Origin: a virus
Taxonomy: Duplodnaviria > Caudoviricetes
IMG/VR virus record: IMGVR_UViG_3300021399_000113
Location: 64,001 to 128,000 of that record
DNA length: 64,000 nt
Strand: one strand, 5' to 3'
In this document: positions 1 to 64,000 of the stretch, piece by piece
How the letters are laid out: every line of letters starts with the position of its first letter
Numbering within the stretch: position 1 is the first letter of the stretch
The notes under the pieces: generated by a model
Seen by the model: only the letters and a program-made list of their open reading frames with translations
Told to the model about the DNA's origin: nothing
Databases searched by the model: none
Made by a program: the position numbers and the translations under genes

Positions 1-101
1 ACGGTACGGCTGGGGGTATCCCCACGGTCAAAGAATGCCATGGTCTTTAAGACATAAGTTAGTACAAAGGTGCACATCTGTACTAATTGACCAACAATCA
101 A

Positions 102-205
102 CGGGTGGCGTGACAGGTTCCCACAAGCGCAGTGGGTGGAGAATGTCAGCGGTCTATCAAACCGTGGGTCAATGACCTATGTAGGTTCAAATCCTTCACT
201 CCCGA
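102..205 (+). ncRNA. atypical tRNA-like RNA (Ser-like long variable arm, anticodon-position ATC, enlarged D arm)
   Basis: GCGGT-CTATCAA-ACCGT stem-loop, GGTC-AAT-GACC variable arm, GGTTCAAATCC T arm; acceptor pairing imperfect. Confidence 0.5.
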
Positions 206-239
206 CTTAGTATTAATATGACATATAGGAGAACAAATC

Positions 240-455
240 TTGGGAGATACAAGAGGTTACTTTGGAAGATATAATCGGTATATAGGCAAGGTAATGCACA
301 TTGATAAAGGGCATAAATATGTGTATGGAGGCAAATCATCCGATGGCTATACCTTTCGAGTAATCCCAGATGACACTTTAATCACGGTCAATTACCAAAC
401 ATTTCGTGAATACCTTCGTGAACGCAAAGTTATGGATATAATCGCAAGGATGTAA
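240..455 (+). CDS. hypothetical protein (TTG start)
   Basis: ORF with AGGAG RBS. Confidence 0.6.
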   Translation: MGDTRGYFGRYNRYIGKVMHIDKGHKYVYGGKSSDGYTFRVIPDDTLITVNYQTFREYLRERKVMDIIARM

Positions 456-466
456 AGGAGTAAAAG

Positions 467-727
467 ATGCAAGTATATCCATTTAATAAACCTTCGTATC
501 TGAAAGAACTTAACAGCTCTCCTACTGAAATTTCTGACACTCTTGTAAGGGAATGGGAAGAGGTAAAGAGTGCGGATGATACACTTGTTACCGCTTTGGA
601 ACGTCTTATCGAAGTCCACGATGATAAGTATGAATTCCCTTATCTTTCCGCAGAAGAACGTACCAAAAAGGCAGAATTTCTTCTTTCGGAAGAGATAGAC
701 AATATTATGAAAGGTAGACTGATATAA
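467..727 (+). CDS. hypothetical protein
   Basis: ORF with AAGGAG RBS. Confidence 0.7.
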   Translation: MQVYPFNKPSYLKELNSSPTEISDTLVREWEEVKSADDTLVTALERLIEVHDDKYEFPYLSAEERTKKAEFLLSEEIDNIMKGRLI

Positions 728-883
728 TTGCCATGTGGAAATCCTTTAATCAAATTGTAAAAGACCTTAACGAAAGAGGGTCAATTCAAATTCCTAACGG
801 ACATGTAACTGGCGAGGAATTTGAAAAGTGGCTTAGAGATGAGTCTAAAGGTAAACTGTCTACAGAGAAGAATACGAAAGGTA

Positions 884-912
884 TTGACATTATTCAATCT
901 TTATGATATAAT
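884..912 (+). promoter_or_regulatory. sigmaA-type promoter driving tRNA array
   Basis: TTGACA-17-TATAAT with extended TG. Confidence 0.85.
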
Positions 913-1036
913 AATCAAGTCAGTTGAGTTGACAGTTGAGTTGATAATTTATGTTAGTCCTTAGCATAAGTTAGTAAACTCATAAGGACACTGTATATCA
1001 ACTGCACAAGTGCTGATTATTAGCTATAGTCAGCAC

Positions 1037-1108
1037 GATGGGTTAGTCAAGTGGTTAAGACACTGCCCTCTCACGGCAGAGACATGGGTTCGACCCCCAT
1101 ACCCATCA
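1037..1108 (+). tRNA. tRNA-Glu(CTC)
   Basis: cloverleaf GATGGGT/ACCCATC, loop CT-CTC-AC. Confidence 0.93.
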
Positions 1109-1109
1109 T

Positions 1110-1625
1110 TATGGTGGTACTTTTGAACACCTAATATTATCGAATATGTGATGCTGTGAATATAGGCGGGAACAAGCAATGAGCAGATAATCTGCTCATA
1201 CCCCAACCTCGTTAGGGTGGCGCATGGACACTGCTCCTATGGCTGAAGGTGTCTATCACATATCTAACAAAATAAGGCATGACCGAGCCTGCCGTAATTT
1301 GGTTGAAACGATATATACCTACGGACGTGCTGATACGTATCAGATATTTTGTTAGCGTTACCTCATCTACCTGTACGTTAAACAGGGTGTTGGCATAAAG
1401 ATGGGGAAAAGTCGTAGTTATATCACACATTAAGGCAAATGAACTTGTGCCAAGTTCTACTACGTGATTTGTGTCTGATGTGGGGTAATAGGAAGTTGAT
1501 AGCGAACATCTGTATGGAATTGAGGCGCAATTTTAGGATGTGGTGTGGCTATGCAAACCAACTAATAGTGTTTAGGCATAGAGTAATGAACACACAGATT
1601 AGTAGCTATCGAATCTTATTATGAT
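1110..1625 (+). ncRNA. candidate large structured ncRNA
   Basis: no credible ORF; nested long-range helices, e.g. 1144-1152/1255-1263, 1264-1274/1345-1355, 1498-1503/1605-1610. Confidence 0.6.
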
Positions 1626-1628
1626 TAT

Positions 1629-1703
1629 GGTGTCTGTAACTTAAATGGATAAAGGGCAAGATTGTGACTCTTGAGGATGTAGGTTCGACTCCTACCAGAC
1701 ACC
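1629..1703 (+). tRNA. tRNA-His(GTG) with G-1
   Basis: loop TT-GTG-AC, G-1:C73 pair. Confidence 0.93.
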
Positions 1704-1744
1704 CTTAGAATTAAAAAATTGCATTGTATATGATAAATATCCGA

Positions 1745-1826
1745 GGGGTGGTCGCATAGTGGCAATTGCGGGGGACTGTAAATCCCTTGCCTCACGGCTT
1801 CGTAGGTTCGAGTCCTACCCGCCCCA
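1745..1826 (+). tRNA. tRNA-Tyr(GTA)
   Basis: loop CT-GTA-AA, long variable arm. Confidence 0.93.
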
Positions 1827-1837
1827 TTAATAAGATG

Positions 1838-1866
1838 TTGACAAATTTAATAAAGTATGATATACT
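1838..1866 (+). promoter_or_regulatory. sigmaA-type promoter
   Basis: TTGACA-17-TATACT. Confidence 0.8.
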
Positions 1867-2046
1867 CTTATCAGAGTTGAGGCGAGGCAACCGTAGAACA
1901 ACGGAAGGCACAAGTAGCTTATATAAGACCATAAACCGACAAGGACAACTCTCACGCAAGGTCGCTCCTTGTTGCGTGTAATAAATGTGGACCAGCTCAT
2001 CAGCCTTGGAAGATGAACTACGGGGAGTGAATAGGCAAATGCATTA

Positions 2047-2119
2047 GCCACAATAACTCAATAGGTAGAGTAACTGATTTGTAATCAGTAAGTTGGGGGT
2101 TCAAATCCCTCTTGTGGCT
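2047..2119 (+). tRNA. tRNA-Thr(TGT)
   Basis: loop TT-TGT-AA, GCCACAA/TTGTGGC acceptor. Confidence 0.93.
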
Positions 2120-2137
2120 TTTCTGTGGAGGTAAAAT

Positions 2138-2419
2138 ATGAGGTACGTAGTAAATGAAGATGTGTATGATGTAGAAGTAGGCGATTATGTCTATTATGCC
2201 AGAGCACTTGACAGCTTAAACATATTTGAGGTTGTTGAATATAAAGTACGTACAGTTGATGCTGATTATTTTGCTGGACTGTCTATGGACAGCAGTGCCA
2301 CATTATTTAGCCCTTCGGATATAGGAAAGACTGTCTTTTTTAATCAGAAAGATGCACAAGATGTTGTCAATACAAGGAAAGACAAGGGATTACGTATTGA
2401 CAAGGTTGAGGAAGAGTGA
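2138..2419 (+). CDS. hypothetical protein
   Basis: ORF with GGAGG RBS. Confidence 0.75.
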   Translation: MRYVVNEDVYDVEVGDYVYYARALDSLNIFEVVEYKVRTVDADYFAGLSMDSSATLFSPSDIGKTVFFNQKDAQDVVNTRKDKGLRIDKVEEE

Positions 2420-2437
2420 TATAATGTACTCATAAAC

Positions 2438-2510
2438 GTGCCCGTAGCTCAGTTGGTAGAGCATTCGACTTTTAATCGAAGGGTCGTGGGTTCAAATCCC
2501 ATCGGGCACA
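2438..2510 (+). tRNA. tRNA-Lys(TTT)
   Basis: loop CT-TTT-AA; promoter TTGACA-17-TATAAT at 2397-2425. Confidence 0.95.
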
Positions 2511-2578
2511 TGTTACAAGTTTACGTCCGAGTACCTCCTGAAATTCCCTCTTGTGATATTTACAAGGGGGAATAATAT

Positions 2579-2650
2579 TGGGCTGTAGCCAAGTGGAAAG
2601 GCATGGGACTTTGACTCCCACATTCGCTGGTTCGAGTCCAGCCAGCCCAG
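2579..2650 (+). tRNA. tRNA-Gln(TTG)
   Basis: loop CT-TTG-AC. Confidence 0.94.
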
Positions 2651-2723
2651 TTTATTCATAAGGCAAACACGATTTATTCATAAGGCAAACACGATTTATT
2701 CATAAGGCAAACACGATTTATTC
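2651..2723. repeat. 22-bp tandem repeat, 3.3 copies (TTTATTCATAAGGCAAACACGA)
   Basis: identical units, no spacers. Confidence 0.95.
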
Positions 2724-2774
2724 TTGATTATTGCTTGGTGATAATTCGCAACTTAGTTGCAAAGTGAGGTATAA

Positions 2775-3434
2775 ATGAAAGCTGACAATTCTCCTAAAAG
2801 CCTAATATGCTACAAAGAGGGTAGAACCTATAAGTGGGTTGTATCTACTGAGGGTAATGAACAAAGTCTCCTATATCTTCTGATGATAAACCCTAAAATT
2901 CAGTTAGAATCTATAATTATCATCCCTATATTTGGGCTGTCTTTTGTAGGAGCTGTTCGTATGGGGTCTCAGAAGAAATTTGAGTTCTACGATTTCTTTA
3001 AGGAATATGGAGAAGCACCGACAATTACTACAAAATTTAATCGTGAAGCGGTAGCTCGTAAATTGTCTCAGATAGCAGAGAAATCAAAAACGAACAAAGA
3101 GGAAGTAGTAGTAGAAGACATTGTAAAGACTGTGTGCCATGAAAAGTATGGATTTATTTCACCCGATGGTGAGTATTATCGGTGTGAGTTCATGGGGCAT
3201 GGAGACTTAGCGTTTGACATTTGTGACGAACACAATTTCCCATATCTTAATTCTGCTGAGACTTATCTTGAAGAGCATGGTTGGTGTAAGGTGTATAATC
3301 CATGTGATAATATCCACAAATACGCTGTATATGTTGGAGGGGATTTTGTACTTACAAAAGAGCAGTTTGAAGTGCTTCAGAAAGAGGGACTTGAAAATGC
3401 ATATTATGTATCTGAGTATCTGGTAAGAGATTAA
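2775..3434 (+). CDS. hypothetical protein
   Basis: 219-aa ORF with GAGG RBS. Confidence 0.8.
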   Translation: MKADNSPKSLICYKEGRTYKWVVSTEGNEQSLLYLLMINPKIQLESIIIIPIFGLSFVGAVRMGSQKKFEFYDFFKEYGEAPTITTKFNREAVARKLSQIAEKSKTNKEEVVVEDIVKTVCHEKYGFISPDGEYYRCEFMGHGDLAFDICDEHNFPYLNSAETYLEEHGWCKVYNPCDNIHKYAVYVGGDFVLTKEQFEVLQKEGLENAYYVSEYLVRD

Positions 3435-3515
3435 GGTGTCTATCCGAATGGTGAGGGGGCTGTTTGCTAAACAGTTGGGCGAAATGCTTTGCGAGTTCGA
3501 ATCTCGTGGACACCG
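3435..3515 (+). tRNA. tRNA-Ser(GCT)
   Basis: loop TT-GCT-AA, long variable arm, G73. Confidence 0.88.
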
Positions 3516-3655
3516 CTTAGAAGGAAAACTAACCAAACCTATTGCGTAGGCTGGAGATAAATCCATAGAGGTCTAACCACTCAGTACCAGTGAAAATCAG
3601 AATCTGAGGAACTTCAGTACATGTGTACTGCGTAAGGGGATTGCGCCCCTTGTAT

Positions 3656-3727
3656 AGATGCTTGGTGTAGAAGGTAGCACAAGGGTCTCCAAAACCTTTA
3701 GCGTGGGTTCGAATCCTCCAGCATCTG
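3656..3727 (+). tRNA. tRNA-Trp(CCA)
   Basis: loop CT-CCA-AA. Confidence 0.92.
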
Positions 3728-3732
3728 CTTTT

Positions 3733-3804
3733 GTTCCTATAGTTTAACGGATAAAATAATGGACTACGAATCTGTTGATACAAGTTCGATTCTTGTTGGG
3801 AACA
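3733..3804 (+). tRNA. tRNA-Arg(ACG)
   Basis: loop CT-ACG-AA. Confidence 0.9.
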
Positions 3805-3809
3805 TTTAC

Positions 3810-3881
3810 ATCTCCGTAGTCTAATGGATAGGCAACGCTCTTCTAAAGCGTCTTATGTGAGTTCGAGCCTCATCGGAGATA
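3810..3881 (+). tRNA. tRNA-Arg(TCT)
   Basis: loop CT-TCT-AA. Confidence 0.9.
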
Positions 3882-3900
3882 TTTTTACAATTAAATATTT

Positions 3901-4027
3901 GGGCTGGTAGCCGAATCGGTATAGGCGGTAGCATTGCGAAAAATCAGTGTAGTCGATTAGACTGATACAGCAATTATCAAATGCATCATGGAGCTACTAT
4001 TTATGGGTTCAAGTCCCATCCAGCCCG
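3901..4027 (+). tRNA. tRNA-like gene whose anticodon loop is replaced by a 60-nt structured insert (identity uncertain, possibly CAT)
   Basis: perfect GGGCTGG/CCAGCCC acceptor, D and T arms; GTAGC/GCTAC stem encloses 3933-3992. Confidence 0.8.
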
Positions 4028-4029
4028 TT

Positions 4030-4148
4030 GGAAGGGTGGTGTAGTGGTAACACACGTATTATAAGTAGTTTAGTTGATTTACTACGTCTGCAATTATCAA
4101 AATTAGCCTGTTACGCTCGTGTCGAAGGTTCGATTCCTTCCCCTTCCG
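4030..4148 (+). tRNA. tRNA (Asp-like body, GTT anticodon) with 48-nt insert in the anticodon stem
   Basis: GGAAGGG/CCCTTCC acceptor; removing 4057-4104 restores CGAGC-CTGTTAC-GCTCG. Confidence 0.8.
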
Positions 4149-4227
4149 TTTTACCCCCCCCCCAAATAATGGAGTTGACAAATTTACTGAGATGTGGTAT
4201 ACTCTTCCACAAGTGAGGTACAGAGAT

Positions 4228-4797
4228 ATGAATAAATCGAGAAACATAGTATTTCTTGATGTGGATGGAGTATTAAACGGATATGACAGATTTTGGTATG
4301 CTATCTTCTGTCTGTTTAAAGTCACTAAATCAAAGAAGCTAATGGATTATTGGCACACCCATCTTGGATGCAGTGCATGGGCACATAAAGTATTTTACTT
4401 ATCAATTATAACACATTTAACACACTCAGACGTGGTATTATCTTCTTGCTGGAGAATGCGGTGGGAAACACACAATTCTCCAAAAAGAATGCGATTAAAG
4501 AAACTATTTAAGAGATTTGGTGTAAATGTGGTTGATACAACTATTCAGAAATATCTAAATGGTCGTGGGGAAGAAATCTCTTTATGGTTATCAGAACATG
4601 GTAATCCTAAAAATTACATTATTATTGATGATGAAACTTGTGACCAGTTAGAACACCTTGACCACATCATAAAAACAAGAAATCCTAAACTTGCAAATAC
4701 CGATATGATACAAGGCGGTGTTTCTGAAAAGACTGGATTAAGAGTACATCATATATTCAAAGCCATTCGGTTAATGAGATATTGGAGTAAGAAATAA
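4228..4797 (+). CDS. HAD-family phosphatase, Swiss-army-knife RNA repair type
   Basis: IVFLDVDGVLN, VVLSSCWR, RGEEI..WL, IIIDD motifs; start moved to 4228 because a promoter occupies 4175-4203. Confidence 0.8.
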   Translation: MNKSRNIVFLDVDGVLNGYDRFWYAIFCLFKVTKSKKLMDYWHTHLGCSAWAHKVFYLSIITHLTHSDVVLSSCWRMRWETHNSPKRMRLKKLFKRFGVNVVDTTIQKYLNGRGEEISLWLSEHGNPKNYIIIDDETCDQLEHLDHIIKTRNPKLANTDMIQGGVSEKTGLRVHHIFKAIRLMRYWSKK

Positions 4798-4850
4798 GGT
4801 ATTGACAAATTCAATATTTTGTGATACAATGTCCTTGTTGTGAAGGACAT

Positions 4851-4938
4851 GGTGGGATAGCCTAATTGGTAAGGCACTTGCACTGAAAGCAAGCGTTACG
4901 TTAATAGCGTATTGGGGGTTCGAATCCCTCTCCCATCG
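4851..4938 (+). tRNA. tRNA-Ser(TGA), non-canonical loop AC-TGA-AA
   Basis: long variable arm, G73; promoter TTGACA-17-TACAAT at 4802-4830. Confidence 0.8.
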
Positions 4939-4948
4939 TTAGCCCATT

Positions 4949-5022
4949 GCCGTATTAGACAAGTCAGGTTAAGCCTGCGGACTGCAACTCCGTGACCGCT
5001 GGTTCGAATCCAGCATACGGCT
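4949..5022 (+). tRNA. tRNA-Cys(GCA)
   Basis: loop CT-GCA-AC, U73. Confidence 0.9.
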
Positions 5023-5026
5023 TGTA

Positions 5027-5088
5027 ACGATGTTAACCGCAAATACACAAATGGTTGACTGCAAATCAATAAACTATAAACACATCGT
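5027..5088 (+). ncRNA. WCNGCAA-motif stem RNA 1 (carries Cys anticodon stem-loop mimic)
   Basis: ACGATGT/ACATCGT stem, TA-ACCGCAA, GTTGA-CTGCAAA-TCAAT. Confidence 0.65.
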
Positions 5089-5102
5089 GGAGGATGAAAA
5101 TT

Positions 5103-6596
5103 ATGGGATTTTATGAAGAACTTACAAAGGTTGCTAACAATGTAGCAGTAACTGAAAATGGAGCAATTGCGTATCGTACAAGTGGCTCTGCCCTTGTTGA
5201 TATGAACTTTGAAGTATCTGCATTCCGCAATAACGTAACAGCGGGTGTAGATATGTTCAAGAGAGCATACGCAGAAAATCCTAAGCTTGCTGTGCTTTAC
5301 CTCTTCTATCTCAGAGATTGCAGAGGTGGTCTTGGTGAACGTAATACCTTTAGAAACTGTTTTGCATGGCTTGCAAATAACCATGTAAATATGGCTAAGG
5401 CTGTACTTTCACTCATTTCTGAATATGGTAGATGGGATGACCTTGTAGCCCTTGTTGATACAAAGGTTAAGAAGGATGCCCTCGCTATCGTTTCAACACA
5501 GTTAAAGGCTGATATTGACAACATGAAGAATGGTAAGAGCATTTCTTTGCTTGCAAAGTGGATGCCCTCTATCAATACTTCTTCAAATAAGACACGTGCA
5601 CTCGCCAGAGTAATCTGCCGTGAGTTCATGAATATGCCTTATTCTGAGTACAGAAAGACTCTTGCTAAGTTGAGAGCATATACCAATGTCGTAGAGACAA
5701 AGATTTCCGCTAACAAGTGGGATGAAGTAGATTACAACACTGTTCCCTCTATGGCAAATCTGAAGTACAAGAATGCTTTCCTTAAGCATGATACTGACAG
5801 AAGAACCGCTTACCTTGAAGCACTCGTAAAGGGTGACTCCAACGTTAAGATTAACGCAAGTACCCTTACTTGTGTTGACATTGTAGATAAGTACAGTGAT
5901 GGTCGTAGTTACTGGAATGGCTCTGTAAAGAGCGACTTAGACGTAACCCTTGAGGAACTTTGGAAGGCACTTCCGTCTTTCAGTGTTGAAGATACTGTTG
6001 TAGTGAGGGATGGCTCTGGTTCTATGATTGGCACACCTCTCACTGTTGCTACTGCACTTGCAGTTTATACTGCACAGCACAACAAGGGTGAGTTCAAGGA
6101 TAAGTATATCACCTTCTCTGCTGACCCTCGTGTAATTGACATCTCCAAGTGCTCAACACTTCATGATGCCCTCATTAGGTCTTACAGAGAGGACGATTGC
6201 TCCAATACAAATCTGAAGAAGGTATTTCGTCTTATCCTTGATACAGCACGTATGAACAAGTATAAGAATGAAGACCTTCCTAAGAATATCCTCGTTATCT
6301 CTGATATGCAGTTTGACGCTGGCTACATGGCTATGCCTCTCATGTCAGAAATCGAGTTGGAGTACAGACAGTACGGATATGACCTTCCTAAGTTGATTTT
6401 CTGGAATGTTGCTGGTAGTGTGAACAGAACTATTCCTGTAACTGTCAACAAGAATGGTGTAATCCTTATCTCTGGATATACTCAGTCCCTTCTTAAGATG
6501 GTAATGTCCAACGAGACAGACCCTTACAAGGCACTTGTGGCAACCCTTGCTACCGAGAGATACAAAGCGGTAGCGGATGCCCTTGACCTTGTATAA
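5103..6596 (+). CDS. DUF2828-family protein (Ro/TROVE-like helical domain plus vWA)
   Basis: TENGA, RDCRGGLGER, YGRWDDL, LLAKWMPS, DGSGSM, SDMQFD, FWNV motifs; ATG 5103 has a properly spaced GGAGG. Confidence 0.88.
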   Translation: MGFYEELTKVANNVAVTENGAIAYRTSGSALVDMNFEVSAFRNNVTAGVDMFKRAYAENPKLAVLYLFYLRDCRGGLGERNTFRNCFAWLANNHVNMAKAVLSLISEYGRWDDLVALVDTKVKKDALAIVSTQLKADIDNMKNGKSISLLAKWMPSINTSSNKTRALARVICREFMNMPYSEYRKTLAKLRAYTNVVETKISANKWDEVDYNTVPSMANLKYKNAFLKHDTDRRTAYLEALVKGDSNVKINASTLTCVDIVDKYSDGRSYWNGSVKSDLDVTLEELWKALPSFSVEDTVVVRDGSGSMIGTPLTVATALAVYTAQHNKGEFKDKYITFSADPRVIDISKCSTLHDALIRSYREDDCSNTNLKKVFRLILDTARMNKYKNEDLPKNILVISDMQFDAGYMAMPLMSEIELEYRQYGYDLPKLIFWNVAGSVNRTIPVTVNKNGVILISGYTQSLLKMVMSNETDPYKALVATLATERYKAVADALDLV

Positions 6597-6706
6597 AAAT
6601 AAGGTATTGACTTTTTGAAAAAAGTGTTGTATATTATTATATGACACTTGAAGAACAAAAGAGGTAAATCGGCAAGGTTCAGATAACCAACCTCCCCTTG
6701 CGACAT

Positions 6707-6780
6707 TCCCCTTTAGCTCAGTTGGTCAGAGCGAGTGGCTGTTAACCACTATGTCGTAGGTTCGATTCCTACAGGGGGAG
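6707..6780 (+). tRNA. tRNA-Asn(GTT)
   Basis: loop CT-GTT-AA. Confidence 0.95.
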
Positions 6781-6782
6781 CT

Positions 6783-6890
6783 GAGGCATTCACTGCAAAT
6801 TCTTCTAAAACAAATGGGATAAAGAAGAAAATGATTTGTGTTGTTATTGCCAGACATTTCAAAGGTAACATCTATCGCTGTTTGTGCCTC
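6783..6890 (+). ncRNA. WCNGCAA-motif stem RNA 2
   Basis: GAGGCAT/GTGCCTC stem followed by TC-ACTGCAA. Confidence 0.55.
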
Positions 6891-7023
6891 GTTTAAACAG
6901 TGGATTACTGATGGTGTTCTGAGGGCAACACAATCGACCTCTTATTATGAATCCGCTAATAGTAATAAGAGCCGTTAGGTTACTCACCAACATTGATTTA
7001 GTCGGATTTACCATCCGACACCA

Positions 7024-7096
7024 CGGGGTGTGGCGCAAATGGTAGCGCACGTGCTTTGGGAGCATGGGGTTGTGGGTTCGAGTCCCGTCACTCCGA
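7024..7096 (+). tRNA. tRNA-Pro(TGG)
   Basis: loop TT-TGG-GA. Confidence 0.94.
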
Positions 7097-7109
7097 CTTA
7101 AAAATCATC

Positions 7110-7185
7110 GGTGTATTAGTGTAGTTGGTCTAACACGTCTGCCTTGCAAGCAGAATGTCGTGGGTTCGAGTCCCACATGCATCCA
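7110..7185 (+). tRNA. tRNA with TGC (Ala) anticodon and atypical acceptor stem
   Basis: loop CT-TGC-AA; no G3:U70 in the standard register. Confidence 0.75.
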
Positions 7186-7497
7186 CGTGGCTGACAATAT
7201 TCTTATATCGGAAAGCCCTGCGTAGTGGGAGCTAAATAGATAGAGGGTGGCAACCTTAATAGCTCAACATTGCTTATCGTAATACGTCCCAAGTACAATG
7301 AATAAAAGGTAAGCAAATGTTGTAATCCGCAAGATGTGTCATGCGGTATAAAAATTATGAAACATCCTCTATGGGTATCGGGATATGAAAGGTGAATCCA
7401 CCCACATAGAGTGAACCCAAAAGCCCATGATATTATTGGACTATGCGTGAATGTCCCTTTGAGGGGCTAAAAAATATCTGAAACGCTTGGTGATATT
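7186..7497 (+). ncRNA. candidate structured ncRNA
   Basis: ORF-free stretch with consecutive helices. Confidence 0.45.
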
Positions 7498-7579
7498 GGG
7501 GGATTGGTGGAATTGGCAGACACACGGGATTTAAGCTCCCGTGGAACAATCCGTGTGGGTTCAAGTCCCACATCCCTCA
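7498..7579 (+). tRNA. tRNA-Leu(TAA)
   Basis: loop TT-TAA-GC, variable arm. Confidence 0.93.
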
Positions 7580-7585
7580 GTTATA

Positions 7586-7686
7586 AAGACAGTTACTGCA
7601 ATCACATTGCAAAGTTATTTAAGGAAATAATACCATTGATGTTCTACGTGTCCAACGTACCGCATTAAACGCAAACAAACTGTCTT
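7586..7686 (+). ncRNA. WCNGCAA-motif stem RNA 3
   Basis: AAGACAG/CTGTCTT stem followed by TT-ACTGCAA. Confidence 0.6.
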
Positions 7687-7725
7687 GATATTTAATGATT
7701 TTGATTTTTAATTTTAATTAATTTA

Positions 7726-7793
7726 ACGATACATACAGCAACTATTACACAAGCCTTTCACTTTTAATGAAAAACAGCTAAGAAACGTATCGT
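7726..7793 (+). ncRNA. WCNGCAA-motif stem RNA 4 (carries Lys anticodon stem-loop mimic)
   Basis: ACGATAC/GTATCGT stem, AT-ACAGCAA, TTTCA-CTTTTAA-TGAAA. Confidence 0.65.
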
Positions 7794-7837
7794 GTATTAT
7801 TTAACTAACTTTTAATTTAATTTTTAGATTACTTAAA

Positions 7838-7923
7838 ACGACAGCATCAGCAACACAAACATCTTTCCTATTTATAATTTATAATTCCACAAATTACGAA
7901 AAGGGCGAATGAAAAACTGTCGT
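7838..7923 (+). ncRNA. WCNGCAA-motif stem RNA 5
   Basis: ACGACAG/CTGTCGT stem followed by CA-TCAGCAA. Confidence 0.6.
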
Positions 7924-7936
7924 GTATATTGATTAT

Positions 7937-8010
7937 TGCAGGGTGGCGCAAAAGGTTAGCTCAGTGGACTCATAATCCAAAGGTTGGGGGTTCAAATCCC
8001 TCCCCTGCAA
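7937..8010 (+). tRNA. tRNA-Met(CAT), initiator-like acceptor
   Basis: loop CT-CAT-AA, TGCAGGG/CCCTGCA. Confidence 0.88.
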
Positions 8011-8054
8011 CTTGCACGTAACTGTGCTAAACCTTATTTTTATTCAATATAAAA

Positions 8055-8097
8055 GCATCTATCGTTTTAGTGTACTATTGCGGTAGGTGTTTTTTTT
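8055..8097 (+). terminator. intrinsic terminator ending the tRNA array
   Basis: GCATCTATCG/CGGTAGGTGT hairpin followed by a T run. Confidence 0.75.
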
Positions 8098-8155
8098 CTA
8101 TTGACAAATCCACTAAATTGGTATATAATGTATCTATACGTGGAGGAATGAAAAA

Positions 8156-8473
8156 ATGAGATATAATTTTAAGAGTGATAAGCAAGAGAGACAGGTTTCC
8201 ATTATCTTTGGGGTGTTATTAGCCCTTGCATTTGTTTTCTGCATCTGGTATAATGCCACAGATGATGCAAGAACATTTAATTCCCATGAGTGGGAAACAG
8301 AGTGTATAAGAGTAGGTAGTGGTGATACTTATTGGGGAATCGCCACAGATTATTGCCCTATGGATATGGATAGACGTTACTACATACAGAAGGTTAAGGA
8401 ACTCAATGATACCACCTCTGATTATTTAATCAGTGGTGAGCATATCATGGTTTATGTTTTAAAGGAAGAGTAA
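8156..8473 (+). CDS. membrane-anchored LysM-domain protein (YneA-like)
   Basis: N-terminal TM segment; VGSGDTYWGIA...IQKVKELN...LISGEHI; promoter 8101-8129. Confidence 0.75.
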   Translation: MRYNFKSDKQERQVSIIFGVLLALAFVFCIWYNATDDARTFNSHEWETECIRVGSGDTYWGIATDYCPMDMDRRYYIQKVKELNDTTSDYLISGEHIMVYVLKEE

Positions 8474-9199
8474 ATGAAAAAGTATTTCGTATTTTCAGAC
8501 GTGCATGGATATTTTGATATATTGGATAAAGCACTTAAAGATAGAGGATTTGACAAGGATAATCCAGACCACATCATAATCTCTTGTGGTGATTTGTTAG
8601 ACAGAGGAAGACAGCCAAGAGAATGTTTAGAGTTTGTAATGGGCATTCCAGAAGATAGACGTATCTTGGTTATGGGAAATCATGATGACCTCTTATGGAC
8701 GCTACTTATGACAAGAAATCCTCATATACACGATATTACGAATGGCACTGTAGATACAGTCATTGATTTCGTAGGAAGAAATGTTAATAACAAAGAAAAG
8801 TATTCACTGCTTGATGCTGACCTTGTTGACATGAAAGAAGACCCTTTGTGGAAGAGTTACTACAATGCGCTTGTGCCTTATGCAGAAGTTGGAGATAGGA
8901 TATTTGTTCATGGATGGTTACCATCCCTTGATTATAAGAATGCTACTTTTAGAGACTGGCGAGATGCTATGTGGCTTAATGGCATGAGAGAGTGGTTTGA
9001 AGATTATCAACTTGCTGACAAAACAATCTTTTGTGGACACTGGCACACATCTTGGGGGCACTATTACATACACAAGATAGGGTCAGAGTGGGACGAAGAT
9101 GCTTGTTTTGATGTATTTGAAGATAAAGGGATAGTTGCTCTCGATGCTTGCACAGCACATTCTCAAAAAATTAACGTTTATACATTTGAAACAGAATAA
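8474..9199 (+). CDS. calcineurin-like metallophosphoesterase
   Basis: SDVHG, GDLLDRG, GNHD, VHG, GHWH. Confidence 0.9.
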   Translation: MKKYFVFSDVHGYFDILDKALKDRGFDKDNPDHIIISCGDLLDRGRQPRECLEFVMGIPEDRRILVMGNHDDLLWTLLMTRNPHIHDITNGTVDTVIDFVGRNVNNKEKYSLLDADLVDMKEDPLWKSYYNALVPYAEVGDRIFVHGWLPSLDYKNATFRDWRDAMWLNGMREWFEDYQLADKTIFCGHWHTSWGHYYIHKIGSEWDEDACFDVFEDKGIVALDACTAHSQKINVYTFETE

Positions 9200-9214
9200 A
9201 CTGTTGGAGGTACT

Positions 9215-10519
9215 ATGGATTTACTATTAAAGATTGCAAACAGAATACAAGAATGTGGTGGAGAAATTTTCTATGTTGGTGGATATGTCAGAGACAAGAT
9301 TATCGGAAAGCCCAATAAGGACATTGATGTAGAAATCTACAATATCACACCAGATGACCTTAAATCCATCTTGGCTGAATTCGGTGAGGTGCAGACTATT
9401 GGTAAATCCTTTGGTATCTACAACATTAAAGGGTTGGATATTGATTTTGCTCTTCCTCGTACAGAAACAGCTACTGGTAGAGGGCATAAGGATTTTGAAG
9501 TATTTGTTGACCCATTCATCGACAAGAAGACCGCTTGCTCAAGAAGAGATTTTACCATGAATGCTCTGATGGAGAATGTAAATACTGGTGAAGTTTTAGA
9601 TTTCTTTGGTGGCAGAGAAGATATTAATAATAAAATAATTAGGCACGTTTCTGATGAAACTTTCAGTGAAGACCCCTTAAGAGTATTAAGGGCTTGTCAG
9701 TTTTCATCAAGATTCGGATTTGAAATTGCTGAAGAAACAAAGGAACTTGCACGTAAAGCTGACCTTACAGCACTTCCTTCTGAGCGTATCTTTGAGGAAA
9801 TTAAAAAGGCGCTTACTAAATCAAAAAAGCCCTCAATCTTTTTTAATGCGCTAAAGGAAATGGGGTATGAATATTTATTCCCAGAGTTATACAGACTTGA
9901 CAGAATTGAACAGTCTGCTGATTATCATCCAGAGGGAAATGTATATGTACATACAATGTGTGTACTTGATAGCCTTGCAGAACTTGGTTATCATGATTTA
10001 AAACTTATGTTATCAGCCCTCTGTCATGATATGGGCAAGTATGAGGCACATACATTTGATGGAAAGAAGCATCACTTCTACAACCATGAGAGCGTTGGGT
10101 TGCCTATTGCAGAAGCATTTCTTTCAAGACTTACCAATGAGACAGAAATTCATAAATATGTGCTTGATATGGTTAAGAACCACATGAGGATTCATCAATC
10201 ATTAAAATCTAAAAAGCCAAAGGTGTGGAATAGAATTTTTGATGAATCTATTGCTCCCTCAATGCTTATTGAGTTATCTTTTGCTGATACGCTTAACAAA
10301 GATAAGTATGAGCACCTTAAGGCAATCGAGTGGTATACAAAATACAGTAACCACTGTCAGGATGATAAACAGTTACAGGGTAAAGATTTGGTAGCGTTAG
10401 GATATAAGCCCAGCCCAAGATTTACCGATATTTTGAACTTTGCTCATGGTTTATGGTTGAGCATGACACCTTATGACCAGATAGTTAAAGCAGTTACAAA
10501 GGAATTTCCTATTGACTAA
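9215..10519 (+). CDS. cca: CCA-adding tRNA nucleotidyltransferase with HD domain
   Basis: VGGYVRD, DIDVE, RRDFTMNAL, EDPLRVLRA, HPEG..HT, HDMGK. Confidence 0.92.
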   Translation: MDLLLKIANRIQECGGEIFYVGGYVRDKIIGKPNKDIDVEIYNITPDDLKSILAEFGEVQTIGKSFGIYNIKGLDIDFALPRTETATGRGHKDFEVFVDPFIDKKTACSRRDFTMNALMENVNTGEVLDFFGGREDINNKIIRHVSDETFSEDPLRVLRACQFSSRFGFEIAEETKELARKADLTALPSERIFEEIKKALTKSKKPSIFFNALKEMGYEYLFPELYRLDRIEQSADYHPEGNVYVHTMCVLDSLAELGYHDLKLMLSALCHDMGKYEAHTFDGKKHHFYNHESVGLPIAEAFLSRLTNETEIHKYVLDMVKNHMRIHQSLKSKKPKVWNRIFDESIAPSMLIELSFADTLNKDKYEHLKAIEWYTKYSNHCQDDKQLQGKDLVALGYKPSPRFTDILNFAHGLWLSMTPYDQIVKAVTKEFPID

Positions 10520-10560
10520 TTTAACTATTTATGTTATCATAAGATATGTGGAGGAATATT

Positions 10561-11544
10561 ATGTTAGATATTAACTTTTTGAATGAAAAAGAATACGACT
10601 TTCTCCGAACAGATAAACGTTTAGGTGATAACGTACATATTTTAGCATTTGGTGGTTCTCATGCTTATGGTACAAATGTGCCCACCAGTGATATTGATGT
10701 GCGTGGAATAGCCTCAAATTCTATTGATGATGTTATTCTCAATAAAGGATTTGAAGAGATTACTGATAACACAACAGATACTGTTATTTATTCTGTTGAG
10801 AAGATGTTTAGACTTCTTGCACAGTGTAACCCTAATACCATTGAAATCGTTGGTGTAAAGGACTACCTTAAAGTTGATGAAATCGGAAAGATGATTCTTG
10901 ATAACAAGAGTATCTTCCTTTCCAATGCTTGCACAAGAACATTTGGTGGATATGCTACACAGCAGTTATATCGTTTAAGACAGAAAACACTCAATGCGCT
11001 TGAAGAAGATGAACTTGAGCGTCATATCGCTAAGGTTTTAAATGAGATGGATAAATACATCAAAGAGAACTTTGGCATCTCGGATTATAGGGTTTACTAT
11101 GACACAGAGCTTAAAATTGATATGCCAGCCGTTAAAGGATTTCCAATGGAAAAACTTTATGATTATCTTAATACTCTCAACTGTGTGGTTAGGGATTATC
11201 ATAAGCGCTCTGTCAGAAATGAAAAGGCTATTGCCCATAACAAGATTAACAAACATGCTATGCATCTTCTCAGACTGTTTATGATGGAAGAAGATTTACT
11301 GCTTAGGGGTGAGGTAATCACCTATCGAGAGAAAGAGCATGACTTGCTTATGGCAATTAGAAATGGAGAGTTTTACGATACTGAAAGTGGACAGATGACA
11401 GCAGAATTCTTCAAATTGTTAGAGGATTATGAGAAGAGAGTTGAATATGCAAAAGAGCACTCAATTCTCCCTAACAAGCCTAACATGAAAGCCATTGATA
11501 AGTTACAGTTGGATATTTTCAATAAAAGGTTGGAGATGAGATGA
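10561..11544 (+). CDS. RlaP-like Pol-beta-family nucleotidyltransferase
   Basis: GGSHAYGTN..SDIDVRG, NPNTIE, KHAMHLLRL, LMAIRNG. Confidence 0.85.
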   Translation: MLDINFLNEKEYDFLRTDKRLGDNVHILAFGGSHAYGTNVPTSDIDVRGIASNSIDDVILNKGFEEITDNTTDTVIYSVEKMFRLLAQCNPNTIEIVGVKDYLKVDEIGKMILDNKSIFLSNACTRTFGGYATQQLYRLRQKTLNALEEDELERHIAKVLNEMDKYIKENFGISDYRVYYDTELKIDMPAVKGFPMEKLYDYLNTLNCVVRDYHKRSVRNEKAIAHNKINKHAMHLLRLFMMEEDLLLRGEVITYREKEHDLLMAIRNGEFYDTESGQMTAEFFKLLEDYEKRVEYAKEHSILPNKPNMKAIDKLQLDIFNKRLEMR

Positions 11545-12869
11545 TAACAGAGATAACACCTATCAGCTTATTCTTTAATGTATTAGACCATATAGTTGGT
11601 ACAAACAATAAAAAGAATTACATACAGCAGTATGCTACCGAAGATATAAAATACGTTATGCAGTGGCTATACGATACCAGTATAGTCACTGGCATTTCTG
11701 ACAGTAAGTATGACAAAGAGGTTGAAGAGGTTCAGCCTTATAAGACCTTAAAAGAATTGTTCTTATACCTTAGCAAGAGGCATACTGGGAGTGATTATGA
11801 TATATCTGTGGTTAAATCCACAGCAAAGCAACTGTGTAAATGTGAGACTGATTTCAAATTCTTTAAATCATTATTAACTAAAAATGTAAAGGTTGGAATT
11901 GACAGTAAGTTAATAAATTCGGTATTTCCGAATTTAATTCCGACCTTTGATGTGATGTTGGCTGATAAATACCTTGATTTAGATGATAAGCAATTAAATA
12001 AAGTATCTAATAATGGCACAAGGGAATTTGTACTACAAGAAAAGTTGGATGGATTTAGGTGCATTGCTATTAAAGAGGGTGAAAGCGTTAGACTTATTTC
12101 CAGACAAGGTAAGTTGTATGAGAATTTAGTTGATGTAGAATCTGCTATTATCAAGACATTTAAGGGATATGACTGTGTACTTGATGGAGAACTTCTAATA
12201 TCTAACAGAGAGAATATTCCAAGCAAAGAACAGTACAAAGCCACGTCAAAGTTGGTAACCCTTAAAGATGTGGAAATTAAAGGAATTACATATAACGTAT
12301 TTGATTTATTACCAATTACTGATTGGCAGAATAAAGTTGGTAATAAACCTTACGATGATAGATACAGCACGTTATGTTCTTATATGGCTAAAAACACCAG
12401 CAATGCCATTAAAATCGTCCCTTGCTTATATCGTGGTAACAATCTCGATGAAGTATTAACAAGGCTTAAAATAGCCAAAGAAATGAACTGGGAAGGGTTA
12501 ATGCTGAGGTGGGTAGACTCCCTTTATGAATTTAAACGTAGCAAAGAATTACTAAAAGTTAAGCCCTTTAATGAAATGGATTTAATCATTACTGGGTATG
12601 AAGAAGGAACTAATAAAAACAAAGGAAAACTTGGTGCATTTATATGTGAGGTAGAACACCCTAAATTTGGTCATATTGAAGCCAAAGTAGGTGGTGGATA
12701 TTCTGATGAAGAAAGAGAGAGATTCGCAGAAATCCGTAATGATTTAATTGGAAGAACTATTGAAGTGCAATACTTTGAGGTTACTGAAAATACTACAACA
12801 CATATTAAGTCATTAAGATTTCCTGTATATAAATGTATAAAAGACATAGGAGTTGTACCAAACAACTAA
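11541..12869 (+). CDS. lig: ATP-dependent DNA ligase
   Basis: EKLDGFR, LDGEL, YNVFD, EGLMLR, LLKVK, SLRFP. Confidence 0.93.
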   Translation: MITEITPISLFFNVLDHIVGTNNKKNYIQQYATEDIKYVMQWLYDTSIVTGISDSKYDKEVEEVQPYKTLKELFLYLSKRHTGSDYDISVVKSTAKQLCKCETDFKFFKSLLTKNVKVGIDSKLINSVFPNLIPTFDVMLADKYLDLDDKQLNKVSNNGTREFVLQEKLDGFRCIAIKEGESVRLISRQGKLYENLVDVESAIIKTFKGYDCVLDGELLISNRENIPSKEQYKATSKLVTLKDVEIKGITYNVFDLLPITDWQNKVGNKPYDDRYSTLCSYMAKNTSNAIKIVPCLYRGNNLDEVLTRLKIAKEMNWEGLMLRWVDSLYEFKRSKELLKVKPFNEMDLIITGYEEGTNKNKGKLGAFICEVEHPKFGHIEAKVGGGYSDEERERFAEIRNDLIGRTIEVQYFEVTENTTTHIKSLRFPVYKCIKDIGVVPNN

Positions 12870-12879
12870 GGAGCATAAA

Positions 12880-13413
12880 ATGATTTGGATTACGAGTGAT
12901 TTACATCTCTGTCATGACAGAGATTTTATTTATGGAAAGCGTGGTTACAAGAACGTTCAAGAGATGAACCACGATATTGTGAAAAAGTGGGACGCAAAAG
13001 TAAAGGCTGAGGATACTGTCTATGTGCTTGGTGATGTAATGCTGAATGATGATAATACTGGACTTGGTATATTATCATCATTAAAGGGTAAAATACATAT
13101 CATCATAGGTAACCATGATACAGATAACAGAATAACAATGTATAAGCGTTGTTATAATGTAGAAGATGTAGTGTATGCAGACAGAATTAACTACAATGGC
13201 TACACCTTCTTCTTAAGCCACTATCCCACATTAACTGACAATCATGATGTGTCAAGACCATTAGAAAAGTGTGTATTAAATCTTTTTGGTCATACACATT
13301 CCACAGATAAGTTCTATGAGGGAAATTCTCATATGTACAATGTAGCATGGGATGCTCATCATGATTTGATTTCATTAGACACAATTATCGAAGACATTAA
13401 AAATGCGAGGTAA
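12880..13413 (+). CDS. calcineurin-like phosphoesterase (small RNA-repair-associated type)
   Basis: TSDLH, VLGD, GNHD, SHYP, FGHTH. Confidence 0.88.
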   Translation: MIWITSDLHLCHDRDFIYGKRGYKNVQEMNHDIVKKWDAKVKAEDTVYVLGDVMLNDDNTGLGILSSLKGKIHIIIGNHDTDNRITMYKRCYNVEDVVYADRINYNGYTFFLSHYPTLTDNHDVSRPLEKCVLNLFGHTHSTDKFYEGNSHMYNVAWDAHHDLISLDTIIEDIKNAR

Positions 13414-13418
13414 CAATT

Positions 13419-14636
13419 TTGGAACTGTACAAGCAAGGTGAACATTATACTTTATATAATGGCAGTATGTTGGAACTTAATAATGTAATAGCGGATAACA
13501 GCATTGATAGTATTGTCTGTGACCCACCTTATGAATTAGGGTTTATGGGAAAATCTTGGGACAGTTCTGGAATTGCCTTTAATCCAGATACTTGGAAAAT
13601 TTGCTATAATGCTCTGAAAAGCGGTGGGTACTTATTAGCATTTGGTGGAAGTAGAACATATCATAGGATTGCTTGCGCCATTGAGGATGCTGGATTTGAA
13701 ATAAGAGACACTATTATGTGGATTTATGGTTCAGGGTTTCCAAAATCTATGAATATAGGGCTTGCTATTGATAAAAAGAATGGTGTAGAAAGTAAGATTA
13801 AAGCACAGAATGAATGGGATGGCTGGGGGACAACGTTAAAACCAGCATTTGAACCTATAATAGTAGCAAGAAAGCCGTGTGAGGGCAGTACCACAGATAA
13901 TGTTCTAAAATATGGTGTGGGTGGTATCAATATTGATGAGTGCAGAATCCCAACAACGGACTATTTATATAATCATGGTAATTCTAAAGGCACTATTAAC
14001 AGTTTTTCTGTCGGTAATTTCAAGAAGGCAATTAAAGGAGAAAATGCAAGCACTGAACTTGGTAGATTTCCCGCTAACTTAATCCTCACATATGATGAGT
14101 CTGATTATGATGAAGTGTGTGGTGGATTTCCTGTTGGTGGTAACGCTGTGTATGATAAGTATAATGGGGTTAAACCTTTTGAGGCTTATGATGACGAAGG
14201 CTCTGCATCTCGATATTTCTACTGTGCTAAAGCAAGCAAGCGAGATAGAGATGAAGGGCTGGATAGCTTTCCAACACAAACAAAAGTCTTCAATGGAAAG
14301 TCTGATATGAGTTCAAAAGATATAAAGGACGTTGAGAAGCGGTTCACGACAGAGGGCAAGAACGTACATCCCACAGTCAAGCCAACTGACCTTATGGAGT
14401 ACCTTGTGAGATTAGTGACACCTAAAGGTGGAACTGTTCTTGACCCGTTTAATGGGAGTGGTAGCACTGGCAAAGCCGTATTATATGAAAACCTTGACAG
14501 AGATAAAGATTATAAATATATTGGTATTGAGTTAGAGAGAGAGTACTGTGGAATCAGTGTGGCAAGGCTTGATTATGTCGAACAGCTATTAAAACAGCCC
14601 AAGCAACTTTCTCTCTTTGATACATTGACAACTTAA
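13419..14636 (+). CDS. N4-C/N6-A DNA methyltransferase, beta class
   Basis: DPPY near the N-terminus; HPTVKP and DPFNGSGSTG near the C-terminus. Confidence 0.92.
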   Translation: MELYKQGEHYTLYNGSMLELNNVIADNSIDSIVCDPPYELGFMGKSWDSSGIAFNPDTWKICYNALKSGGYLLAFGGSRTYHRIACAIEDAGFEIRDTIMWIYGSGFPKSMNIGLAIDKKNGVESKIKAQNEWDGWGTTLKPAFEPIIVARKPCEGSTTDNVLKYGVGGINIDECRIPTTDYLYNHGNSKGTINSFSVGNFKKAIKGENASTELGRFPANLILTYDESDYDEVCGGFPVGGNAVYDKYNGVKPFEAYDDEGSASRYFYCAKASKRDRDEGLDSFPTQTKVFNGKSDMSSKDIKDVEKRFTTEGKNVHPTVKPTDLMEYLVRLVTPKGGTVLDPFNGSGSTGKAVLYENLDRDKDYKYIGIELEREYCGISVARLDYVEQLLKQPKQLSLFDTLTT

Positions 14637-14687
14637 TCATTGTATGATATAATATATTCATAATCAAGATAACGAGGTGAATGAACA

Positions 14688-15128
14688 ATGAGAGATGCTA
14701 TGATGCATGAGTATGGTGTTAGAAAGCCTTACATTGAGAACTTAAATCTTTTCAAAACAGTCTTGCACAATAAGATTGCCAATAGTTTTTTAAAGGATTA
14801 TGTAGATATAAAGATTACCGATAAGGGAAATGTAATTGTAAATTTCAAACCTTTTACTATTGACCTATCAAAAGATGACTACTACGACAGCAGAAAACAG
14901 CAGATAAATGCTTGCAAGCTGGTATATGTCCTTAATGATATTGACTTTGAATGGCTGTTTGAAAATGCCATTCCGCAAGAAGATGAATTAAGAGATGATG
15001 AAATCAGTCAATTGTATGAGGAATTTGATGACTATCTTGACGAGGCATACAAGGTTGAGTTTGGTTATCAGAATAGTGTGGCTGACCAGATAATTAAAAA
15101 TTTCTATATATACTATGGGGATGAATAA
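14688..15128 (+). CDS. hypothetical protein
   Basis: own promoter (14624-14652), RBS, terminator at 15127-15156. Confidence 0.75.
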   Translation: MRDAMMHEYGVRKPYIENLNLFKTVLHNKIANSFLKDYVDIKITDKGNVIVNFKPFTIDLSKDDYYDSRKQQINACKLVYVLNDIDFEWLFENAIPQEDELRDDEISQLYEEFDDYLDEAYKVEFGYQNSVADQIIKNFYIYYGDE

Positions 15129-15224
15129 AAGAGAACTTAGGTTCTCTTTTTTTTTTGCTATTGACAAATTTATTGTTATGTGCTATTATATTATCACAAA
15201 GAAAATTTATTGGAGGTAAATATT

Positions 15225-15764
15225 ATGAACTCAACAGAAATTGACCAGCGAATTAGTGAGATTGAAAATTCTTTGAAAAGCCTTAATGGGCAAATAGAGA
15301 AATTGAAGAAAATCAAGGAAGAATTGAAGATGGAACAGGAACGTCTTGATGGTAAACCCTCGATGGGTGAGTTTTACTATTCTATTGATGAAACTGGTTG
15401 TATCAGTGAAAATGTCTGGGGATGTAATCATTGGAATGACAATGATAGATTTAATATAGGAAATGCATTTAAGACATTTGAAGACGCTGAATTTGAGCTT
15501 GAGCGTAGAAAGGTTTATGCACAACTCCGCAGACTGTCTGACACATCTATGGAGAAAGTTGGTAGCAGAAAGAGTCCAGATATTGAAAAGTATACGATTA
15601 TTGCTAATTTAGGCTATACTGGGGGTATAAAGGGCAAAATATACACTTACTTTAATAATACGGATATTGATACAGACATATTTTTTAGCACAGATGCAGA
15701 CGCTGAGAGCGCCATTAAAACAATAGGGGAAGATAGACTTCTGAAATATTATTTTAGATTTTAG
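15225..15764 (+). CDS. conserved phage hypothetical protein with N-terminal coiled coil
   Basis: GGAGG RBS; GNAFKT..DAE motif. Confidence 0.75.
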   Translation: MNSTEIDQRISEIENSLKSLNGQIEKLKKIKEELKMEQERLDGKPSMGEFYYSIDETGCISENVWGCNHWNDNDRFNIGNAFKTFEDAEFELERRKVYAQLRRLSDTSMEKVGSRKSPDIEKYTIIANLGYTGGIKGKIYTYFNNTDIDTDIFFSTDADAESAIKTIGEDRLLKYYFRF

Positions 15765-17288
15765 GAGGTAAGTAAAATGGAGATTATCGACAACTCAAAT
15801 TACAAACAGTTGGGTGAACTTGAAACTGGAAGTCTCTTTGAAATTGATGGAGCAATTTATCTTTTAACCGATAATTATGAAGATAAATTTGGTGGTGGAG
15901 ATAAGTGGGAATGCATCTCCCTTTCTCATACCTGTGGTTCATCCTACTACTTTGACGATAAGACACTTGTTGTTCCTCGTACTGGTAAACTTATTCTTGT
16001 GTGAGGTGGATAATGGAAGAATTATTAAAAGAGGCTGATAACCTTTTGGAAATGTTTTGTGATGGATTTTCTGATATGCCTTGTGGGTGTGAGGGATGCC
16101 CAATGTTTACAGGAGAAGAAGAAGAGGGGGTGTGACCTTGCAACATTTCGTAAACAGCTTAAAGAGAAAGAGGTAAAAGGAGCATAACAAATGAGCAATA
16201 TTATAATTATGATAATTATTTTAATGATTATTAGAGTGAGTGTGATAATCATTCTTGATGCCGATGGAGACCACATTGCCGATGGAGACCACATTAGTGA
16301 ATTTACTAAAGGATATAACAACGGATATAAGAAAGGCAAATACGATGGATATATTGATGGGAAAGACATGGTTCTCCAGCTTATCGACCTTGGGCTGGAC
16401 AAAAGAAAAGCGATTTTCAACACTGACAGCGTACAGGAAATTCTGAAGACTTTTGATGTGTTTACTATTAGAAATATGCTTGAAGCTAATAAAGAGTTAA
16501 GAGTTGGAGATATAGTAACGTTCACAAGTAGTAACACACTGTCTGGAAACGCGGTCACCAATAGTGGGGTAATTACAGCTATTGATGAAGGTGCTCACTA
16601 TATAACAACAAAGACTGGATATATTTATGTCGTTTATGCAAGCAAAATACTACGTGTAACGGGTCACTTAACGCAAACTGAGGAATTTTTACGTGCGTTA
16701 GATTCTGCTATTACACATAAGGAGGATGAAAAATGAGTATTGCTAAAGTAAATTTTCCACCATCTGAGGTTACATCAAAAGAGACACAGATATGGAATGA
16801 TGGATATTCTGCTGGGTATTCAGATTGTGAAAATGATGGCAAAGGGGTCATACTTGACCTCCTACATCTTGGAGCAGTAGGAAGGCAGAAAATGTTTCAT
16901 ACTGCTTCTATAATATCAATTCTGCATGACCTAACATTTGCTGAGATTTCAGAGGCAATTAAAAAGCGGGAAACCCCACCAGAAGTTGGAGATGTGGTGT
17001 GTCTTGTAGAGCATTATACAGCATTAAATGAAGACAAAGCAGTGCGTGGTGTAGTTGTTGGAATCGAAGGAAACCATGAAATCTATTACATTGTAGGTAA
17101 TAATGGTAAAACTTACACACGAAATGTTGAAGATATAGCTCGCCTTAAGTGTTCCTTAAAATCGACAGTAGATGGATTTCTTTTTACTGTTGAACAAAAC
17201 ACAAGAAAAGAAGACATTTAGTTAGATAGAATATATATTGACAATTATTATTTTTCATGCTATACTATCATCATCGGAGGTAGATAGC

Positions 17289-17503
17289 ATGAAAAATCTT
17301 AAGAAGATAAGCAAGGTGAAAGCCAGAACACTTTTCAATAATGGGCAGTCTGTGTACATCAAAGCAAGCAAGTTATGGCTTGACTGTGCTGTTGAGATTT
17401 CACCAGATGTGAAAACCATTTTGATTCAGCAGTAAACGCTTACGTCTATTATAACTGTAACTCAGAGTGTGGTAAGACTGTTGAATATTATGAGGTGGCT
17501 TAA
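17289..17503 (+). pseudogene. small gene with apparent 1-nt frameshift near 17408
   Basis: adding one base gives continuation ..ENHFDSAVNAYVYYNCNSECGKTVEYYEVA ending next to the following ATG. Confidence 0.5.
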
Positions 17504-20500
17504 ATGACAAAAGCACAGATTGAAAAGAAGTATGGTGTTCATATTGTGTGGAATCTCTGGAATGAAGAGTACGTGATTTATAGTGCTGATGGCTGTCGCT
17601 GGGATTGCGGATTCCGTACAATCAAGGAATGCGAAAAAGAATGCAAAGAATGGAAAGATGCACTCATAGCTATTAAAAATAAAGAAATTTCAAGAAAGAG
17701 GTAATGAATATGAAAAATACAAAAACAATTAAGACACTTTTTACAGCAATGATTATCGTTCCTATTGTAATTCTTCTTCTCACTTCTTTACTCTGTTCAG
17801 CCCCTATCTCACCTTGCCTTTGGATAATGGGTCAGATTGCAATTGGGGCTATCTGTATGGGTGCGTATAAGACAATAGACAGCTTTGCAGTTAATTCTGT
17901 CATTACAATCCTTGCTGTACTGCTTTATGTCTACCTTCCTCCCATCTCTATCTTTTTCACAATATATTGGGTGCTTGATTTTATCCCCTTTGTATTGGGT
18001 GCTTATGTAGGCAACAAGATATTGACAATTAAGTAATTTGGTGCTATAATGTTTTCAGTGAGAACAATTCGGAGGTATGATTATGAAAAAGTATCTTGTT
18101 GAAGTAACCAACACACCTACTCAGATAAATCATTATACGGACGCTTATGTTCAGAAGTGGATATATGGTAAGGCTGACCACTGCCTCACATCATGGGAAT
18201 ACATTCATGTTGGGGATGTTAGCAAGATTAACACCAAGGAACTGCTGGAATATGGTTACAACTCTGAGACGCTTGCTAAGAGATGCTATTCCTACAAAAG
18301 CCGAAACGACCAGACAAGCGAGTTCTGGACAAAATCAGCAAGAGTAATTGAAGTAGAGGTGGCATAGATGGACAACCAAATAAATGATATAAGAAGAGAT
18401 GTAATTTGCAACTGTGACAACTTCAGATATTATTTAGATTATTTGTACGGAAACAGTTCTAACGAAGAGGTTCGACAGTGCATAGTAACCATTTGGAATC
18501 AATTCAAAGATTTCTTTGATTCGTATGTTAAAGAAATAGAAGACTAAAATATAAGGAGATTATTATGAGCAGAAATGGTGGTAATACAGTAGTTAAGAAA
18601 TACGGATGTGGATTATCTACACTTTTAACAGTGGTATTTGTGGTACTTAAACTGTGCGGTGTAATTTCTTGGTCTTGGTTTTGGGTATTCTTCCCTCTTA
18701 TTCTTGATATTGGGCTGAGCATACTTATTGCTCTTATTGCCGTTATCGTTCTTGCCATTATTACGAGGTGAGTATGGAGGCTTACAAACTTTTTCAGATA
18801 CTTCACAAAAGAACAGATTACTTTGGGTGGAATGGTCTCTATGATTTTGCACGTAGAACATTACTTCCAGAGGAATATGCTGAAAGGGAAAGGCAAGCAC
18901 ATCAGTCTTTACTGATGCTAAACACAGCGTTAGGATTTCTCTCAGCACACACTAATAGTGGTATGTCTTGGTTTAATCATGGAATAGGATTTGACGATGA
19001 CGATTGGGATTGATTTTAGAAACGCTGACAAAAAGACAATAGATGAAGCCCTTGAAAAACTTATTAGAGGGGAAGTCGTAAGTATCACCCTTAATAATGC
19101 AGTTTCTGCATTATTAGCAGAGATGTATATTGTCAATAAGACCCTTAGCAGAGTGTGGGATTGGGATGACTGGCAAGGCACATTGATTTACAACGATACA
19201 GAGTTTGAAGTTCATGCTTACATGTGGACTGGAGACATCTATATCTTAAGAAAGACAGAGCAGTGATGAAAAATTATAATTATGTAAAAATAAATGGAAC
19301 TGTTATAAAGCAGACTCAAAGCCAAGGCTGTGGGTTAAAACACTTCTTGTCCAATCTTTTTAAGCGACCAAAGGACAACATTTCTCAGTTCTCTTCTATC
19401 ACTGTAAACAATAATGATGCTCATGTGGTGATTAAAAATGGTGATAAAGAAAAATAAATATGACAAGAGACCCTTCTTTAAGCGTATTTTTGGGTACTGT
19501 GATTGCCCTTGTCATAAAAGGCATTGGTTTGTATATCCAGTAACTGTACGAATGAACACATGTTATGAAAACGAACAAGCAAACTGGGTTACGTGCTGTA
19601 AAGAGTATTACGATGATTGGGTTGCACCACTGATAGAAGAAATGTGGGCTGAGTATTGGGCAAGTAGGATTTAACTATGGGAAGATTGATGGAAGACCAC
19701 CTTGAGTTATACCTTAAAGATAGATATGGATTAAAGGTGTCAATTGAAGAAACAACTACAAGAGAAGAAACTGACCAACTAATACAGTTAGAGGAAGATT
19801 TAAGGTCAGCAAAAACAGCAGTTTGGAAAGAGGATTATTGGGGCACAACTTGTTGTAGTAATTGCAATCAGACCAGCGAAAGACCAGAACCTTATTGTTG
19901 TAAGTGTGGAGCAAGGATGACTGATGTAATAAAGGAGAGATAAGGATGAAGAAATCTATAGTAGCAGATTATGATAGAATGGCTGGATATTCATTGCCAG
20001 TATATATCTTTATCTGTAAAAATATACAAAGGGCAAGATATTGGCACAATAAAACTTGTGAAAAGTTTAACTACAACTGGATGCAGTGGAAAAATAATGT
20101 AGGACTTATTCAGTTTGCGGATTGTGCCTATTACTTCATAAGTCAATATGGTGCACGAGAATATCTTCGTGATATGCGAAAGTATAACCCCACGATTTAT
20201 ACAGAAGAGTGTATCTACATCATTTTGGATGATATAGAAAGATTTAGAATAGATGAGCGTGACGATACCACTTACTATAATCTGTGGGTGACAGAGATGG
20301 TTGAAAGAGGGTGGGAAGTATGACACAAGAAGAGGTATTATCAAAAGTTAAAGGTTGTCTTGCAGAGTTATTTCCTGTTGACGAGCATGATGATGTAAAT
20401 GAGGATGTGGAGGAAATAATTAAATCAGTAGAGCCAAAGATAAGGAAGTTGGTGGCGAGGACAAAGACAGCGCATTGGATAGAAGCTGACAGAGGTAAGT

Positions 20501-20798
20501 TTGTATGTAGTAACTGTTTTGAACGCTTCTCTATGTTTGCAGAAGACGGTTCAGTACGAAAATACCATATTTGTCCCGAATGTGGTGCAAGGATGATTTT
20601 TACACTACAGAAAGAAACAGATAGTGCCAAACCTACGATAATTGATGAGAACGTTAAGGGTGAAATCAATAAGATTCTTGATAAGATTGAAAAGGAAGTT
20701 GTCTTGACCGATGGTTGGTGGTTTGGAAGAGACCGCATGATAAAGGTAACCAATGTATTTCAGATTATTAACAAGTGTAGAGAAAAAGTTGGGGATAA

Positions 20799-21557
20799 GT
20801 GATGACAAGAGAAGAAGCAAAAGATTGGATTGATAAATTAATCAAAACAATGAAACAAGAAACAAGCGGAAAATTTCCCGAACCTCCATACAAAGATGAG
20901 GTATACGAAGCCCTTAATATGTGTATAGAATTTCTCAAGACCAAGCCTTGTGAGGACATGGGTGAGGTGTCTGATGGTTATCATACTTTTAATCAATTAT
21001 ATCATCAGAGGGCAGTTTTATTTGCAACAATCGTAAATTTAAATAAAGATAAAGCATGGAAATCTTTTAAACATTCTGACGGAAAATATTGTTTTGACAG
21101 AAACGGTGAGTGGTTTATCGTAGGAGTAGATACACCGCAAGGAAGTTACACATATCATTATGATAAAAAATACTGGGATATGTTTGATTGCAAAGAACTG
21201 CAATGCGGTAAAGAATGGGACGGACATACAGAGGAAGATGTCACAAGACTTTTATCATTAGAGCAAGAGCCTTGTGAGGATTGTATAAGCCGACAGACGG
21301 CAATTGATGCAATAATAAGCGTTGATAAGTATGACCTTATAGCTTCTCAAATCTTTTATAAACAAAAGCGTATAGAAAAGATAAAAAATCTCCCTTCCGT
21401 TTATCCGAAAGCAAAGACAGGAAAGTGGATATTAGTACACCCGTTACAAGACGATATTGAAGGGGGATATATGTGTTCGGAATGTGGGACAGGGTACTAT
21501 GATAACAGCCATTGGAACTATTGTCCCAACTGCGGAACAAGAATGAGTAGAGGATAA
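20799..21557 (+). CDS. WDGH-domain protein with C-terminal Zn ribbon
   Basis: SDGYHTFNQLY..R..LF and EWDGHT; CSECG...CPNCG. Confidence 0.75.
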   Translation: MMTREEAKDWIDKLIKTMKQETSGKFPEPPYKDEVYEALNMCIEFLKTKPCEDMGEVSDGYHTFNQLYHQRAVLFATIVNLNKDKAWKSFKHSDGKYCFDRNGEWFIVGVDTPQGSYTYHYDKKYWDMFDCKELQCGKEWDGHTEEDVTRLLSLEQEPCEDCISRQTAIDAIISVDKYDLIASQIFYKQKRIEKIKNLPSVYPKAKTGKWILVHPLQDDIEGGYMCSECGTGYYDNSHWNYCPNCGTRMSRG

Positions 21558-24500
21558 AGAATGACAAACGAAGAAATTATAGAACAGCTTGAGAATACTA
21601 TTGGACTTATCAAGCAAGATGGGAAAGATTGGTTGGACGATAGGGATATTCCAATTCTTGAAGCATGTATTAAGTCGCTAACAGCACTTGACAAGATAAG
21701 AGTCGAGATAGAGCAATTGCGAATACATAAGGCACAATTCCTTACAAGCGATAATAAGGTATGTATTGATAGTCAAGCGGTGCTTGAAATCATTGATAAG
21801 TACAGAGAGGAGCAGACAAATGCAGTTAGTGATTGATATAAAAGAGGCAACTTACGATGCGGTTTGCAAACGCAACATGTTACCACCTGATATTACGGAT
21901 TTAATGGGAGCAACCAAGAACGGCGCATCACTTCCAAAAAGGCACGGAAGGTTGATTGATGCAGATGAATTGGAAGAATGTAAAGAAATAATGACTACTA
22001 TCAGCGGTGAAAGCAAGTATGCTGTAAGAATGAATGATATTAGAAATATGTCAACAATCATACAAGCAGACAAGGCAGAAAGGGAGGAAAAGGAATGACA
22101 GTAGGAGAGCTAATTAACGAATTGCAGAAGTATCCAAAAGAAAGAAGAGTATTGCTGTATGCACATGGACGATGCTCAGTGAAAGAACAAGATGAAATTC
22201 TTGGATGCTACGAAGAAGAAATTTATGACAAGGATGACAACGTAATCGAAGAAGTAGTGAGCTTATACGAGTATTAAAGAGTGGGATGAATAACAGAAAA
22301 TGAGGGCAGTAGAAATGACAAATGAAGAGGAATTAACTGGTGACACTTGTGATGAACACATCAAGGAGGCTATACAAAGCCAGTTCAGAGGAATGTTGAA
22401 CGCTTTTATAAAAGAATTTAAGCCTATGGGTGATAATGGGGGACAGTAAATGGAAAACATCAGCAATGCAACCAATGGAGATATAATAAAACTATTATTT
22501 CCTAAACTTGAATATGACCGTTCACTTCGACCTTTGGTGTGTGCCTTTATTCGTGAACTTATCACTTTTATGCAAAAGCCACCACGAATAAGTATGGAGC
22601 TTTCTTTGTGGAATGAACCATATAAGGGAGATATAGCAACATTAACTGAAAGGATAGCGGGTGCACTCACAAATGGCGATGTAATAACAGAGGCATTTTC
22701 TGAATATACATTCCAAAATAGAAGTGATTTGCCTATGGCACACATGGTTGGTAGTACGATACCTTTGTTTGCTGTAGCAAAAGATTGGTGGAATGAACCC
22801 TATAGGGAGGATTAAGTAATGATGAATAAAAAGGATTTAATCATTTGGCTTTACGAACAGAAAGATAACATAGATTATAAACTTCATGTAGAAGGTGCAG
22901 AGGGTGCTTATAGAGAACAGCTGTGGGCACAAGTTAACTTACTTGACACCATCATTGCCAAAGTAAAGAAGGAGTTAGCAGAAAGTATTCAGAGATTTTG
23001 TGAAACAGATGATTGATTCCATTACAAAAGAACTTGAATCTCTTGGGGTAATTGGTTAACCTACTATAGCCTAATGTTAACGCTATGGTAGGTTAACATT
23101 TTTTTATCATTAAATAAAGTATTGACAGATTTAATTTTATATGATATAATCACCAATGTGAGAAACAGATTAGCACAATCAAGCGAGGTAGAAGGATGAA
23201 ATTGAGAATATACTTTCATATACTCGGAACAGAACCTTATCACAGAGAAGTATCGTCTGCAGAAGAGGCAAAAATTATGATTGATGCCATTGCAGACTTT
23301 GTGAATACAAAGGTTGATGAAGGAGTATTCCCCGACCATTGCAGTACCGCTGGGCTTGAAGAATACGATGAAGAAGAACACGATTGGGTAACTTGGTACG
23401 ATGAAAACGGATTAGATTTAAATGAACACTTTAACACAGAATGGAGAGAGTAATCATGGTTTGGATTGAGATAGTGTGTGATGGTTGTAGTCATTCTCCT
23501 TGTGGAGAATCTTATAGAAAAGGTTCATTGAAAAGAATCAAAGCAGAGGCAAAGGAGTATGGTTGGAAAACCATCAAGGGAAAAATATATTGTCCCAAAT
23601 GTCAAAAAATTTTAAAAGCAATGGCAAAAGTGAGAAAGACGATGTAGAAAATGAGGAAGAAGAATGATTTGTGAAAACTGTAAGAACAATACTGAATGTG
23701 ACTATTATTTCCGCAACATCGAACCTGTTCTGCATACAGAACAAGGTATGTTTGTGAATGACAGTTATCTATTTGCATTGTTTAAATGCTTGGACGGTTT
23801 TACTTGCAACTATTATGAACATCAATCAGAAAGTGGGGAAGAAAGATGATTAAAACAAGATTAACAGTAGATGTAAATGCAGAGGATTTTGACAAAGAGT
23901 TACAGAAATACCTACAGGAAAAAAAGGAGAAAATTAAGATGACTGAACAATTCTTAATTGATAATAATTACAAAATTCAAAATGCTAAAATCACTTCTGT
24001 AGATTTATCTATGAAAGACCATGGCTGTCTTACTCTTAAACTTGTACTTGAAGGTAGCGGGTGGGGATGTGTTTTTGGAAATGTCTCTCTGGGCAATGGA
24101 TTTCTTGGAGCAAAAACGTTCAAGGGCTGGGAGCACTGCGGTGATTATCTGATGATGCTTATGGACACTGTTGGGGTTGATACCTTTAATGATATGACGG
24201 GCAAATATGTTCGTGTAGCCTTTGATGATGAGGATAGAGCGAAAATAATCGGAAATCTAATTGAAGATAAGTGGTTTACAGCGAAGATGCTTGGAGATGA
24301 GGTGTAAATTATGTTAATAAATGGTTCGGATGCGTATTTCTTTTCTCAGAATCAGCTGGGAACATTGTGGAAAAAGATTGATACTGAGGTTAACTCAGCA
24401 ATATACAGAGATGAACTGGCGGTGAAGATTTCTATCCCTAAAAAACTGTCGTTATCAGAAGAATATCGGTTAAAAGATATTCTTACCAAGAACCTTCACT

Positions 24501-24950
24501 ATACCGTCCACATAGAACAGTCTGAAGTAACTGATATTTATATAACATGGAATGCATTTTTATTTGACGATTGGTGGGAAGATGTAAAGAAGAGGTATAA
24601 AGATGACACTAAAGACAATTGAGAAAATCAATGAGCTTGTTAGAGAGCGTAAGGGTTTAGAAGAATTCTTGTGCCTTGGAGAGCATAGCTTATGGGTGCA
24701 AATTAAATACACAGTGAAAGATATAGACCTTTGCCACTACTTCGACAACACCATAGACTTATCAAAAAGTGGAAAACAGAGCCTCATTCAGTTTATTAAA
24801 ACTCGTATTGAAGAGATTGATAATGAACTAACAGAGTTAGGTGTGGAAGAGGGATAAAAGATAATAATAAACTATTGACAAATTCTTTTTTCTATGCTAT
24901 AATGCTCTTGTAAGGTTAAACAAATCAAACAAATTTTGGAGGTAATGATT

Positions 24951-25889
24951 ATGAGTGCCGAAGTCGAGAATATGTTTTACGTAGGAAGAGAAACCCCTTG
25001 GCATGGACTTGGAATCAGTGTAGAGAGTGCCCCTATTTCAGAGGACGCTATCGTAATGGCAGGTCTTGACTGGGAAGTAACAAAGGAAAAGGTGTTCACC
25101 GAGGGTGGCAAATTAATCCCTAACTTCTATGCTACTACTCGTAGTACAGATGGTAACGTGTATGGAATGGTTACCAACAAGTACAAGGTAATTCAGAACA
25201 GAGAAGCATTTGGTTTCATGGACAACCTCATTGGTGAAGGTGTTAAGTATGAAACCGCTGGTAGCCTTTTTGAAGGCAAGAAGATTTGGTTGCTTGCAAA
25301 GATGCCCGAGAGACAGATTCTTGGTGACAAGTTTGAAACATACTGTGTGCTTACCAACTCCCATGATGGAAAGAATGCAGTACAGGTGGCTATGACCCCC
25401 GTGCGTGTGGTCTGCAACAACACACTCAATCTTGCACTTGGCAGAGCAAAGAGAATCTGGTCTACCAGACACTGTGGGTCAATTGAGGGTAAGCTTGCAG
25501 ATGCAAAGGAAACCCTTGGATTCGCAGAGCAGTATATGAATGAACTCAACACTGAGGCTGAAAAGATGGCAACAACCACTCTTAATGCTGTTCAGTTGGG
25601 CAAGGTTGTTGCAAATGTATTCCCTATTGCTGAGGCAATGAGCAACAGACAGAAGACAAATGCAGAGGATGCACGTAACACCTTTATGAACTACTACAAC
25701 AGAGATGATGTTCAGCCTTTCAAGAACACTCTCTATGGTGCTATCCTTGCTATCACAGACTATGTTGACCACGCAACTCCTGCACGTGTTACCACTGACT
25801 ACAATGCAAATCGCTTTAACAAGATTATCACAGGACATGCGCTTATGGATAACTTCGTTAAGGTTGCCAAGAGTGTAGCAGTAGCTTAA
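24951..25889 (+). CDS. DUF932-family phage/plasmid protein
   Basis: RETPWHGLG, YETAGSL, NSHDG, RVVCNNT. Confidence 0.9.
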   Translation: MSAEVENMFYVGRETPWHGLGISVESAPISEDAIVMAGLDWEVTKEKVFTEGGKLIPNFYATTRSTDGNVYGMVTNKYKVIQNREAFGFMDNLIGEGVKYETAGSLFEGKKIWLLAKMPERQILGDKFETYCVLTNSHDGKNAVQVAMTPVRVVCNNTLNLALGRAKRIWSTRHCGSIEGKLADAKETLGFAEQYMNELNTEAEKMATTTLNAVQLGKVVANVFPIAEAMSNRQKTNAEDARNTFMNYYNRDDVQPFKNTLYGAILAITDYVDHATPARVTTDYNANRFNKIITGHALMDNFVKVAKSVAVA

Positions 25890-25925
25890 TCAAAGGAAAA
25901 CACAGAGGGGACAAGTTTCCCCTCT

Positions 25926-26255
25926 GTGAATATAGAAAGGACAACATATATGTTGAAAGACGTTTTTGGTATTCTTAAAAGGTTGCGCAAAGACAACACG
26001 GACGTTTCAGAAGAAGCTGTTAAGGAAGTTACAGAGGAAATTAGCGGTTTCGGAATTGGAATGATTCTCGTATTACTAATCATTTTACTTGGATTGATTG
26101 CAGTAGTATCATTGGGATATGGACTCATGATGTATGGGTTTATATGTCTGCTTGGAACAGTAACAAATGTATCGGTGACATTTCTGCCGTGCTTTATATC
26201 TGGGCTACTGCTTACCATAGGTCAAGTGATTGTATCGTCCAAATCAAACGAGTAA
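25926..26255 (+). CDS. membrane protein
   Basis: long hydrophobic segments. Confidence 0.65.
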   Translation: MNIERTTYMLKDVFGILKRLRKDNTDVSEEAVKEVTEEISGFGIGMILVLLIILLGLIAVVSLGYGLMMYGFICLLGTVTNVSVTFLPCFISGLLLTIGQVIVSSKSNE

Positions 26256-26429
26256 ATGCGGAGGCTAATATGTTCATCATTAAAATGTACAAGTACAAGG
26301 AACTAATCAAAACACTCAAAGACAAATTTGATACTTATGAAGATGCGAAAAATTTCATCTATGAGTCAGAAGATATTCAAGACAAATTAGATGCTAATTA
26401 TGAATTTAAAATTGCGGAGGAAAATTAAC

Positions 26430-26921
26430 ATGCAGATTACTAATGAGATGAGAGAAGCGGTAAAGAACGCAGAAATCAAACTTCAGATTATTGAGGATAT
26501 TGTAAACTCACGAGGTTATGAGAACACAATCCTTGCCCACAAGAATGTGGTGGACTATAAGGATATTTCAAAGGTAGATGAAAATCTTGGTCTACTTCTT
26601 GAAAGCGAAGCACTTAAAGCACAGGCAGAAGAGGCTGGAAAACTTGAACCCACAGACATTGAGAAGGTACTTTTCAAAGAGCCTTACACAATTGTTTATT
26701 GGGCTGATGGCACAAAGACAAAGGTTAAGTGCAGTGATGCTGATAAATACAGCAAGGATGCTGGACTTGCCTTCTGTATTGCAAAGAAGATTTGTGGTAG
26801 CAAGCGTAAGTTTGACGCACTTTTTGAGGCTATCACTGGAGAGCCAAAAGGCACTCTTGTACAGCCTACTGAGAAGTTTTACTGTTCAAACGGAACTTGT
26901 ACAGTAGCAGAAGAAAAGTAA
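26430..26921 (+). CDS. conserved phage hypothetical protein
   Basis: IEKVLF..PYTIVYW.DGTKT.VKC motif; GGAGG RBS. Confidence 0.75.
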   Translation: MQITNEMREAVKNAEIKLQIIEDIVNSRGYENTILAHKNVVDYKDISKVDENLGLLLESEALKAQAEEAGKLEPTDIEKVLFKEPYTIVYWADGTKTKVKCSDADKYSKDAGLAFCIAKKICGSKRKFDALFEAITGEPKGTLVQPTEKFYCSNGTCTVAEEK

Positions 26922-26940
26922 ATTGTATATCAATAGTGAG

Positions 26941-26974
26941 TACCGATACAACTTAATATTAAGTTGTATCGGTA
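26941..26974. repeat. perfect 34-bp palindrome followed by T5
   Basis: TACCGATACAACTTAAT|ATTAAGTTGTATCGGTA. Confidence 0.95.
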
Positions 26975-27025
26975 TTTTTCACTGAAAATATCAATTTCAC
27001 TAACTGAATGAAAGAGTGAGTAACG

Positions 27026-27571
27026 ATGAAATTTAGACTAAAAGAATCCAAGCCCTCCAACATTATAAAACTTGCTGGCTTAAATGGTAACGCTTACAGT
27101 ACATCAAAATATTTATATAAACAGATTGTGAGGGAGAATACAAAGTATAATTACGAGGGAGTAACACTCTCTGAAGGGATTGATTATACATTTGACCCTA
27201 AGAATTTGGGTGGTACAATTGTATTCTCTACCGATGTAAACGCAGTTGAAGCCTCAAAAAATAAAATTATAAATTGGGTAAAGCAAAAAATTGCCACTCT
27301 CAATAACAGACTTCATGCTGTAAATAGAATAGATAAAATTGCACAGAAGCATGACCTTGCTGGCTGGACAGTAGGCAAGGGATTATCTGTTAGGTATACA
27401 GCAAAAAATGGTAAGGTGTTCGGAGAAAATAGTATATCTGTGGATATTGTTGGTATTTCCACTGACACCCTTTTAGAGATTGCAACAGAATTATGTAATT
27501 TATTTAACCAAGAGGCAGTTCTTGTTAAAGACTACACAACCAAAGATATTTATCTTGTAAATGGAAAATAA
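27026..27571 (+). CDS. putative head-internal protein (MKFRLKE leader; DUF3293-like)
   Basis: E.S...LC..FNQEAVLVK motif shared with 27581 and 48753. Confidence 0.6.
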   Translation: MKFRLKESKPSNIIKLAGLNGNAYSTSKYLYKQIVRENTKYNYEGVTLSEGIDYTFDPKNLGGTIVFSTDVNAVEASKNKIINWVKQKIATLNNRLHAVNRIDKIAQKHDLAGWTVGKGLSVRYTAKNGKVFGENSISVDIVGISTDTLLEIATELCNLFNQEAVLVKDYTTKDIYLVNGK

Positions 27572-27580
27572 GGAGGACAT

Positions 27581-28945
27581 ATGAATAATCTAATGTTAGA
27601 AAATGCAAACAGATTAGACGAGATTTATAGCACCTATGGCAGACACTATATTCCTCTCACAGAGGCTAATCTTAATCGCATTATTAAGGGACATGATTCT
27701 ACTGGGTATGGTGTGTTAAGTGCCTCACGTGCTAACCTCTCAAAAGAAGAAAACGATAAACGCACAAAAGAACTTAAATCAAAAATAAATTCTTTGGGCT
27801 ACTCTCACGTTCCTGTGCTGGGTGGGTATAGAGAAGAGGGAGAGCCTAAAGCAAGTCTGGAAAAGTCCCTTATTGTTTATCCTTATAATTTACGCACAAA
27901 GGAATATGCAGACCTCAATAAGTTTAAGGATGACCTTGTTGAGTTGGGCAAACATTACAATCAAGACACAGTAATGATTAAAGAACCCGACAAGAACCCT
28001 ACTTATATTCGCTGTGCAGATAGACAAGCCGATATGGAATTTGATGATGGCTACACTACAAATGATACAGAAGAACCATTCTTTACAGCGCTTAAAAAGT
28101 GGAGTGATTCTTCTCTTAATCGTAAAAGCCATAATTGGGATAAGGGCAAGCCTCAGAGATTTACACTTAAATCAAATGCTGTTTTTGAGGCATATATTGA
28201 CCAACAACCTATGAGTATTACATCAGAAGTACCTCCAAGATATGCTCTTGGTGAACTTTTTAAGGTTGGATTTACTGGGGAACTGACTGACACATTAAAT
28301 GAGTCCAATAATTTCAGAAGAGTTAAACAAGCATTGTGGGGTGACCCTACTGGAAAGATTAGAACCTTTGCTATATTAACTGGTGAAAATCCTCTGGCTT
28401 GGGGAAATGCTACAGATGATGAAGTTCTCGACCGATACAAAAAATGGCTTAATAATCCAAAAGAATACAATGATAAGATTACTAAGGGACTAAAGGCAGA
28501 ACTTGTACAGAAGTCATTAGAGCAGAATAAAGATAAAGCTTTAAGATATGGTGGGTTTAACTATGCTAAGATTAAAGGAAAGTATGGAGACATCGAGCAC
28601 TCATTGATGATTTTCAATATATCAAAAGAGGATGCTGAACACTTAGCAAGAGCCTATGGGCAAGAGAGTTTCTTTTTTGGTAAGGTATATCCATCATACA
28701 CACATGTGGCTTATTACAAAACAACAAATGCTTGTGCAACATATAAATTGATAGAAATATCTGATGTTACAACTAAAGAAGATGGGGATGATTTCTTTAG
28801 TAAGTATGGTTTTAAGTACAAGATTAACATGAGGGAATTTGGTGATGATGTAATCCCAGTAAAGAATGAGAATGAATTTCAAGAGAGTCTTACTGCACCA
28901 ATGTTTCAAAGTAGAGCATCACATCGTAGAGAAGCATACAGATAA
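27581..28945 (+). CDS. putative head-internal protein with two DUF3293-like domains
   Basis: duplicated G.Y...E.S.I...L...Y.Q(D/E) motif, separated by LNES. Confidence 0.6.
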   Translation: MNNLMLENANRLDEIYSTYGRHYIPLTEANLNRIIKGHDSTGYGVLSASRANLSKEENDKRTKELKSKINSLGYSHVPVLGGYREEGEPKASLEKSLIVYPYNLRTKEYADLNKFKDDLVELGKHYNQDTVMIKEPDKNPTYIRCADRQADMEFDDGYTTNDTEEPFFTALKKWSDSSLNRKSHNWDKGKPQRFTLKSNAVFEAYIDQQPMSITSEVPPRYALGELFKVGFTGELTDTLNESNNFRRVKQALWGDPTGKIRTFAILTGENPLAWGNATDDEVLDRYKKWLNNPKEYNDKITKGLKAELVQKSLEQNKDKALRYGGFNYAKIKGKYGDIEHSLMIFNISKEDAEHLARAYGQESFFFGKVYPSYTHVAYYKTTNACATYKLIEISDVTTKEDGDDFFSKYGFKYKINMREFGDDVIPVKNENEFQESLTAPMFQSRASHRREAYR

Positions 28946-28965
28946 TCGCATAGGAGCATAATTTA

Positions 28966-29541
28966 ATGATTATTTTAACTGGAAAGACTGCTACTGGAAA
29001 AGATACAATTAAAAGAGAGTTGCTGAAAATCCCAGCACTCTCTCCTATTGTTACATACACAACACGCAAAAAGAGAAATAATGAAAAAGATGGGGTGGAC
29101 TACCATTTTGTATCTATTGACAAATATATGTCAATGAGAGATAATGGTGAATTAATTGCTTGTAATTGCTTTACTAAATCTAATGAGGGTGACGTTTGGT
29201 ATGGAGTTGCCAAAAAGGATTTGATTAATGCAGATACAGATAATAAGGTAATCATTTTGGATGCACATGGGGTAAAGGATTTTCAGAAGATTAAAGATGA
29301 GGTAGGATTTTCTGATATATTCTTAATTGACACTGTTCCAGAAGAACAGTGGGAAAGACTTATTTCACGTGGAAATGACACAGTAGAAGAGTGTCAGCGC
29401 AGAGTGCTGGCTGATAATACTGATTTTGCAGATATTCAGTACAATCATTTAATTGTTAACAGAAATGTATCTGATATTAAACAGATTGCATACACAATTT
29501 ATACTTACTATTTAATTGATAAAGGGTTTACAATGAGGTAG
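28966..29541 (+). CDS. gmk: guanylate kinase
   Basis: GKTATGKDT, YTTR..R..E.DGVDYHF, WYG. Confidence 0.9.
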   Translation: MIILTGKTATGKDTIKRELLKIPALSPIVTYTTRKKRNNEKDGVDYHFVSIDKYMSMRDNGELIACNCFTKSNEGDVWYGVAKKDLINADTDNKVIILDAHGVKDFQKIKDEVGFSDIFLIDTVPEEQWERLISRGNDTVEECQRRVLADNTDFADIQYNHLIVNRNVSDIKQIAYTIYTYYLIDKGFTMR

Positions 29542-29544
29542 ATA

Positions 29545-30786
29545 ATGACAGACAACAGATATTTTGGTGCAATTAAAGACCCTATTGATAATAGGGATTT
29601 TGTTGCATCTACAGTAGCATCAAAACAAAAAATAGAAATCCCAGAAACATATATTGTACCGCATTTGGATGAAATTCCAGTGTACAATCAAGGGGGCACA
29701 GGGTCATGTGTGGCACATGCTCTTGCTACAGCCCTCGCTTTAGGTTACGCTCAAAAAGGTATTCAGATTGATTTCAGCCGTGGATTTATCTATGGTAACA
29801 GAAGTGAAGATGATTATCAAGGGTCAGGAATGATTCCTCGTGAAGCGTTAAAGCATCTTAACCATGAAGGTGATGTACACTATTCTGATTTCATCTATAA
29901 CTTTGAAGTGCCATTAATCTTCAAAAAGTTCCAAAAAGAAAAAGAACGCTTATTACCTATTGCAAAAGATTATGTAATTGCAAACTATTACAAAGTAACA
30001 ACACAGACTGAAATCAAAACTGCCTTAATGACTACAGGAGCTGTTGTTGTATATTGTCCTGTTTACGGAGATTTTACTGATGACTTAAAAGCTGAGTGGC
30101 GAAGTTCTTATGATTATGCACATGAGGTTTGTTTAGTCGGGTGGGATGAAACAGGTTGGATTATTCGTAACAGTTGGGGAGACTCTTGGGGTAATAAAGG
30201 TAATGGGCATGTTGATTACAAATATGCTTATTGGGAAGAATATAACTTAAGCCTCTTAGACTTCTGGGCAATCACTCCTATATTCGAAGAAGATACAACC
30301 ATCGAAGATGAGGAAGATACTGACGCTAATGAAGACATTAAGGAAGATGAACCAATTGAAGATGAAGAACCAATTGAAGAGGATATTGTAATAGATGATG
30401 ATTCTTCAGATGATGACCTTAAAGAAGATATTAAGGAAGATGATACTGACGTTGAGGAAGAAGACGTTGACGTAGAAGAACATCAAGACACAGAAGACAT
30501 TATCGAAGATACTACAGAGGAAGACTTTAAAGAAGACGTTGATACAGATGTAGAGGAAACAGATAATACAGAAGACGTTGATATTGACACAGAAGTTGAT
30601 GATAATGTCGATGATACTGAGACAGATACTGACACCGATGTAGATGACAACACTGATGTAGAGGATGACAATAAAGATGAATTGTTAGTCAACGATAAGC
30701 GGTTTATCTCATTTGTAGAGGCAATTAAAGCAATTATCAAACAAATTCTTGATAGAATAAGGAACATATTTAATGGAAATAAGTAA
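29545..30786 (+). CDS. papain-like C1 cysteine peptidase with long D/E-rich tail
   Basis: NQGGTGSCVAHA, HEV..VGW, RNSWG..WG..G. Confidence 0.88.
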   Translation: MTDNRYFGAIKDPIDNRDFVASTVASKQKIEIPETYIVPHLDEIPVYNQGGTGSCVAHALATALALGYAQKGIQIDFSRGFIYGNRSEDDYQGSGMIPREALKHLNHEGDVHYSDFIYNFEVPLIFKKFQKEKERLLPIAKDYVIANYYKVTTQTEIKTALMTTGAVVVYCPVYGDFTDDLKAEWRSSYDYAHEVCLVGWDETGWIIRNSWGDSWGNKGNGHVDYKYAYWEEYNLSLLDFWAITPIFEEDTTIEDEEDTDANEDIKEDEPIEDEEPIEEDIVIDDDSSDDDLKEDIKEDDTDVEEEDVDVEEHQDTEDIIEDTTEEDFKEDVDTDVEETDNTEDVDIDTEVDDNVDDTETDTDTDVDDNTDVEDDNKDELLVNDKRFISFVEAIKAIIKQILDRIRNIFNGNK

Positions 30787-31495
30787 TTTAAAAGTTTATG
30801 ACATGGAAGAGTGTATCTCAGCAAGTGGCTATCCTATGAGGACAAAGGCTGAGATACTTCCCCTTAATGAGAAAGACATTTTAAGAGTTAAGAACCTCAC
30901 AAAGGCAAGCAATGGCAATGGTGCACATGGACAGTTTCTTTCTGGAATATTAGTCGCTTTTGACCTTAAGTGTTCTAATAAGATGTGGGTTGAGATGGAA
31001 CGATATAAATTTGTGGTGTTTGATTCTTCTCAGTCTACAATGCACCGTATTTGTAAGTTCGACCTCAAATCGCAGTGTGTTGAAGAAGTGGATGATAGAA
31101 TCATTGATATAGTTAATGAGAAGATTGAGGCTTATAATCGAGATAATTCAATTGAGAATTACAGAAGAGTGCTTTATAATGTACCCGCAGGATTTCAATT
31201 AACTGCCAGACTGAATACAAATTATCGTGCTCTATTAAATATCTACGTTCAAAGATACAATCACAGATTGCAAGAGTGGCAAGATTTTTGTCAGTATATG
31301 TTAGACAATCTCCCGATGTTCAAAGAGTTAGTTGAGCAGTATTACAGTCACGACAAAGAAGTAATCGCTAAATACTTACAATATTGTGCTGAGTTGACAG
31401 ATGATATAGACATATTCGATACGCATACACTTGATGATTATTACTACACGCACATTCTACCACAGCCACTATCGGATATAATAACAATAAAATAA
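30773..31495 (+). CDS. ThyX-like flavin-dependent thymidylate synthase (divergent)
   Basis: HGQFL, SQSTMHR, NYRAL.NIY.QR..HRL.EW. Confidence 0.65.
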   Translation: MEISNLKVYDMEECISASGYPMRTKAEILPLNEKDILRVKNLTKASNGNGAHGQFLSGILVAFDLKCSNKMWVEMERYKFVVFDSSQSTMHRICKFDLKSQCVEEVDDRIIDIVNEKIEAYNRDNSIENYRRVLYNVPAGFQLTARLNTNYRALLNIYVQRYNHRLQEWQDFCQYMLDNLPMFKELVEQYYSHDKEVIAKYLQYCAELTDDIDIFDTHTLDDYYYTHILPQPLSDIITIK

Positions 31496-31557
31496 AGTAT
31501 TGACATATTCACCTTCAAGGAGTATAATAGTATTATAATCTTTGGAGGTGATTTTTT

Positions 31558-32094
31558 ATGATAACAGTTTCAAGACTTACTGAAATGCTTTCTGAGGAAA
31601 TCGTAAAGGCGAAGGTAAATGGGCTGGATTTAATTCCCATTCACCCCACAGTCAAACTCAAGAACAGTAAAACGTATTATGGGTTAAATTGCAAGAGCAG
31701 AGGCAATAGTCAGATTTACATTTCAAAGTATTATCTGAACGCTCCAGAAGAAGAACTTCGCTCTGTAATATGTCATGAGGTTTGTCATTCAGTTAAGGGT
31801 AGCCGAGGACATGATGCGATATGGCGAAGAGCCGTTATGAAAATGCGTAGGAATTATTCTTATGCTTGTGCAGATTATCACCTTAATCCTCATCCTTATT
31901 CAACAGACAGAAGTGAATGCGAGCATACAGAAATGGCAGAAATGGCAAGTGGTACAAGACGGATTAACTACGTTATGGTCTGCACTGGTTGTGGTTGTAC
32001 AATAAATCGCACACGCATGAGTGATTTCGTAAAGCATCCAGAGAATTACTACTGCCGAAAGTGTCATGGAAAATTTGAAAGAAAGGCATCGTGA
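31558..32094 (+). CDS. SprT-like zinc metalloprotease
   Basis: HEVCH......GH...W plus C-terminal CxxC...CxxC. Confidence 0.85.
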   Translation: MITVSRLTEMLSEEIVKAKVNGLDLIPIHPTVKLKNSKTYYGLNCKSRGNSQIYISKYYLNAPEEELRSVICHEVCHSVKGSRGHDAIWRRAVMKMRRNYSYACADYHLNPHPYSTDRSECEHTEMAEMASGTRRINYVMVCTGCGCTINRTRMSDFVKHPENYYCRKCHGKFERKAS

Positions 32095-32588
32095 TGAGCA
32101 AAAGATTAAAAGGGGTAAGAAAGTTGAACAAGGTCGTCAACTCATTTGCTAAACAGTTTGGTGTTAAGTTCCATCTTGGAACTCAGTTTGAGATTTCTAA
32201 CACAACAAACGATGCTTGGTATGCCATAGTATTGAGTGATAACTACACAGAGTTTTATCGCTCATATGTTGAGGAAATCTCAAATGAAAACATTCCGATT
32301 TTTCTTATGTCATTTCTACACGAAATTGGGCACTATGTCACAAAAGAATTCTTCACCGAAGATGAGATTGATGATGAGTGGCTAATGAAAGATGAGATTC
32401 AAGAGAAGTATGATGGAGAGGCTTGTAAAGAATATGCTTATGAATACTTCAGTCTTCCTATGGAACAAGAGGCTACGAATTGGGGAATAGCGTACTTTAA
32501 ACTTCATGCTAAAGAGTGCATGGAATTTTATAATAAATTTTTAACAGAGCTTTATCACTTTTTCAAAATTAATCATGTGGAGGGATAA
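32091..32588 (+). CDS. HExxH metallopeptidase-like protein
   Basis: LHEIGH, ME.EA..W. Confidence 0.6.
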   Translation: MMSKRLKGVRKLNKVVNSFAKQFGVKFHLGTQFEISNTTNDAWYAIVLSDNYTEFYRSYVEEISNENIPIFLMSFLHEIGHYVTKEFFTEDEIDDEWLMKDEIQEKYDGEACKEYAYEYFSLPMEQEATNWGIAYFKLHAKECMEFYNKFLTELYHFFKINHVEG

Positions 32589-32590
32589 TT

Positions 32591-32800
32591 ATGAAACATT
32601 TTGAGGAAACTTTTCCATCAATTATTAGTTTGCTTGGAGTCATTGCAGTGACAGTCGGTACACTTACTGGTAACATTTGGGTAGCAATAAGCGGTTTGAT
32701 GATGTGTGTAGTTGGTACATCATCATCTACAAAAGTACACATTGACAAAAAGTTTGAGGAACTTTATAAAAAGCTGAATAAGGAGGATGACACACAGTGA
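32591..32800 (+). CDS. small membrane protein
   Basis: two hydrophobic segments. Confidence 0.6.
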   Translation: MKHFEETFPSIISLLGVIAVTVGTLTGNIWVAISGLMMCVVGTSSSTKVHIDKKFEELYKKLNKEDDTQ

Positions 32801-33117
32801 AAGACATTAAACTGTACAATCGACAACAAGTTTAAAGATTTATTCTTTGACAATAATGGCTATGATGCTCTCTATTCCCACAAGTACACCCTTCCTTATT
32901 TTAAGGATAGTACAATGGAAGAATTTAAGTACAGCGAGTATGTTAAGTGGCTGTTAAACAGTTGCACGACTCATTGTCAGATGATTCTTACAAAAATGGA
33001 CGATGATTATGAGTGGTTAAATTAGATAATAATTAAATAACCTATTGACAAATTCCTTCACTTGTGATATACTGTTCTCAGTTGATAAACAGTATATCAC
33101 TTTTGGAGGTATTTGGT

Positions 33118-34347
33118 ATGTGCATTATTCTCAATGAAGGACAGAAGAAAGCAGTTGAACTTGCAGTAAAGAAGGTTAAGGCTGGTGATGATGTTGTGAT
33201 TGCTGGCTATGCTGGAACTGGTAAGTCCACCACAGTTTCCAAGATTATTGAGAAACTTACCAAAGAGTGTGGAATCTCCAATGTAGTATATGTAGCATTT
33301 GCAGGCAAAGCAGTAAAGGTTCTTCGTGAGAAAGGTAACGACAACGCAATCACTTGTCACAGACTGCTTTATAAGCCTGTTCTTCAAGAGGATGGCACTT
33401 ACAAGTATGAACTTGTTGACGATATTGATTATGACCTTATCGTTGCAGATGAGTGCTCAATGATTCCCTCTGATATGGTTAATCAGATGAGGTCTTTCGG
33501 AAAGCCTATCATTTGGCTTGGTGACCCTTTTCAGTTACCTCCTGTTGAAAATGAGAACAGCACAACATCTGCTGGAAACACTCTTCTTCAGAACCCCGAT
33601 GTATTCCTCACAGAAATCATGAGACAGGCAAATGACTCTGAAATCATCAACGCTGGGCTGAAGCTTCGTAACCTTGAAAAACTTAACTATGGTATCGGCA
33701 GAGAATTCTCTGTTATTCGCAAGGACAGACTTAACGACAGAACTCTTCTTTGGGCAGACGAGATTATCTGTGCTACTAACAGAAAGAGAACAGAAGTTAA
33801 TAACTACGTAAGAAGACTTAAGAAGTTTTCTGCTCTCCCTCAGATTGGTGACAAGGTAATCTGCCTCCACAACTATTACGAACACCTTACTAACAATGAT
33901 GAAATGATTCCCCTTACCAATGGAACTATCGGCATCATTGTTAAGATGGAAGAAGAGCTTTGGACAGCACCTAAGTCAATTGCTGATAAGTTAACTGTTA
34001 CAGAAGTTCCTTGCTACAGAATTTCCATTAAGACTGATTTGGGATTTTATAATAACCTTCTTGTTGATAAGAACGAACTCATCAATGGTATGCCCACCAT
34101 CACAGGCAAGGATTTATATCTCATCAAGAAGAAATATGCTGAGCTTGATAAGGCAAAGATTTCTCACAAGCCCTTCCCTCTTGATTTCAATTATGGCTAT
34201 GCTATTACTTGCCATAAGGCACAGGGTAGTGAATGGGACAACATCGTAGTCATGGAAGAGTGGTTTCCTAATGACCTTGAGACCCATTGCAGATGGCTTT
34301 ACACAGCACTCACAAGAGCGAGTGAAAAAGTGGTGATTGTTAGATAA
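33118..34347 (+). CDS. SF1B Dda/RecD-like DNA helicase
   Basis: GYAGTGKS, DECSM, GDPFQLPPV, RQ, HKAQGSEW, YTALTRA. Confidence 0.92.
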   Translation: MCIILNEGQKKAVELAVKKVKAGDDVVIAGYAGTGKSTTVSKIIEKLTKECGISNVVYVAFAGKAVKVLREKGNDNAITCHRLLYKPVLQEDGTYKYELVDDIDYDLIVADECSMIPSDMVNQMRSFGKPIIWLGDPFQLPPVENENSTTSAGNTLLQNPDVFLTEIMRQANDSEIINAGLKLRNLEKLNYGIGREFSVIRKDRLNDRTLLWADEIICATNRKRTEVNNYVRRLKKFSALPQIGDKVICLHNYYEHLTNNDEMIPLTNGTIGIIVKMEEELWTAPKSIADKLTVTEVPCYRISIKTDLGFYNNLLVDKNELINGMPTITGKDLYLIKKKYAELDKAKISHKPFPLDFNYGYAITCHKAQGSEWDNIVVMEEWFPNDLETHCRWLYTALTRASEKVVIVR

Positions 34348-34493
34348 TCACCACTTTATTTTTAATATAGAAAATTAGAATGAAGATGTTTATATAAATT
34401 ATATTATTATGTGGGAGGACAAGTGCGCCTAAAAGTTGTCACACCTATTGTATCATATAAGAGAGAAACTATAATCAAATTGAGGTAAACATA

Positions 34494-34919
34494 ATGAAAT
34501 ATATTCTAAATGAAGATTGGGACGATTACTATGACGATTATGACGATAGTGATTGGGAAGATTATATTGATGATGTTATAGATGACGATTTTGATACATC
34601 AGAAAATAAGAATTTATATCTAATTAAATACATAGACCCAGCGGTAATCATTGAAAATGCACTGAAGGATGAGTCTTTGTCTGATGAGGAACGTGCAGAA
34701 ATGAAAGCAACGTGGGATAACGAGTCCTTACAGAACTTCGTAGAGACCTATGATGTAGCAGACTGGATTTTTGATGACGATGACATCAACAAAGAATACA
34801 AAGACTGGCTGAAAGATGAGTTCTACGATGAGATTGAGGCTGAGTGTCGAGAACGTGCAGAATCAGATGATGCTTGGGAATATGATAAGAAAGATTTGAT
34901 TAGATGGATTAACAGCTAA
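34494..34919 (+). CDS. highly acidic protein (MKYILNE leader)
   Basis: ORF with RBS, D/E-rich. Confidence 0.75.
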   Translation: MKYILNEDWDDYYDDYDDSDWEDYIDDVIDDDFDTSENKNLYLIKYIDPAVIIENALKDESLSDEERAEMKATWDNESLQNFVETYDVADWIFDDDDINKEYKDWLKDEFYDEIEAECRERAESDDAWEYDKKDLIRWINS

Positions 34920-34951
34920 AGTATTGACAGAAAGGAGCAGACTGTGTTATA

Positions 34952-35140
34952 ATGAATACTGAGAAACCATATATAGTTTTTTCATATGGTATGATGAGAT
35001 ATTTACATGACTTAGGATTTGATTTCTTTGCCACTAAAACAGACAAATTTAATCCAGCAAAAGTTATTTTTATCTACAACACAACAGATGAATTGAAGAC
35101 TGCAATAAATAATTATTGTAAAAATAGAAAGAACAACTAA
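34952..35140 (+). CDS. small hypothetical protein
   Basis: ORF with AAGGAG upstream. Confidence 0.6.
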   Translation: MNTEKPYIVFSYGMMRYLHDLGFDFFATKTDKFNPAKVIFIYNTTDELKTAINNYCKNRKNN

Positions 35141-35160
35141 TCAAGGAGCACAATTTAATT

Positions 35161-35469
35161 ATGTCAAAATTATCCGATTACTACATTATCCACGGCTGGA
35201 TGCAGAATAAAGAAGGTCTTGGATTAAAACGATTGGAATTATACCTTTATGCAATCATTTATGGATATAGTAAAGATGGAAACAATTCTATGTTTGCCAG
35301 CACAACATATCTTGCTGATATGCTAAACACAACACAGCCAAAGATTGTTGAGGCATTAAAGAAACTGACAGAGAAAAATTTAATAATTAAAGAAACTGTT
35401 ACCAATAATGGATTTGTATTAGGCTGTAAATACATCGTTAATTTTGATATGATAAACAATTTCATATAA
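35161..35469 (+). CDS. winged-HTH protein resembling the N-terminus of phage replication initiators
   Basis: LELYLYAIIYGYS...STTYLADML...LKKLTEKNLI. Confidence 0.7.
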   Translation: MSKLSDYYIIHGWMQNKEGLGLKRLELYLYAIIYGYSKDGNNSMFASTTYLADMLNTTQPKIVEALKKLTEKNLIIKETVTNNGFVLGCKYIVNFDMINNFI

Positions 35470-35516
35470 CAATTTTCCTTGTCTTATGATGCAAATCTTA
35501 CTACACTTGTAGTACG

Positions 35517-35634
35517 CTATACCAATTTGGTATAGGGGTTATACCAAATTGGTATAGTATAATATAATATATATTATAGAAATACTAATATACCTACGGT
35601 ATATTAGTATTGGGTTTTTTTTTTCAAAAAACCC
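35517..35634. other. cluster of palindromes, candidate replication origin or operator
   Basis: two TATACCAAWTTGGTATA boxes, AT tract, 14-bp-arm hairpin 35581-35611. Confidence 0.55.
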
Positions 35635-35731
35635 TTCTCATAACTTTTATGGAAAATTGTATTTATAAAGAGAATAACTTTACATAATAAAAATAAATAT
35701 ATTACGGAATTTTCAGAAAGGAAACTTTACA

Positions 35732-36028
35732 ATGGCAAATAAAAAAGGAACTAAGAAAGCAGAAACAACTGTTACTGAAAAAGCAGAAATAAAAATAGAT
35801 GAGCAAGTTTCGGTTGAGGAAGTGGCGGTAGCCAATGAACCCAAAGAGGAAACCAAAGTTGCTGAGGCTGAAACCAAAGAAATTTCGGTTGAAACCAAAG
35901 AAATTTCGGTTGAAACCAAAGTTGTGAAAGATGAGCCAAAGGTTGTTGTGACTCCAACAGTTGAGGTTAAGAAACCAGTATCACCAGTTCTTCCAGTTGG
36001 TGCTAATTGGCTACATAGACATATGTAA
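35732..36028 (+). CDS. low-complexity E/K/T/V protein with 21-bp internal repeats (35870-35921)
   Basis: ETKEISV repeats. Confidence 0.7.
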   Translation: MANKKGTKKAETTVTEKAEIKIDEQVSVEEVAVANEPKEETKVAEAETKEISVETKEISVETKVVKDEPKVVVTPTVEVKKPVSPVLPVGANWLHRHM

Positions 36029-36155
36029 TTAAAACGTCATATTTTGCCCTTTTTAGAGCGTGGATATTTTAGGTGGAGAATTTCACTACTGAATACTGCC
36101 AAATCAAATTTAGGGGCAAATAATGCGTTATACGATGTGATAAAGGAGTTATTAG

Positions 36156-36482
36156 ATGTTATACGAATATAAAGGTACTGTTATGATAAACGGAAACTTT
36201 ATTCAATCTTCTACTGGATTAAGAGTAGAGGCTGAGAATAAGAAAGAGGCAGTATATCTTTTATCAAAGAGACTGAGAAGCGTTTACCATACAAATGCAA
36301 GTGTACAAATCAATCTTAACCTTGACTTAATTCAAGAGGTTAAAACAGAAGAGCCTAAAAGAAGAGAAGTTAAACCTTTGATTGATTTAGAGGCTGTGTT
36401 AAAGAAAAAGAAGTCAAAGAAGAAGGAAACTGAAACTGAACAACCAGAAACTGTATCAGATGAGGTAAACAATGAAAATTGA
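36156..36482 (+). CDS. hypothetical protein
   Basis: AAGGAG RBS. Confidence 0.7.
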   Translation: MLYEYKGTVMINGNFIQSSTGLRVEAENKKEAVYLLSKRLRSVYHTNASVQINLNLDLIQEVKTEEPKRREVKPLIDLEAVLKKKKSKKKETETEQPETVSDEVNNEN

Positions 36483-37872
36483 TATTGCTAATGAGCTGAA
36501 GAAAAGAGATTTAGAGGATTTTGAAAACGATAGAGGATTCCATGCATTAGAGAATTCTTATGTTATGCTGTCTGAATCTTTTGATAATAAGAAGAAACAT
36601 AAGATAGAAAAGATGCTCTCTGAAAATGTATCTTCTGAAGTGTTATCAAGATATATAACAGAGAATGAAGATGTTAGTGCACCAGCAAAAACTGATGAAA
36701 GTCTGGACGAGTTATTTAATAGAGTGGCGAAATTTGTTGAAGATTTTGACCCTTATGATTATGCTGATAATTATACTGATATAGACCACGATAAATTTAT
36801 TGAGGCTGTATACAACGGAGAGTTGCAGTCTTATGTAGATGCTGTTAAACTTATTGTGGACGCATATAAAGAGGATGGTGCTACACAAGAATACGATATT
36901 GATTATGATTATTCTAAAGATATTGCAGAAGGTGAGCAGTTGGTTAAAATACTTAGCTCTCTTAACAGAGAGGATTTGAAAGAGGCTACAACAGTAACTC
37001 ATTACTCTAACAAAAGAAATCCTCACAAACACCTTGAAGTGCATAGTGATGGTCATGGTCATAGAAGTGTTAAGCAATATATTAAGCACACTGCTGATGA
37101 TTTAAGAAAAGAGTTCCCAGAGAAAGAGCCATATAGTGAAGAGCCTATAATCAATACCACTGGTGATGGTGCATTACATAGAATGAAGAAACGTGATTTT
37201 ACCGAACTCACTAACGATTATAATGAAGATGGTGACGATGGAACTCGTGTTAAAGCTCCAACATGGAGAAGAAAAAGCAGGGTCACTGAAGATTTAGACC
37301 TTTATTCAAAAGCAGAAAATGCTGGACTTGCATTATTACATGTCGATGAAGCTTTTGAGGGCATGATGGACAACGCCGATGATGAGACTATTGATAATTT
37401 TAGCAGAGTAGTAAATTCGGTATCAAGAAAATTAAAAGCAAAGCAGAACGACATTGCTATTCTTATATCGAGGGATGACCTTGGGCTGACTGGTGGTACA
37501 CCTCTTAGCAAACGGGGAGATTTACTTCTCTATGATACACCTATGGTATCTGAAAAGGTAAATGGTGATACATGGCTTTATTTCCCTAACGAAGAGATAG
37601 CATATAATTGGTTATCTGAACAAGACACATTAAATGAATCCTTAGATGATAATGAAAATTATGCACGTTCTTACTATGACAGAAATTATAGAGGTCTTGA
37701 GGATGATATAGAAACAGATGACGTTTCCACTCTTGATGATTGGATTTGGGAGAAAGTGCAGAATGGAAATTATGTAGAGGCAGTAAGAATGGGTGTTCAT
37801 CACAGATACTCACCAGATAAGGTAGAATATGGTGATGAAGTTTATGGTATAGAAGATTACGAGGTAGAGTAA
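36472..37872 (+). CDS. acidic multidomain putative virion protein
   Basis: repeated LxE sites (LSES, LKEA, LNES). Confidence 0.7.
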   Translation: MKIDIANELKKRDLEDFENDRGFHALENSYVMLSESFDNKKKHKIEKMLSENVSSEVLSRYITENEDVSAPAKTDESLDELFNRVAKFVEDFDPYDYADNYTDIDHDKFIEAVYNGELQSYVDAVKLIVDAYKEDGATQEYDIDYDYSKDIAEGEQLVKILSSLNREDLKEATTVTHYSNKRNPHKHLEVHSDGHGHRSVKQYIKHTADDLRKEFPEKEPYSEEPIINTTGDGALHRMKKRDFTELTNDYNEDGDDGTRVKAPTWRRKSRVTEDLDLYSKAENAGLALLHVDEAFEGMMDNADDETIDNFSRVVNSVSRKLKAKQNDIAILISRDDLGLTGGTPLSKRGDLLLYDTPMVSEKVNGDTWLYFPNEEIAYNWLSEQDTLNESLDDNENYARSYYDRNYRGLEDDIETDDVSTLDDWIWEKVQNGNYVEAVRMGVHHRYSPDKVEYGDEVYGIEDYEVE

Positions 37873-37874
37873 AA

Positions 37875-38441
37875 ATGGATTACAAAGCATTTCAGAGGGC
37901 ATTTGGTGATTATACCACCCCCGACTTCACAGATTTAGTTGAAGATATTTTTGACAGAATTGAGTGTGACGATAGAGACGATTTATCAGAGTGTGTAATA
38001 CAAGCAATAGACGAAGGTCTGATTTATTATGATGATGAGTGGACATTATTAAAGCATTACTGCACACCACAGGATGCGGATTGGAATACAGCACTTGAGC
38101 AGTTCATTGATGAAATGATTTCTTATGCTTCTTCTGTTTATGAATTTGAAGAGGAGGAAGACGATGAACTTGAAGAAGGTTGTAACGGCAAGAAGACGAG
38201 CAAGGATGAGTTAAAGGAAAGTGCCTTTGATGGTGTTGAATTCAAAGATGGAATGAAAGAAAAGGAAATCCGTTACGCATTAAGGGAACTTGCAAAGTCA
38301 CAGGGATTTTATGGTAGAGTCCTCCGTAGGTTAGATGAGTTGCAAGAGGAAGAACCCGAAGCATATGCTTCCGCTATAAAAAAACTTGAAGAACAGCAGT
38401 TTAAAGATATTCTTGATTTAGTAATGTTCTTTGAAACTTGA
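37875..38441 (+). CDS. acidic hypothetical protein
   Basis: D/E-rich; LEEG and LKES sites. Confidence 0.75.
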   Translation: MDYKAFQRAFGDYTTPDFTDLVEDIFDRIECDDRDDLSECVIQAIDEGLIYYDDEWTLLKHYCTPQDADWNTALEQFIDEMISYASSVYEFEEEEDDELEEGCNGKKTSKDELKESAFDGVEFKDGMKEKEIRYALRELAKSQGFYGRVLRRLDELQEEEPEAYASAIKKLEEQQFKDILDLVMFFET

Positions 38442-38461
38442 TTATAGATTATTTGGTGATT

Positions 38462-39052
38462 ATGAAGAAGAATAAATTAACAGAAAAATATAGTTTATAC
38501 GATGAAGATAAAACTGCATATGGTGAAAGTCGTTTAGTTGTTCAGAAGTGTAAAGAGTTTTTAAGAGAAATCAATTCTGATATATTGGACGGGTCAAATG
38601 CCGATTTGCCAAATAACGTTGTAGAAATCTTTAAGAGGTTTGGTGGGGGTTGCAGAATATCAGAATTGAGACCACAAAGTTTTCGTTATGAGGGGTGGTT
38701 ACCCAACCCCTCTAAAGCATTTAATAGCGATAGATGGACAATAGGCGGTACATTTATTCAGCAGTACCTTTATGGGGATGCTAATAGGCTTGCAGAAGAT
38801 TTAACAATATGGTATTACAGAAATCAGTTAAATGGAAAGAAGATTCCTAATACTCCCGCATTAAATCGTATTATGAATAATATATCTGATATTGATTGGA
38901 CTTCCAATGTACAGGAAGAAGGATTATCTGTTGGTAGTGTAACGAACAGTTTAGGTAGTTTTAATAAATCAAACACAATGATTCCAACACCCACGAGAAA
39001 GGGGTCTCCCCTACATAGGCAAGGTGGAAAAAGGCGCAGTGTTCAAAAATGA
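38462..39052 (+). CDS. hypothetical protein; may extend to 39176 through a +1 shift
   Basis: MKKNKLTE leader; open +1 frame 39012-39176. Confidence 0.65.
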   Translation: MKKNKLTEKYSLYDEDKTAYGESRLVVQKCKEFLREINSDILDGSNADLPNNVVEIFKRFGGGCRISELRPQSFRYEGWLPNPSKAFNSDRWTIGGTFIQQYLYGDANRLAEDLTIWYYRNQLNGKKIPNTPALNRIMNNISDIDWTSNVQEEGLSVGSVTNSLGSFNKSNTMIPTPTRKGSPLHRQGGKRRSVQK

Positions 39053-39245
39053 TAAGGGAGAAACGCTTACTATAACCTATGTTGATGATACTTGGGTAAT
39101 ATTTAATAATAGAAAATTAACCCAAAAACAATTTAACACGATGGCACAACTTAGGCATTTCCATAGAACTAATTGAGATTGTTGTATATGCTAAGTGAGA
39201 GATTAAATCTTGCTTAGCATATATATATGCTTGAAAGGTAATAAA

Positions 39246-39734
39246 ATGAAACATAGATTAAATGAAGGATGCACTTCAAAAAAGAAACACTTAAGGTCAT
39301 TCAGAGAAGATTGGGATGACTTTGGTAATGAGTGGGAAGAGATAGATTCTAAACAGGTTCAAGATTCTGATGGATTTTGGACAGACTACACTTGGTATTC
39401 TAATGGAGAAAAGCATATCTTTATGTTTGGTGATAAAGAACTCTATGAGCCAGATGAAGATTATGCTGACTGGGAAACCGAGGACGAGGAAACCGCACAG
39501 ATATGGTTCAATACCTATGAAGGGTTTACTGACGATGACGAGATAGAGGAAACCGAGGAAGAAGAAGTGATAGACGAAAATCTCAACGAATCAATTCTTG
39601 ATAAAGGATTAAAGGCTAACGTTAATGGAGTTGAGTGTAACACAGTAGAGGCAGTCACCAAAGAGGTTATTAACTCTATAAAACAGTACAGATTCCATAA
39701 TGGTGATGATTCAATCAACATCACTGTTGGATAG
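39246..39734 (+). CDS. acidic protein (MKHRLNE leader)
   Basis: ORF with RBS. Confidence 0.75.
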   Translation: MKHRLNEGCTSKKKHLRSFREDWDDFGNEWEEIDSKQVQDSDGFWTDYTWYSNGEKHIFMFGDKELYEPDEDYADWETEDEETAQIWFNTYEGFTDDDEIEETEEEEVIDENLNESILDKGLKANVNGVECNTVEAVTKEVINSIKQYRFHNGDDSINITVG

Positions 39735-39746
39735 GGGTTGGTATAA

Positions 39747-40433
39747 ATGAAATTTAGATTATTAGAATCTTATGAAGATACCGAAGAATTTATTGATAAT
39801 GAGCTTCTTGATGAGGATATAAACGAAGAAGATGATTTAGATGAATATTTTTATAATCATTTAAAGGAAGACGACTTAGAAGAAGCTTTTAATGTAGGGG
39901 ATAAGGTTAAGGTTAACAAGACTGGTCGTAAAGGTGTTGTGAGTAAGAAGCGAAAAACTCTGTATGATGTAAAATTAGATGCAGACAGAGTGCATAAACC
40001 AGAGCAAGATGTCTTTTATGACCATGAGTTATCACTTACTGAGGGGGCTAACATTGACACAGATATTACAGTGACTGCTGAAGAAGATTTAACAGGTCCT
40101 GTTACTGATAAAGATAATGGCATTTCTAATTTATTAATTGCTTTGATTAACGATGAGTGGAATGCTATTAGTCAGTATAATGATTTTATAGTCAATGCTA
40201 AAGCACAAGGCTATACAGATACTGAGTCTATTATCAATGATATTATCACAGAAGAACATAAGCATATCGGTCAGCTACAGTCCATCCTTAAAACTATTTC
40301 TACAGCAACAGACGCTATTGATACTGGAATAGTTGAGGGTGAGCAACAAATGTTGGATGATGACACTGATGATGATGTGGCTGGATTAGACGTAATAGCA
40401 GACGCTACTGCTAATTATTTTAAGGGTAGATAA
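39747..40433 (+). CDS. acidic protein with KOW-like and ferritin-like domains (MKFRLLE leader)
   Basis: FNVGDKVKV; INDEWNAISQY...IITEEHKHIGQL. Confidence 0.65.
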   Translation: MKFRLLESYEDTEEFIDNELLDEDINEEDDLDEYFYNHLKEDDLEEAFNVGDKVKVNKTGRKGVVSKKRKTLYDVKLDADRVHKPEQDVFYDHELSLTEGANIDTDITVTAEEDLTGPVTDKDNGISNLLIALINDEWNAISQYNDFIVNAKAQGYTDTESIINDIITEEHKHIGQLQSILKTISTATDAIDTGIVEGEQQMLDDDTDDDVAGLDVIADATANYFKGR

Positions 40434-41378
40434 ATGAAATTAAGTGTTGAAGTCTCTCTTAAATTTAGAGAGGCATTACAAAATGATAATTTTCCACTGA
40501 TTAAAAAATCTTTATTGGCATTATATAGAGAGTTACCCCAATTATTATCAGAGGAACTTTTACAAGAAGATGAAGTAAATGTTGATACTAACATAATCAA
40601 AGAAATGTCTGATAATGTATCTACCTATACTTCGTTGCTTGAGTGTAAGAACTCTTGGGATTATGTAGTAAAGAAATTTTTTGATTTGTGTGAAGCACAA
40701 GGGATTAGTATTCCTACGTCAGATACATCAGATAAGACTAAGGAGTTGGAAGAGAGTATGAAAGTCGTAAAGACAAAGAATTTGAATGAAGCCTTAGAAG
40801 ATAATATGGAGTTATGCAACAACATGGATGAGGGAACAGATAACCTTGTTGTTAACGTATCCCCTACATTTGCTAAGACTGTTAAAGACCACAAGAAATC
40901 CAGAAAAGAACTGGCTAAGATGTGGAAGGATTTATATAAGGACGCTAAAAAGAACGGATTTAAAGAACCATTGGAAGAAGAGAGACGTTCATTCTACGCT
41001 GATGCTTATAACGCTTTGCTAAAGGTATTTAAAGAGTGGAGAGCATACTTCACTGATTTTGATGATTTTATTGATAAATTCTCCAGCGTAGCAAAAGATG
41101 TTTACTTCTATGATGAAGATAATCATGATGATTTAACTGAGGCAGTTGATGAGGCAGACGCAACATCTGAGGAAGAGACAGAAGCCTTTCTTAAAAAGTA
41201 TACAGATGATTACACAAAAGCAAGCGGTGCAGTAAGAACTTACTACAGAACTGAGAAAGATAATGCTCGTAAGATTTTAAGACAGCATTATGGAAATGTA
41301 GAAGTTTCCGATGGTAGACAAGATGAAGATGATGAAATGAATTGGGTTCTTGCATTTAGCAGACCTAAAAAGGATTGA
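40434..41378 (+). CDS. putative virion protein
   Basis: LEES, LNEA, LTEA sites. Confidence 0.7.
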   Translation: MKLSVEVSLKFREALQNDNFPLIKKSLLALYRELPQLLSEELLQEDEVNVDTNIIKEMSDNVSTYTSLLECKNSWDYVVKKFFDLCEAQGISIPTSDTSDKTKELEESMKVVKTKNLNEALEDNMELCNNMDEGTDNLVVNVSPTFAKTVKDHKKSRKELAKMWKDLYKDAKKNGFKEPLEEERRSFYADAYNALLKVFKEWRAYFTDFDDFIDKFSSVAKDVYFYDEDNHDDLTEAVDEADATSEEETEAFLKKYTDDYTKASGAVRTYYRTEKDNARKILRQHYGNVEVSDGRQDEDDEMNWVLAFSRPKKD

Positions 41379-41433
41379 CATCATTCTTAAAATGTGATAA
41401 AATAGTAATAATAAATTAAGGAGATGTCAAACT

Positions 41434-41754
41434 ATGGCAAGAGTAAGAAAATCAGATTTATGGCAAGATGTTTATGACGCAGTTCTTAAGGGTAGAGAGT
41501 TTTCTGCAAATGATGTTGGTATTGATTATGATAACAATATTATTTGTTACTGTAAGGACGATAAGGCTCTTGAAAAAGCAAAGGCAGTTGCAGAAAAGTT
41601 TGGTCTTAAGACCAGCGCAGTAAAAGAGCGCATGATTACTGTGAAGTCAGAAAAGAAGACATCCGCTGATAAGAAAGATGATAAGAAGAAATCAGAGGAT
41701 GAAAATAAAATGTATAAAGTCATAACACTTTATCTTCCAAAATCTTCAGATTGA
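41434..41754 (+). CDS. hypothetical protein
   Basis: AAGGAG RBS; promoter-like TTGACA at 41375. Confidence 0.7.
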   Translation: MARVRKSDLWQDVYDAVLKGREFSANDVGIDYDNNIICYCKDDKALEKAKAVAEKFGLKTSAVKERMITVKSEKKTSADKKDDKKKSEDENKMYKVITLYLPKSSD

Positions 41755-41832
41755 ATTAAATAAATTAATTGTATAGATAAGAGGATAAACAAATTTATCC
41801 TCTTATTTTGGTAATAAAGGAGTTATAATAAA

Positions 41833-42963
41833 ATGTCGATTGTATATAATAGAACTGTTTGGCAGAACTATGTATCGGCTCTTTCAGAAACACCCCTTAA
41901 CAATATAGAATTAGGTATTACTGAGGTTGTTAATGTACTTAATACGTTGGGAATTCAGCCATCACATATAGACTTTATTGAAAGTCTTATGCAAGGTGTG
42001 GGTAATTCATCTACTCCAATGTACATTGCAAGTGATGGAACACCACAAGAAGTTGGGCAAATCAGCGTTGCACATGGTGGTACTGGTCTTAACACATTAG
42101 CATCTGGTAAGTTGCTTGTCGGTAATGGAACTAATGCAGTTAATTTTAGAGAGATTCAAAATGAAACTGGTGGGGCAGTTCCAATTACTGAGTCTGTGAA
42201 AATTCCAACTGCAAATACTATTAAAAGATGGAATGGTGCTCATGATTCAAATAACAATTCTAATCTTGAGTATGTTAAGTTGGGAAAACTTGGAGACGCT
42301 TGTATTAAGGCTGTATCGACACAAGGTGTTAACAATGATGGAGATAATCTTGTCACAGAGGCACAAGTTAAAGCGTTTGTTGAGGGTAAAGGATATATCA
42401 CAGCGTATGTCGATACAAAGAATACTGCTGGAGCATTAAATAAAAATTCAACAAAGTTATATCTTGTTGGAGCAGAATCACAAACAGCAAATCCACAGAC
42501 ATCTACAAATTCCAAGAACTATGTGGGAACAGATGGTCATTTATATTCTAACGAGAAACAAGTTGTAAATGTATCAGATACACAAACAGTATCTAATAAA
42601 ACATTTACTAACAATACTTATGAAGGATATTCGTTAGGAGATGCTTGTGCTAAAGGTGTAGACAGTACTGATGGTGGAACTGCTGGCTCTAATGCTCTTA
42701 TAACATCTGGAGCAGTTAACTCATTAAAACAACAGACAATTACAAGCATTTCTTTTCCATCAGCGGGTGTTTGTAGAGTTGTTCAGAATGGTCAATCATC
42801 TGATTTACCATTTTCTACATCAGCACAAGCTACATATATTGGTAGTACTGCCCCAAGTAATACACAGTTGGTGTGGATAGATAGTGCTAATGGGTACATA
42901 CTTAAGGTTTATGATAGTACACAGCAACGCTGGATTACACCGAGAGCAGTATGGGGTAACTAA
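41833..42963 (+). CDS. tail-fibre-like structural protein
   Basis: VAHGGTG, LLVGNGT, YIGSTAP...VWID motifs; G/S/T/N-rich. Confidence 0.65.
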   Translation: MSIVYNRTVWQNYVSALSETPLNNIELGITEVVNVLNTLGIQPSHIDFIESLMQGVGNSSTPMYIASDGTPQEVGQISVAHGGTGLNTLASGKLLVGNGTNAVNFREIQNETGGAVPITESVKIPTANTIKRWNGAHDSNNNSNLEYVKLGKLGDACIKAVSTQGVNNDGDNLVTEAQVKAFVEGKGYITAYVDTKNTAGALNKNSTKLYLVGAESQTANPQTSTNSKNYVGTDGHLYSNEKQVVNVSDTQTVSNKTFTNNTYEGYSLGDACAKGVDSTDGGTAGSNALITSGAVNSLKQQTITSISFPSAGVCRVVQNGQSSDLPFSTSAQATYIGSTAPSNTQLVWIDSANGYILKVYDSTQQRWITPRAVWGN

Positions 42964-42966
42964 TAA

Positions 42967-44340
42967 ATGATTACAGCAGATGAATTAATTCAATTAAGAG
43001 AAAAAGTAAAAAATGAAATAGATAGACGATGTTCATTCAATGGATATGGTAGAAATCTGCTTAACCCTTCTCTGTATGAATGGGGAACAGAAGGACAGCC
43101 AGTTCAAGGTGGAATGGTCTATGGTTCACAAGGTAAGACTGTAGTTGATTCATTATTAACAATTGCAGATATAGGTAATTTACGAAATGTTCAGCCCAAT
43201 GAGCCAATCCCAGATTCTTTTGATAATGATACATTAAGTGGAATTGTAGATTTATTAGCAGAAGAAGGACAGCATGATGAAAACTCATCTTGTCGTGGAG
43301 CATGTACAGGACTTTGTGTGGGTACATGTGCTGGTGATTGTACGAGTGGGTGCGTGAGTGACTGTACGGGGGGTTGTGGCTCAACGTGTACTGGTACTTG
43401 TGGTGGAGATTGTACAGGTGCTTGTAGTGGTGTATGTACATCTTGTTCATCTGAGTGTGTAGATTCATGTATAGATGGATGCACATCTACTTGTGGAAGT
43501 GAGTGCAGTGGACATTGCGGAAATAGCTGTACGGGAGGATGTGGTACTACTTGTACAGGAAATTGTGCATCTACTTGTAGTGCAAGTTGCAGTGGTGGCT
43601 GTTCCGCTTCATGTGGTGGCTGTAGTGGCTGTGATGGCTGTAGTGGCTGTGGCAGTGGCTGTGATAGAGGATGTAGCGGTTGCAGTGGTGGCTGTTATGG
43701 TTGCGGTGGCTGTGGCAGTAGCTGTGATGGCTGTAGTGGCGGTTGCTATGGGGCGACAGGGGACACAACGTGTGGTTCTTCTTGTTCAGCCGAGTGTGCG
43801 GGCTGCCAAGGAGGCTGTGCTGGCGACTGTGATGGCAGTTGCTATTGGTCTTGCGGTGGTTGCAGTGGTGGTTGCACAGGTAGGTGTACAGGCTGTAGCA
43901 GTTGCAGTGGTGGTTGTGATGGTTGCGGTGACTGTGATGGCAGTTGTAGCGGTTGCAGTAGCTGTAGTGGATGTAGTGGATGTAGCGGTAGCTGTGATGG
44001 GTGTTCATCGGGATGTAAAACATCTTGTTCTGTAACTTGTGGTAGTAACTGCACATCTTGTAGCGCAGTTTGTGCTAATAACTGTGGAACAGATTGTGCT
44101 GGGTCATGTTCTAATGTTTGTACACAATCTTGTGGTGGTGGTTGTCAAGGAACTTGTTCTAATGGCTGTGATAGCGGTTGTAATCTTTGTACAAGTGCTT
44201 GTACTACCTCTTGTACAAGTTGTAATGCAACGTGTGAAAATTCTTGTATGACCACTTGTGAAAGTACTTGCTACTCCAATTGTACAAGCGGATGTTATGG
44301 TGGTGCAACAGGTACAGTGATTGGTCCTGTTATCGGCTGA
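42967..44340 (+). CDS. giant CxxxC/CxxC-repeat protein, putative radical-SAM modification target
   Basis: 108-aa leader then about 89 Cys at 3-4 residue spacing; next to the maturase. Confidence 0.85.
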
Positions 44341-44424
44341 CAAAACACAGAATATGTTGTATAATAGATACGTAGAAATAGAAACTGACAAATTAAATTT
44401 TTGATTTAAGGAGAAACACACATA

Positions 44425-44763
44425 ATGTTTACAAAAGTAATTATTATTGATAGTGAAGTAAGAGATTACATTGAGCGACTTGGACATGAGGTTGATGGAG
44501 CAAAAGAACTTATTGCTTACATGATTGATAGTGGAAGAGATATTAAAACAGATACTTTTAAGGAATATCATGATGAGTACGCCAAAGCCTTAGCCGCTTA
44601 TAATATTGCAAAAGAAGAGCTGGAAAATAAGTATATTCCAAAGGCACTGCTTGGCAGAAATGCAGGTACAGAATGGGAACTCAAGTTTGAAACAGCGGAA
44701 CTTACCATTACAAATAACGGTAAGACGATTACAGAGGAAGAGTTTAATTCATTTTTTAATTAA
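44425..44763 (+). CDS. CXXX-repeat modification system accessory protein
   Basis: small helical protein ending WELKFET.ELTI, between target and maturase. Confidence 0.65.
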   Translation: MFTKVIIIDSEVRDYIERLGHEVDGAKELIAYMIDSGRDIKTDTFKEYHDEYAKALAAYNIAKEELENKYIPKALLGRNAGTEWELKFETAELTITNNGKTITEEEFNSFFN

Positions 44764-44830
44764 TATTTAATTTAACCTTCATTCCTAACTTGAATTAAAT
44801 CGAGTTAGGAATGATTTTACTGGAGATAGA

Positions 44831-47296
44831 ATGTCAAGGAACAGAAAGAAATTTGAACAATATCAAGATTTAATTGCAAGGTTATATCCCGAATTAACTA
44901 AACATAATAGTAGTGATGACCAGTCTCACGGAGCAGAAAGAGTGCTGACAAGGACTGTCACTCTACAGGTGACTGACAAGTGCAATCTTGCTTGTAGTTA
45001 TTGCTACCAAATAAATAAGGGAGTAAGAAGAATGTCGCTTGAAACTGCAAAGAAGTTCATTGACCTGCTTCTTACAGGAGAAAAAGGTTTTAGCAATTAT
45101 GTTGACCCGTCATTCTCTCCTGCAATCGTTCTTGAATTTATCGGTGGTGAACCTTTTCTTGAAATAGAGTTAATTGACAAGGTTTGTGATTATTTCGTAG
45201 ATAAAGCAATTGAATTAAGGCATCCTTGGGCAAAGAATTTTAGATTTAGTATCTGTTCGAATGGAGTTCTCTATAGAGACCCAAAGGTACAGAAGTTCTT
45301 AAACAAGTGGAAGAATAAATTATCATTCTCTATAACAATAGATGGTGACAAAGAATTACATGACACTTGCCGAGTATTCCCAGATGGGAGTCCTTCTTAT
45401 GACATTGCCATAGAGGGTGCTAAGGATTGGATGGCAAAAGGAAATTATATGGGAAGTAAGATTACTATTGCTCCGCAAAATCTTCATTGTTTCAGTAGAG
45501 CACTTAAGCATATGATTTCTTTAGGGTATGATGAGATTAATTGTAACTGTGTTTATGAGGATGTATGGAAACCCGAACATGGGAAACAGTTATATGACCA
45601 ATTAAAGGAAACAGCAGATTATCTTTTAGATAATAATTTAGAAAAAGATATATATGTATCTATTTTAGCAGAAGATAATTTTCATCCAAAGGATGTGAAT
45701 GATTTACAGACTTGGTGTTGGGGAAAAGGCACACCAATTTTAACCACGAAAGGATATAAACCAATAGAGGATATAGCGGTTGGTGATGAGGTATATACTC
45801 CGCAGGGGCATATTAAACCTGTCATTAATGTTATGAGTCATGTAGCTGATAATTGTGTGGAGATTAGCGGTTGTGGTATTCTGCCTATGATATGCACTAA
45901 AGACCATAGATTGTGGGCTTCTCCGTTTGATTATCGGGGTTGGAAAAATACCCCTCATTATAAACCTTTTGGTGCTTACAGCATTGAAGAAATCATTGAT
46001 ACAAAATATCCTACTCGAAGTAGAATTAAGACAGGTGTATTGCCTAATAATCGTACAGTTCATGTAGACCCTAATGTAGCTTACTTACTTGGTCGTACAA
46101 TAGGTGATGGTTGGGTAGCCGATGATATACCCGCTGTATGTTGTGGCAAAGATGAACTGTCCGAAGTGATAAAATGTTTCAATGATGCTAAAATTGCATA
46201 TCGTATTTCAGAGTCAAATACCACATATGATTTTTATGCAACAAAAAAACTTAATATGGGTAACGATAATTATGCTCTTTATAGTAAGTTATGTTTAGAT
46301 ATGGGGCACAAATCAGTAAATAAACACATTCCTTCCGAGTGCTTTAATTGGGATGATGAATCCCTTGAGGCATTATTACAAGGTTATGTGAGTGCAGATG
46401 GGCACATTAGAGCAAATCGAAATATATATGTCATTAAAACTTCATCAAAAAGACTTGCAGAAGATGTTATGTTAGTGTGCCGTACACTTGGATATAACCC
46501 TATGTGTGATACCCCTCAACGGGTTAACGGGAAAACCGAAACAATTATGGGTCGGTTGACGCACAGAAATGGGGACGTATTTACGGTGCGTTGGAGTTTC
46601 GAAAAGCACAATGGTAAATTCTACTATGAGGATGAAGACGGGATGTTTACATCTAAACTTCGGGTTGTGTCAGCACCCACTCAAGCTGTGTATAACATAA
46701 CAGTAGCCGATGACCATTCCTACATTGCGGGTTCACTTGCCTCTAAAAATTGTGGGGGACTTGGTGACATGCTTGCCTGTGACCCCGATGGTAAATTATT
46801 CCCTTGTATTAGATATATGGAAAGTTCATTAGGGAACACTGTCCCTCCTGTTATTATTGGAGATGTCGATAATGGTGTGTGCCAAAGACCGCACGAACAG
46901 AAGTTACTCTGTGATATGTGTGCGGTCAATAGACGTACATATAATACAGATGAATGTTTCTATTGCCCTATTTATCAAGGGTGTGCAGAATGCTCCGCTT
47001 ATAACTATCAGTTAAGTGGTGGAGATTTCAACAAACGTGCAACGTGTATCTGCATTACACATAAAGCAAGATGCTTAGCAAATGCTTACTATTGGTCAAA
47101 ATTTTACGAAAAGAACGAACCTCAGAGCAAATTTAAGTTTTATATACCAGACGAGTGGGCATTACAAGTTATTGACAAAGATGAATTAGATATGATAAAA
47201 TCATTACCGAACATAGAGCTTTGTCAAACAACATGGCAAGAATTGAGGGACAAAGACTTAAATGGTGAAGATAAGCAAAAAGAAGAAGTTCAGTAA
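44831..47296 (+). CDS. radical SAM/SPASM peptide maturase (CXXX-repeat target family) with intein
   Basis: CNLACSYC, FIGGEPF, SITIDG..HD.CR; SPASM CGG..DG.LFPC..CFYC..GC.EC. Confidence 0.92.
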   Translation: MSRNRKKFEQYQDLIARLYPELTKHNSSDDQSHGAERVLTRTVTLQVTDKCNLACSYCYQINKGVRRMSLETAKKFIDLLLTGEKGFSNYVDPSFSPAIVLEFIGGEPFLEIELIDKVCDYFVDKAIELRHPWAKNFRFSICSNGVLYRDPKVQKFLNKWKNKLSFSITIDGDKELHDTCRVFPDGSPSYDIAIEGAKDWMAKGNYMGSKITIAPQNLHCFSRALKHMISLGYDEINCNCVYEDVWKPEHGKQLYDQLKETADYLLDNNLEKDIYVSILAEDNFHPKDVNDLQTWCWGKGTPILTTKGYKPIEDIAVGDEVYTPQGHIKPVINVMSHVADNCVEISGCGILPMICTKDHRLWASPFDYRGWKNTPHYKPFGAYSIEEIIDTKYPTRSRIKTGVLPNNRTVHVDPNVAYLLGRTIGDGWVADDIPAVCCGKDELSEVIKCFNDAKIAYRISESNTTYDFYATKKLNMGNDNYALYSKLCLDMGHKSVNKHIPSECFNWDDESLEALLQGYVSADGHIRANRNIYVIKTSSKRLAEDVMLVCRTLGYNPMCDTPQRVNGKTETIMGRLTHRNGDVFTVRWSFEKHNGKFYYEDEDGMFTSKLRVVSAPTQAVYNITVADDHSYIAGSLASKNCGGLGDMLACDPDGKLFPCIRYMESSLGNTVPPVIIGDVDNGVCQRPHEQKLLCDMCAVNRRTYNTDECFYCPIYQGCAECSAYNYQLSGGDFNKRATCICITHKARCLANAYYWSKFYEKNEPQSKFKFYIPDEWALQVIDKDELDMIKSLPNIELCQTTWQELRDKDLNGEDKQKEEVQ
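45716..46750 (+). mobile_element. intein with LAGLIDADG endonuclease in the radical SAM gene (aa 296-640)
   Basis: starts CWGKGTPILT, ends ASKN before Cys; LLGRTIGDG and LLQGYVSADG. Confidence 0.9.
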
Positions 47297-47492
47297 TTTC
47301 ATAGTAATACTTGCAATAGTTTCTATTATAGCATATACTGCTGTGTGTTTAGCAATACTGCTTACTGGTGGAAGTTTAGAGGGGGTTGAATCCCTTACTG
47401 AAAATTGGTATAATTTCTGGACAACAGAAGTGTTTGCACTTGCTTGTATTAAAACGTTTAAAGTAATAAGAAAGAGTGACGATGATGAATAG
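47262..47492 (+). CDS. small membrane protein (holin-like)
   Basis: basic N-terminus and TM segments. Confidence 0.6.
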   Translation: MVKISKKKKFSNFIVILAIVSIIAYTAVCLAILLTGGSLEGVESLTENWYNFWTTEVFALACIKTFKVIRKSDDDE

Positions 47493-48153
47493 TGAAGAGA
47501 AAGCGGTAGCATTGGCAAATTATCTTGGTATTGGTGTAGAGGATGTAGCACCAGAGAAATATGATGATAATGCCTTTGAAACTCCAGAGGGAGAGTATCT
47601 TGTATTAGATGAAGATGAGATTTTTGAATACGTTAAAACTGATGTAGAAAATCTCATTGACGATATAGGGCTTAGTGCATTTACGTCAGATTTTCAGTCT
47701 TGGATTTTTGACTATGCAGTATCAAATAACGATTGGTTTGATGAGGCAATGGATGAGTCCAATAGATTTTATGCAGAAGACATTATGGGTGAATCTGACA
47801 ATAAATATGCCAGCAGATTTATTCAAGAGTGTGTAGAGCGTAATATCTTATCCGATGAGGATTTAGTTGAAACTGAGGATGGACTTGATTATCCAGAAGG
47901 AAAATCTAACGAAGATTATATTGAAGATTTTGTAGCATCTCTTAATGACGACTATGAAGATGGTATTACATGGTTTAGAGACAATTTTGGTGACGATGAA
48001 TTTAGGAGAGCTGTAAATGAATATCTTAATGTTAATACAGATGCCATTGCTGAAAAGTTGATTGACCTTGATGGGGTAGGAAACTCACTTGCGAGCTATG
48101 ATGGTAAAGAAATTGATTTAGGTGATGGACTGTATGCTTACAGAACGAATTAA
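47482..48153 (+). CDS. highly acidic conserved phage protein
   Basis: D/E-rich; LASYDG.E...LY.YRTN C-terminus. Confidence 0.75.
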   Translation: MMNSEEKAVALANYLGIGVEDVAPEKYDDNAFETPEGEYLVLDEDEIFEYVKTDVENLIDDIGLSAFTSDFQSWIFDYAVSNNDWFDEAMDESNRFYAEDIMGESDNKYASRFIQECVERNILSDEDLVETEDGLDYPEGKSNEDYIEDFVASLNDDYEDGITWFRDNFGDDEFRRAVNEYLNVNTDAIAEKLIDLDGVGNSLASYDGKEIDLGDGLYAYRTN

Positions 48154-48163
48154 GGAGTAGAGA

Positions 48164-48583
48164 ATGAGTGGATTAATGAATTTTATTGATTTGATTAGAG
48201 ACCACTGGACAGAAATTCTTATGCTTGTAGCAGTAGTAGGTGGTTGTGCTTATTGGGTTTACGGATTTGTAACAACCAATAAAGGAAATCTTAAAGAAGC
48301 AACTATTGAACTTGCAAAGAAACAGGTTAAGAACATTATGCTCAGACTTGTTTCTGATGCAGAGATGGAATGGGGCAGTGATACTGGAAAGATAAAGAGA
48401 AGCCAAGTAATTGACGCAGTATTTGATAGATACCCCATTCTCAGACAAGTAACAAATCAAGATGAATTACTTGAATGGTTAGATACTATTATTGACCAAG
48501 CCCTTGTTGAGATGAGGGAAATCCTCAAGGCACAAGAGGCTGTAGATGTCCTTGTTGAAGATAAAGAAGACGAGAATAACTAA
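48164..48583 (+). CDS. holin-like protein (LL-H type)
   Basis: single TM; LV.DAE...G..TG..KR..V motif. Confidence 0.6.
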   Translation: MSGLMNFIDLIRDHWTEILMLVAVVGGCAYWVYGFVTTNKGNLKEATIELAKKQVKNIMLRLVSDAEMEWGSDTGKIKRSQVIDAVFDRYPILRQVTNQDELLEWLDTIIDQALVEMREILKAQEAVDVLVEDKEDENN

Positions 48584-48654
48584 TCTTACTGTCGGACTGG
48601 AGACGTTATAAACCCATTCGAGAGGTCTAAGTTAGAGACCATAAATACTAACAC

Positions 48655-48683
48655 AAAAGGGCTATGCAATGTAGCCCTTTTTA
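48655..48683 (+). terminator. intrinsic terminator
   Basis: AAAAGGGCTA-loop-TAGCCCTTTTT. Confidence 0.85.
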
Positions 48684-48752
48684 TTATCTATTGACATTTT
48701 GTAATAATTAGTGTATAATAAAATTGGAATAAGAATATTCATAGTGAGGTGA

Positions 48753-49346
48753 ATGAATATGAGATTTAAATTAGTAGAAAATTTTACATTAACTGAGGGC
48801 AGTGGGTTATCCCGTATCTGGCAATATACTCATAACAATCAAAATTTTGCTATAATCGGCACACAAGACAAAGACACCAAAAAGGATAGGACTAACGAGC
48901 TAACGTCCTTGCTTCGTGATATGATGGATAATCAAGTAAGAATGAAGAAGACTGTAGGCAAACCAATGATTACCTACAAAAAGTTAGAGGGGCATTATAT
49001 TTATGACGATGGAACGCAGGGGACTGAAAATTCTTTCTTGGTTAACAATATAACTAAAGACGAGGCATTAGAGTTAGGAAGGGCAGTAAATCAAGAAAGT
49101 ATCTTATGGAAAGACGATGACTTCTTTGGATATATTTATTGCTCAGATGGTCATCCAGATATGACGTTTTCGAGAGACAATAAGAATATGAGTTTCAATA
49201 AAGACGATGTATATGCCTTTGGCTCAAGGCTTAAAAGCAAACATAATGAGGGGCAGGGGTTTACCTTTATTGCTGAACATTATGTGTATGATAACTCTAA
49301 GAAATCACGTAAAAAAGAAGTGCTATTTAAGCTTCATGCAGAATAA
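48753..49346 (+). CDS. putative head-internal protein, DUF3293-like (MRFKLVE leader)
   Basis: GHY...ENSFLV...LG...NQESIL. Confidence 0.6.
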   Translation: MNMRFKLVENFTLTEGSGLSRIWQYTHNNQNFAIIGTQDKDTKKDRTNELTSLLRDMMDNQVRMKKTVGKPMITYKKLEGHYIYDDGTQGTENSFLVNNITKDEALELGRAVNQESILWKDDDFFGYIYCSDGHPDMTFSRDNKNMSFNKDDVYAFGSRLKSKHNEGQGFTFIAEHYVYDNSKKSRKKEVLFKLHAE

Positions 49347-49486
49347 TTGTAAATATTTAAGTGGGTATGTTTTTGCATGTCCACTTTATTTTATACCCTT
49401 TAAAAGAAAATTTTCAGTTTCTAATTAAAATATTGTATAGAAATATGGAGATTTTTATAACCGATTCTAAAAGGAGATAATAATAA

Positions 49487-50053
49487 ATGAATTCTGCATT
49501 ACAACAGTTGTTCTCAATGGACATACGAATGGGAATCGTTTTTATTGTTGCCTGTGTATCAGTTGCTTATGAGGGGATAAAAATTATATCTTATTTTATA
49601 GATAAATTTGGAATAACAACTAAGAGCAGACAAAATAAAGAAAACGACCACCAGTTATTGCAAAAATTAAAAGAATCTTCAGAACAGCAAATTGCTCAAT
49701 TACAGCAACGAGATAGTGAATTTGAAATAACCTTATCAAGCATGAACGATACAGTATCAAGATTAGATACAGTGTTAACAAAGATTGATTCTGTTATGGA
49801 AAATCAAAATAATGCTACAATAGAAAATTTATATGACTGTGTAAATAGAAAATGTAAATATTATATGTATCAGTTAAAAGGAATTCCAAGTGATGAACTT
49901 GAATCATTTATCAGATTGACTGATGCTTATACAAAGTGCGGTGGAAATCATGGACTGCAAACAAAAGTTGATTATTGTTTAAAGCATTTACCAGTGATAG
50001 AAATGAAACCTACATCAGTTGTTGCTAATAAGGAAGATGAAAAGAGTAAATAG
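49487..50053 (+). CDS. membrane-anchored coiled-coil protein, lysis-associated type
   Basis: N-terminal TM; AY..CGGNH motif. Confidence 0.6.
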   Translation: MNSALQQLFSMDIRMGIVFIVACVSVAYEGIKIISYFIDKFGITTKSRQNKENDHQLLQKLKESSEQQIAQLQQRDSEFEITLSSMNDTVSRLDTVLTKIDSVMENQNNATIENLYDCVNRKCKYYMYQLKGIPSDELESFIRLTDAYTKCGGNHGLQTKVDYCLKHLPVIEMKPTSVVANKEDEKSK

Positions 50054-50065
50054 AGGATTTAAAAA

Positions 50066-51244
50066 ATGAGTGGAATGAATGATTTTAATTTAACCTCAAT
50101 TGATGAGGTTATTAAAACTGTTAGACAGTATGGGACTTCAAGTTGGATTTGGGAAAATGGAGAGATTAGTAAAGATGCTTTAGTTTGTAATATTTTCCCC
50201 ATTCTCGAAGATGCTAAACAGTTTGAAATCGAATTATCTGAAGAAGACTTCAGAGATATTGAAGAAGATTATGACACAGCAGACAACACTTATAATTATG
50301 GATGTAATATCTCTAATGAGTTGGATTGGAGAGAAAAGAAAGGTGTTGGCTGTATTGTTAAAGTGCATCTTGGTGGTGATGTGCGTGGCAATTACACTGA
50401 TTACTTTGCAGTAGAATCTATGGATGATATTTTTGGTCTTGACAGCACTTTTCAGCCAAAAGAAATTACGGACAGATATATTGCCGACTTAAATGCATTT
50501 TCTGAGTATTATGAAGTATATGATACTGTAACACAAGATAACATCGGTACATGTTATGAGATAGACAGAGAAGATGCTATCAAGTGGATTAAAGAGAATG
50601 CAGATGGAGATGAGACAGTGACTGAAGAACTTAAACTCAGAGAAGCTGTAGCTGATGAAAATACTCAGATTTGGGCTTCTGATGCAGAATACGATTATGT
50701 TGAATCTCTTGATAGAGACACACTTTTAAATGAGTTTGATTTTGTGTTTGAAGACCTTCCAGATGATAAAGATATAAATGAGTATTCGGATGATGAACTT
50801 AAAGAAAAAGTTCATGATTATGACTATGACTTAGACGTTGACCATGAGGATTTAGTTGAGGGTGTTATCCCAGAAATTGAAAAGCAGTGCTATGATAACA
50901 TGATTTGGTTTGTAGGTAACTACCAGAGATGGGATGGTGGTCATAGTGTTGTTGGATATTTTGATGATGTAGAAAAGGGTGTGGAGAGCGTTTGCTATCC
51001 AAATTATGATGCACGTACAGTGTTATATGAGGATAAAAATGGCAATGTTTGCTTCACAGAGTATTCACATGATGCACCTGTGGGTGGTACAGCAATGACA
51101 CTTTATTCATTTAAGGATAGGGACTCATTTGACAAAGCAGATGAAGAGGATGAGGATGGTGCTGTTTACTATGACAGTGAAGACCCAGAAACTGTTCATG
51201 GTTGGATAGAAAAAGGTTACTTAACTCCTATTAAGTGGAACTAA
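50066..51244 (+). CDS. acidic two-domain putative virion protein
   Basis: D/E-rich; HLGGDVRGNY motif; LKLREA linker. Confidence 0.7.
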   Translation: MSGMNDFNLTSIDEVIKTVRQYGTSSWIWENGEISKDALVCNIFPILEDAKQFEIELSEEDFRDIEEDYDTADNTYNYGCNISNELDWREKKGVGCIVKVHLGGDVRGNYTDYFAVESMDDIFGLDSTFQPKEITDRYIADLNAFSEYYEVYDTVTQDNIGTCYEIDREDAIKWIKENADGDETVTEELKLREAVADENTQIWASDAEYDYVESLDRDTLLNEFDFVFEDLPDDKDINEYSDDELKEKVHDYDYDLDVDHEDLVEGVIPEIEKQCYDNMIWFVGNYQRWDGGHSVVGYFDDVEKGVESVCYPNYDARTVLYEDKNGNVCFTEYSHDAPVGGTAMTLYSFKDRDSFDKADEEDEDGAVYYDSEDPETVHGWIEKGYLTPIKWN

Positions 51245-51245
51245 G

Positions 51246-52727
51246 ATGAAATTTAAATTACAAGAAAGAATTTCACAAAACTTATATTACGTATCAGACG
51301 TTGAATTAGTCGGTGGCAAGCCTTGGGTTATGTCAGAGGGAATACACATTGCCACCGACATCAATGTGTGTAGAGAGTTAGCAGATGCTAAAGGTTTTAC
51401 TGACCCTCATTATTATGAAGTTAAAGTAAGACCAGATGTATTAGCAAACGCTTTATTTCTTGATTATGATTTAGGTGTATGGTCTGCTGGGAATATTGCA
51501 GAAGAAATCATAAAGAAAACAAACAAAGAGAAGTACACAAGTGGTACTGACCCTAACCTCTACACAGATGATTCTCATTCTGGTGATACTATACCAACAC
51601 AAAGAATACACCTTAAAAGGGCGCTTGGTGATAGAGAGGTAAATCGTGCCAATGTCATTAAGAGCTATAAAGGTAAGACAATAAAGCAAGATGATGGCAC
51701 GAGAAAAGCTGATGTAAATACTGCAAGAGGTTGGGGATATTTAAAAGACCTTTTAAATAAACTTGGGTATAAATGTATCTCATATACTAATTATGTAGAG
51801 GATGAAAAGGGTTCTCTTTGTTACTTATTATTTTCAGCAGATGATATAATCTCTTGTAGACCTAAGAATAATATAAACCCTTTAGGTGAGTCTATGATAT
51901 TAAAAGAAAGAGAATATCTTGATAAAGATAGAGATATAATGGATTATGGTACTGGTAGGGCTGAGGGCACAAATGTGTTCACAGAACGTACTGGTGTCTC
52001 TTTCTATGATAATTTATTTGATAAACCAGATTATATGAGAGACCATAAAAATCTTGTTGGCGAAATCAAGTATATGACACCTCTGGAATATTATAAAGAG
52101 TGTTCAAAGATATTTAGTAATGATAAACATTTCGTATCTATTGATGACTTAAAGAATCAACGTAGTCATGATTCAAGAATTATAAATGAATTAACAGATA
52201 TAGTTACTAAATATAAAACAAGACTGTTCATGCCTTATCTTAATTATGCAGAAAAACAGCAAGAAGGTTTACATAGGATGCTTGCTGTTGCAAATATATT
52301 TGGCTGGACAGAAGAAGAGTTCCCAGTGCTTATTATAAATTGGGCAGATGAAGATTTACATAATGAGCAAGTAAGACAGCGATATGAAATGCACTGTCAA
52401 TGGGAAATTGAAGAGGCAATAAAAGAAGCGTTTAATTATTATTACCCATATAACAATTGTGAGGAATATCTCAAAGAGCAAATTCAGTGGGAGTTACCAA
52501 GAAAGCAAAGTTATATGACAGATGAAGATTTAAAAAGGGCTGTTGATACTCTTAAAGTAGAAATAACTAATGATAAAGTAATTGTTACTGTTGATGGTGA
52601 GGAATATCCTTATGATAGGTCATGGTTAAAGTTAGAAGACAATGATGATTTACCAGATGAAGATGTATTAACAGATAGTAATGTAGAAGATTTAATTGAT
52701 ATAGACGATTTAGAACTGGAAGATTAA
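51246..52727 (+). CDS. putative virion protein with ADP-ribosyltransferase-like and ParB-like domains (MKFKLQE leader)
   Basis: GIHIAT; LGYKCISYTNYVED..S.CYLLF; QEGLHRM. Confidence 0.5.
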   Translation: MKFKLQERISQNLYYVSDVELVGGKPWVMSEGIHIATDINVCRELADAKGFTDPHYYEVKVRPDVLANALFLDYDLGVWSAGNIAEEIIKKTNKEKYTSGTDPNLYTDDSHSGDTIPTQRIHLKRALGDREVNRANVIKSYKGKTIKQDDGTRKADVNTARGWGYLKDLLNKLGYKCISYTNYVEDEKGSLCYLLFSADDIISCRPKNNINPLGESMILKEREYLDKDRDIMDYGTGRAEGTNVFTERTGVSFYDNLFDKPDYMRDHKNLVGEIKYMTPLEYYKECSKIFSNDKHFVSIDDLKNQRSHDSRIINELTDIVTKYKTRLFMPYLNYAEKQQEGLHRMLAVANIFGWTEEEFPVLIINWADEDLHNEQVRQRYEMHCQWEIEEAIKEAFNYYYPYNNCEEYLKEQIQWELPRKQSYMTDEDLKRAVDTLKVEITNDKVIVTVDGEEYPYDRSWLKLEDNDDLPDEDVLTDSNVEDLIDIDDLELED

Positions 52728-52783
52728 CTTATGAAATTTACAAGAGTTTTAACTGAAGATTCTGATGAATAGATATTGATATA

Positions 52784-52818
52784 AATACTTGGGAACATAC
52801 TCCCAAGTATTTTTTTTT
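52784..52818 (+). terminator. intrinsic terminator
   Basis: AAATACTTGGGA/TCCCAAGTATTT followed by a T run. Confidence 0.85.
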
Positions 52819-52852
52819 AGTTATTGTATATTGTTGTGTGAGGGGTTCTATA

Positions 52853-53440
52853 ATGTTGTATAGAAGATTAAAATTAACAACAAGAGAGAAGACTAAAGTG
52901 ATAAATTATATTATGGAGAACTTTGTGACTTCTGATAAACCAGTGTCACACGCAAGTTTTATTTTGTCTAATGGGAAGTTTTTAGATATAGCAAACACAA
53001 AAGAATTGACAGATGTAACAATTCCACCTTCACATAGTGCAGTGGACGTGGTATTAAGTAGGGTAGGTCTTATCCCACCAGAATTTATTGACATATGTGG
53101 GAATGCCAGCTTAACTATGAGGGAGTTAAACGCTGTAAGGATTAACGACAACGTAGACTACCCAGAGGGTAGCCCATACATTGAATTGCCACAATATGAA
53201 TTGACAAATGCACAGTATTATGCTTTAGAAGATTATGTTAATTATCTTTATGATAAATTCCATAATACATATAAGATGTTGCAATTGGGTGGGATAGATT
53301 GTTTCCCAGATGATTACCCTATAAAATCAATAGACGCTAAAGATATTGTTAAGAAAGTAAAAAAGTTCTATAGTTGTTCAAAGATGTATGAGAGTGACAA
53401 CTTTAACCATTTTGGAGACTATTTAAACAGATATTACTAA
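52853..53440 (+). CDS. hypothetical protein
   Basis: ORF; FIL.NG.F motif resembles 2775. Confidence 0.7.
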   Translation: MLYRRLKLTTREKTKVINYIMENFVTSDKPVSHASFILSNGKFLDIANTKELTDVTIPPSHSAVDVVLSRVGLIPPEFIDICGNASLTMRELNAVRINDNVDYPEGSPYIELPQYELTNAQYYALEDYVNYLYDKFHNTYKMLQLGGIDCFPDDYPIKSIDAKDIVKKVKKFYSCSKMYESDNFNHFGDYLNRYY

Positions 53441-53451
53441 GGAACAAGTGA

Positions 53452-56400
53452 ATGATAAATATAAATACTGAACAATTTAATAATTTATCGGCAGAAGAAC
53501 AAAAAGAAGTCGTTAAGATATTAAACGAGTATGCAGAAAAAGGTGCTTCAGTAACATTCGATAATCTTTTATATGAGGATTATAAAGAAATACCAGTAGA
53601 TATAGAAACCTTTATTACAGATGATAGATATTTAGGTAAGGCTTGGAAAGATACTGAGAACCATATAAAGTTGTACCCATTCTGGCTTGAACAACTTAAA
53701 AAGTTATTTCCAACTAATCTTGATACCGCATACAACACTCTGCTTGAAAGCGGAGCAAGGGGAATTGGTAAAGCACAACCTTTATATTCTAAATTACTCA
53801 CTCCAAATGGCTTCATTACAATGAAAGATGTCACTGTTGGCAGTTTGGTTTATGGGGAAGATGGTAAGCCCCATAAGGTTACTCATATCTTTCCACAAGG
53901 GGAGAAAGATGTGTATGAGGTTAGGTTTAGTGATAACTCTACAACACGTTGCTGTAAAGAGCATTTATGGACAGTTATTCAAAAATATAACCATAATAGA
54001 GAAACCACAATTACCCTTGAAGATATTATGAATAGAGGGCTTAGGACTAATCCAACTAAGCATGGATGGACTGCTTGTAGATTTGGAATTCCTATAACTG
54101 CCCCAGTTGAGTTTGAGCATAGGGATGTGTTTATATCTCCTTATACCCTTGGAGTACTTATTGGTGATGGTCATATTTGTGGTGGAAACACTTGCTTTAC
54201 TTCAATCGACTCAGAGATTGTTGATAGGGTGACCTCTGAAATACTTCCTAATGGATATGTTTTATCAAGGTATGAAGACTCTTATAGTATTGTAAATGCT
54301 GATAAATCCCATAAAGGGAAGATAAATAATGACAATAAATATAAACAAGCTATTCATGATTTAAAACTTGATGTGAAGTCTTATGAGAAGTTTATACCAG
54401 AAGATTATTTATTAACTGATGTAAACAGTCGTATTCAATTATTACAGGGGTTAATGGACACTGATGGCTATGTGACAAAGGGTGGCTATTTAGTTTATTA
54501 TACTACAAGTGAGAGACTAAGAGATGACTTTATTTTCTTAGTTCAATCGTTAGGTGGTACTGCTCCTTGCAGAATTAAAAAGGGTAAATATAAAAATACT
54601 AATGGAGAAGTTGTTGAGTGTAGGGACTGTTATGAAATAACTGTAAATTTACCTTCATCAATCTCACCTTGTTCATTAACCAGAAAACTTATTAGATTAA
54701 ATAATAATAAAAAAGAACCATTTAGAACTATACATGAAATTACCTATGTAGGAAAAGAAGAGTGTCAGTGCATATTGATAGATAGTGATAAGCACTTGTA
54801 TCTAACTGATAATCTTATAGTGACTCATAACTCTGAGGTCGCCTGTGGCTGTGCAATGGCATATCTTATGTATAGAGTAATGTGCCTTAAAAATCCTCTT
54901 GAGTTTTATCATCTAAAACCAACAGAAAAAATTGTGTTCGCATTTATGAATATTAAGAAAGAGTTGTCAAAAGAAATTGCCATAAGTAAATTTCAGAAAA
55001 CAATTCAGTTATCTCCTTGGTTTATGGCAAGGGGCACTATGACACAATTTGAAAATGCACCCTATTGGAATCCTCCAAGTGACATTAGTATTGTTATTGG
55101 TTCACAGTCAGATGACGTTATTGGTCAGCCAATATTCTGTGCGTTTTTCGATGAAATATCCTTTGTGCGCAATCAAGATATAGATAAGCAGAAAAAGAAA
55201 GCACTTGATATGATTGACACTGCTCTTGGTGGTATGCGAACAAGATTTATTCACGAAGGTAAAAATCCTACCCTTTTGATTGTTGCATCATCAAAGAGAA
55301 GCGAACAGTCTTTCATGGAATCATATATTAAGACTAAATCAGAGACTGAAGGTAACTCTACTCTTGTCGTAGATAAGCCAGTTTGGGAAGTAAAACCACA
55401 AGGTACATATAAGCCAATTACCTTTAAAGTCGGATTAGGTAATAAGTTCCTTGAGAGTGTTGTTATTCCAGATGGAGCAGATGTTTGGGAATATAAATCC
55501 AAGGGATACACCATTATAGATGTTCCCATTGATTTTAAAGCAACGTTTATAGAAAATATAAATAGAGCTTTATGTGACTATGCTGGTATATCTTCTTTCT
55601 CAGCCAATAAATATTTCTCTGGCGAAGTTGTTGCTGAGAATATATTAGATTTTATCCATAATGCAATGCCAGAACTTATTACAGTAGGCAATATGGATAA
55701 AGTACAATATAAAGATTACTTTGATATGACCAAAATACCAAGTGAATATAAATATAAACCTTTGTATATACATTTGGATATGTCTGTATCTGGAGATACT
55801 ACTGGTATCTGTGGTACTTGGATTATAGGTAAGAAACCAACTACTGAAGGTGATGCTGGAAAAGATTTATTATTCAGACTTGCTTTTGGATTTGCGGTAA
55901 GAGCACCAAAAGGACAGCAAATCTCATTTGAGAAGAACAGAAACTTTATCAGATGGTTAAGGGAGCAAGGTTTTAATATTGGAGAAATATCAGCCGATAC
56001 ATTCCAGTCCTATGATTTATTACAGATATTACAGAGTGAGGGATTTAATACCACCATTCTTTCAGTGGATAGAGTTGACCCAGAAAGTCACATCTGTAAA
56101 CCATATCAATTCTTACGCTCAACAGTGTATGAACATAGGTTACAGATGTTTAAATGTGATAGATTATTTGATGAGTTTGTAGAAGTTGAAAGAAATAACA
56201 GCACAGGTAAAATTGACCACCCTACTGGCGGTAGAAAGGACTTACTTGATGCTGTGTGTGGTTCAGTGTTTACTGCATCATCTCATGCAGAAGAGTACGC
56301 ATATAATTTCGGAGAAGATTTGGATTTAGCTATTCAAACTAATACAGCTAATCCAATGATAACTCAACAACAGATACAAATGAATTTGGATGATATTCTT

Positions 56401-56520
56401 AAATCAATAAGACAAAGACAAGACGCAGTAAATAAACAAGTAGAAACAACAGTAGGCATAAATAGCCGCAATCTTGCCAATGACTTATACTTAACAAGTC
56501 AAGGTATTGTTGCGATATAG
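53452..56520 (+). CDS. terL: terminase large subunit with intein
   Basis: Walker A GARGIGK|S, Walker B FFDEI, nuclease HLDMS..GD, KIDHP..G.KD..DAV. Confidence 0.92.
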   Translation: MININTEQFNNLSAEEQKEVVKILNEYAEKGASVTFDNLLYEDYKEIPVDIETFITDDRYLGKAWKDTENHIKLYPFWLEQLKKLFPTNLDTAYNTLLESGARGIGKAQPLYSKLLTPNGFITMKDVTVGSLVYGEDGKPHKVTHIFPQGEKDVYEVRFSDNSTTRCCKEHLWTVIQKYNHNRETTITLEDIMNRGLRTNPTKHGWTACRFGIPITAPVEFEHRDVFISPYTLGVLIGDGHICGGNTCFTSIDSEIVDRVTSEILPNGYVLSRYEDSYSIVNADKSHKGKINNDNKYKQAIHDLKLDVKSYEKFIPEDYLLTDVNSRIQLLQGLMDTDGYVTKGGYLVYYTTSERLRDDFIFLVQSLGGTAPCRIKKGKYKNTNGEVVECRDCYEITVNLPSSISPCSLTRKLIRLNNNKKEPFRTIHEITYVGKEECQCILIDSDKHLYLTDNLIVTHNSEVACGCAMAYLMYRVMCLKNPLEFYHLKPTEKIVFAFMNIKKELSKEIAISKFQKTIQLSPWFMARGTMTQFENAPYWNPPSDISIVIGSQSDDVIGQPIFCAFFDEISFVRNQDIDKQKKKALDMIDTALGGMRTRFIHEGKNPTLLIVASSKRSEQSFMESYIKTKSETEGNSTLVVDKPVWEVKPQGTYKPITFKVGLGNKFLESVVIPDGADVWEYKSKGYTIIDVPIDFKATFIENINRALCDYAGISSFSANKYFSGEVVAENILDFIHNAMPELITVGNMDKVQYKDYFDMTKIPSEYKYKPLYIHLDMSVSGDTTGICGTWIIGKKPTTEGDAGKDLLFRLAFGFAVRAPKGQQISFEKNRNFIRWLREQGFNIGEISADTFQSYDLLQILQSEGFNTTILSVDRVDPESHICKPYQFLRSTVYEHRLQMFKCDRLFDEFVEVERNNSTGKIDHPTGGRKDLLDAVCGSVFTASSHAEEYAYNFGEDLDLAIQTNTANPMITQQQIQMNLDDILKSIRQRQDAVNKQVETTVGINSRNLANDLYLTSQGIVAI
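53773..54831 (+). mobile_element. class 3-type intein (Ala1) with LAGLIDADG endonuclease in the terminase P-loop (aa 108-460)
   Basis: AQPLYSK...HLW...CQCI...VTHN|S; LGVLIGDG, LQGLMDTDG. Confidence 0.92.
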
Positions 56521-56528
56521 AGGTTAAA

Positions 56529-57584
56529 ATGATAACTGAAAAATATATAAAGTACAACATTAACTCAAAGGATAAAAGGACTACAGATTGTGTGGCAAGA
56601 GCAATCTCTACAGCTCTTGATAAAAATTATAATGATGTGCATAAGGCATTGTTAGCAATGCGTAAAGCTGAAAATAAATCATCTTATAAAATAGCCTCAG
56701 TATATGACAAGGTTATAAATCAATTAGCTGGACAACCAATTGAAAATGTTGTTCTGTATACCCCAATAACAGTGGGGCAGTTCTGTGAGGATAATCCGAA
56801 TGGGACATACATACTCCATTGTAAGAGTGATGGATTTACCACTGGACATTTGTGTGCTGTAATCAATGGGGACTTATATGATACTTGGAATTCTTCACAT
56901 TGGATTGTGCAAGATTTCTATGAAGTTCCTTCTGAAAGAGATGTAGTAGATGTTTACACAGATGAACGTGAGGATAAGATTGATAATTTTGTCCAAACAT
57001 TCAGTAAGACTTATTCAAAGCAGATAAGGGATGTTGTGCATACAGCACCAAACATAAAAGCTTGGTGGAGTGGTGCAAGATGTACTGACCCATATACAAT
57101 TGAGGTTAGTATAGGATTGTATGATTTTCTTGCTACATCTACACAGCAGAAGCCAACATTACTTTTTAAATATCCTATAAAAATATCTTTAAGGGAAACA
57201 GATGTTGATACAGCACTTGATAATGGACTGCAAGAAGTGCTAAAAAGTCTTAAACGTAAATTGTATGAATATAACAGAAAGTCCTCTGTAGGGTCAAATC
57301 ACAATTCAAATGTGGATGTAATTCCAGAGCACGATGATTATACCTATGGAAAGGTTAAATCACTTACTGAAGATGAGAAGCGTTTAATTTCGAGAATAGA
57401 TGGAAATGGTAGAGGTGGTTACTATCGAGTTTGGATATATACCTTGCCAGACGATGAATGGTATGAGAAGTTGTCGAATGGATTTCCAGTACGAAGAGAT
57501 TTTGAAATCTTTGGTGGTGTACCAGAACTGCATAAGTGGTTAAAGACCTATATTAAATCTAATGGTAAAGAAGTATTATGGTAA
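56529..57584 (+). CDS. protein with N-terminal papain-like (C/H/D) domain
   Basis: DCVARAI, GHLCAVING..YDTWNS. Confidence 0.6.
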   Translation: MITEKYIKYNINSKDKRTTDCVARAISTALDKNYNDVHKALLAMRKAENKSSYKIASVYDKVINQLAGQPIENVVLYTPITVGQFCEDNPNGTYILHCKSDGFTTGHLCAVINGDLYDTWNSSHWIVQDFYEVPSERDVVDVYTDEREDKIDNFVQTFSKTYSKQIRDVVHTAPNIKAWWSGARCTDPYTIEVSIGLYDFLATSTQQKPTLLFKYPIKISLRETDVDTALDNGLQEVLKSLKRKLYEYNRKSSVGSNHNSNVDVIPEHDDYTYGKVKSLTEDEKRLISRIDGNGRGGYYRVWIYTLPDDEWYEKLSNGFPVRRDFEIFGGVPELHKWLKTYIKSNGKEVLW

Positions 57585-57605
57585 TACATTAAGGAGAGTA
57601 ATAAC

Positions 57606-59495
57606 TTGGAAGATAATAATGTATTTGAAATAGAAAAGGGCACATATAATAGAGAAACAGTTTCAGTTCCAAAGCCACAACCTAAAACTGGTATGGACAC
57701 TGATGGAGCATTCTATGATAATATTATATCGGCTGGCTTAACAAACCAACTTGATACAAGTGAGATTGATAGATTCTCCACATTATCAGAACGTAGAAAT
57801 CAAATCTATAAAATGTTTGATGCTATGGGAGAAGATTCAAGAGTGTCTGCTGTATTAGACACATATGCTGAGGATGCTACTGAGCCAAGTGATACTGGTA
57901 GAATCATGTGGTGTGAATCAGATGATGCTGATGTGGCAAAACTCATTACGTTCTATCTTGATAGCATGAACGTAGATAAGAACTGTTTTAAGTGGGCACA
58001 CGCACTCTGTAAATATGGTGATGTTTATTTAAGACTTTATAGAGAGTCAGATGAAGATGACCATTTATTTAACAAAGAGGATATTGACGCAAGAGAGTCA
58101 GTAAACGAGAATAGGAAGTCAACTCTTACAGAGGCAATTAAGATAAGAGCCTATAAGAAAACGGATAACTATACTCATTATGTTGAGATGAAAGAAAACC
58201 CAGCAGAAATGTTTGAGCTGAGTAAGTTCGGTAAGACTTATGGATTTATCCAAGCAGATGTAGAGCGTGTTACAGACGACAACTCACCGATTATGTACCA
58301 AGAATATTATAGATATAAGTTTAACCAAAAAGATATAAACATCTTTGAGGCAACTGAATGGGTGCATGGTATGTTGGAAGATAATTCTTCTCGTAACCCA
58401 GAAGAAGTTACAATCTTTTTATCTGACAATCTGGAAGACGAGAAGAAGTATACCTATAAAGTTAAGAGAGGTCAATCTTTACTGTATCACGCATTTAAGA
58501 TTTGGAGAGAGCTAACACTACTTGAGAACTCTCTTATGCTTAATCGTGTTACCAAATCTTCAGTGTTAAGAGTAATCAGTTCAGAAGTTAAGGATATGCC
58601 AAAAGAGAATGTCATTCCTCACCTTCAGTCCATTAAGAACATGGTAGAGCAAAAGACAGCTCTTAATACAAATCAATCTATGTCTGAATATACAAATCCA
58701 GCACCAATGGAGAATACCATTTATGTATCAACAAGAAATGGTGTAGGTGCATTAACTGCATCACAGATTGGTGGAGATGTTGATATAAAATCCATAGCGG
58801 ACATTGAGTATTTCTTAAATGCTTTGTTTGGAACATTACGTGTACCTAAACAGTATTTTGGATATGTAGATGATAATGGTGGATTTAGTGGTGGTCAATC
58901 ACTCTCTATTATTTCATCTCGTTATGCTAAGTTAGTAAAGCGTATTCAGAATGCACTTATACAAATGGTAACAGATGCAGTCAACCTCATGTTAATTGAC
59001 GTAGGGTTAGACGCATATATTAATAAATACACATTAAAGATGCAAGCACCTACAACACAAGAAGAGATTGATAGACGTGATAACACATCTGGAAAGGTAC
59101 AGCTTGTATCAGATATTATGAATATGTTATCTGATATAGAAAGCCCAGTTGTTAAATTAACAATTCTTAAAACTTTACTTGCAGATGTTGTAAATGAGCC
59201 AGAAGTAATTAGTCTTATTCAAGAAGAGATTGATAGACTTGAACAAGAGGGTGCAACCGAAGGTGAATCCGAAGAGGGTAATAATGACTTTGGTGGAGAA
59301 TCTACTGGCTTAGGTGGTGGTGGATTTGATAGAAGCACACCAATGGATTTAAATGATGAAGCAACTGATTTTGGTGGAGACATAGAGGACAATGAAACCT
59401 CTGATACAGAAGAGCCAGAAAAGGGTGCTGAAGAAACTGTATTACCATCACCAAGTGATTTAGGTGTTGACTTTACTAATGATAATGAACAGTAA
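57606..59495 (+). CDS. portal protein (T4 gp20-like), TTG start
   Basis: LCKYGD, W.EL.LLE.S....R, DIEYF...LF..LRVPK, RYAK.VKRIQ; acidic tail. Confidence 0.9.
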   Translation: MEDNNVFEIEKGTYNRETVSVPKPQPKTGMDTDGAFYDNIISAGLTNQLDTSEIDRFSTLSERRNQIYKMFDAMGEDSRVSAVLDTYAEDATEPSDTGRIMWCESDDADVAKLITFYLDSMNVDKNCFKWAHALCKYGDVYLRLYRESDEDDHLFNKEDIDARESVNENRKSTLTEAIKIRAYKKTDNYTHYVEMKENPAEMFELSKFGKTYGFIQADVERVTDDNSPIMYQEYYRYKFNQKDINIFEATEWVHGMLEDNSSRNPEEVTIFLSDNLEDEKKYTYKVKRGQSLLYHAFKIWRELTLLENSLMLNRVTKSSVLRVISSEVKDMPKENVIPHLQSIKNMVEQKTALNTNQSMSEYTNPAPMENTIYVSTRNGVGALTASQIGGDVDIKSIADIEYFLNALFGTLRVPKQYFGYVDDNGGFSGGQSLSIISSRYAKLVKRIQNALIQMVTDAVNLMLIDVGLDAYINKYTLKMQAPTTQEEIDRRDNTSGKVQLVSDIMNMLSDIESPVVKLTILKTLLADVVNEPEVISLIQEEIDRLEQEGATEGESEEGNNDFGGESTGLGGGGFDRSTPMDLNDEATDFGGDIEDNETSDTEEPEKGAEETVLPSPSDLGVDFTNDNEQ

Positions 59496-59517
59496 TAACT
59501 GGAAAGGATAACTACAA

Positions 59518-59964
59518 ATGGTAACAAAAAACGATTGTATATTACTTTTGTCTACTATTGGAACAGATGAAGCAAAGGCAGAATTAACTAACCTTGTTAA
59601 AAATGGACTGACAATTGATACATTAAAATGTATCAATAAAAACAGAGAGCTGTCCGTATCTGCTTTCTATGAAAAGATAAGGAATTCTTATAATAATAAG
59701 AAATCTAAATTGTATATAAATATAGTAAAAGGAAATCTGCAAGACGCTGATGATATATTAACCACATTAGCGTCCTTGCAGTTACAGATATTATTATTTG
59801 CAAAGACAGTAGAGGATAGACAAATCTTTTTAAGACATGCAAGATTTGGAGATATATCTGCTGTATTAGGTCAGTATAGTAAAACTTATGACTTAATTCC
59901 TTGTCAGAAACTTCTTACATATATCAGAGCAGATTTAAAAGTGTTTGAGGAATGTAAGAAATAA
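59518..59964 (+). CDS. head-module hypothetical protein
   Basis: lies between portal and protease. Confidence 0.75.
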   Translation: MVTKNDCILLLSTIGTDEAKAELTNLVKNGLTIDTLKCINKNRELSVSAFYEKIRNSYNNKKSKLYINIVKGNLQDADDILTTLASLQLQILLFAKTVEDRQIFLRHARFGDISAVLGQYSKTYDLIPCQKLLTYIRADLKVFEECKK

Positions 59965-60059
59965 TACAAAAAGTTTGAATATTCGTAAAAATAAATTATA
60001 ATAATTGTATTAAAATATTGTGAGAGAAAGATGATTTCTCTTTTTGGAAGGAGTAGAAG

Positions 60060-61604
60060 ATGCCTCAAGATACAGTAAATGATGGTTTATTACATTTTAC
60101 TGACGAGAATGGAATAGAGAAAGCCATATTAGGTACATTAGAAGGTGCTTGTGCAGACTTCATTGCTCCCACTCGTAATGGCAGATTATATAATGATGAA
60201 CTGTGGGGGGAAGTTTTTGAAAAGAACCCTATAGTGAATGAGTTATTTGAAAATGGTGGTATCGTTGGTGAATTAGACCACCCAGCAAATTATAATTCAG
60301 AGGGTGTCGAAGACAGAGATGAAAGCGACACTTCCAGAACGGCAATTCTGTTAAAGGAAAAGCCAGTAAAAAAAGATGGTAAATATTGGGCAAAGTTTTT
60401 AATTCTCAATACACCATTAGGTAAGATTGCGTATACATTAGCAAAGGCTGGATTTAAATTTGGTGTAAGTTCAAGAGGGTCTGGAGATGTTCTTACAGAT
60501 GATAATGGTAATGAATATGTCGACCCACTTACTTATGATTTTAAAGCATTTGACTTAGTATTGTTACCAGCAGTTAAGTCTGCAAGGTTAAGTCTTGTTA
60601 CTGAGTCATTAGATACCAAAAAGAAATTTAATTATAAAGAAGAACTTACAGAGCAAATCAATTCTGCTGATGATGAGGGTAAAAAGTTAATAACAGAAAC
60701 CCTTGACCATTTAGGAATACGCTATCAATCAACCGATAAGGTTGTTAATATAGAGGATGAGCCTACTAAAGAAGAAGTTGTCAATGACAAGTCAGATTTA
60801 ATTAAGCAACTCCAAGAAGCATTATTGAATAACCAAAAGTTAGAAAAAGAGATTACTAATCTTCAAGAAAAATTATCAGTTTGTTATACAAAGGAAAGTC
60901 GTAACGAAGAAGTAATTGAAAAGTATAAGACTTCAATTCAGAAGTTAACCGAGTCACTAAAAATTGCTAAAGTAGAATCCCTAAAAATTCCAAAGTTACA
61001 GACTGTAATTTCTGGTCTTAAGGAAGATATTAATACTAAGGATGCAAAGGTTGCAGAATTAACTGAAAAGTTAAGAGTAAGTGCAAAGAATAAAAAGGGA
61101 TTAAATGAATCTCTTGCTAAACAAGAGAATGATGTAAAAGAATTAACTAATAGAGTACATACCTTATCTGAATCCTTAAAGGAAACCAGAGTAAAGGCAA
61201 AACAAGATGTTGAAACTCTTACTGAAAAGTTAGAAGACTTAAAGAAGGATTCCGCTATTAAGAAAAAGGAATACTCAGATAAGTTAAAACAGTCCAATGG
61301 ACTTGTTGAGAAATATAAATCAATCGCAAAGACAGTTGTAAATGAGTATATTAGTTCTCAAGCGAAAATGATTGGAGTAGGCACTGCTGAAATAACCAAT
61401 AAACTTCCTGCTAATTATTCATTAAATGATATAACTGCTGTTTGTGAAAGTTTAAGAGATACAAAGATAGCATTAAATAAATTACCATTTGATACAAGAA
61501 GAATGGCAAATGCAAAAATTGTTGCTAATCAACCAAAAGAGCCAATTCTTCCAACAAATGAAGATGATATAGTTGATGAATCTTTGTTATCATTTTTACG
61601 CTAA
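60060..61604 (+). CDS. prohead protease (T4 gp21-like) fused to a coiled-coil scaffold
   Basis: NGRLY, GELDHP, TPLG, GVSSRGSG, FDLV..PA; LTE-rich coiled coil. Confidence 0.9.
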   Translation: MPQDTVNDGLLHFTDENGIEKAILGTLEGACADFIAPTRNGRLYNDELWGEVFEKNPIVNELFENGGIVGELDHPANYNSEGVEDRDESDTSRTAILLKEKPVKKDGKYWAKFLILNTPLGKIAYTLAKAGFKFGVSSRGSGDVLTDDNGNEYVDPLTYDFKAFDLVLLPAVKSARLSLVTESLDTKKKFNYKEELTEQINSADDEGKKLITETLDHLGIRYQSTDKVVNIEDEPTKEEVVNDKSDLIKQLQEALLNNQKLEKEITNLQEKLSVCYTKESRNEEVIEKYKTSIQKLTESLKIAKVESLKIPKLQTVISGLKEDINTKDAKVAELTEKLRVSAKNKKGLNESLAKQENDVKELTNRVHTLSESLKETRVKAKQDVETLTEKLEDLKKDSAIKKKEYSDKLKQSNGLVEKYKSIAKTVVNEYISSQAKMIGVGTAEITNKLPANYSLNDITAVCESLRDTKIALNKLPFDTRRMANAKIVANQPKEPILPTNEDDIVDESLLSFLR

Positions 61605-61648
61605 TAAGTTGTATATATTGTTATAATAAATTAAGGAGTAAATAACAC

Positions 61649-61838
61649 ATGAATCTTTTAGAGAAATATAGCAACAGACTTAAAGTTGCTGAGTCTTTAT
61701 ATTCAAAGACACACAGTGGTGCTCCTATGGACACCAACCAGAAGCTTTGTGTTGCTACTTGCCTTGATAACGTTTCTCGTTATTTAACAGAAGCATTTAA
61801 CTCAAGCGAGGGTACACAGAGAACAGATATGGGAGCGT
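61649..61838 (+). CDS. major capsid protein, exon 1
   Basis: follows protease-scaffold; LDN..RYLTEA propeptide; ends at the U of intron P1. Confidence 0.8.
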
Positions 61839-62993
61839 AAACTTATGCGCAATACTGTGGTGACACAGTAGTGTTTATTAAGATACGTGCTTTATAGGAC
61901 AAAGGAGTAGCTACCTCGTTAGTACCTACAATTACTAACTTACTATAAAGCATAAGATATTATATCTATGTAGGAGATATGAATATGTATGGTTATGTTT
62001 ATAAAACGACTGACCTAAGAAATAATAAAATCTATATTGGTCAACATAAAAGTGAACAATATGATGATAAATATTATGGGTCGGGAATCATAATTACTTC
62101 TTTGATAAAGAAATATGGTACACAGAATTTTAAGAATGAGATTTTGTGTGAATGTGCTTCTGCGGAAGAACTAAACGATAAAGAAATAGAATTCATTGCA
62201 CAGTATGATGCAAGAAATCCAGAAATCGGATATAACATTGCAACGGGTGGTGCATTTGGTGATTCTGGTTATCATTTAGGAATGCTTGGAAAAACTCAAA
62301 CAGATAAGCAAAAGGCTTGTGCTTCAAAAGCTTGCTCTTACAAAAGGGATAAGAAATTTTGTGAAAGGATGGCACAGCAGACCACAGCCTTGTGGGAAGA
62401 TGATAAGTACAGAGAGTTAATGTCCAAGAAACGCAAAGGTAAAATTCCTTGGAACAAAGGGATGACCATAGATGAAGAGACTAAAGAAAAGATTTCCAAG
62501 TCAGTATCTAAAAGCCTTAAAGATAAATATGAGGCAATGACCGATGAAGAAAAGCTTGCACGTGGTAAAGCAATCTCTGCTGGAAAGAAAGGCAAGGTTG
62601 CAGTAACTGATGGCAATAAAACTTACTTTGTTTCTTCTGATGAAGTGGATGATTACATACATAAAGGATATTACAAGATGTCCTTACAGAGATATAAGAA
62701 ACTTAATAAACAATAAACAAGGTGAATTATTGGAAACTCTCTTAACATAGTACAGAGTGTTAAGAGACAATCAATAGCCAAGTTCATATATTTTATATGA
62801 AAAGGTTTAACGACTATCGAAAGCATAGTATGTGAGAAATACACATACGAAGAAGTGAGTAGAGTAGGAGATAGTATCTCCGAAGTGCCTTGCATCTTTA
62901 TTGCGGTAGCAGTAATAAAGATGGTGATATAGTCTGAACACTATAGTGATATAGTGAGAATAATCGGAAACGGATTATTCATAACACACTTTG
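61839..62993 (+). mobile_element. group I intron 1 in the capsid gene
   Basis: P1 GCGT|A:TGCGC with U.G pair; core elements TTAACGACTA and GATATAGTC; terminal G; IGS TTAT pairs with exon-2 ATAA. Confidence 0.88.
61979..62716 (+). CDS. GIY-YIG homing endonuclease with NUMOD-type repeats
   Basis: GYVY...KIYIGQ, YYGSG, GYNI; PWNKG. Confidence 0.92.
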   Translation: MNMYGYVYKTTDLRNNKIYIGQHKSEQYDDKYYGSGIIITSLIKKYGTQNFKNEILCECASAEELNDKEIEFIAQYDARNPEIGYNIATGGAFGDSGYHLGMLGKTQTDKQKACASKACSYKRDKKFCERMAQQTTALWEDDKYRELMSKKRKGKIPWNKGMTIDEETKEKISKSVSKSLKDKYEAMTDEEKLARGKAISAGKKGKVAVTDGNKTYFVSSDEVDDYIHKGYYKMSLQRYKKLNKQ

Positions 62994-63030
62994 ATAAGAA
63001 ATTCTGTATGACTCTTACAAACGTAGCCTT
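62994..63030 (+). CDS. major capsid protein, 37-nt exon 2 (YKKFCMTLTNVA)
   Basis: in frame with exon 1 after splicing; AGCCTT pairs with GAGGCT in P1 of the next intron. Confidence 0.78.
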
Positions 63031-64000
63031 TAACTAATCAGAGGCTGTGAGTAGTAATACTCATGGAAATTTAACAGTTACATATTAGTTACATTATAAT
63101 CATAAGGTTATAATGTGGGACAGGGAGTTGCAAGCCTTTTTGATTACCCTTAATAATCAAATTACCACATTTATGATATTAAATAAATTTTAAGGGAGTT
63201 TATTCAATGTATGGTTATATTTATAAAACAACAAATTTAATAACCAATAAAATCTATGTTGGACAAAAGAAATCAAATAAGTTTCTTGGAACAAAATATT
63301 TAGGTAGTGGAACGCATTTAAAAGAATCTGTAAAACATCACGGCAAAGAGAATTTTACTGTTGAGTTTATAGATAGTGCAGAAACCGCTACTGAATTAAA
63401 TGAAAAAGAAATTTATTGGATAGATAAATTAGACGCACGAAATCCTCAAGTCGGATATAACATCTCTCTTGGTGGTGATGGTAATACATCTGGTACATCT
63501 TGGAATAAAGGTCTTACCAAAGAACAAGATGAAAGGTTGATTTGTTCAGAGCAGACCAGAATGAAACGAAGTAAATCGTTGAAAAGGTCTTATGCTGAAG
63601 GACAACACAAAGTCAACTTTACTGATGAGATTCGTGCTAAGATGAGTGCTAAAGCAAAGGCAAGACCTCATCTTCCAACTACCAATGGTAAGAAAGTAAT
63701 AAATAATGGAGAAACAAATAAAATGGTTTATCCACAAGAACTTGAAACTTACTTATCAAATGGTTGGGTAGTTGGTAAATTACCCAGTAATAAACCAGCG
63801 TGGAATAAAGGGTTGACTAAAGACACAAATGAGAGTGTAAACAAATACTCAAAGGCAAGACAAAAGCTAATAGCAAGTGGTAATCGAGTTGGTTTTTGTA
63901 ATGCTAAAGGGAATCATTTTTCTAAAGGTCAAAAGGTTAAAGAGTTTGTTGCTGAAAACTGTTAAAGAAAACGATGTGAAATCGGGGAAAACCTTATTAT
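63031..64000 (+). mobile_element. group I intron 2 in the capsid gene (runs off the window)
   Basis: P1 with U.G pair; GTGAAATCGGGGAAACC core start after the endonuclease ORF. Confidence 0.82.
63207..63965 (+). CDS. GIY-YIG homing endonuclease
   Basis: GYIY...KIYVGQ, YLGSG, GYNI; WNKGLTK repeats. Confidence 0.92.
   Translation: MYGYIYKTTNLITNKIYVGQKKSNKFLGTKYLGSGTHLKESVKHHGKENFTVEFIDSAETATELNEKEIYWIDKLDARNPQVGYNISLGGDGNTSGTSWNKGLTKEQDERLICSEQTRMKRSKSLKRSYAEGQHKVNFTDEIRAKMSAKAKARPHLPTTNGKKVINNGETNKMVYPQELETYLSNGWVVGKLPSNKPAWNKGLTKDTNESVNKYSKARQKLIASGNRVGFCNAKGNHFSKGQKVKEFVAENC

What the first reader, a model, noticed from the sequence alone, without database searches (positions are those of the whole stretch)
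3901..7923. Candidate new ribonucleoprotein system: a Ro-like DUF2828 gene surrounded by seven RNAs sharing one stem + WCNGCAA module
Seen: five intergenic elements (5027-5088, 6783-6890, 7586-7686, 7726-7793, 7838-7923) share one layout: a 7-bp closing stem whose sequence differs but whose pairing is kept (ACGATGT/ACATCGT, GAGGCAT/GTGCCTC, AAGACAG/CTGTCTT, ACGATAC/GTATCGT, ACGACAG/CTGTCGT), then 2 nt, then ACCGCAA, ACTGCAA, ACTGCAA, ACAGCAA or TCAGCAA, then a variable payload, and usually an A-rich run before the 3' strand. The last three are separated by U-rich spacers. The same module occurs in permuted order inside two tRNA genes (3933-3992, 4057-4104). All of them flank the DUF2828 gene (5103-6596). 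Known: Ro60/Rsr (TROVE + vWA) proteins bind a conserved helix in Y RNAs, and bacterial YrlA RNAs join that helix to a tRNA-like domain. Inference: these are Y-RNA-like partners of the DUF2828 protein, with a constant protein-binding handle and interchangeable payloads. I know of no described RNA partner for this family.
Basis: partly seen in the sequence, partly recalled or inferred. Interest (0 to 1): 0.9.

Follow-up and report, generated by a model that had tools for sequence, protein, structure and literature searches.

The report
Phage Ro60-like protein with handle RNAs
A rumen or gut phage encodes a protein that folds like the RNA-binding ring Ro60, flanked by five small RNAs (plus two tRNA-shaped ones) sharing a conserved "handle"; the pairing recurs in very different phages, I found it in no RNA catalogue or paper, and it is probably a second kind of Ro/Y-RNA particle.

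Summary
All five elements sit exactly where stated, each with a perfect 7-bp closing stem, 2 nt, then WCNGCAA. A covariance model ranks them as the five best hits in the window and finds no others in the 138-kb genome.

They belong to a large family with consensus WAGRCNC-NN-ACAGCAA-payload-GNGYCTW. In 80 metagenomic phage loci holding a DUF2828 homologue, the signature occurs 313 times on the gene's strand and 25 times on the other. Most copies lie within 500 nt of the gene.

The same RNAs lie beside the gene in Listeria A511, a Felix O1-like coliphage, Bacillus PBC2, Enterococcus EFDG1 and a Vibrio phage. Four phages without the gene lack them.

The protein's predicted fold matches Ro60 over its whole length (Z 17.3) and keeps an intact MIDAS motif.

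Payloads are often anticodon-arm mimics or whole tRNA bodies.

No Rfam family matches the window's elements. Phage A511 copies give a sub-threshold match to Dictyostelium Class I RNA, which has the same stem-plus-ACAGCAA design.

Binding to the protein is inferred, not shown. This scan has noted the same system in about 100 other genomes. I found no published description; one preprint only speculates about it.

The parts
3901..4027 (+). tRNA-shaped RNA 1. It has acceptor, D and T arms. The anticodon region is replaced by a capped handle: hairpin 3945-3964, AU, ACAGCAA at 3967-3973.
   Evidence: Rfam tRNA 47.2 bits with a 57-nt insert; fold; capped-handle test gives 6 of 7 pairs.
4030..4148 (+). 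tRNA-shaped RNA 2. It has a weaker handle (5-bp hairpin 4065-4085, GU, CUGCAA at 4088-4093), followed by an anticodon-arm-like hairpin with loop CUGUUAC.
   Evidence: Rfam tRNA 44.6 bits with a 61-nt insert.
4192..4797 (+). Neighbouring gene with a HAD domain of the 'Swiss Army Knife' RNA-repair type.
   Evidence: Pfam PF18143, 5.8e-17.
4802..4830 (+). Sigma-70-like promoter (TTGACA, 17 nt, TACAAT; 11 of 12 matches). It lies ahead of tRNA-Ser, tRNA-Cys, element 1 and the DUF2828 gene. Inferred only.
5027..5088 (+). Handle RNA 1. Stem ACGAUGU/ACAUCGU, then UA, then ACCGCAA. The payload is an anticodon-arm mimic at 5054-5070 with loop CUGCAAA (GCA). It starts 4 nt after tRNA-Cys(GCA) and ends 14 nt before the ATG.
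   Evidence: (42.8 bits; in the training set).
5103..6596 (+). Ro60-like protein gene (DUF2828 + DUF7788; helical-repeat ring plus vWA domain with MIDAS residues D303-x-S305-x-S307).
   Evidence: Pfam; PHROG 850 'RNA-binding protein', 4.5e-116; AF2 model with pLDDT 84; Foldseek top 13 hits all Ro60; VIA-align Z 17.3 over about 400 residues; invariant residues.
6607..6635 (+). Sigma-70-like promoter (10 of 12 matches) ahead of tRNA-Asn and the downstream RNA array. Inferred only.
6783..6890 (+). Handle RNA 2. Stem GAGGCAU/GUGCCUC, then UC, then ACUGCAA, with a 78-nt multi-hairpin payload. It starts 1 nt after tRNA-Asn.
   Evidence: (12.3 bits, E 1.5, fifth-best hit in the window). An RNA-library contig covers 6794-6954.
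7586..7686 (+). Handle RNA 3. Stem AAGACAG/CUGUCUU, then UU, then ACUGCAA, with a three-hairpin payload. It starts 5 nt after tRNA-Leu.
   Evidence: 21.4 bits, E 0.007, not in the training set; fold z-score -4.4.
7726..7793 (+). Handle RNA 4. Stem ACGAUAC/GUAUCGU, then AU, then ACAGCAA. The payload is an anticodon-arm mimic at 7756-7772 with loop CUUUUAA (UUU).
   Evidence: (45.3 bits; in the training set).
7838..7923 (+). Handle RNA 5. Stem ACGACAG/CUGUCGU, then CA, then UCAGCAA, with an AU-rich hairpin payload. It ends 13 nt before tRNA-Met.
   Evidence: (18.6 bits, E 0.037, not in the training set).
8474..12869 (+). Neighbouring RNA-repair-type genes: metallophosphoesterase (8474-9199), CCA-adding enzyme with HD domain (9215-10519), RlaP-family nucleotidyltransferase (10546-11544) and an ATP-dependent ligase (11541-12869).
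   Evidence: Pfam; PHROGs.

Best explanation
The five elements are small non-coding RNAs of a widespread phage family, and the two tRNA-shaped RNAs are probably members as well. Each RNA has a constant handle and a variable payload. The handle is a 6-7-bp helix that either joins the RNA's two ends or is capped by a small loop. It is followed by 2 nt and a single-stranded WCNGCAA motif (family consensus ACAGCAA). The payload is often an anticodon-arm mimic that begins about 10-13 nt after the motif. In some members it is a tRNA body or a circularly permuted tRNA. The RNAs appear to be transcribed with the tRNA array and with the Ro60-like gene, and then cut out by tRNA-processing enzymes (inferred). 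The Ro60-like ring protein (DUF2828, with a vWA domain) most likely binds the handle, as Ro60 binds the bulged stem of Y RNAs. The resulting particles would display tRNA look-alike parts. The RNA-repair genes around the locus suggest a role in the contest over tRNA cleavage and repair, for example as decoys, sensors or tethers for tRNA-acting enzymes. So does a report that a probable Felix O1-type orthologue counters a host defence. Shown here: the family exists, its structure is conserved, it is linked to the gene, and the protein's predicted fold matches Ro60. Inferred: expression as discrete RNAs, binding to the protein, and the function.
For: Family and strand bias: the handle signature occurs 313 times on the gene's strand and 25 times on the other strand in 80 DUF2828 loci (736 kb). 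Of these, 127 lie in the 500 nt before the gene and 43 in the 500 nt after it, with none in the 1,000 bases from the gene's start.
Tight linkage: 73 of 80 loci have an element upstream of the gene, and 46 of these end within 58 nt of the start codon (14 nt in this window).
Reverse test: I scanned IMG/VR for AAGACACNNACAGCAA. A DUF2828 gene was in the same fragment for 18 of 42 matches with a closed stem, against 1 of 72 without one. For closed matches without a local gene, 7 of 8 near-complete genomes carry the gene elsewhere.
Cultured phages, whole genomes: the window's genome, A511, warpig, PBC2 and EniLVp02 carry the gene and have model hits on its strand, within 0.2-4 kb of the gene in most and about 11 kb away in EniLVp02. 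In EFDG1 the pattern scan finds two elements just upstream of the gene. AhSzq-1, S-RIM8, vB_EalM-132 and phage K lack the gene and have no hit at E below 0.1.
Structure: all 7 stem pairs vary through compensatory changes, but stem pairing was a selection criterion. The payload hairpin was not selected; it pairs in 77-79% of cells and every one of its pairs shows double changes.
Anticodon-arm payloads: 52 of 159 short elements have a strict anticodon-arm hairpin, against 4.65 expected from shuffles.
tRNA-bodied form: 156 of 182 long 'intron' tRNAs near these genes carry CNGCAA, and 100 of 101 unique ones have a capped 7-nt hairpin just 5' of the motif.
Protein: Foldseek's top 13 hits are all Ro60 (probability 1.0). 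VIA-align gives Z 17.3 with rmsd 4.2-4.3 A over 399-409 residues, against Z 11.6 or less for hits to the vWA domain alone. The MIDAS DxSxS residues are invariant.
Context: RNA-repair genes flank the locus here and in A511, which has RtcB and an RNA ligase nearby.
Precedent: canonical Ro60 genes in bacteria and phages have Y RNAs encoded within 4 kb on the same strand, with a terminal stem and a CGAA motif in a bulge (PMC4201824, PMC12135203).
Against: There is no direct evidence that the protein binds these RNAs. The loci were chosen through DUF2828, so another gene that always travels with it could be the true partner.
Expression as discrete small RNAs is not shown. Only metatranscriptome contigs of a related phage cover parts of the region, and phage DNA in those libraries cannot be excluded.
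The short elements do not fold much better than shuffled sequence (z-scores -0.7 and -0.9), so the structure rests on comparison between phages.
In the PhageMaP preprint the Ro60-like gp130 of Bas63 countered the ppl defence when expressed alone from a plasmid or from T7, without its neighbouring RNAs (PMC11482910). At least that activity may therefore not need them.
The motif differs from the Ro-binding GNCGAA motif of known Y RNAs.
In this window only 1 of the 5 motifs is the exact consensus, and element 2 is a weak model hit (E 1.5).
Confidence: 0.65

Rival explanations
1. The elements are punctuation for the tRNA operon: processing, stabilising or spacer signals recognised by host or phage RNases or by another neighbouring enzyme. 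On this view they lie near DUF2828 only because that gene also lives in tRNA arrays.
For: Elements abut tRNA genes, with 1-5 nt between a tRNA's 3' end and three of the five elements. The 7-bp stem plus 2 nt mimics an acceptor stem. U-rich spacers separate the last three. The gene is always near tRNAs in cultured phages.
Against: Phages with tRNA genes but no DUF2828 gene lack the elements genome-wide: AhSzq-1, S-RIM8, vB_EalM-132 and phage K. In A511 the three copies sit directly before the gene, about 1.2 kb from the nearest annotated tRNA. A single-stranded heptamer that stays constant across phages of Firmicutes and Proteobacteria, while the proteins share only about 30-35% identity, points to one specific conserved reader.
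Confidence: 0.12
2. The handle is mainly an operator on the protein's own mRNA. The protein would bind the copy next to its ribosome-binding site to control its own translation, and the other copies would be by-products.
For: An element ends 14 nt before the ATG here, directly against the GGAGGA. In 46 of 73 loci with an upstream element, it ends within 58 nt of the start codon.
Against: This does not explain arrays of 3-14 copies, copies downstream of the gene, payloads that mimic anticodon arms 11 times more often than chance, or handles embedded in complete tRNA bodies. It is compatible with the main explanation rather than opposed to it.
Confidence: 0.08
3. The handle marks a new kind of intervening sequence or split or permuted tRNA gene. 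On this view it is cut out and the ends are rejoined by the phage's RNA-repair enzymes, so the tRNA-shaped copies (3901-4027 and 4030-4148) mature into working tRNAs.
For: Both are good cloverleaves with 57- and 61-nt inserts. Ligase, phosphoesterase, nucleotidyltransferase and CCA-adding genes lie next door. Relatives include circularly permuted tRNA layouts.
Against: The stand-alone elements have no tRNA body to mature. ARAGORN places the 'intron' at inconsistent positions (31-42) and assigns inconsistent anticodons. In relatives the insert usually lies between the D arm and an intact anticodon arm, not at position 37/38. No group I intron or ribozyme family matches. RNA 1 has no recognisable anticodon arm after the insert.
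Confidence: 0.08

Closest known systems
Ro60 (Rsr) with Y RNAs, especially bacterial and phage YrlA/YrlB (Rfam RF02553; Chen et al. 2014, PMC4201824) and Thermus phage phiLo Ro60 with Yrl1/Yrl2 (PMC12135203)
   Same: A ring protein with helical repeats plus a vWA/MIDAS domain. Its partner RNAs are encoded within a few kb on the same strand. The RNA ends pair in a stem next to a short conserved unpaired motif. The rest of the RNA mimics tRNA. RNA-repair genes lie nearby.
   Different: The protein has no sequence-level match to TROVE or to any solved Ro60; it belongs to Pfam DUF2828/DUF7788 instead. The motif is (A)CAGCAA rather than GNCGAA. The RNAs come in arrays of several per genome. The payload is typically the anticodon arm, which YrlA lacks. 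The Rfam YrlA model gives only a 27.8-bit hit (threshold 69), and that hit comes from the T and D arms of two adjacent tRNA-shaped RNAs.
Class I RNAs of dictyostelid social amoebae (Rfam RF01414; Kjellin et al. 2021, PMC7919456)
   Same: The design is the same: a short stem joining the 5' and 3' ends, then a conserved unpaired motif next to the 5' strand, then a variable body of about 60 nt. Stem sequence is free but pairing is kept. The Rfam consensus reads GaUcuC-CUUACAGCAAUua...GagAuC-UG. Phage A511 elements align over the full model with CUAACAGCAAUUA and a trailing CUG.
   Different: The scores are below threshold: 23.1 and 19.6 bits against a threshold of 41.5 for A511. This window's elements give no hit at all at E up to 10. 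Class I RNAs are eukaryotic, have their own DUSE promoter, and were reported as unique to Dictyostelia. Their known direct binder is an RRM protein. Whether dictyostelids have a DUF2828 protein could not be tested here. Convergence is not excluded.
Bas63 gp130, a Ro60-like anti-defence protein of a Felix O1-type coliphage (PhageMaP preprint, PMC11482910)
   Same: It is described as structurally similar to Ro60 and sits directly upstream of the tRNA genes in a Felixounavirus. That matches the position of the DUF2828 gene in phage warpig, where I found handle RNAs. The authors guessed that some neighbouring 'tRNA genes' are Y RNAs.
   Different: I infer that gp130 is a DUF2828 member from synteny and taxonomy; I did not check it by sequence. 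The preprint identifies no RNA. The protein worked against the ppl defence without the phage's RNAs.

Membership tests
Y RNA / YrlA (Rfam RF02553) | Encoded within about 4 kb of a Ro60 gene on the same strand | tested here: met
   All five elements lie within 1.4 kb of the Ro60-fold gene on the + strand. The same holds in 73 of 80 related loci.
Y RNA / YrlA (Rfam RF02553) | 5' and 3' ends pair in a terminal stem | tested here: met
   All five have perfect 7-bp stems. Across the family every stem pair varies through compensatory changes, although pairing was a selection criterion.
Y RNA / YrlA (Rfam RF02553) | Ro-binding motif GNCGAAN0-1G near the 5' end | tested here: not met
   The motif here is ACCGCAA, ACUGCAA, ACAGCAA or UCAGCAA. 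The family consensus is ACAGCAA.
Y RNA / YrlA (Rfam RF02553) | Score at or above the Rfam gathering threshold (69 bits) | tested here: not met
   The five elements give no hit at E up to 5. The only YrlA hit is 27.8 bits at 3974-4083, and it comes from tRNA arms.
Y RNA / YrlA (Rfam RF02553) | tRNA-like domain with T arm, closed acceptor stem and D arm | tested here: not met
   None of the window's five stand-alone elements has one. Some relatives do, for example L010 7617-7739, PBC2 and EFDG1.
Y RNA / YrlA (Rfam RF02553) | Physically bound by the Ro60 protein | not testable with these tools
   This needs RIP, CLIP or EMSA.
Dictyostelium Class I RNA (Rfam RF01414) | Short stem joining the two ends, plus a conserved ~11-nt motif (..U..C..CAA) next to the 5' strand | tested here: met
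   The layout is the same. Only one of the window's five motifs is the exact ACAGCAA.
Dictyostelium Class I RNA (Rfam RF01414) | Score at or above the Rfam gathering threshold (41.5 bits) | tested here: not met
   The window's elements give no hit at E up to 10. A511 relatives score 23.1 and 19.6 bits.
Dictyostelium Class I RNA (Rfam RF01414) | DUSE promoter about 60 nt upstream, in a dictyostelid genome | tested here: not met
   This is a phage tRNA operon with sigma-70-like promoters.
Ro60 / TROVE protein | Helical-repeat ring closed by a vWA domain | tested here: met
   The AF2 model (pLDDT 84, pTM 0.84) matches Ro60 structures over residues 10-473 with Z 17.3 and Foldseek probability 1.0. 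This rests on a predicted structure.
Ro60 / TROVE protein | MIDAS motif DxSxS in the vWA domain | tested here: met
   D303, S305 and S307 are invariant in 34 homologues (VRDGSGSM).
Ro60 / TROVE protein | Sequence-level membership (Pfam TROVE, or a profile match to solved Ro60) | tested here: not met
   Pfam reports only DUF2828 and DUF7788. A profile of 34 homologues finds no Ro60 among PDB sequences.
Intron-containing tRNA (for 3901-4027 and 4030-4148) | An insert at position 37/38 or a self-splicing group I intron that leaves a normal anticodon loop after removal | tested here: not met
   The inserts of 57 and 61 nt match no intron or ribozyme family. In relatives the insert position is inconsistent and usually lies between the D arm and the anticodon arm.

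The most novel reading that the evidence does not exclude
The stem-plus-ACAGCAA handle is an ancient protein-binding module shared between phage RNAs and the unexplained Class I RNAs of Dictyostelium, with DUF2828-type Ro60-like proteins as its general reader. In phages, the particle would present a library of anticodon arms and tRNA bodies as decoys or sensors against host nucleases and other defences that target tRNA.
Probability: 0.15. Interest if true: 0.9.

Novelty: new variant of a known kind. Interest (0 to 1): 0.8.

Why it matters
Ro60 and its Y RNAs are a classic but poorly understood RNA-surveillance particle. They are also a human autoantigen.

This finding points to a second, much larger branch of that system. 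A Ro60-fold protein family has about 5,700 homologues among the candidates scored in one database search and occurs in 709 sequenced phages. Those phages include laboratory ones such as A511 and Felix O1-type phages.

The family's RNA partners have a different handle, come in arrays, and display anticodon arms. That makes three questions directly testable in tractable phages:
- what Ro-type rings do with tRNA-like RNAs;
- how a probable member of the protein family counters a bacterial defence;
- what the 'Class I' RNAs of social amoebae are for, since they share the handle design.

It also shows that many 'intron-containing tRNAs' and unannotated gaps in phage tRNA arrays are genes of this RNA family.

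Tried and rejected
The gene neighbourhoods of the closest homologues (P0001 at 94%, P0002 at 75%, P0003 at 61% identity) could therefore not be read.
- Rfam at gathering thresholds and at E up to 5-10 gave nothing for the five elements. That includes ribozyme and intron families, which I had considered because the elements sit right after tRNAs.
- Metatranscriptomes: three rumen or gut RNA runs hold short contigs at 90-100% identity over parts of 5049-7935, including contigs across elements 2-5. Contigs cannot show RNA ends, strand or level, and phage DNA in the libraries is not excluded. I do not count this as evidence of expression.
- Single-sequence folding: the z-scores of the short elements are not significant.
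- My first 'unclosed' control set for the pattern scan turned out to be contaminated. Several of its matches are real elements with a 6-bp stem (AAGACAC...GUGUCUA), and 3 of 5 large control contigs carry the gene. I therefore rely on the local 2x2 table and on the whole-genome tests in cultured phages.
- I guessed the accession of Bas63 in order to check gp130 by sequence. MZ501111 is Bas51, a different phage, so I dropped this.
- The phage K transcriptome paper (PMC9241854) reports abundant non-coding RNAs near tRNAs. Phage K has neither the gene nor the elements, so that paper gives no expression evidence for this family.
- Complex prediction was not used, because it does not take RNA.
- The ESM Atlas returned only DUF2828 clusters from viruses and Bacillota, with no eukaryotic lead.
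- The Avesson et al. 2011 paper on Class I RNA-binding proteins is not in the library.

Full report
WHAT IS THERE

Window bases 1-8100 are a phage tRNA array. ARAGORN finds 17 tRNAs. Rfam adds two cloverleaves with 57- and 61-nt inserts at 3901-4027 and 4030-4148. The window is part of a 138.6-kb virus record.

Three begin 1-5 nt after a tRNA. One ends 14 nt before the start codon of gene 5103-6596. One ends 13 nt before tRNA-Met.

The gene matches Pfam DUF2828 and DUF7788 and PHROG 850, 'RNA-binding protein'. Its neighbours are RNA-repair types: a HAD domain of the 'Swiss Army Knife' kind, two metallophosphoesterases, a CCA-adding enzyme, an RlaP nucleotidyltransferase and an ATP-dependent ligase.

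Sigma-70-like promoters at 4802-4830 and 6607-6635 suggest two transcription units. The first would hold tRNA-Ser, tRNA-Cys, element 1 and the gene. The second would hold tRNA-Asn, element 2, further tRNAs, elements 3-5 and tRNA-Met. This is inferred from consensus matches only.

IS IT MORE THAN CHANCE?

A homologue search scored 8,000 candidates and found 5,713 relatives. tblastn found the gene in 709 sequenced phages.

I fetched 80 IMG/VR loci through an alignment of homologues and scanned them with a simple pattern: 7-nt stem, 2 nt, NCNGCAA, then the complement within 130 nt.
- The pattern hits 313 times on the gene's strand and 25 times on the other strand.
- With a slightly wider search, 327 hits include 127 in the 500 nt before the gene and 43 in the 500 nt after it, with none in the 1,000 bases from the gene's start.
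- The family consensus is WAGRCNC-NN-ACAGCAA-(U/A-rich)-payload-(A-rich)-GNGYCUW.
- 73 of 80 loci have an element upstream of the gene, and 46 of these end within 58 nt of the start codon.

I then ran the test in reverse by scanning IMG/VR for AAGACACNNACAGCAA.
- Among matches whose stem closes, 18 of 42 have a DUF2828 gene in the same, arbitrarily cut, fragment. Among matches whose stem does not close, 1 of 72 does.
- For nine searchable closed matches without a local gene, 7 of the 8 near-complete genomes carry the gene elsewhere. The exception proved to be a chance match inside coding sequence, and so did the ninth, on a 10.9-kb fragment.
- Some 'unclosed' matches are real elements with a 6-bp stem, so that control set is imperfect.

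A covariance model (R1) was built from 80 non-redundant short elements of other phages plus two from this window. Run with filters off, it ranks the window's five elements as its five best hits. It finds none elsewhere in the genome.

CULTURED PHAGES

The same RNAs lie beside the gene in phages of very different hosts:
- Bacillus phage PBC2: seven copies.
- Listeria phage A511: three tandem copies directly before the gene.
- Enterococcus phage EFDG1: two copies.
- The Felix O1-type coliphage warpig: two copies.
- Vibrio phage EniLVp02: three model hits in its tRNA array, one clear (E 0.012) and two marginal. I had picked this phage as a negative control and it turned out to carry the gene.

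Whole-genome searches give the following:
- A511, warpig and PBC2 have model hits only next to the gene and on its strand.
- Four phages without the gene have no hit at E below 0.1. These are the T5-like AhSzq-1, cyanophage S-RIM8, Exiguobacterium phage vB_EalM-132 and Staphylococcus phage K.

The proteins of these cultured phages are only 31-40% identical to the window's protein. The heptamer is nevertheless unchanged.

ANATOMY OF THE RNA FAMILY

The terminal stem varies through compensatory changes at all seven pairs, although pairing was a selection criterion.

The payload was not selected for.
- In an alignment of 82 short elements, a 5-bp hairpin with a 7-nt loop pairs in 77-79% of cells, and every one of its pairs shows double changes.
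- A strict anticodon-arm shape (five pairs; loop Y-U-NNN-R-N) occurs in 52 of 159 unique short elements, against 4.65 expected from shuffles. It usually starts 10-13 nt after the motif.
- The 'anticodons' are mostly UUU, GUU, GCU and UGA, and 45 of 52 loops end in AA.

In this window, element 1 carries loop CUGCAAA (GCA) right after the tRNA-Cys(GCA) gene. Element 4 carries CUUUUAA (UUU). Elements 2, 3 and 5 have other hairpins.

Longer relatives carry a T arm, a whole tRNA body, or a circularly permuted tRNA with the order anticodon arm, T arm, closed acceptor stem, D arm. That last layout is why Rfam's YrlA model gives them sub-threshold hits.

A third form is a normal tRNA body with the handle inserted as a capped hairpin.
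- 156 of 182 long 'intron' tRNAs called by ARAGORN near these genes contain CNGCAA.
- In 100 of 101 unique ones, the 7 nt before the spacer pair with an upstream strand. This is usually across a 3-5-nt loop, most often a tetraloop.

The window's 3901-4027 fits this form with 6 of 7 pairs. The second, 4030-4148, fits more loosely, with a 5-bp stem and spacing one base short.

Within a genome, the outer three base pairs of the handle stem are more alike than chance (0.385 against 0.193 in shuffles). The inner three are not. This suits one genome-specific reader, but shared ancestry of the copies could also produce it.

THE PROTEIN

An AlphaFold2 model built from 34 homologues has pLDDT 84 and pTM 0.84.
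- Foldseek's best 13 PDB matches are all Ro60: Thermus phage phiLo, Xenopus, human and Deinococcus.
- VIA-align gives Z 17.3 with rmsd 4.2-4.3 A over 399-409 residues spanning model residues 10-473. Matches to the vWA domain alone reach at most Z 11.6.
- The MIDAS residues D303, S305 and S307 are invariant.
- No sequence method connects the family to Ro60.

It is therefore a Ro60-fold protein but not a TROVE family member by sequence. Several GenBank records already label homologues 'Ro-like RNA binding protein'.

HOW IT PROBABLY WORKS

Known Ro60 genes in bacteria and phages have their Y RNAs encoded within 4 kb on the same strand. Those RNAs have a terminal stem, a CGAA-type motif in a bulge, and a tRNA-like domain (PMC4201824, PMC12135203). 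The present system has the same logic with a different handle and, typically, the anticodon arm as cargo.

I therefore think the protein binds the handle and the particle displays tRNA look-alike parts. Two things point to the conflict over tRNA cleavage and repair: the RNA-repair neighbours, and the report that Bas63 gp130 counters the ppl defence. gp130 is Ro60-like, sits just upstream of the tRNAs in a Felixounavirus, and is probably an orthologue (PMC11482910).

That same report is also the main caution, because gp130 worked alone, without the phage's RNAs. Binding, discrete expression and function are all inferred. Metatranscriptome contigs cover parts of the region but prove little.

COMPARISON WITH WHAT IS KNOWN

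No Rfam family reaches threshold for these elements.

- The paper describes a 6-bp terminal stem and an 11-nt motif with invariant U3, C6, C9, A10 and A11.
- The Rfam consensus reads GaUcuC-CUUACAGCAAUua...GagAuC-UG.
- Two A511 elements align to the whole model, at 23.1 and 19.6 bits against a threshold of 41.5.
- The window's own, more degenerate copies give no hit.

The design is the same, but membership fails, and I could not test whether dictyostelids have a DUF2828 protein.

My paper searches found no description of these RNAs.

This scan has recorded the same system in at least 97 other genomes. That is not independent evidence. It does mean the finding is a further instance, not a first sighting.

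VERDICT

The feature is real and strongly conserved. It is most likely a new variant of the Ro60/Y-RNA particle. Confidence that the RNAs are a genuine family linked to this gene is about 0.95. Confidence that they are bound partners of the protein is about 0.65.

Noticed in passing
window 7327-7455 (+), within the 312-nt gap between tRNA-Ala and tRNA-Leu: A second conserved non-coding stretch. It is 70-81% identical to segments downstream of the DUF2828 gene in five other loci (L025, L029, L031, L036, L050). RNAalifold predicts two helical domains, but only 2 pairs show compensatory changes. No Rfam match. An RNA-library contig covers 7219-7390.
   Followed up: partly
L194 3483-4034 (Listeria phage A511, between tRNA-Pro and gp59): A near-threshold match to ROOL RNA (87.5 bits, gathering score 99.1, E 2.7e-16), about 1 kb upstream of the Ro60-like gene. 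It is unannotated in the record.
   Followed up: no
window 4154-4163: A run of ten C between tRNA-shaped RNA 2 and the promoter-like site of the HAD gene. It could be a slippage-prone tract or an assembly artefact.
   Followed up: no
window 6891-7023: A 133-nt unannotated gap after element 2 with two clear hairpins. It has no relatives among the fetched loci. The deepest RNA-library contig (depth 25) spans 6794-6954.
   Followed up: partly
L192 (Bacillus phage PBC2, KT070867.1): The record annotates its tRNAs on the strand opposite to the DUF2828 gene. Rfam finds them on the same strand as the gene, so the deposited strand labels look wrong. The annotated 'tRNA-Ile' at locus 3323-3395 lies inside a handle RNA (3281-3403).
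   Followed up: partly
80 IMG/VR loci, L001-L080: The outer three base pairs of the handle stem are homogenised within a genome (0.385 identical pairs against 0.193 in shuffles). The inner three are not. This window's own version is ACGA...UCGU in three of five copies.
   Followed up: partly
NC_029009.1 146197-146250 (+) (Enterococcus phage EFDG1): A marginal model hit (19.2 bits, E 0.059), about 43 kb from the Ro60-like gene across the junction of the circular record and on the other strand. The two pattern-defined elements next to the gene were missed by the model's first-look filter.
   Followed up: no

What the first reader, a model, noticed from the sequence alone, without database searches (positions are those of the whole stretch)
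3901..4148. Two adjacent tRNA genes carry homologous inserts in the anticodon arm, a circularly permuted copy of the motif
Seen: both have intact acceptor, D and T arms. The inserts align as ATCAGT-gTAGTCGATTag-ACTGAT-acaGCAATTATCAAA and GTAGT-tTAGTTGATTt-ACTAC-gtctGCAATTATCAAA, with compensatory stem changes. The stem strands come in the opposite order to the free elements, so the tRNA itself is the payload. Removing 4057-4104 gives a perfect tRNA with an Asp-like body and GTT anticodon. The inserts are far too short for group I introns. Inference: either YrlA-like tRNA mimics tethered to the Ro-like protein, or a new type of small protein-spliced tRNA intron.
Basis: partly seen in the sequence, partly recalled or inferred. 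Interest (0 to 1): 0.8.

Follow-up and report, generated by a model that had tools for sequence, protein, structure and literature searches.

The report
tRNA genes carrying Ro-like protein handle
Two neighbouring tRNA-shaped genes in a gut phage each carry a conserved extra arm (a hairpin followed by ACAGCAA) in the anticodon stem; the same arm marks small RNAs encoded beside a Ro60-shaped phage protein, so these are probably a back-to-front, undescribed form of the tRNA-mimicking Y RNAs and not tRNAs with introns.

Summary
Window 3901-4027 and 4030-4148 are tRNA-shaped genes (Rfam tRNA 47.2 and 44.6 bits), each with a 48-60 nt insert in the anticodon arm. The insert is an A-rich linker, a hairpin, ACAGCAA (TCTGCAA in the second) and a U-rich tail.

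In the second gene the insert lies between nucleotides 28 and 29, and an intact GUU anticodon stem-loop follows it.

The same module occurs in at least 177 distinct tRNA-shaped genes of other phage contigs. Almost all sit on the strand of a DUF2828 gene, at a median of about 415 nt upstream. The predicted fold of that protein matches Ro60.

A covariance model built without the window ranks the two inserts first and second in 64 kb. The hairpin covaries.

The module also exists in free form (five copies here; also in phages Tsamsa, Archie, FelixO1 and P100). In Enterococcus phage PEF1 it appears as an exact circular permutation with YrlA topology.

Best reading (0.62): the insert is a retained docking handle for the Ro-like protein. 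A spliced intron is not excluded (0.12). "Asp-like body" is not supported.

This scan has noted the same handle on this genome and on at least six others. I found no paper or Rfam family that describes it.

The parts
3901..4027 (+). tRNA-shaped gene t1 (127 nt). Acceptor 3901-3907/4020-4026, discriminator G 4027. D arm 3910-3926. Anticodon-stem strands 3928-3932 (GTAGC) and 3993-3997 (GCTAC). T arm 4003-4019. No encoded CCA.
   Evidence: Rfam tRNA 47.2 bits; own scanner; sequence
3933..3992 (+). t1 insert (60 nt between the two anticodon-stem strands). A-rich linker 3933-3942. Hairpin 3943-3948/3961-3966 with a 12-nt loop. Handle ACAGCAATTATCAAA 3967-3981. Tail TGCATCATGGA 3982-3992, with no canonical 7-nt anticodon loop.
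   Evidence: CM R1 hit 3937-3981, 26.4 bits, E 1.3e-4; MFE fold keeps the hairpin. ARAGORN -i can instead read loop ATTGCG|A (Ala UGC) with a 53-nt intron at 37/38, but relatives do not share that loop.
4030..4148 (+). tRNA-shaped gene t2 (119 nt). Acceptor 4030-4036/4141-4147, discriminator G 4148. D arm 4039-4053. C27 G28 at 4055-4056. Anticodon hairpin AGC-CTGTTAC-GCT 4105-4117 (GTT). C42 G43 at 4118-4119. T arm 4124-4140.
   Evidence: Rfam tRNA 44.6 bits. The L004 relative keeps the same split stem with compensatory changes, GCA-CTGTTAA-TGC.
4057..4104 (+). t2 insert (48 nt) between nucleotides 28 and 29 of the 5' strand of the anticodon stem. Linker 4057-4064. Hairpin 4065-4069/4081-4085 with an 11-nt loop. 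Handle GTCTGCAATTATCAAA 4086-4101. ATT 4102-4104.
   Evidence: CM R1 hit 4058-4101, 18.2 bits, E 0.035. 97 distinct genes carry the insert at 28/29 or 29/30.
5094..6596 (+). DUF2828 + DUF7788 protein (500 aa; PHROG 850 'RNA-binding protein'): the Ro60-like ring plus vWA domain, and the presumed partner of the handle.
   Evidence: Pfam; PHROGs; AF2 model with pLDDT 78 matches Ro60/TROVE structures 9kop, 9l5y, 1yvr, 2nvo at E 1e-10 to 3e-6 over about 500 columns
5027..5088 (+). Free-form element (closing stem ACGATGT/ACATCGT, then TAACCGCAA).
   Evidence: lead; tested
6783..6890 (+). Free-form element (GAGGCAT/GTGCCTC, then TCACTGCAA).
7588..7684 (+). Free-form element (GACAGTT/AACTGTC, then ACTGCAA).
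7726..7793 (+). Free-form element (ACGATAC/GTATCGT, then ATACAGCAA).
   Evidence: weak R1 hit 7715-7749
7838..7923 (+). Free-form element (ACGACAG/CTGTCGT, then CATCAGCAA).
6707..6781 (+). Canonical tRNA-Asn(GTT) of the same phage. It has the same anticodon as t2, so t2 is not the phage's only GTT tRNA.
   Evidence: ARAGORN and Rfam
4175..4203 (+). Strong sigma-70-type promoter just after t2. No promoter-like site on the + strand lies between tRNA-Ser (3435) and t2, so t1 and t2 appear to close a tRNA transcription unit.
   Evidence: consensus match only

Best explanation
t1 and t2 are tRNA-topology members of an uncatalogued family of partner RNAs for the phage's Ro60-like DUF2828 protein. 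In effect they are Y RNAs of the YrlA kind turned inside out.

Each is transcribed with the neighbouring tRNAs. Its tRNA frame should be trimmed by the RNase P/Z type enzymes and given CCA by the phage's CCA-adding enzyme. The extra arm stays in the mature RNA.

That arm is an A-rich run, a helix, then NN-ACAGCAA and a U-rich run. It is the docking handle for the Ro-like ring. In t2 it branches from the anticodon stem between nucleotides 28 and 29 as a three-way junction, so the bound protein would sit directly beside an intact GUU anticodon loop. In t1 it takes the place of most of the anticodon loop.

The tRNA body is the 'payload' that the particle displays. My most likely purpose, given weakly, is to engage proteins that recognise tRNAs, such as host anticodon nucleases or tRNA repair and processing enzymes, in the phage-host conflict over tRNA.

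Shown here: the tRNA frames, the module and its covarying helix, its family, its linkage to DUF2828, the Ro60-like predicted fold, and the free and permuted forms.

Inferred: that the protein binds the handle, that the insert is retained, and the purpose.
For: (1) tRNA frames: Rfam tRNA 47.2 and 44.6 bits, with 7/7 Watson-Crick acceptor stems.

(2) Family. Protein-first sample: 56 of 81 DUF2828 loci hold 1-5 module-bearing tRNA-shaped genes. Of these, 147 of 148 lie on the gene's strand, with the median end 415 nt upstream. RNA-first sample: about 75 real hits, 50 with DUF2828 in the same fragment. Of five hits with no gene nearby, both genomes that are at least 90% complete carry it elsewhere. 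In prokaryote assemblies, 24 of 38 real hits have DUF2828 within 8 kb.

(3) A CM built without the window ranks the two inserts first and second in 64 kb.

(4) Helix covariation. In 56 sequences that were not selected for the hairpin, 88% of cells pair and 7 of 7 pairs change on both sides. Slide controls give 37-44% for the whole structure. RNAalifold predicts the hairpin on its own.

(5) The split anticodon stem of t2 is kept in L004 with compensatory changes. In class I loops, A38 is 96% although it was not a selection criterion.

(6) The DUF2828 model matches Ro60 structures.

(7) The handle works without exons. Free forms lie next to DUF2828 here and in Tsamsa, Archie, FelixO1/FO1a and P100.

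(8) PEF1 units have the same connectivity, with the acceptor closed by a loop and the helix open. They score 45.9 and 35.7 bits on YrlA.

(9) In a P100-like phage, three very abundant unannotated transcripts lie within 2 kb upstream of the Rsr-like gene, and the authors proposed Y RNAs (PMC12282133). That these are the three P100 free elements is my inference.

(10) Ro60 chiefly contacts a short motif on the 5' strand next to the terminal helix of Y RNAs (PMC4201824). The handle has that layout.

(11) The phage has canonical Asn(GTT) and Ala(TGC) genes as well.
Against: - No binding, expression or processing data exist for these two genes or for any tRNA-topology member.
- Linkage is strong but not absolute. 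Some fragments with a module show no DUF2828 within several kb.
- The DUF2828 profile finds no Ro60 by sequence in the PDB. The kinship rests on a predicted fold of moderate confidence (pLDDT 78, TM 0.45-0.63).
- t2's handle reads TCTGCAA, not ACAGCAA, and its CM score is modest (E 0.035, with rough calibration).
- A perfectly restorable GTT anticodon arm is also what an intron would leave.
- Acceptor, T-arm and anticodon-stem pairing in my family sets were selection criteria, so they prove nothing.
- The proposed purpose (bait or tether) is untested.
Confidence: 0.62

Rival explanations
1. The inserts are small protein-spliced introns. An endonuclease that recognises the hairpin and ACAGCAA cuts at both borders, a ligase (host RtcB or a phage enzyme) joins the halves, and t2 becomes an ordinary tRNA(GUU). 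The DUF2828 protein could serve as a splicing platform.
For: Removing 4057-4104 restores a perfect 5-bp stem and a 7-nt loop with U33 and A37. ARAGORN can model both genes with an intron. In the protein-first loci, 49 tRNA-shaped genes keep a restorable anticodon arm, among them one with a class II variable arm and GTA. The neighbourhood holds end-healing enzymes: a HAD_SAK_2 phosphatase, two metallophosphoesterases, a CCA-adding enzyme and RlaP.
Against: The same module stands alone as free RNAs, and as permuted YrlA-like RNAs in which there is nothing to splice. The insert is more conserved than the exons. No insert-less orthologue exists among 877 canonical tRNAs of the fetched loci (best 0.81 identity). 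The position varies (28/29, 29/30, or within the loop), and about half of the family (class II, including t1) leaves no canonical loop. G000 (83% complete) has no tRNA-splicing endonuclease, RtcB or T4 Rnl1, and its ligase is of the DNA-ligase family. The phage already has a canonical tRNA-Asn(GTT).
Confidence: 0.12
2. The functional RNA runs across the gene border. The 3' half of t1 (handle, T arm, acceptor strand) and the 5' half of t2 (acceptor strand, D arm, helix strand) form one YrlA-like RNA of about 110 nt, as in Enterococcus phage PEF1.
For: Rfam YrlA matches 3974-4083 at 27.8 bits (E 4.5e-4 in a 351-nt search). PEF1 has exactly this arrangement, with good inter-unit acceptor hairpins. 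The t1 strand ACTGAT can pair with AGTAGT of t2 at 5 of 6 positions (by inspection).
Against: The inter-unit acceptor hairpin CCAGCCC-GTT-GGAAGGG pairs at only 4 of 7 positions (marked non-standard), whereas each gene's own acceptor stem pairs 7 of 7 Watson-Crick. Each hairpin pairs perfectly within its own gene. Many family members are solitary, not tandem. The score is far below the gathering score of 69.
Confidence: 0.07
3. The module is a cis-acting processing signal or small self-cleaving element that cuts the tRNA-shaped transcripts into halves. DUF2828 is only a neighbour.
For: The module is a compact hairpin with an invariant single-stranded heptamer, a layout also seen at sites recognised by RNA-processing endonucleases (my own knowledge).
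Against: No Rfam ribozyme or other family matches. The conserved part is too small for known self-cleaving folds. Linkage to a Ro60-like RNA-binding protein is the stronger regularity.
Confidence: 0.05
4. They are decaying tRNA pseudogenes disrupted by unrelated insertions.
For: Default ARAGORN does not call them. The bodies of t1 and t2 match no isoacceptor family well.
Against: All stems are intact. The insert is a conserved, covarying module present in at least 177 distinct genes of many phage lineages at a constant place and strand.
Confidence: 0.03

Closest known systems
YrlA-type Y RNAs with Ro60/Rsr (Rfam RF02553; Chen et al. 2014, PMC4201824)
   Same: A small RNA encoded within a few kb of a ring-plus-vWA RNA-binding protein, on the same strand. 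It joins a protein-binding helix with a short adjacent motif to a tRNA-like T arm, acceptor and D arm. Phage examples are known.
   Different: Here the RNA ends lie in a normal acceptor stem and the binding helix is capped by a loop, which is the reverse of YrlA. An anticodon stem-loop is kept (t2). The motif is ACAGCAA, not GNCGAAN0-1G. The protein is Pfam DUF2828/DUF7788, not TROVE. The Rfam score is 27.8 against a gathering score of 69.
Thermus phage phiLo Ro60 with Yrl1 and Yrl2 (PMC12135203; PDB 9KOP, 9L5Y)
   Same: A phage-encoded Ro60-like ring with phage-encoded partner RNAs upstream of its gene. These structures are the best structural matches of the DUF2828 model.
   Different: The phiLo RNAs are classic stem-bulge-stem Y RNAs with a CGAA motif and have no tRNA frame. 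Sequence identity to the protein is only 15-16% in the structural alignment.
Archaeal and eukaryal protein-spliced tRNA introns (review PMC4090602)
   Same: A short insert in the anticodon arm of a tRNA gene. Non-canonical positions, including the anticodon stem, are known in archaea.
   Different: The phage record has no splicing endonuclease or RtcB. The insert carries a conserved sequence motif that also occurs in stand-alone RNAs. I saw no evident bulge-helix-bulge, though I ran no formal search for one.
tmRNA, including two-piece, circularly permuted tmRNA genes (my own knowledge)
   Same: A tRNA frame (acceptor stem and T arm) whose anticodon arm is replaced or extended by another functional domain and which works with a dedicated protein. 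Both normal and circularly permuted gene forms exist in nature.
   Different: No reading frame for a tag peptide and no pseudoknots. t1 and t2 lack the G3:U70 alanine identity pair (the L004 relative of t1 has it). The partner is a Ro-like ring, not SmpB.
Permuted tRNA genes of Cyanidioschyzon merolae (my own knowledge)
   Same: The same RNA connectivity is found in two circular permutations.
   Different: Those genes mature into ordinary tRNAs through a circular intermediate. Here both permutations appear to be end products that carry a protein handle.

Membership tests
tRNA (Rfam RF00005) | Score at or above the Rfam gathering score | tested here: met
   47.2 and 44.6 bits against 29
tRNA (Rfam RF00005) | 7-bp acceptor stem, D arm, and T arm with a TTCRA loop | tested here: met
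   Sequence; scanner
tRNA (Rfam RF00005) | Uninterrupted 5-bp anticodon stem closing a 7-nt loop | tested here: not met
   In t2 the stem is interrupted by 48 nt between nucleotides 28 and 29; the loop CTGTTAC is intact. t1 has 60 nt between its stem strands and no canonical loop shared with relatives.
tRNA (Rfam RF00005) | Aminoacylation and decoding | not testable with these tools
   Needs biochemistry
YrlA / bacterial Y RNA (RF02553) | Score at or above the Rfam gathering score (69 bits) | tested here: not met
   27.8 bits for 3974-4083, spanning both genes
YrlA / bacterial Y RNA (RF02553) | Encoded within 4 kb of the Ro60 orthologue, on the same strand | tested here: met
   t2 ends 946 nt upstream of the Ro-like gene at 5094-6596, same strand
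YrlA / bacterial Y RNA (RF02553) | Partner protein carries a TROVE domain | tested here: inconclusive
   Pfam gives DUF2828 and DUF7788, not TROVE. The profile finds nothing in PDB sequences. The predicted fold matches Ro60 and TROVE structures.
YrlA / bacterial Y RNA (RF02553) | RNA ends lie in the protein-binding stem; T arm, closed acceptor hairpin and D arm form the loop | tested here: not met
   Reverse topology: open acceptor stem, capped binding helix
YrlA / bacterial Y RNA (RF02553) | GNCGAAN0-1G motif near the 5' strand of the stem | tested here: not met
   The handle is ACAGCAA or TCTGCAA. The loop of the t1 hairpin holds only GTCGAT, a 5-of-6 match (motif as given in PMC4201824).
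Protein-spliced tRNA intron (archaeal/eukaryal type) | Splicing endonuclease (PF01974) and RNA ligase available | tested here: not met
   G000 (83% complete) has no PF01974, PF01139 or PF09511; the PF09511 control rang in no genome, so that one negative carries no weight. Host enzymes were not examined.
Protein-spliced tRNA intron (archaeal/eukaryal type) | Bulge-helix-bulge at the splice sites, or the canonical 37/38 position | tested here: inconclusive
   t2's insert is at 28/29. t1 can be modelled at 37/38 by ARAGORN, but relatives do not share that loop. I ran no formal BHB search.
Group I intron | Catalytic core of about 200 nt or more | tested here: not met
   The inserts are 48 and 60 nt. 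No intron family matches in Rfam.
Helix + ACAGCAA handle RNAs beside DUF2828 (uncatalogued; defined in this scan) | A-rich run, covarying helix, NN-ACAGCAA, U-rich run | tested here: met
   CM R1, built without the window, gives 26.4 and 18.2 bits as the top two hits. Covariation.
Helix + ACAGCAA handle RNAs beside DUF2828 (uncatalogued; defined in this scan) | Same strand as a DUF2828 gene and close to it | tested here: met

The most novel reading that the evidence does not exclude
These are chargeable tRNAs with working anticodons that carry a built-in docking site for a Ro60-like ring. That would make them a protein-gated or protein-guarded class of tRNA. The phage could use them as bait for host anticodon nucleases, trapping the nuclease or triggering repair, or as a protected reserve of tRNA-Asn and other isoacceptors that is released when the host attacks its own tRNAs.
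Probability: 0.25. Interest if true: 0.9.

Novelty: new variant of a known kind. Interest (0 to 1): 0.72.

Why it matters
Ro60 and its Y RNAs are an old puzzle. The protein is conserved from bacteria to humans, and no one has explained why bacterial Y RNAs imitate tRNA.

Here a Ro60-shaped protein family, present in at least 709 GenBank phage genomes (FelixO1-like, P100-like and Tsamsa-like phages, Enterococcus Schiekvirus and mycobacteriophages among them), turns out to travel with a simple, recognisable RNA handle. The handle comes in three forms: free, as a permuted tRNA of the YrlA kind, and built into complete tRNA frames that keep an anticodon.

The tRNA-topology form places the protein beside a real anticodon loop, most often GUU. 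That turns 'why a tRNA mimic?' into a testable question about anticodon nucleases, tRNA repair and translation during infection.

On the practical side, these genes are missed or misread by standard tRNA finders. In GenBank records the region is unannotated or covered by spurious small ORFs, as in PEF1. A covariance model for the handle would annotate hundreds of phage RNAs.

Tried and rejected
1. Megablast of 3000-9000 against GenBank phages gave two hits that I first took to be in t2. They are query coordinates and fall on the canonical tRNA-Pro at 7024. They are irrelevant.

2. An exact pattern scan of IMG/VR with the window's own loop and 12-mer found one chance match in coding DNA.

3. 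The 12-mer or 9-mer alone is not enriched in the window.

4. A position-weight matrix trained on loosely defined free elements could not separate sites in 64 kb, because the training set was mostly chance stems. I dropped it in favour of the covariance model.

5. The DUF2828 profile against PDB sequences found nothing. The Ro60 link needed a predicted structure.

6. Rfam has no family for the free elements or the module.

7. ARAGORN's intron models (t1 as Ala UGC with an intron at 37/38, t2 as Arg CCT) were rejected as the main reading. t1 lacks G3:U70, its ATTGCGA loop is absent from relatives, and the t2 model has a poorer stem than the GTT reading that L004 supports.

8. A pseudoknot between the hairpin loop and ATCAA is possible in t2 but mismatched in t1. 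Pairing of ATTGC with GCAAT in t1 is not conserved in relatives.

9. The 'Asp-like body' was rejected.

10. I searched for insert-less orthologues and found none.

PMC5062991 (Burroughs and Aravind 2016) is not held.
Full report
**What is there**

The window is bases 64001-128000 of a 138.6-kb IMG/VR virus record. Its first 8 kb is a tRNA island with 17 genes that ARAGORN calls.

Rfam's tRNA model finds two more, at 3901-4027 (t1, 47.2 bits) and 4030-4148 (t2, 44.6 bits). In each, about 60 nt of the anticodon region are left unaligned.

Both have seven Watson-Crick acceptor pairs, a D arm and a T arm. No promoter-like site on the + strand lies between tRNA-Ser (3435) and t2, and a strong one follows t2 at 4175-4203. 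The two genes therefore appear to close a tRNA transcription unit. Neither encodes CCA. A CCA-adding enzyme is encoded at 9215-10519.

**Anatomy of the inserts**

In t1 the anticodon-stem strands GTAGC (3928-3932) and GCTAC (3993-3997) enclose 60 nt. These are:
- an A-rich linker;
- a 6-bp hairpin (3943-3948/3961-3966);
- ACAGCAATTATCAAA (3967-3981);
- an 11-nt tail.

In t2, C27 G28 (4055-4056) are followed by a 48-nt insert (4057-4104). It holds a linker, a 5-bp hairpin (4065-4069/4081-4085) and GTCTGCAATTATCAAA (4086-4101). Then come AGC-CTGTTAC-GCT and C42 G43.

So the insert interrupts the 5' strand of the anticodon stem between nucleotides 28 and 29, and the GUU loop is intact. Two of the five stem pairs shared by the two hairpins differ on both sides.

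**Is it more than chance?**

The short motifs alone are not. The module as a whole is.

I fetched 80 IMG/VR loci through an alignment of DUF2828 proteins. I scanned them with a simple tRNA-frame finder that requires a perfect 7-bp acceptor stem, a D arm and a T arm, and accepts lengths of 98 nt or more.
- 56 of the 81 protein-first loci (window included) hold one to five long tRNA-shaped genes with hairpin-plus-ACAGCAA inserts.
- 147 of 148 lie on the strand of the DUF2828 gene.
- The median end lies 415 nt upstream of it.

A second, RNA-first sample used an IMG/VR pattern scan. It gave about 75 real members, 50 of them with a DUF2828 gene in the same fragment and on the same strand, mostly 50-900 nt away. 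Of five hits with no gene nearby, both genomes that are at least 90% complete carry the gene elsewhere.

The same pattern in prokaryote assemblies gave 38 real members, 24 with DUF2828 within 8 kb. Most come from contigs of Lachnospiraceae and other Clostridia MAGs, which hints at the hosts.

A covariance model of the module, built from 70 sequences of other phages with the window excluded, ranks 3937-3981 (26.4 bits, E 1.3e-4) and 4058-4101 (18.2 bits, E 0.035) first and second in the whole window. The calibration is short, so the E-values are rough.

**Structure support**

I aligned 56 class I genes that had not been selected for having a hairpin. In the insert helix, 88% of cells pair, and all seven pairs show changes on both sides. 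With the 3' partners slid by 1-3 columns, pairing over the whole structure is 37-44%. RNAalifold predicts that helix independently.

Pairing in the acceptor, T and anticodon stems was a selection criterion in my sets and counts for nothing. A38 at 96% in class I loops was not a criterion.

**Two architectures**

- **Class I** (97 distinct sequences; t2 belongs here). The insert follows nucleotide 28 or 29, and a complete anticodon hairpin follows it. In the unbiased protein-first loci, 35 of 49 are GTT. Others are GGT, TTT, TGG, GGG, GTG, TGT and TTG. One GTA gene has a class II variable arm.
- **Class II** (80 sequences; t1 belongs here). The insert replaces the 5' part of the loop. The last bases before the 3' strand often look like anticodon positions 34-38 (NCCAA, RGGRA). 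t1 has TCATGGA.

The relative L004 (DUF2828 46% identical) has a t2-like gene with the same split stem and compensatory changes: CG | insert | GCA-CTGTTAA-TGC-CG.

No insert-less orthologue exists among 877 canonical tRNAs of the fetched loci (best 0.81 identity). The phage has its own canonical Asn(GTT) and Ala(TGC) genes. The bodies of t1 and t2 resemble no isoacceptor family in particular, so 'Asp-like' is not supported.

**The partner protein**

Window 5094-6596 encodes a protein assigned to DUF2828 plus DUF7788 and to PHROG 850, 'RNA-binding protein'. A profile of the family finds no PDB sequence.

Its AlphaFold model (pLDDT 78, pTM 0.71) matches Ro60/TROVE structures over about 500 columns:
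- Thermus phage phiLo Ro60 (9kop, E 1.4e-10, TM 0.59-0.63; 9l5y);
- Xenopus Ro (1yvr, 1yvp, 2i91);
- Deinococcus Rsr (2nvo).

vWA/MIDAS domains match its C-terminal part.

The neighbours are RNA-end enzymes: HAD_SAK_2, two metallophosphoesterases, the CCA-adding enzyme and RlaP. The ligase is of the DNA-ligase family.

**The handle in other forms**

The window has five free elements: 5027-5088, 6783-6890, 7588-7684, 7726-7793 and 7838-7923. Each has a 7-bp closing stem whose 5' strand is followed, after 2-5 nt, by NCNGCAA, and whose 3' strand is preceded by an A-rich run.

Conditioned on [AT]CNGCAA, free elements and tRNA inserts share a U-rich run after the motif and a C at position -8. Other occurrences of the motif do not.

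DUF2828 genes occur in 709 GenBank phage records. Free elements lie beside the gene in:
- Bacillus phage Tsamsa;
- Mycobacterium phage Archie (three, directly downstream);
- Salmonella phage FO1a, a FelixO1 relative (four);
- Listeria phage P100 (three, directly upstream of gp165).

For a P100-like phage, three very abundant unannotated transcripts within 2 kb upstream of the Rsr-like gene have been reported and proposed to be Y RNAs. The protein was also found in virions (PMC12282133). That those transcripts are the three elements is my inference.

**The permutation made explicit**

In Enterococcus phage PEF1, upstream of its DUF2828 gene, the units read in this order: helix strand, ACAGCAA, short anticodon-like hairpin, T arm, acceptor strand, 3-6 nt loop, acceptor strand, D arm, A-rich run, complementary helix strand. 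One example of the closing helix is AAGAATC...GATTCTT.

This is the connectivity of class I, with the acceptor closed and the helix opened. That is YrlA topology, and the units score 45.9 and 35.7 bits on Rfam YrlA, below the gathering score of 69.

In the window the opposite choice is clear. Each gene's own acceptor stem pairs 7 of 7, while the inter-gene hairpin pairs 4 of 7. The YrlA model gives only 27.8 bits across the junction.

**Mechanism**

Ro60 mainly contacts a short motif on the 5' strand next to the terminal helix of Y RNAs: GGUCCGA in animals and GNCGAAN0-1G in YrlA (PMC4201824). The helix-plus-ACAGCAA handle has that layout and travels with a Ro60-shaped protein.

I therefore read t1 and t2 as tRNA-framed partner RNAs whose extra arm stays in place and docks the protein next to the anticodon arm. 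The purpose is inferred only. Given the tRNA island, the end-healing enzymes and the displayed anticodons, the best guess is engagement of tRNA-recognising proteins, either host anticodon nucleases or repair and processing enzymes.

**Rivals**

- **Splicing** is not excluded. The restorable GTT arm is what an intron would leave. It has no positive support, however: free and permuted forms need no splicing, there are no insert-less orthologues, half of the family leaves no canonical loop, and the 83%-complete record holds no PF01974 or RtcB; the T4 Rnl1 search also found nothing, but its control rang in no genome and it carries no weight.
- **The cross-gene YrlA reading**, **a processing element** and **pseudogenes** are weaker. 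They are set out under the rival explanations.

**Novelty**

Rfam 15 has no family for the handle. Full-text searches for DUF2828, for Ro-like phage RNAs and for tRNA insertions found no description. The library is incomplete, and Burroughs and Aravind 2016 could not be read.

The closest known system is Ro60 with YrlA. This is a variant with a different protein family label, a different motif, and an inverted topology that keeps the tRNA ends and, in class I, the anticodon.

The same handle has been noted by this scan on this genome and on at least six others. I used those notes as leads only and re-tested what I took from them.

Noticed in passing
L034:9523-9642, L035:6561-6690 and 9385-9504, L037:8994-9113, L065:6561-6690 (and relatives): A second, unrelated kind of 40-60 nt insert sits in the anticodon loop of tRNA-shaped genes downstream of the DUF2828 gene in related gut phages. 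It contains a hairpin of the type GTAGGGGCAGCACCTAC and has no ACAGCAA.
   Followed up: no
L203:2440-2890 (Enterococcus phage PEF1, OQ653963.1 about 133940-134390): Three tandem handle RNAs, two with YrlA topology, are unannotated in a cultured Schiekvirus. Small 'hypothetical protein' ORFs partly cover them. BLAST suggests the same in about 29 Enterococcus phage records.
   Followed up: partly
G002:C1:73020-74435 (the genome that holds L087): The DUF2828 gene of this complete 86-kb phage has 6 in-frame TGA and 1 TAA. That suggests a recoded genetic code (TGA read as a residue) in that phage.
   Followed up: no
window 4066-4091 compared with 7117-7142: The t2 hairpin and the start of its handle are 81% identical over 26 nt to the D arm and 5' anticodon-stem strand of the canonical tRNA-Ala(TGC) (family D18). 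This may be chance, or a hint that the t2 handle (TCTGCAA) was rebuilt from tRNA sequence.
   Followed up: no
window 2651-2723: Three exact tandem copies of a 22-nt unit (within a 29-nt repeat) lie between tRNA-Gln and the ORF at 2775-3434 (family D10).
   Followed up: no
window 4149-4164: TTTTA followed by a run of ten C lies directly after t2 and before the promoter at 4175-4203. No terminator-like hairpin was found in 3300-5200.
   Followed up: no
L004:7727-7847: The t1-like gene of the relative L004 has G3:U70 and A73, the alanine identity set. The window's t1 has G3-C70 and G73.
   Followed up: no
window 2775-3434, 14688-15128, 15180-15764: These ORFs in the tRNA and RNA-enzyme island have no Pfam or PHROG match.
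   Followed up: no

Follow-up and report, generated by a model that had tools for sequence, protein, structure and literature searches.

A TIGR04115-type radical-SAM cassette behind tail-fibre genes suggests an enzymatically cross-linked tail appendage in phages and prophages

Results

Gene content of the locus

The window analysed in this study is a 64,000-nucleotide stretch (positions 64,001 to 128,000) of IMG/VR record IMGVR_UViG_3300021399_000113, a 138.6-kb genome record that is 83% complete by CheckV. The source is a large phage of gut-type anaerobes. The open reading frame (ORF) list placed four genes on the same strand between positions 41833 and 47296 of the window, designated FIB, CYS, ACC and rSAM. 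The ATG of CYS lies 3 nt after the FIB stop. The features of the locus are as follows.

41769..41775, + strand: TTGTATA motif, a candidate phage promoter element, 64 nt upstream of the FIB start
41775..41808, + strand: 15-bp hairpin followed by a U-rich tail (-16.9 kcal/mol, z -3.95, 0/200 shuffles as stable)
41833..42963, + strand: FIB, fibre-like protein of 376 aa (ORF; PHROG and Atlas leads)
42817..42957, + strand: shared C-terminal module of FIB, residues 329-375 (HMM, 4.5e-17)
42967-44340, + strand: CYS, Cys-ladder protein of 457 aa (ORF)
42967..43290, + strand: conserved helical domain of CYS, residues 1-108 (alignment of 44 diverse sequences)
43291..44295, + strand: Cys-ladder core of CYS, residues 109-443 (89 Cys, G/S/T spacers)
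44296..44340, + strand: C-terminal tail of CYS, 14 residues then the stop, part of the conserved family cap C(F/Y/W)G.A(T/K)
44357..44363, + strand: further TTGTATA motif, 68 nt before ACC, lying within the sigma-70-like match CTGACA-17-TATAAT
44425..44763, + strand: ACC, helper of 112 aa (ORF), adjoining rSAM in all phage-type loci
44779..44814, + strand: terminator-like 15-bp hairpin and U tract in the ACC-rSAM gap (-21.6 kcal/mol, z -5.58, 0/200 shuffles as stable)
44831-47296, + strand: rSAM, 821 aa with intein (ORF; TIGR04115)
44831..45715, + strand: N-extein of rSAM, residues 1-295 (TIGR04115 positions 1-255)
45716..46750, + strand: LAGLIDADG-type intein of 345 aa, residues 296-640 (Pfam LAGLIDADG_3 and Hint_2)
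46751..47296, + strand: C-extein of rSAM, SPASM-type Cys-rich region and tail (TIGR04115 positions 248-359; invariant Cys columns)

The four-gene set described in the first-pass annotation was thus confirmed: the ORFs are as described, rSAM passes the TIGR04115 model and the Cys register is real. Terminase and portal genes lie about 6 kb downstream, and the neighbours of the cassette are unannotated acidic proteins. In the 138.6-kb record the cassette does not fall within any identified tail module, so the term 'virion-fibre operon' can be applied to it only by extrapolation from relatives. No transporter or peptidase families were found in the ten neighbouring ORFs, bearing out the earlier remark that neither a transporter nor a leader peptidase is adjacent.

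Of the 35 TTGTATA motifs in the genome, 13 precede a + strand ORF by no more than 100 nt, where 4.8 would be expected (2.7-fold enrichment). The aligned copies share an A/T-rich 5′ flank without a -35 element, and the exact 13-mer at the site upstream of FIB is unique, its count with two mismatches not exceeding chance. At the candidate late promoter upstream of FIB, this enriched motif was the sole promoter-like feature, and no sigma-70-like site was found. The hairpin at 41775..41808, which overlaps this motif, is likely the terminator of the upstream gene at 41434-41754. The second hairpin (44779..44814) could keep the enzyme transcripts below those of the structural genes.

FIB and its C-terminal module

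The best PHROG match of FIB was 31660 'tail fiber' at a weak E of 1.2e-3, and searches against Pfam and NCBIfam gave no match. Its Atlas neighbours are phage-fibre families with scores of 0.90 or less, and are therefore leads only. The last 47 residues match the module that ends the PHROG 7037 tail fibres of relatives. The description 'fibre-like' is tentative and draws on these weak direct matches together with a C-terminal module common to real tail fibres. The module has the consensus ..TAPxN T.LLWIDT.NG..KYYNG..W....A.WG at the extreme C-terminus, is present as a single copy in the 138.6-kb genome (HMM search) and matches no Pfam family. In 56 of 75 non-redundant loci, the gene immediately preceding the target terminates in this module of about 45 aa; the other 19 targets have no upstream module. 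The upstream proteins (55-974 aa) are otherwise unrelated, the module being their sole common part. We propose that it is a docking module for the Cys-ladder protein.

CYS consists of a helical domain and a cysteine ladder

Of the 90 Cys of CYS, 89 lie in residues 109-443 and the remaining one is residue 22. Within the core, 87 of 88 spacings are CxxxC or CxxC (64 of four residues and 23 of three), and the lone gap of nine falls at one 11-residue stretch. The core is 27% Cys and its frame is kept in >100 loci; the Cys register is far from chance. These counts, together with the 3-nt distance from FIB, agree with the earlier description of a 457-aa target with about 89 Cys. The flanks of the core are CxxxC-rich and conserved, whereas its centre is CxxC-rich and variable, and short DNA tandem repeats are confined to the centre (43612-43746 and 43907-43988). 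The best stretch of the core reached 17 bits against the TIGR04114 repeat model (cut-off 20), and hmmscan of CYS against NCBIfam and Pfam returned no match. The nearest Atlas clusters, which are mostly viral, carry PF27846 in 13-69% of their members. The Atlas model of the core had a pLDDT of 0.50, that is, no confident structure. CYS ends with GCYGGATG plus nine residues. The earlier proposal of two modules holds only in part: the terminal motif belongs to the conserved family cap, but at the internal GCYGATG that C-terminal cap is incomplete.

The first 108 residues had been read as a leader. The AF2 model of this region (mean pLDDT 77.7, pTM 0.71) has helices at 4-25, 53-66 and 87-99, and the region is accordingly predicted to be a conserved, folded three-helix domain. 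An invariant 11-residue junction follows it directly. The domain was found in 691 cluster representatives among 1.84 billion proteins, nearly always N-terminal; in some relatives (L113, L115, L149 and L119) it is C-terminal to the repeats. Both points weaken the leader reading. The domain is absent from short cellular CXXX peptides, and none was found in a collection of 50,697 cultured-phage records.

The helper and the maturase

A single-sequence HMM search of ACC for TIGR04116 (curated cut-off 50 bits) gave no match. When the family alignment was compared with TIGR04116 members by hhalign, the probability was 82.8% (E 9.3e-6, 76 columns, nearly full length), and two of 54 ACC family members matched TIGR04116 at E 0.004. 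By these profile comparisons, ACC is a distant relative of the TIGR04116 'CXXX repeat peptide modification system protein', below the curated threshold. Its AF2 model (pLDDT 94.3) has a beta-alpha-alpha-beta-beta topology.

The rSAM protein scored 437.2 bits against TIGR04115 'CXXX-repeat target' (cut-off 350) in two stretches split by the intein, and intein-less relatives score 472-507 bits. Judged by profile score, it is a true TIGR04115 CXXX-repeat rSAM/SPASM maturase. The CxxxCxxC motif is CNLACSYC at residues 51-58. The next-best model was the PapB-type NF047865 (166.4 bits, below its cut-off of 340), followed by those of other maturases that form thioethers, and the SCIFF maturase model TIGR03974, of CteB type, gave 91.9 bits (cut-off 425). 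The closest solved structure is CteB (5WGG, E 1.3e-21), aligned from CteB residue 83; rSAM therefore has no fused N-terminal recognition domain, which fits a helper acting in trans. No match to the TIGR04119 'CXXX repeat peptide maturase' domain was found in the genome record.

The insert at residues 296-640 passed the cut-offs for Hint_2 (29.9 bits; cut-off 28.4) and LAGLIDADG_3 (31.8 bits; cut-off 22.5). It is in frame at NW|CGG, directly before the invariant Cys that opens the SPASM part, and intein-less relatives align across the gap. The residues read from the sequence are Cys296, TKDH, two LAGLIDADG-like motifs, Asn640 and the +1 Cys641, with Lys in place of His at the penultimate position. 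These features identify an intein with a LAGLIDADG homing endonuclease, and splicing is predicted. The enzyme and the accessory protein had been recognised in the first reading, which also spoke of a spliced maturase.

The trio is conserved and linked to tail fibres

About 60 IMG/VR contigs and about 45 prophage loci of Clostridia carry the CYS-ACC-rSAM trio, which is kept in nearly all of 66 viral loci and about 45 bacterial loci that we termed class A. Class A loci are regarded as prophages because baseplate W/J/I or Dit/Tal genes lie upstream. Prophages of the cultured strains Neglectibacter timonensis SN17, Desnuesiella massiliensis mt10, Eubacterium pyruvativorans i6 and Anaerobacterium chartisolvens DSM 27016 carry the cassette.

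A lack of fibre linkage in relatives had been named as an outcome that would refute the appendage idea; the linkage was instead found in 56 of the 75 non-redundant relatives, and it spanned unrelated phage types. Some of the genes upstream of the trio are bona fide tail fibres that follow baseplate genes. In one locus with a myovirus-like baseplate (L052), the order is tape measure, baseplate W/J/I, tail fiber (PHROG 7037, 6.6e-43), CYS, ACC, rSAM and endolysin. Another, with a siphovirus-like Dit/Tal module (L010), has tape measure, Dit, minor tail protein, a 792-aa virion protein, CYS, ACC and rSAM.

The targets of relatives range from 170 to 650 aa with up to 145 Cys. Some carry variable non-Cys C-terminal domains of about 130-190 aa, of two types, which are fused, split or absent among near-identical phages; others have additional domains that precede or interrupt the helical domain, in one case with a weak CBM_4_9 match. 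A cellular protein of 917 aa (L151) has 93 Cys together with peptidoglycan-binding domains, so large targets are not phage-specific.

Comparison with known systems

The CXXX-repeat system of NCBIfam/TIGRFAMs was defined by comparative genomics and comprises the TIGR04115 rSAM, TIGR04114/04117 targets, the TIGR04116 helper and the TIGR04119 second maturase domain. Our literature search found no experimental paper on that system and no paper on the present cassette. Both systems have a TIGR04115 enzyme, small spacers with Cys every fourth residue, and a helper of about 100 aa beside the enzyme. In the cellular loci (Dielma, Tissierella and Ignavibacteria), however, the targets are peptides of 70-134 aa with 13-19 Cys rather than 457 aa with 89 core Cys; one class of these peptides has a twin-arginine-like signal. 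The cellular helper is a true TIGR04116 (59-82 bits), a model that ACC fails, and the cellular enzymes often carry a fused TIGR04119 domain (151 bits in L141) that is absent from this genome record. The rSAM tree sets the classical short-peptide systems apart as a clade of their own (100% support), and the context of the present enzymes is tail-fibre genes. The radical-SAM system described here is thus a phage-tail variant of a catalogued, unstudied kind.

CteB acts on the SCIFF peptide and PapB makes freyrasin, a ranthipeptide; both enzymes form Cys thioethers. They share with rSAM the enzyme superfamily and the domain order, and both act on Cys-rich substrates. Their substrates, however, have about 45-50 residues, about six Cys and defined acceptor residues, and CteB has an extra N-terminal domain of about 80 residues that rSAM lacks.

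Short Cys-repeat ORFs also accompany two rSAM genes in the tail-fibre region of some jumbo phages, among them Salmonella phage SPN3US, which has two such ORFs of about 133 aa with 20-21 Cys in CxxxC/CxxC register. They lie between a 'virion structural protein' gene and the rSAM genes, near fibre-assembly genes. The enzyme is only about 27% identical to rSAM, and the short targets gave no match to the helical domain. In the SPN3US record the Cys-repeat ORFs are unannotated or annotated in another frame.

Virion proteins are known to mature chemically, as in the isopeptide cross-links of the HK97 capsid and in tail spikes and fibres whose intramolecular chaperone domains cleave themselves off. 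A particle protein matured chemically for stability would be common to these cases and the present one; those reactions are autocatalytic, whereas here a SAM-consuming, oxygen-sensitive enzyme and a helper would act on a low-complexity Cys-ladder substrate.

Discussion

The presence of the trio behind tail-fibre genes in many phages and prophages suggests an enzymatically cross-linked tail appendage. We consider it somewhat better than an even chance (roughly 0.55) that the cassette makes an enzyme-modified, fibre-attached 'cysteine-ladder' protein. FIB and CYS, whose genes are 3 nt apart, would be made together. ACC and rSAM, the latter active only once its intein is spliced out, would then act on the 89-Cys repeat. 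By analogy with CteB and PapB, the Cys would most likely be converted to intramolecular Cys-S-to-carbon thioether links, and the resulting small rings, one every 3-4 residues, would stiffen the chain into a protease- and redox-resistant rod. The three-helix domain may be a handle that is recognised by the helper or enzyme, docks on the FIB C-terminal module, or both. The exchangeable non-Cys domains that relatives carry on the rod suggest that the whole may form the far end of a host-recognition fibre. The substrate role of CYS, its docking to FIB and its presence in virions are inferred, as is the thioether chemistry. The earlier proposal of RiPP chemistry on a virion appendage is partly supported, by the true TIGR04115 maturase, the conserved trio with its giant target, the tail-fibre linkage and the finding of no export or protease genes next to the cassette.

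Several observations weigh against this reading. The cassette lies about 6 kb upstream of terminase and portal and in no identified tail module, the fibre signals of FIB are weak and 19 of 75 targets lack the upstream module; in addition, 89 SAM-consuming steps per chain would be costly. A thioether assignment also has to contend with the residue four positions after each Cys being another Cys.

An unlikely alternative is that the phage carries a RiPP-like product that acts outside the virion, the modified polypeptide being a bacteriocin-like, signalling, metal-scavenging or superinfection-exclusion factor released at lysis, with the helical domain as a large leader or follower. The enzymes of this family are peptide maturases, and their cellular substrates are peptides of 70-130 aa, of which one class bears the twin-arginine-like signal; ACC, too, has kinship with the cellular TIGR04116 helper. 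Like RiPP recognition sequences, the helical domain can sit at either end of the repeats, which fits leader/follower recognition at least as well as docking, and no recognised tail module surrounds the cassette in this genome. However, the window neighbours include no protease, transporter or immunity gene, and the size (170-650 aa) and Cys content (up to 145) of the targets are difficult to reconcile with such a product. Its constant place directly after tail-fibre genes in unrelated tail modules, with a common upstream module, the exchangeable tip-like domains fused to the repeats and the separation of the phage and prophage enzymes from the short-peptide clade also argue against it.

It is decidedly improbable that CYS is a structural or adhesive protein whose Cys bind metal or Fe-S or form disulfides, rSAM doing something else, such as a few site-specific modifications, or the protein supplying cluster-like ligands. 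A Cys content of 27% with CxxC/CxxxC spacing does resemble metal-thiolate proteins, the spacers are mostly G/S/T with no acceptor such as Asp at a fixed offset, and no paper on TIGR04115 chemistry was found in the literature search. Against this, co-inheritance of enzyme and repeats is strict across >100 loci, PapB and CteB, the best characterised enzymes related to rSAM, form Cys thioethers, and intracellular disulfides would be unlikely in hosts that, judging from record titles, are strict anaerobes. It is very improbable that CYS serves as an assembly factor or scaffolds the upstream fibre and is then missing from the mature particle: a near-overlapping stop/start right after a fibre gene is the usual fibre-chaperone place, and the distant SPN3US analogue has both a 'tail assembly chaperone' and a DUF4376 gene nearby, but such a factor would have no obvious need of 89 modified Cys, a dedicated enzyme and variable distal domains, and no similarity to known chaperone families was found.

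Returning to the fibre-attached protein, a fuller version is tentative and in our view falls short of an even chance. The tail-fibre part would be a new material, a rod stapled every 3-4 residues by about 89 enzyme-made thioether rings per chain through RiPP-type rSAM chemistry on a virion protein; the FIB C-terminal module and the three-helix domain would form an adaptor pair, and the tips would be swappable, possibly phase-variable, and receptor-binding in some phages.

Radical SAM maturases of the RiPP type are known for producing small secreted peptides, and phage particle proteins are thought to mature through folding, proteolysis or autocatalytic cross-links. A dedicated oxygen-sensitive enzyme acting on a fibre component of several hundred residues would join the two fields. 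If the reading is true, this would be the first case of a phage structural protein modified by a radical SAM enzyme, and CYS would be by far the largest substrate of a RiPP-type maturase. The details contributed by this window are the adaptor module, the helical-domain fold, the intein site and the kinship of the helper to TIGR04116. An enzyme acting on a fibre component in this way would, in addition, point to a protein scaffold of a new kind, resistant to proteases and redox conditions, and would explain a widespread, unstudied gene set in gut phages and Clostridia prophages, whose helical domain is found in 691 representative clusters.

A cysteine-ladder gene lies in a four-gene cassette

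The source IMG/VR virus record is a linear sequence of 138.6 kb (CheckV completeness 83%), of which the window covers bases 64001-128000, and the + strand carries all genes. PHROG matches in the genome included a DNA ligase, a Dda-like helicase, a tRNA nucleotidyltransferase, a large terminase (53452-56520) and a portal protein (57606-59495). The first-pass annotation had placed a radical SAM modification cassette with a Cys-rich target at 41833-47296. This was borne out by four co-oriented ORFs and an 89-Cys core, and chance was excluded.

Genes of the cassette (window coordinates)
41833-42963, + strand, gene 1 of 4: FIB, fibre-like gene, ORF of 376 aa
42967-44340, + strand, gene 2 of 4: CYS, Cys-ladder target, ORF of 457 aa, with its ATG 3 nt past the FIB stop
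44425-44763, + strand, gene 3 of 4: ACC, helper gene, ORF of 112 aa
44831-47296, + strand, gene 4 of 4: rSAM, intein-interrupted radical SAM/SPASM protein, ORF of 821 aa

The cassette is located ~6 kb from the terminase and portal genes and outside any identified tail module of the genome. An ORF of 76 aa (47262-47492), which includes a hydrophobic segment, overlaps the final 35 nt of the rSAM gene; relatives carry a different small ORF (109-117 aa) between rSAM and the lysis genes. Several proteins of unknown function share a similar MKF(K/R)L.E start (window 39747, 48753 and 51246; genome 27462).

CYS contains 90 Cys residues, one at residue 22 and 89 within residues 109-443. The 88 spacings in this core comprise 64 CxxxC, 23 CxxC and one gap of 9, which falls at an 11-residue segment, and a 16-residue segment forms the C-terminal end of the protein. 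G, S and T predominate in the spacers, and most Cys residues are directly preceded by Gly or Ser; this composition accounts for the local rise in GC content, up to 0.42, over the gene. Tandem repeats at the DNA level were restricted to the CxxC-rich centre, and alternative-frame ORFs within the repeat (43475-44035 on the + strand, 43571-44056 on the - strand, and others) were rejected as repeat by-products. In relatives, the repeat has a conserved C-terminal end, C.(S/T)TC(Y/F)S.C..(Q/G)C(F/Y/W)G.A, and a middle of variable length, so that each protein contains 11-145 Cys. Apart from PHROG 6085 (unknown function; E 5.9e-7), CYS had no match in family scans of Pfam, NCBIfam and PHROGs. The Atlas clusters nearest to CYS are mostly viral and are named 'Modification target Cys-rich repeat domain' (PF27846), so databases already contain such proteins.

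Residues 1-108 form a conserved domain

Residues 1-108 of CYS had been described as a leader. We rejected an unstructured leader, and a typical leader is also not what was found, because this region was conserved over an alignment of 44 diverse sequences, in which it is terminated by an invariant junction of 11 residues, and was predicted to fold into three main helices (pLDDT 77.7, pTM 0.71). Fold searches with the model returned no informative fold (Foldseek against the PDB, best E 5; VIA wide, best Z 5.0). With residues 1-110 as query, a word-index protein search gave zero matches, whereas an exhaustive profile search of 1.84 billion proteins recovered 691 representative clusters with this helical domain, 410 of them at E <=1e-10. 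The domain is nearly always N-terminal, in proteins of 81-543 aa. At four loci (L113, L115, L149 and L119) it is placed after the repeats, and an N-terminal position is therefore not required; such placement would fit a handle that the maturase recognises.

The enzyme belongs to the CXXX-repeat family and carries an intein

The suggested TIGRFAM check placed the enzyme in the CXXX-repeat family: with 437 bits, rSAM was above the cut-off of 350 for TIGR04115, 'radical SAM peptide maturase, CXXX-repeat target family'. The PapB model gave 166 bits, and this and the other Cys-peptide maturase models were well under their own cut-offs. The closest solved structure was that of the thioether-forming enzyme CteB (5WGG, E 1.3e-21). 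This alignment begins at CteB residue 83, indicating that rSAM does not have the N-terminal extra domain of CteB.

Alignment with seven intein-less relatives delimited an exact insertion of 345 residues (residues 296-640, window 45716-46750) between W295 and an invariant Cys (NW|CGG), where the SPASM part begins. The insertion has Pfam Hint and LAGLIDADG domains, Cys1, TKDH, two LAGLIDADG-like motifs, a penultimate Lys, a terminal Asn and a +1 Cys. rSAM can be complete only once this intein is spliced out. Inteins were also present in the rSAM gene at L005 and L149. Under table 11, rSAM was split into 2-4 well-conserved pieces at L055, L058-L061, L066, L109, L122 and L147, for which stop-codon recoding, introns or assembly errors are possible causes. 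The large terminase ORF (1022 aa) matched terminase PHROGs only over residues ~92-527 and also matched helicase-loader and primase PHROGs; PHROG 19299, 'terminase', also matched the rSAM intein. The terminase may, to judge by these matches, carry an intein too.

An ACC homologue adjoins every phage-type enzyme. The ACC model (pLDDT 94.3) comprises a strand, a long helical hairpin and two strands, and its fold search gave no informative PDB match (best E 0.5; Z <=7.0 on generic helical hairpins). ACC was not matched by the curated model of the cellular helper, TIGR04116. Its profile aligned with that of five true TIGR04116 proteins over 76 columns, including a shared W.(L/I)DF motif (profile-profile probability 82.8%, E 9.3e-6), and for this reason ACC appears to be a distant relative of that helper.

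The trio is conserved next to tail genes and differs from cellular CXXX systems

To collect relatives, we scanned IMG/VR with the rSAM N-extein, which gave 66 loci (identity 40-65%), and one genome per prokaryotic species by profile, which gave 77 loci, nearly all from anaerobic Bacillota. The order Cys-rich protein, ACC homologue (~100-118 aa) and rSAM was kept in nearly all viral loci and in ~45 bacterial loci. These bacterial loci have baseplate W/J/I or Dit/Tal homologues upstream, indicating that they are prophages. The classical cellular systems (~20 loci) differ from them in having an rSAM of ~725 aa owing to a fused TIGR04119 domain, targets of 63-134 aa with 8-19 Cys and a true TIGR04116 helper (59-82 bits), without phage genes. 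In a quick maximum-likelihood tree of rSAM, the cellular enzymes formed their own clade on a long branch (100% SH-aLRT), and all 50 tail-linked enzymes fell on the other side. The nearest neighbour of the window enzyme was that of an Anaerosporobacter (Lachnospiraceae) prophage (66% identity).

The predicted linkage to fibre genes was recovered in relatives. At L052, tape measure, LysM tail protein, tail protein, baseplate W, J and I and tail fiber (PHROG 7037, E 6.6e-43) genes are followed by CYS, ACC, rSAM, a small ORF and endolysin. L010, which is one of the phages of 58-60 kb, has in order genes for tape measure, Dit, minor tail protein and a virion structural protein of 792 aa, and these are followed by CYS, ACC and rSAM. 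The likeness of FIB to relatives' upstream proteins was confined by BLAST to its last ~45 residues, where alignment gave the sharp consensus ..TAPxN T.LLWIDT.NG..KYYNG..W....A.WG-stop. An HMM of this module, which had no Pfam match, found a single copy in the genome, at FIB residues 329-375 (E 4.5e-17). For 56 of the 75 non-redundant targets with enough upstream sequence, the gene immediately before the target ends in this module, which is absent upstream of the other 19; proteins that bear it range from 55 to 974 aa. FIB is called fibre-like on account of weak direct fibre matches and of this C-terminal module, which it has in common with relatives' tail fibres. A short invariant end on unrelated fibre proteins beside the same partner would be expected of an adaptor between two fibre segments. 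Complex prediction with three copies each of the FIB module and the helical domain scored 0.09 against a mark of 0.32, which speaks neither for nor against binding.

Relatives vary in architecture

In the 58-60 kb phages, a non-Cys domain of ~130-190 aa, of at least two unrelated types, follows the repeat. Among near-identical phages this tip domain is fused, split off or deleted, a pattern that by analogy resembles the behaviour of receptor-binding tips. The L010 and L016 tip domains matched nothing in PHROGs, and neither the L016 tip nor an L010-type tip (P0004) had a Pfam match. P0083 has an additional domain preceding the helical domain, and P0123 has one within it (CBM_4_9 match weak, E 4.6e-4, below cut-off).

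In L009-L068 (IMG/VR sample 3300045988), a run of 4-9 G marks the junction of Cys core and tip, ~1070 nt into the Cys-rich gene (e.g. ~7090 in L024 and ~7260 in L068). Some contigs have the run in frame and others have it out of frame, a variation due either to phase-variable expression of the tip or to sequencing error in the homopolymer. Within 50 nt there are three different in-frame nonsense changes, and some contigs have clean tip deletions. A 229-kb viral contig (L003) has two CXXX targets with their trio; at 13522-15858, a second rSAM (30% identical) precedes a protein of 364 aa that has a different N-terminus and 81 Cys, arranged in a D/N-rich CxxxC pattern.

At L151 (8017-10770), from a Bacillota MAG, a 917-aa protein has 93 N-terminal Cys in CxxxC register, followed by two PG_binding_1 domains (E 4e-33) and finally a glycine-zipper membrane end. 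A 448-aa TIGR04115-type enzyme is encoded upstream, with no phage genes nearby. Its domains suggest a Cys-ladder protein of the cell envelope.

Expression signals

Features on the + strand
41775-41808: 15-bp hairpin with U tail, z -3.95, ending the gene upstream of FIB
44779-44814: stronger hairpin between ACC and rSAM, -21.6 kcal/mol, z -5.58
64 nt before FIB and 68 nt before ACC: TTGTATA heptamer, enriched upstream of ORFs

The second hairpin could keep rSAM transcripts below those of FIB, CYS and ACC. A late promoter had been proposed before FIB; no sigma-70-like site was found ahead of FIB, and the 13-mer around TTGTATA did not repeat above chance. What remains of the proposal is the enrichment of TTGTATA itself in the 100 nt ahead of ORFs (13 of its 35 copies, 4.8 expected), which makes the promoter a lead.

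Proposed mechanism and alternatives

We propose that rSAM and ACC would modify the Cys ladder of CYS by thioether formation and that the product would be held at the distal end of the FIB fibre; we give this whole chain a probability of roughly 0.55. That CYS is the substrate is highly probable. Thioether formation is the best guess at the chemistry, and a reasonably good one, given that thioethers are formed by PapB and CteB, the closest relatives to have been characterised. Incorporation of modified CYS into the particle is about as probable as this chemistry.

The chain is weakened by the position of the cassette outside a tail module, the weak fibre matches of FIB, the 19 of 75 targets without the module, the large cellular target with peptidoglycan-binding domains at L151 and the lack of a cultured phage with the helical domain. 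A RiPP-like product outside the virion is improbable. Somewhat less probable still is a metal- or disulfide-based Cys protein, with rSAM in a different role. That CYS is an assembly factor is very unlikely.

Among 50,697 phage records, no match was found to the cassette (megablast) or to CYS or the helical domain (tblastn), and no cultured phage had this domain; rSAM relatives there were limited to two uncultured faecal contigs (37-40% identity). In Salmonella phage SPN3US (L158, NC_027402), two ORFs of ~133 aa (3058-3456 and 3470-3871) with 20-21 Cys in CxxxC/CxxC register sit between a 'virion structural protein' gene and a pair of radical SAM genes; across the second ORF, the record has a CDS of 112 aa annotated in a different frame. 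SPN3US could provide a cultured model of a distant analogue.

Compared with the catalogued CXXX-repeat family, the window enzyme is above the curated threshold, the target and helper are below theirs, and the TIGR04119 domain is absent. No paper on the system came up in literature searches that covered the repeat and its TIGR families, radical SAM enzymes in tail-fibre or prophage contexts, and prophage-linked ranthipeptides. We class the cassette as a tail-fibre-linked, giant-target form of this catalogued radical SAM system.
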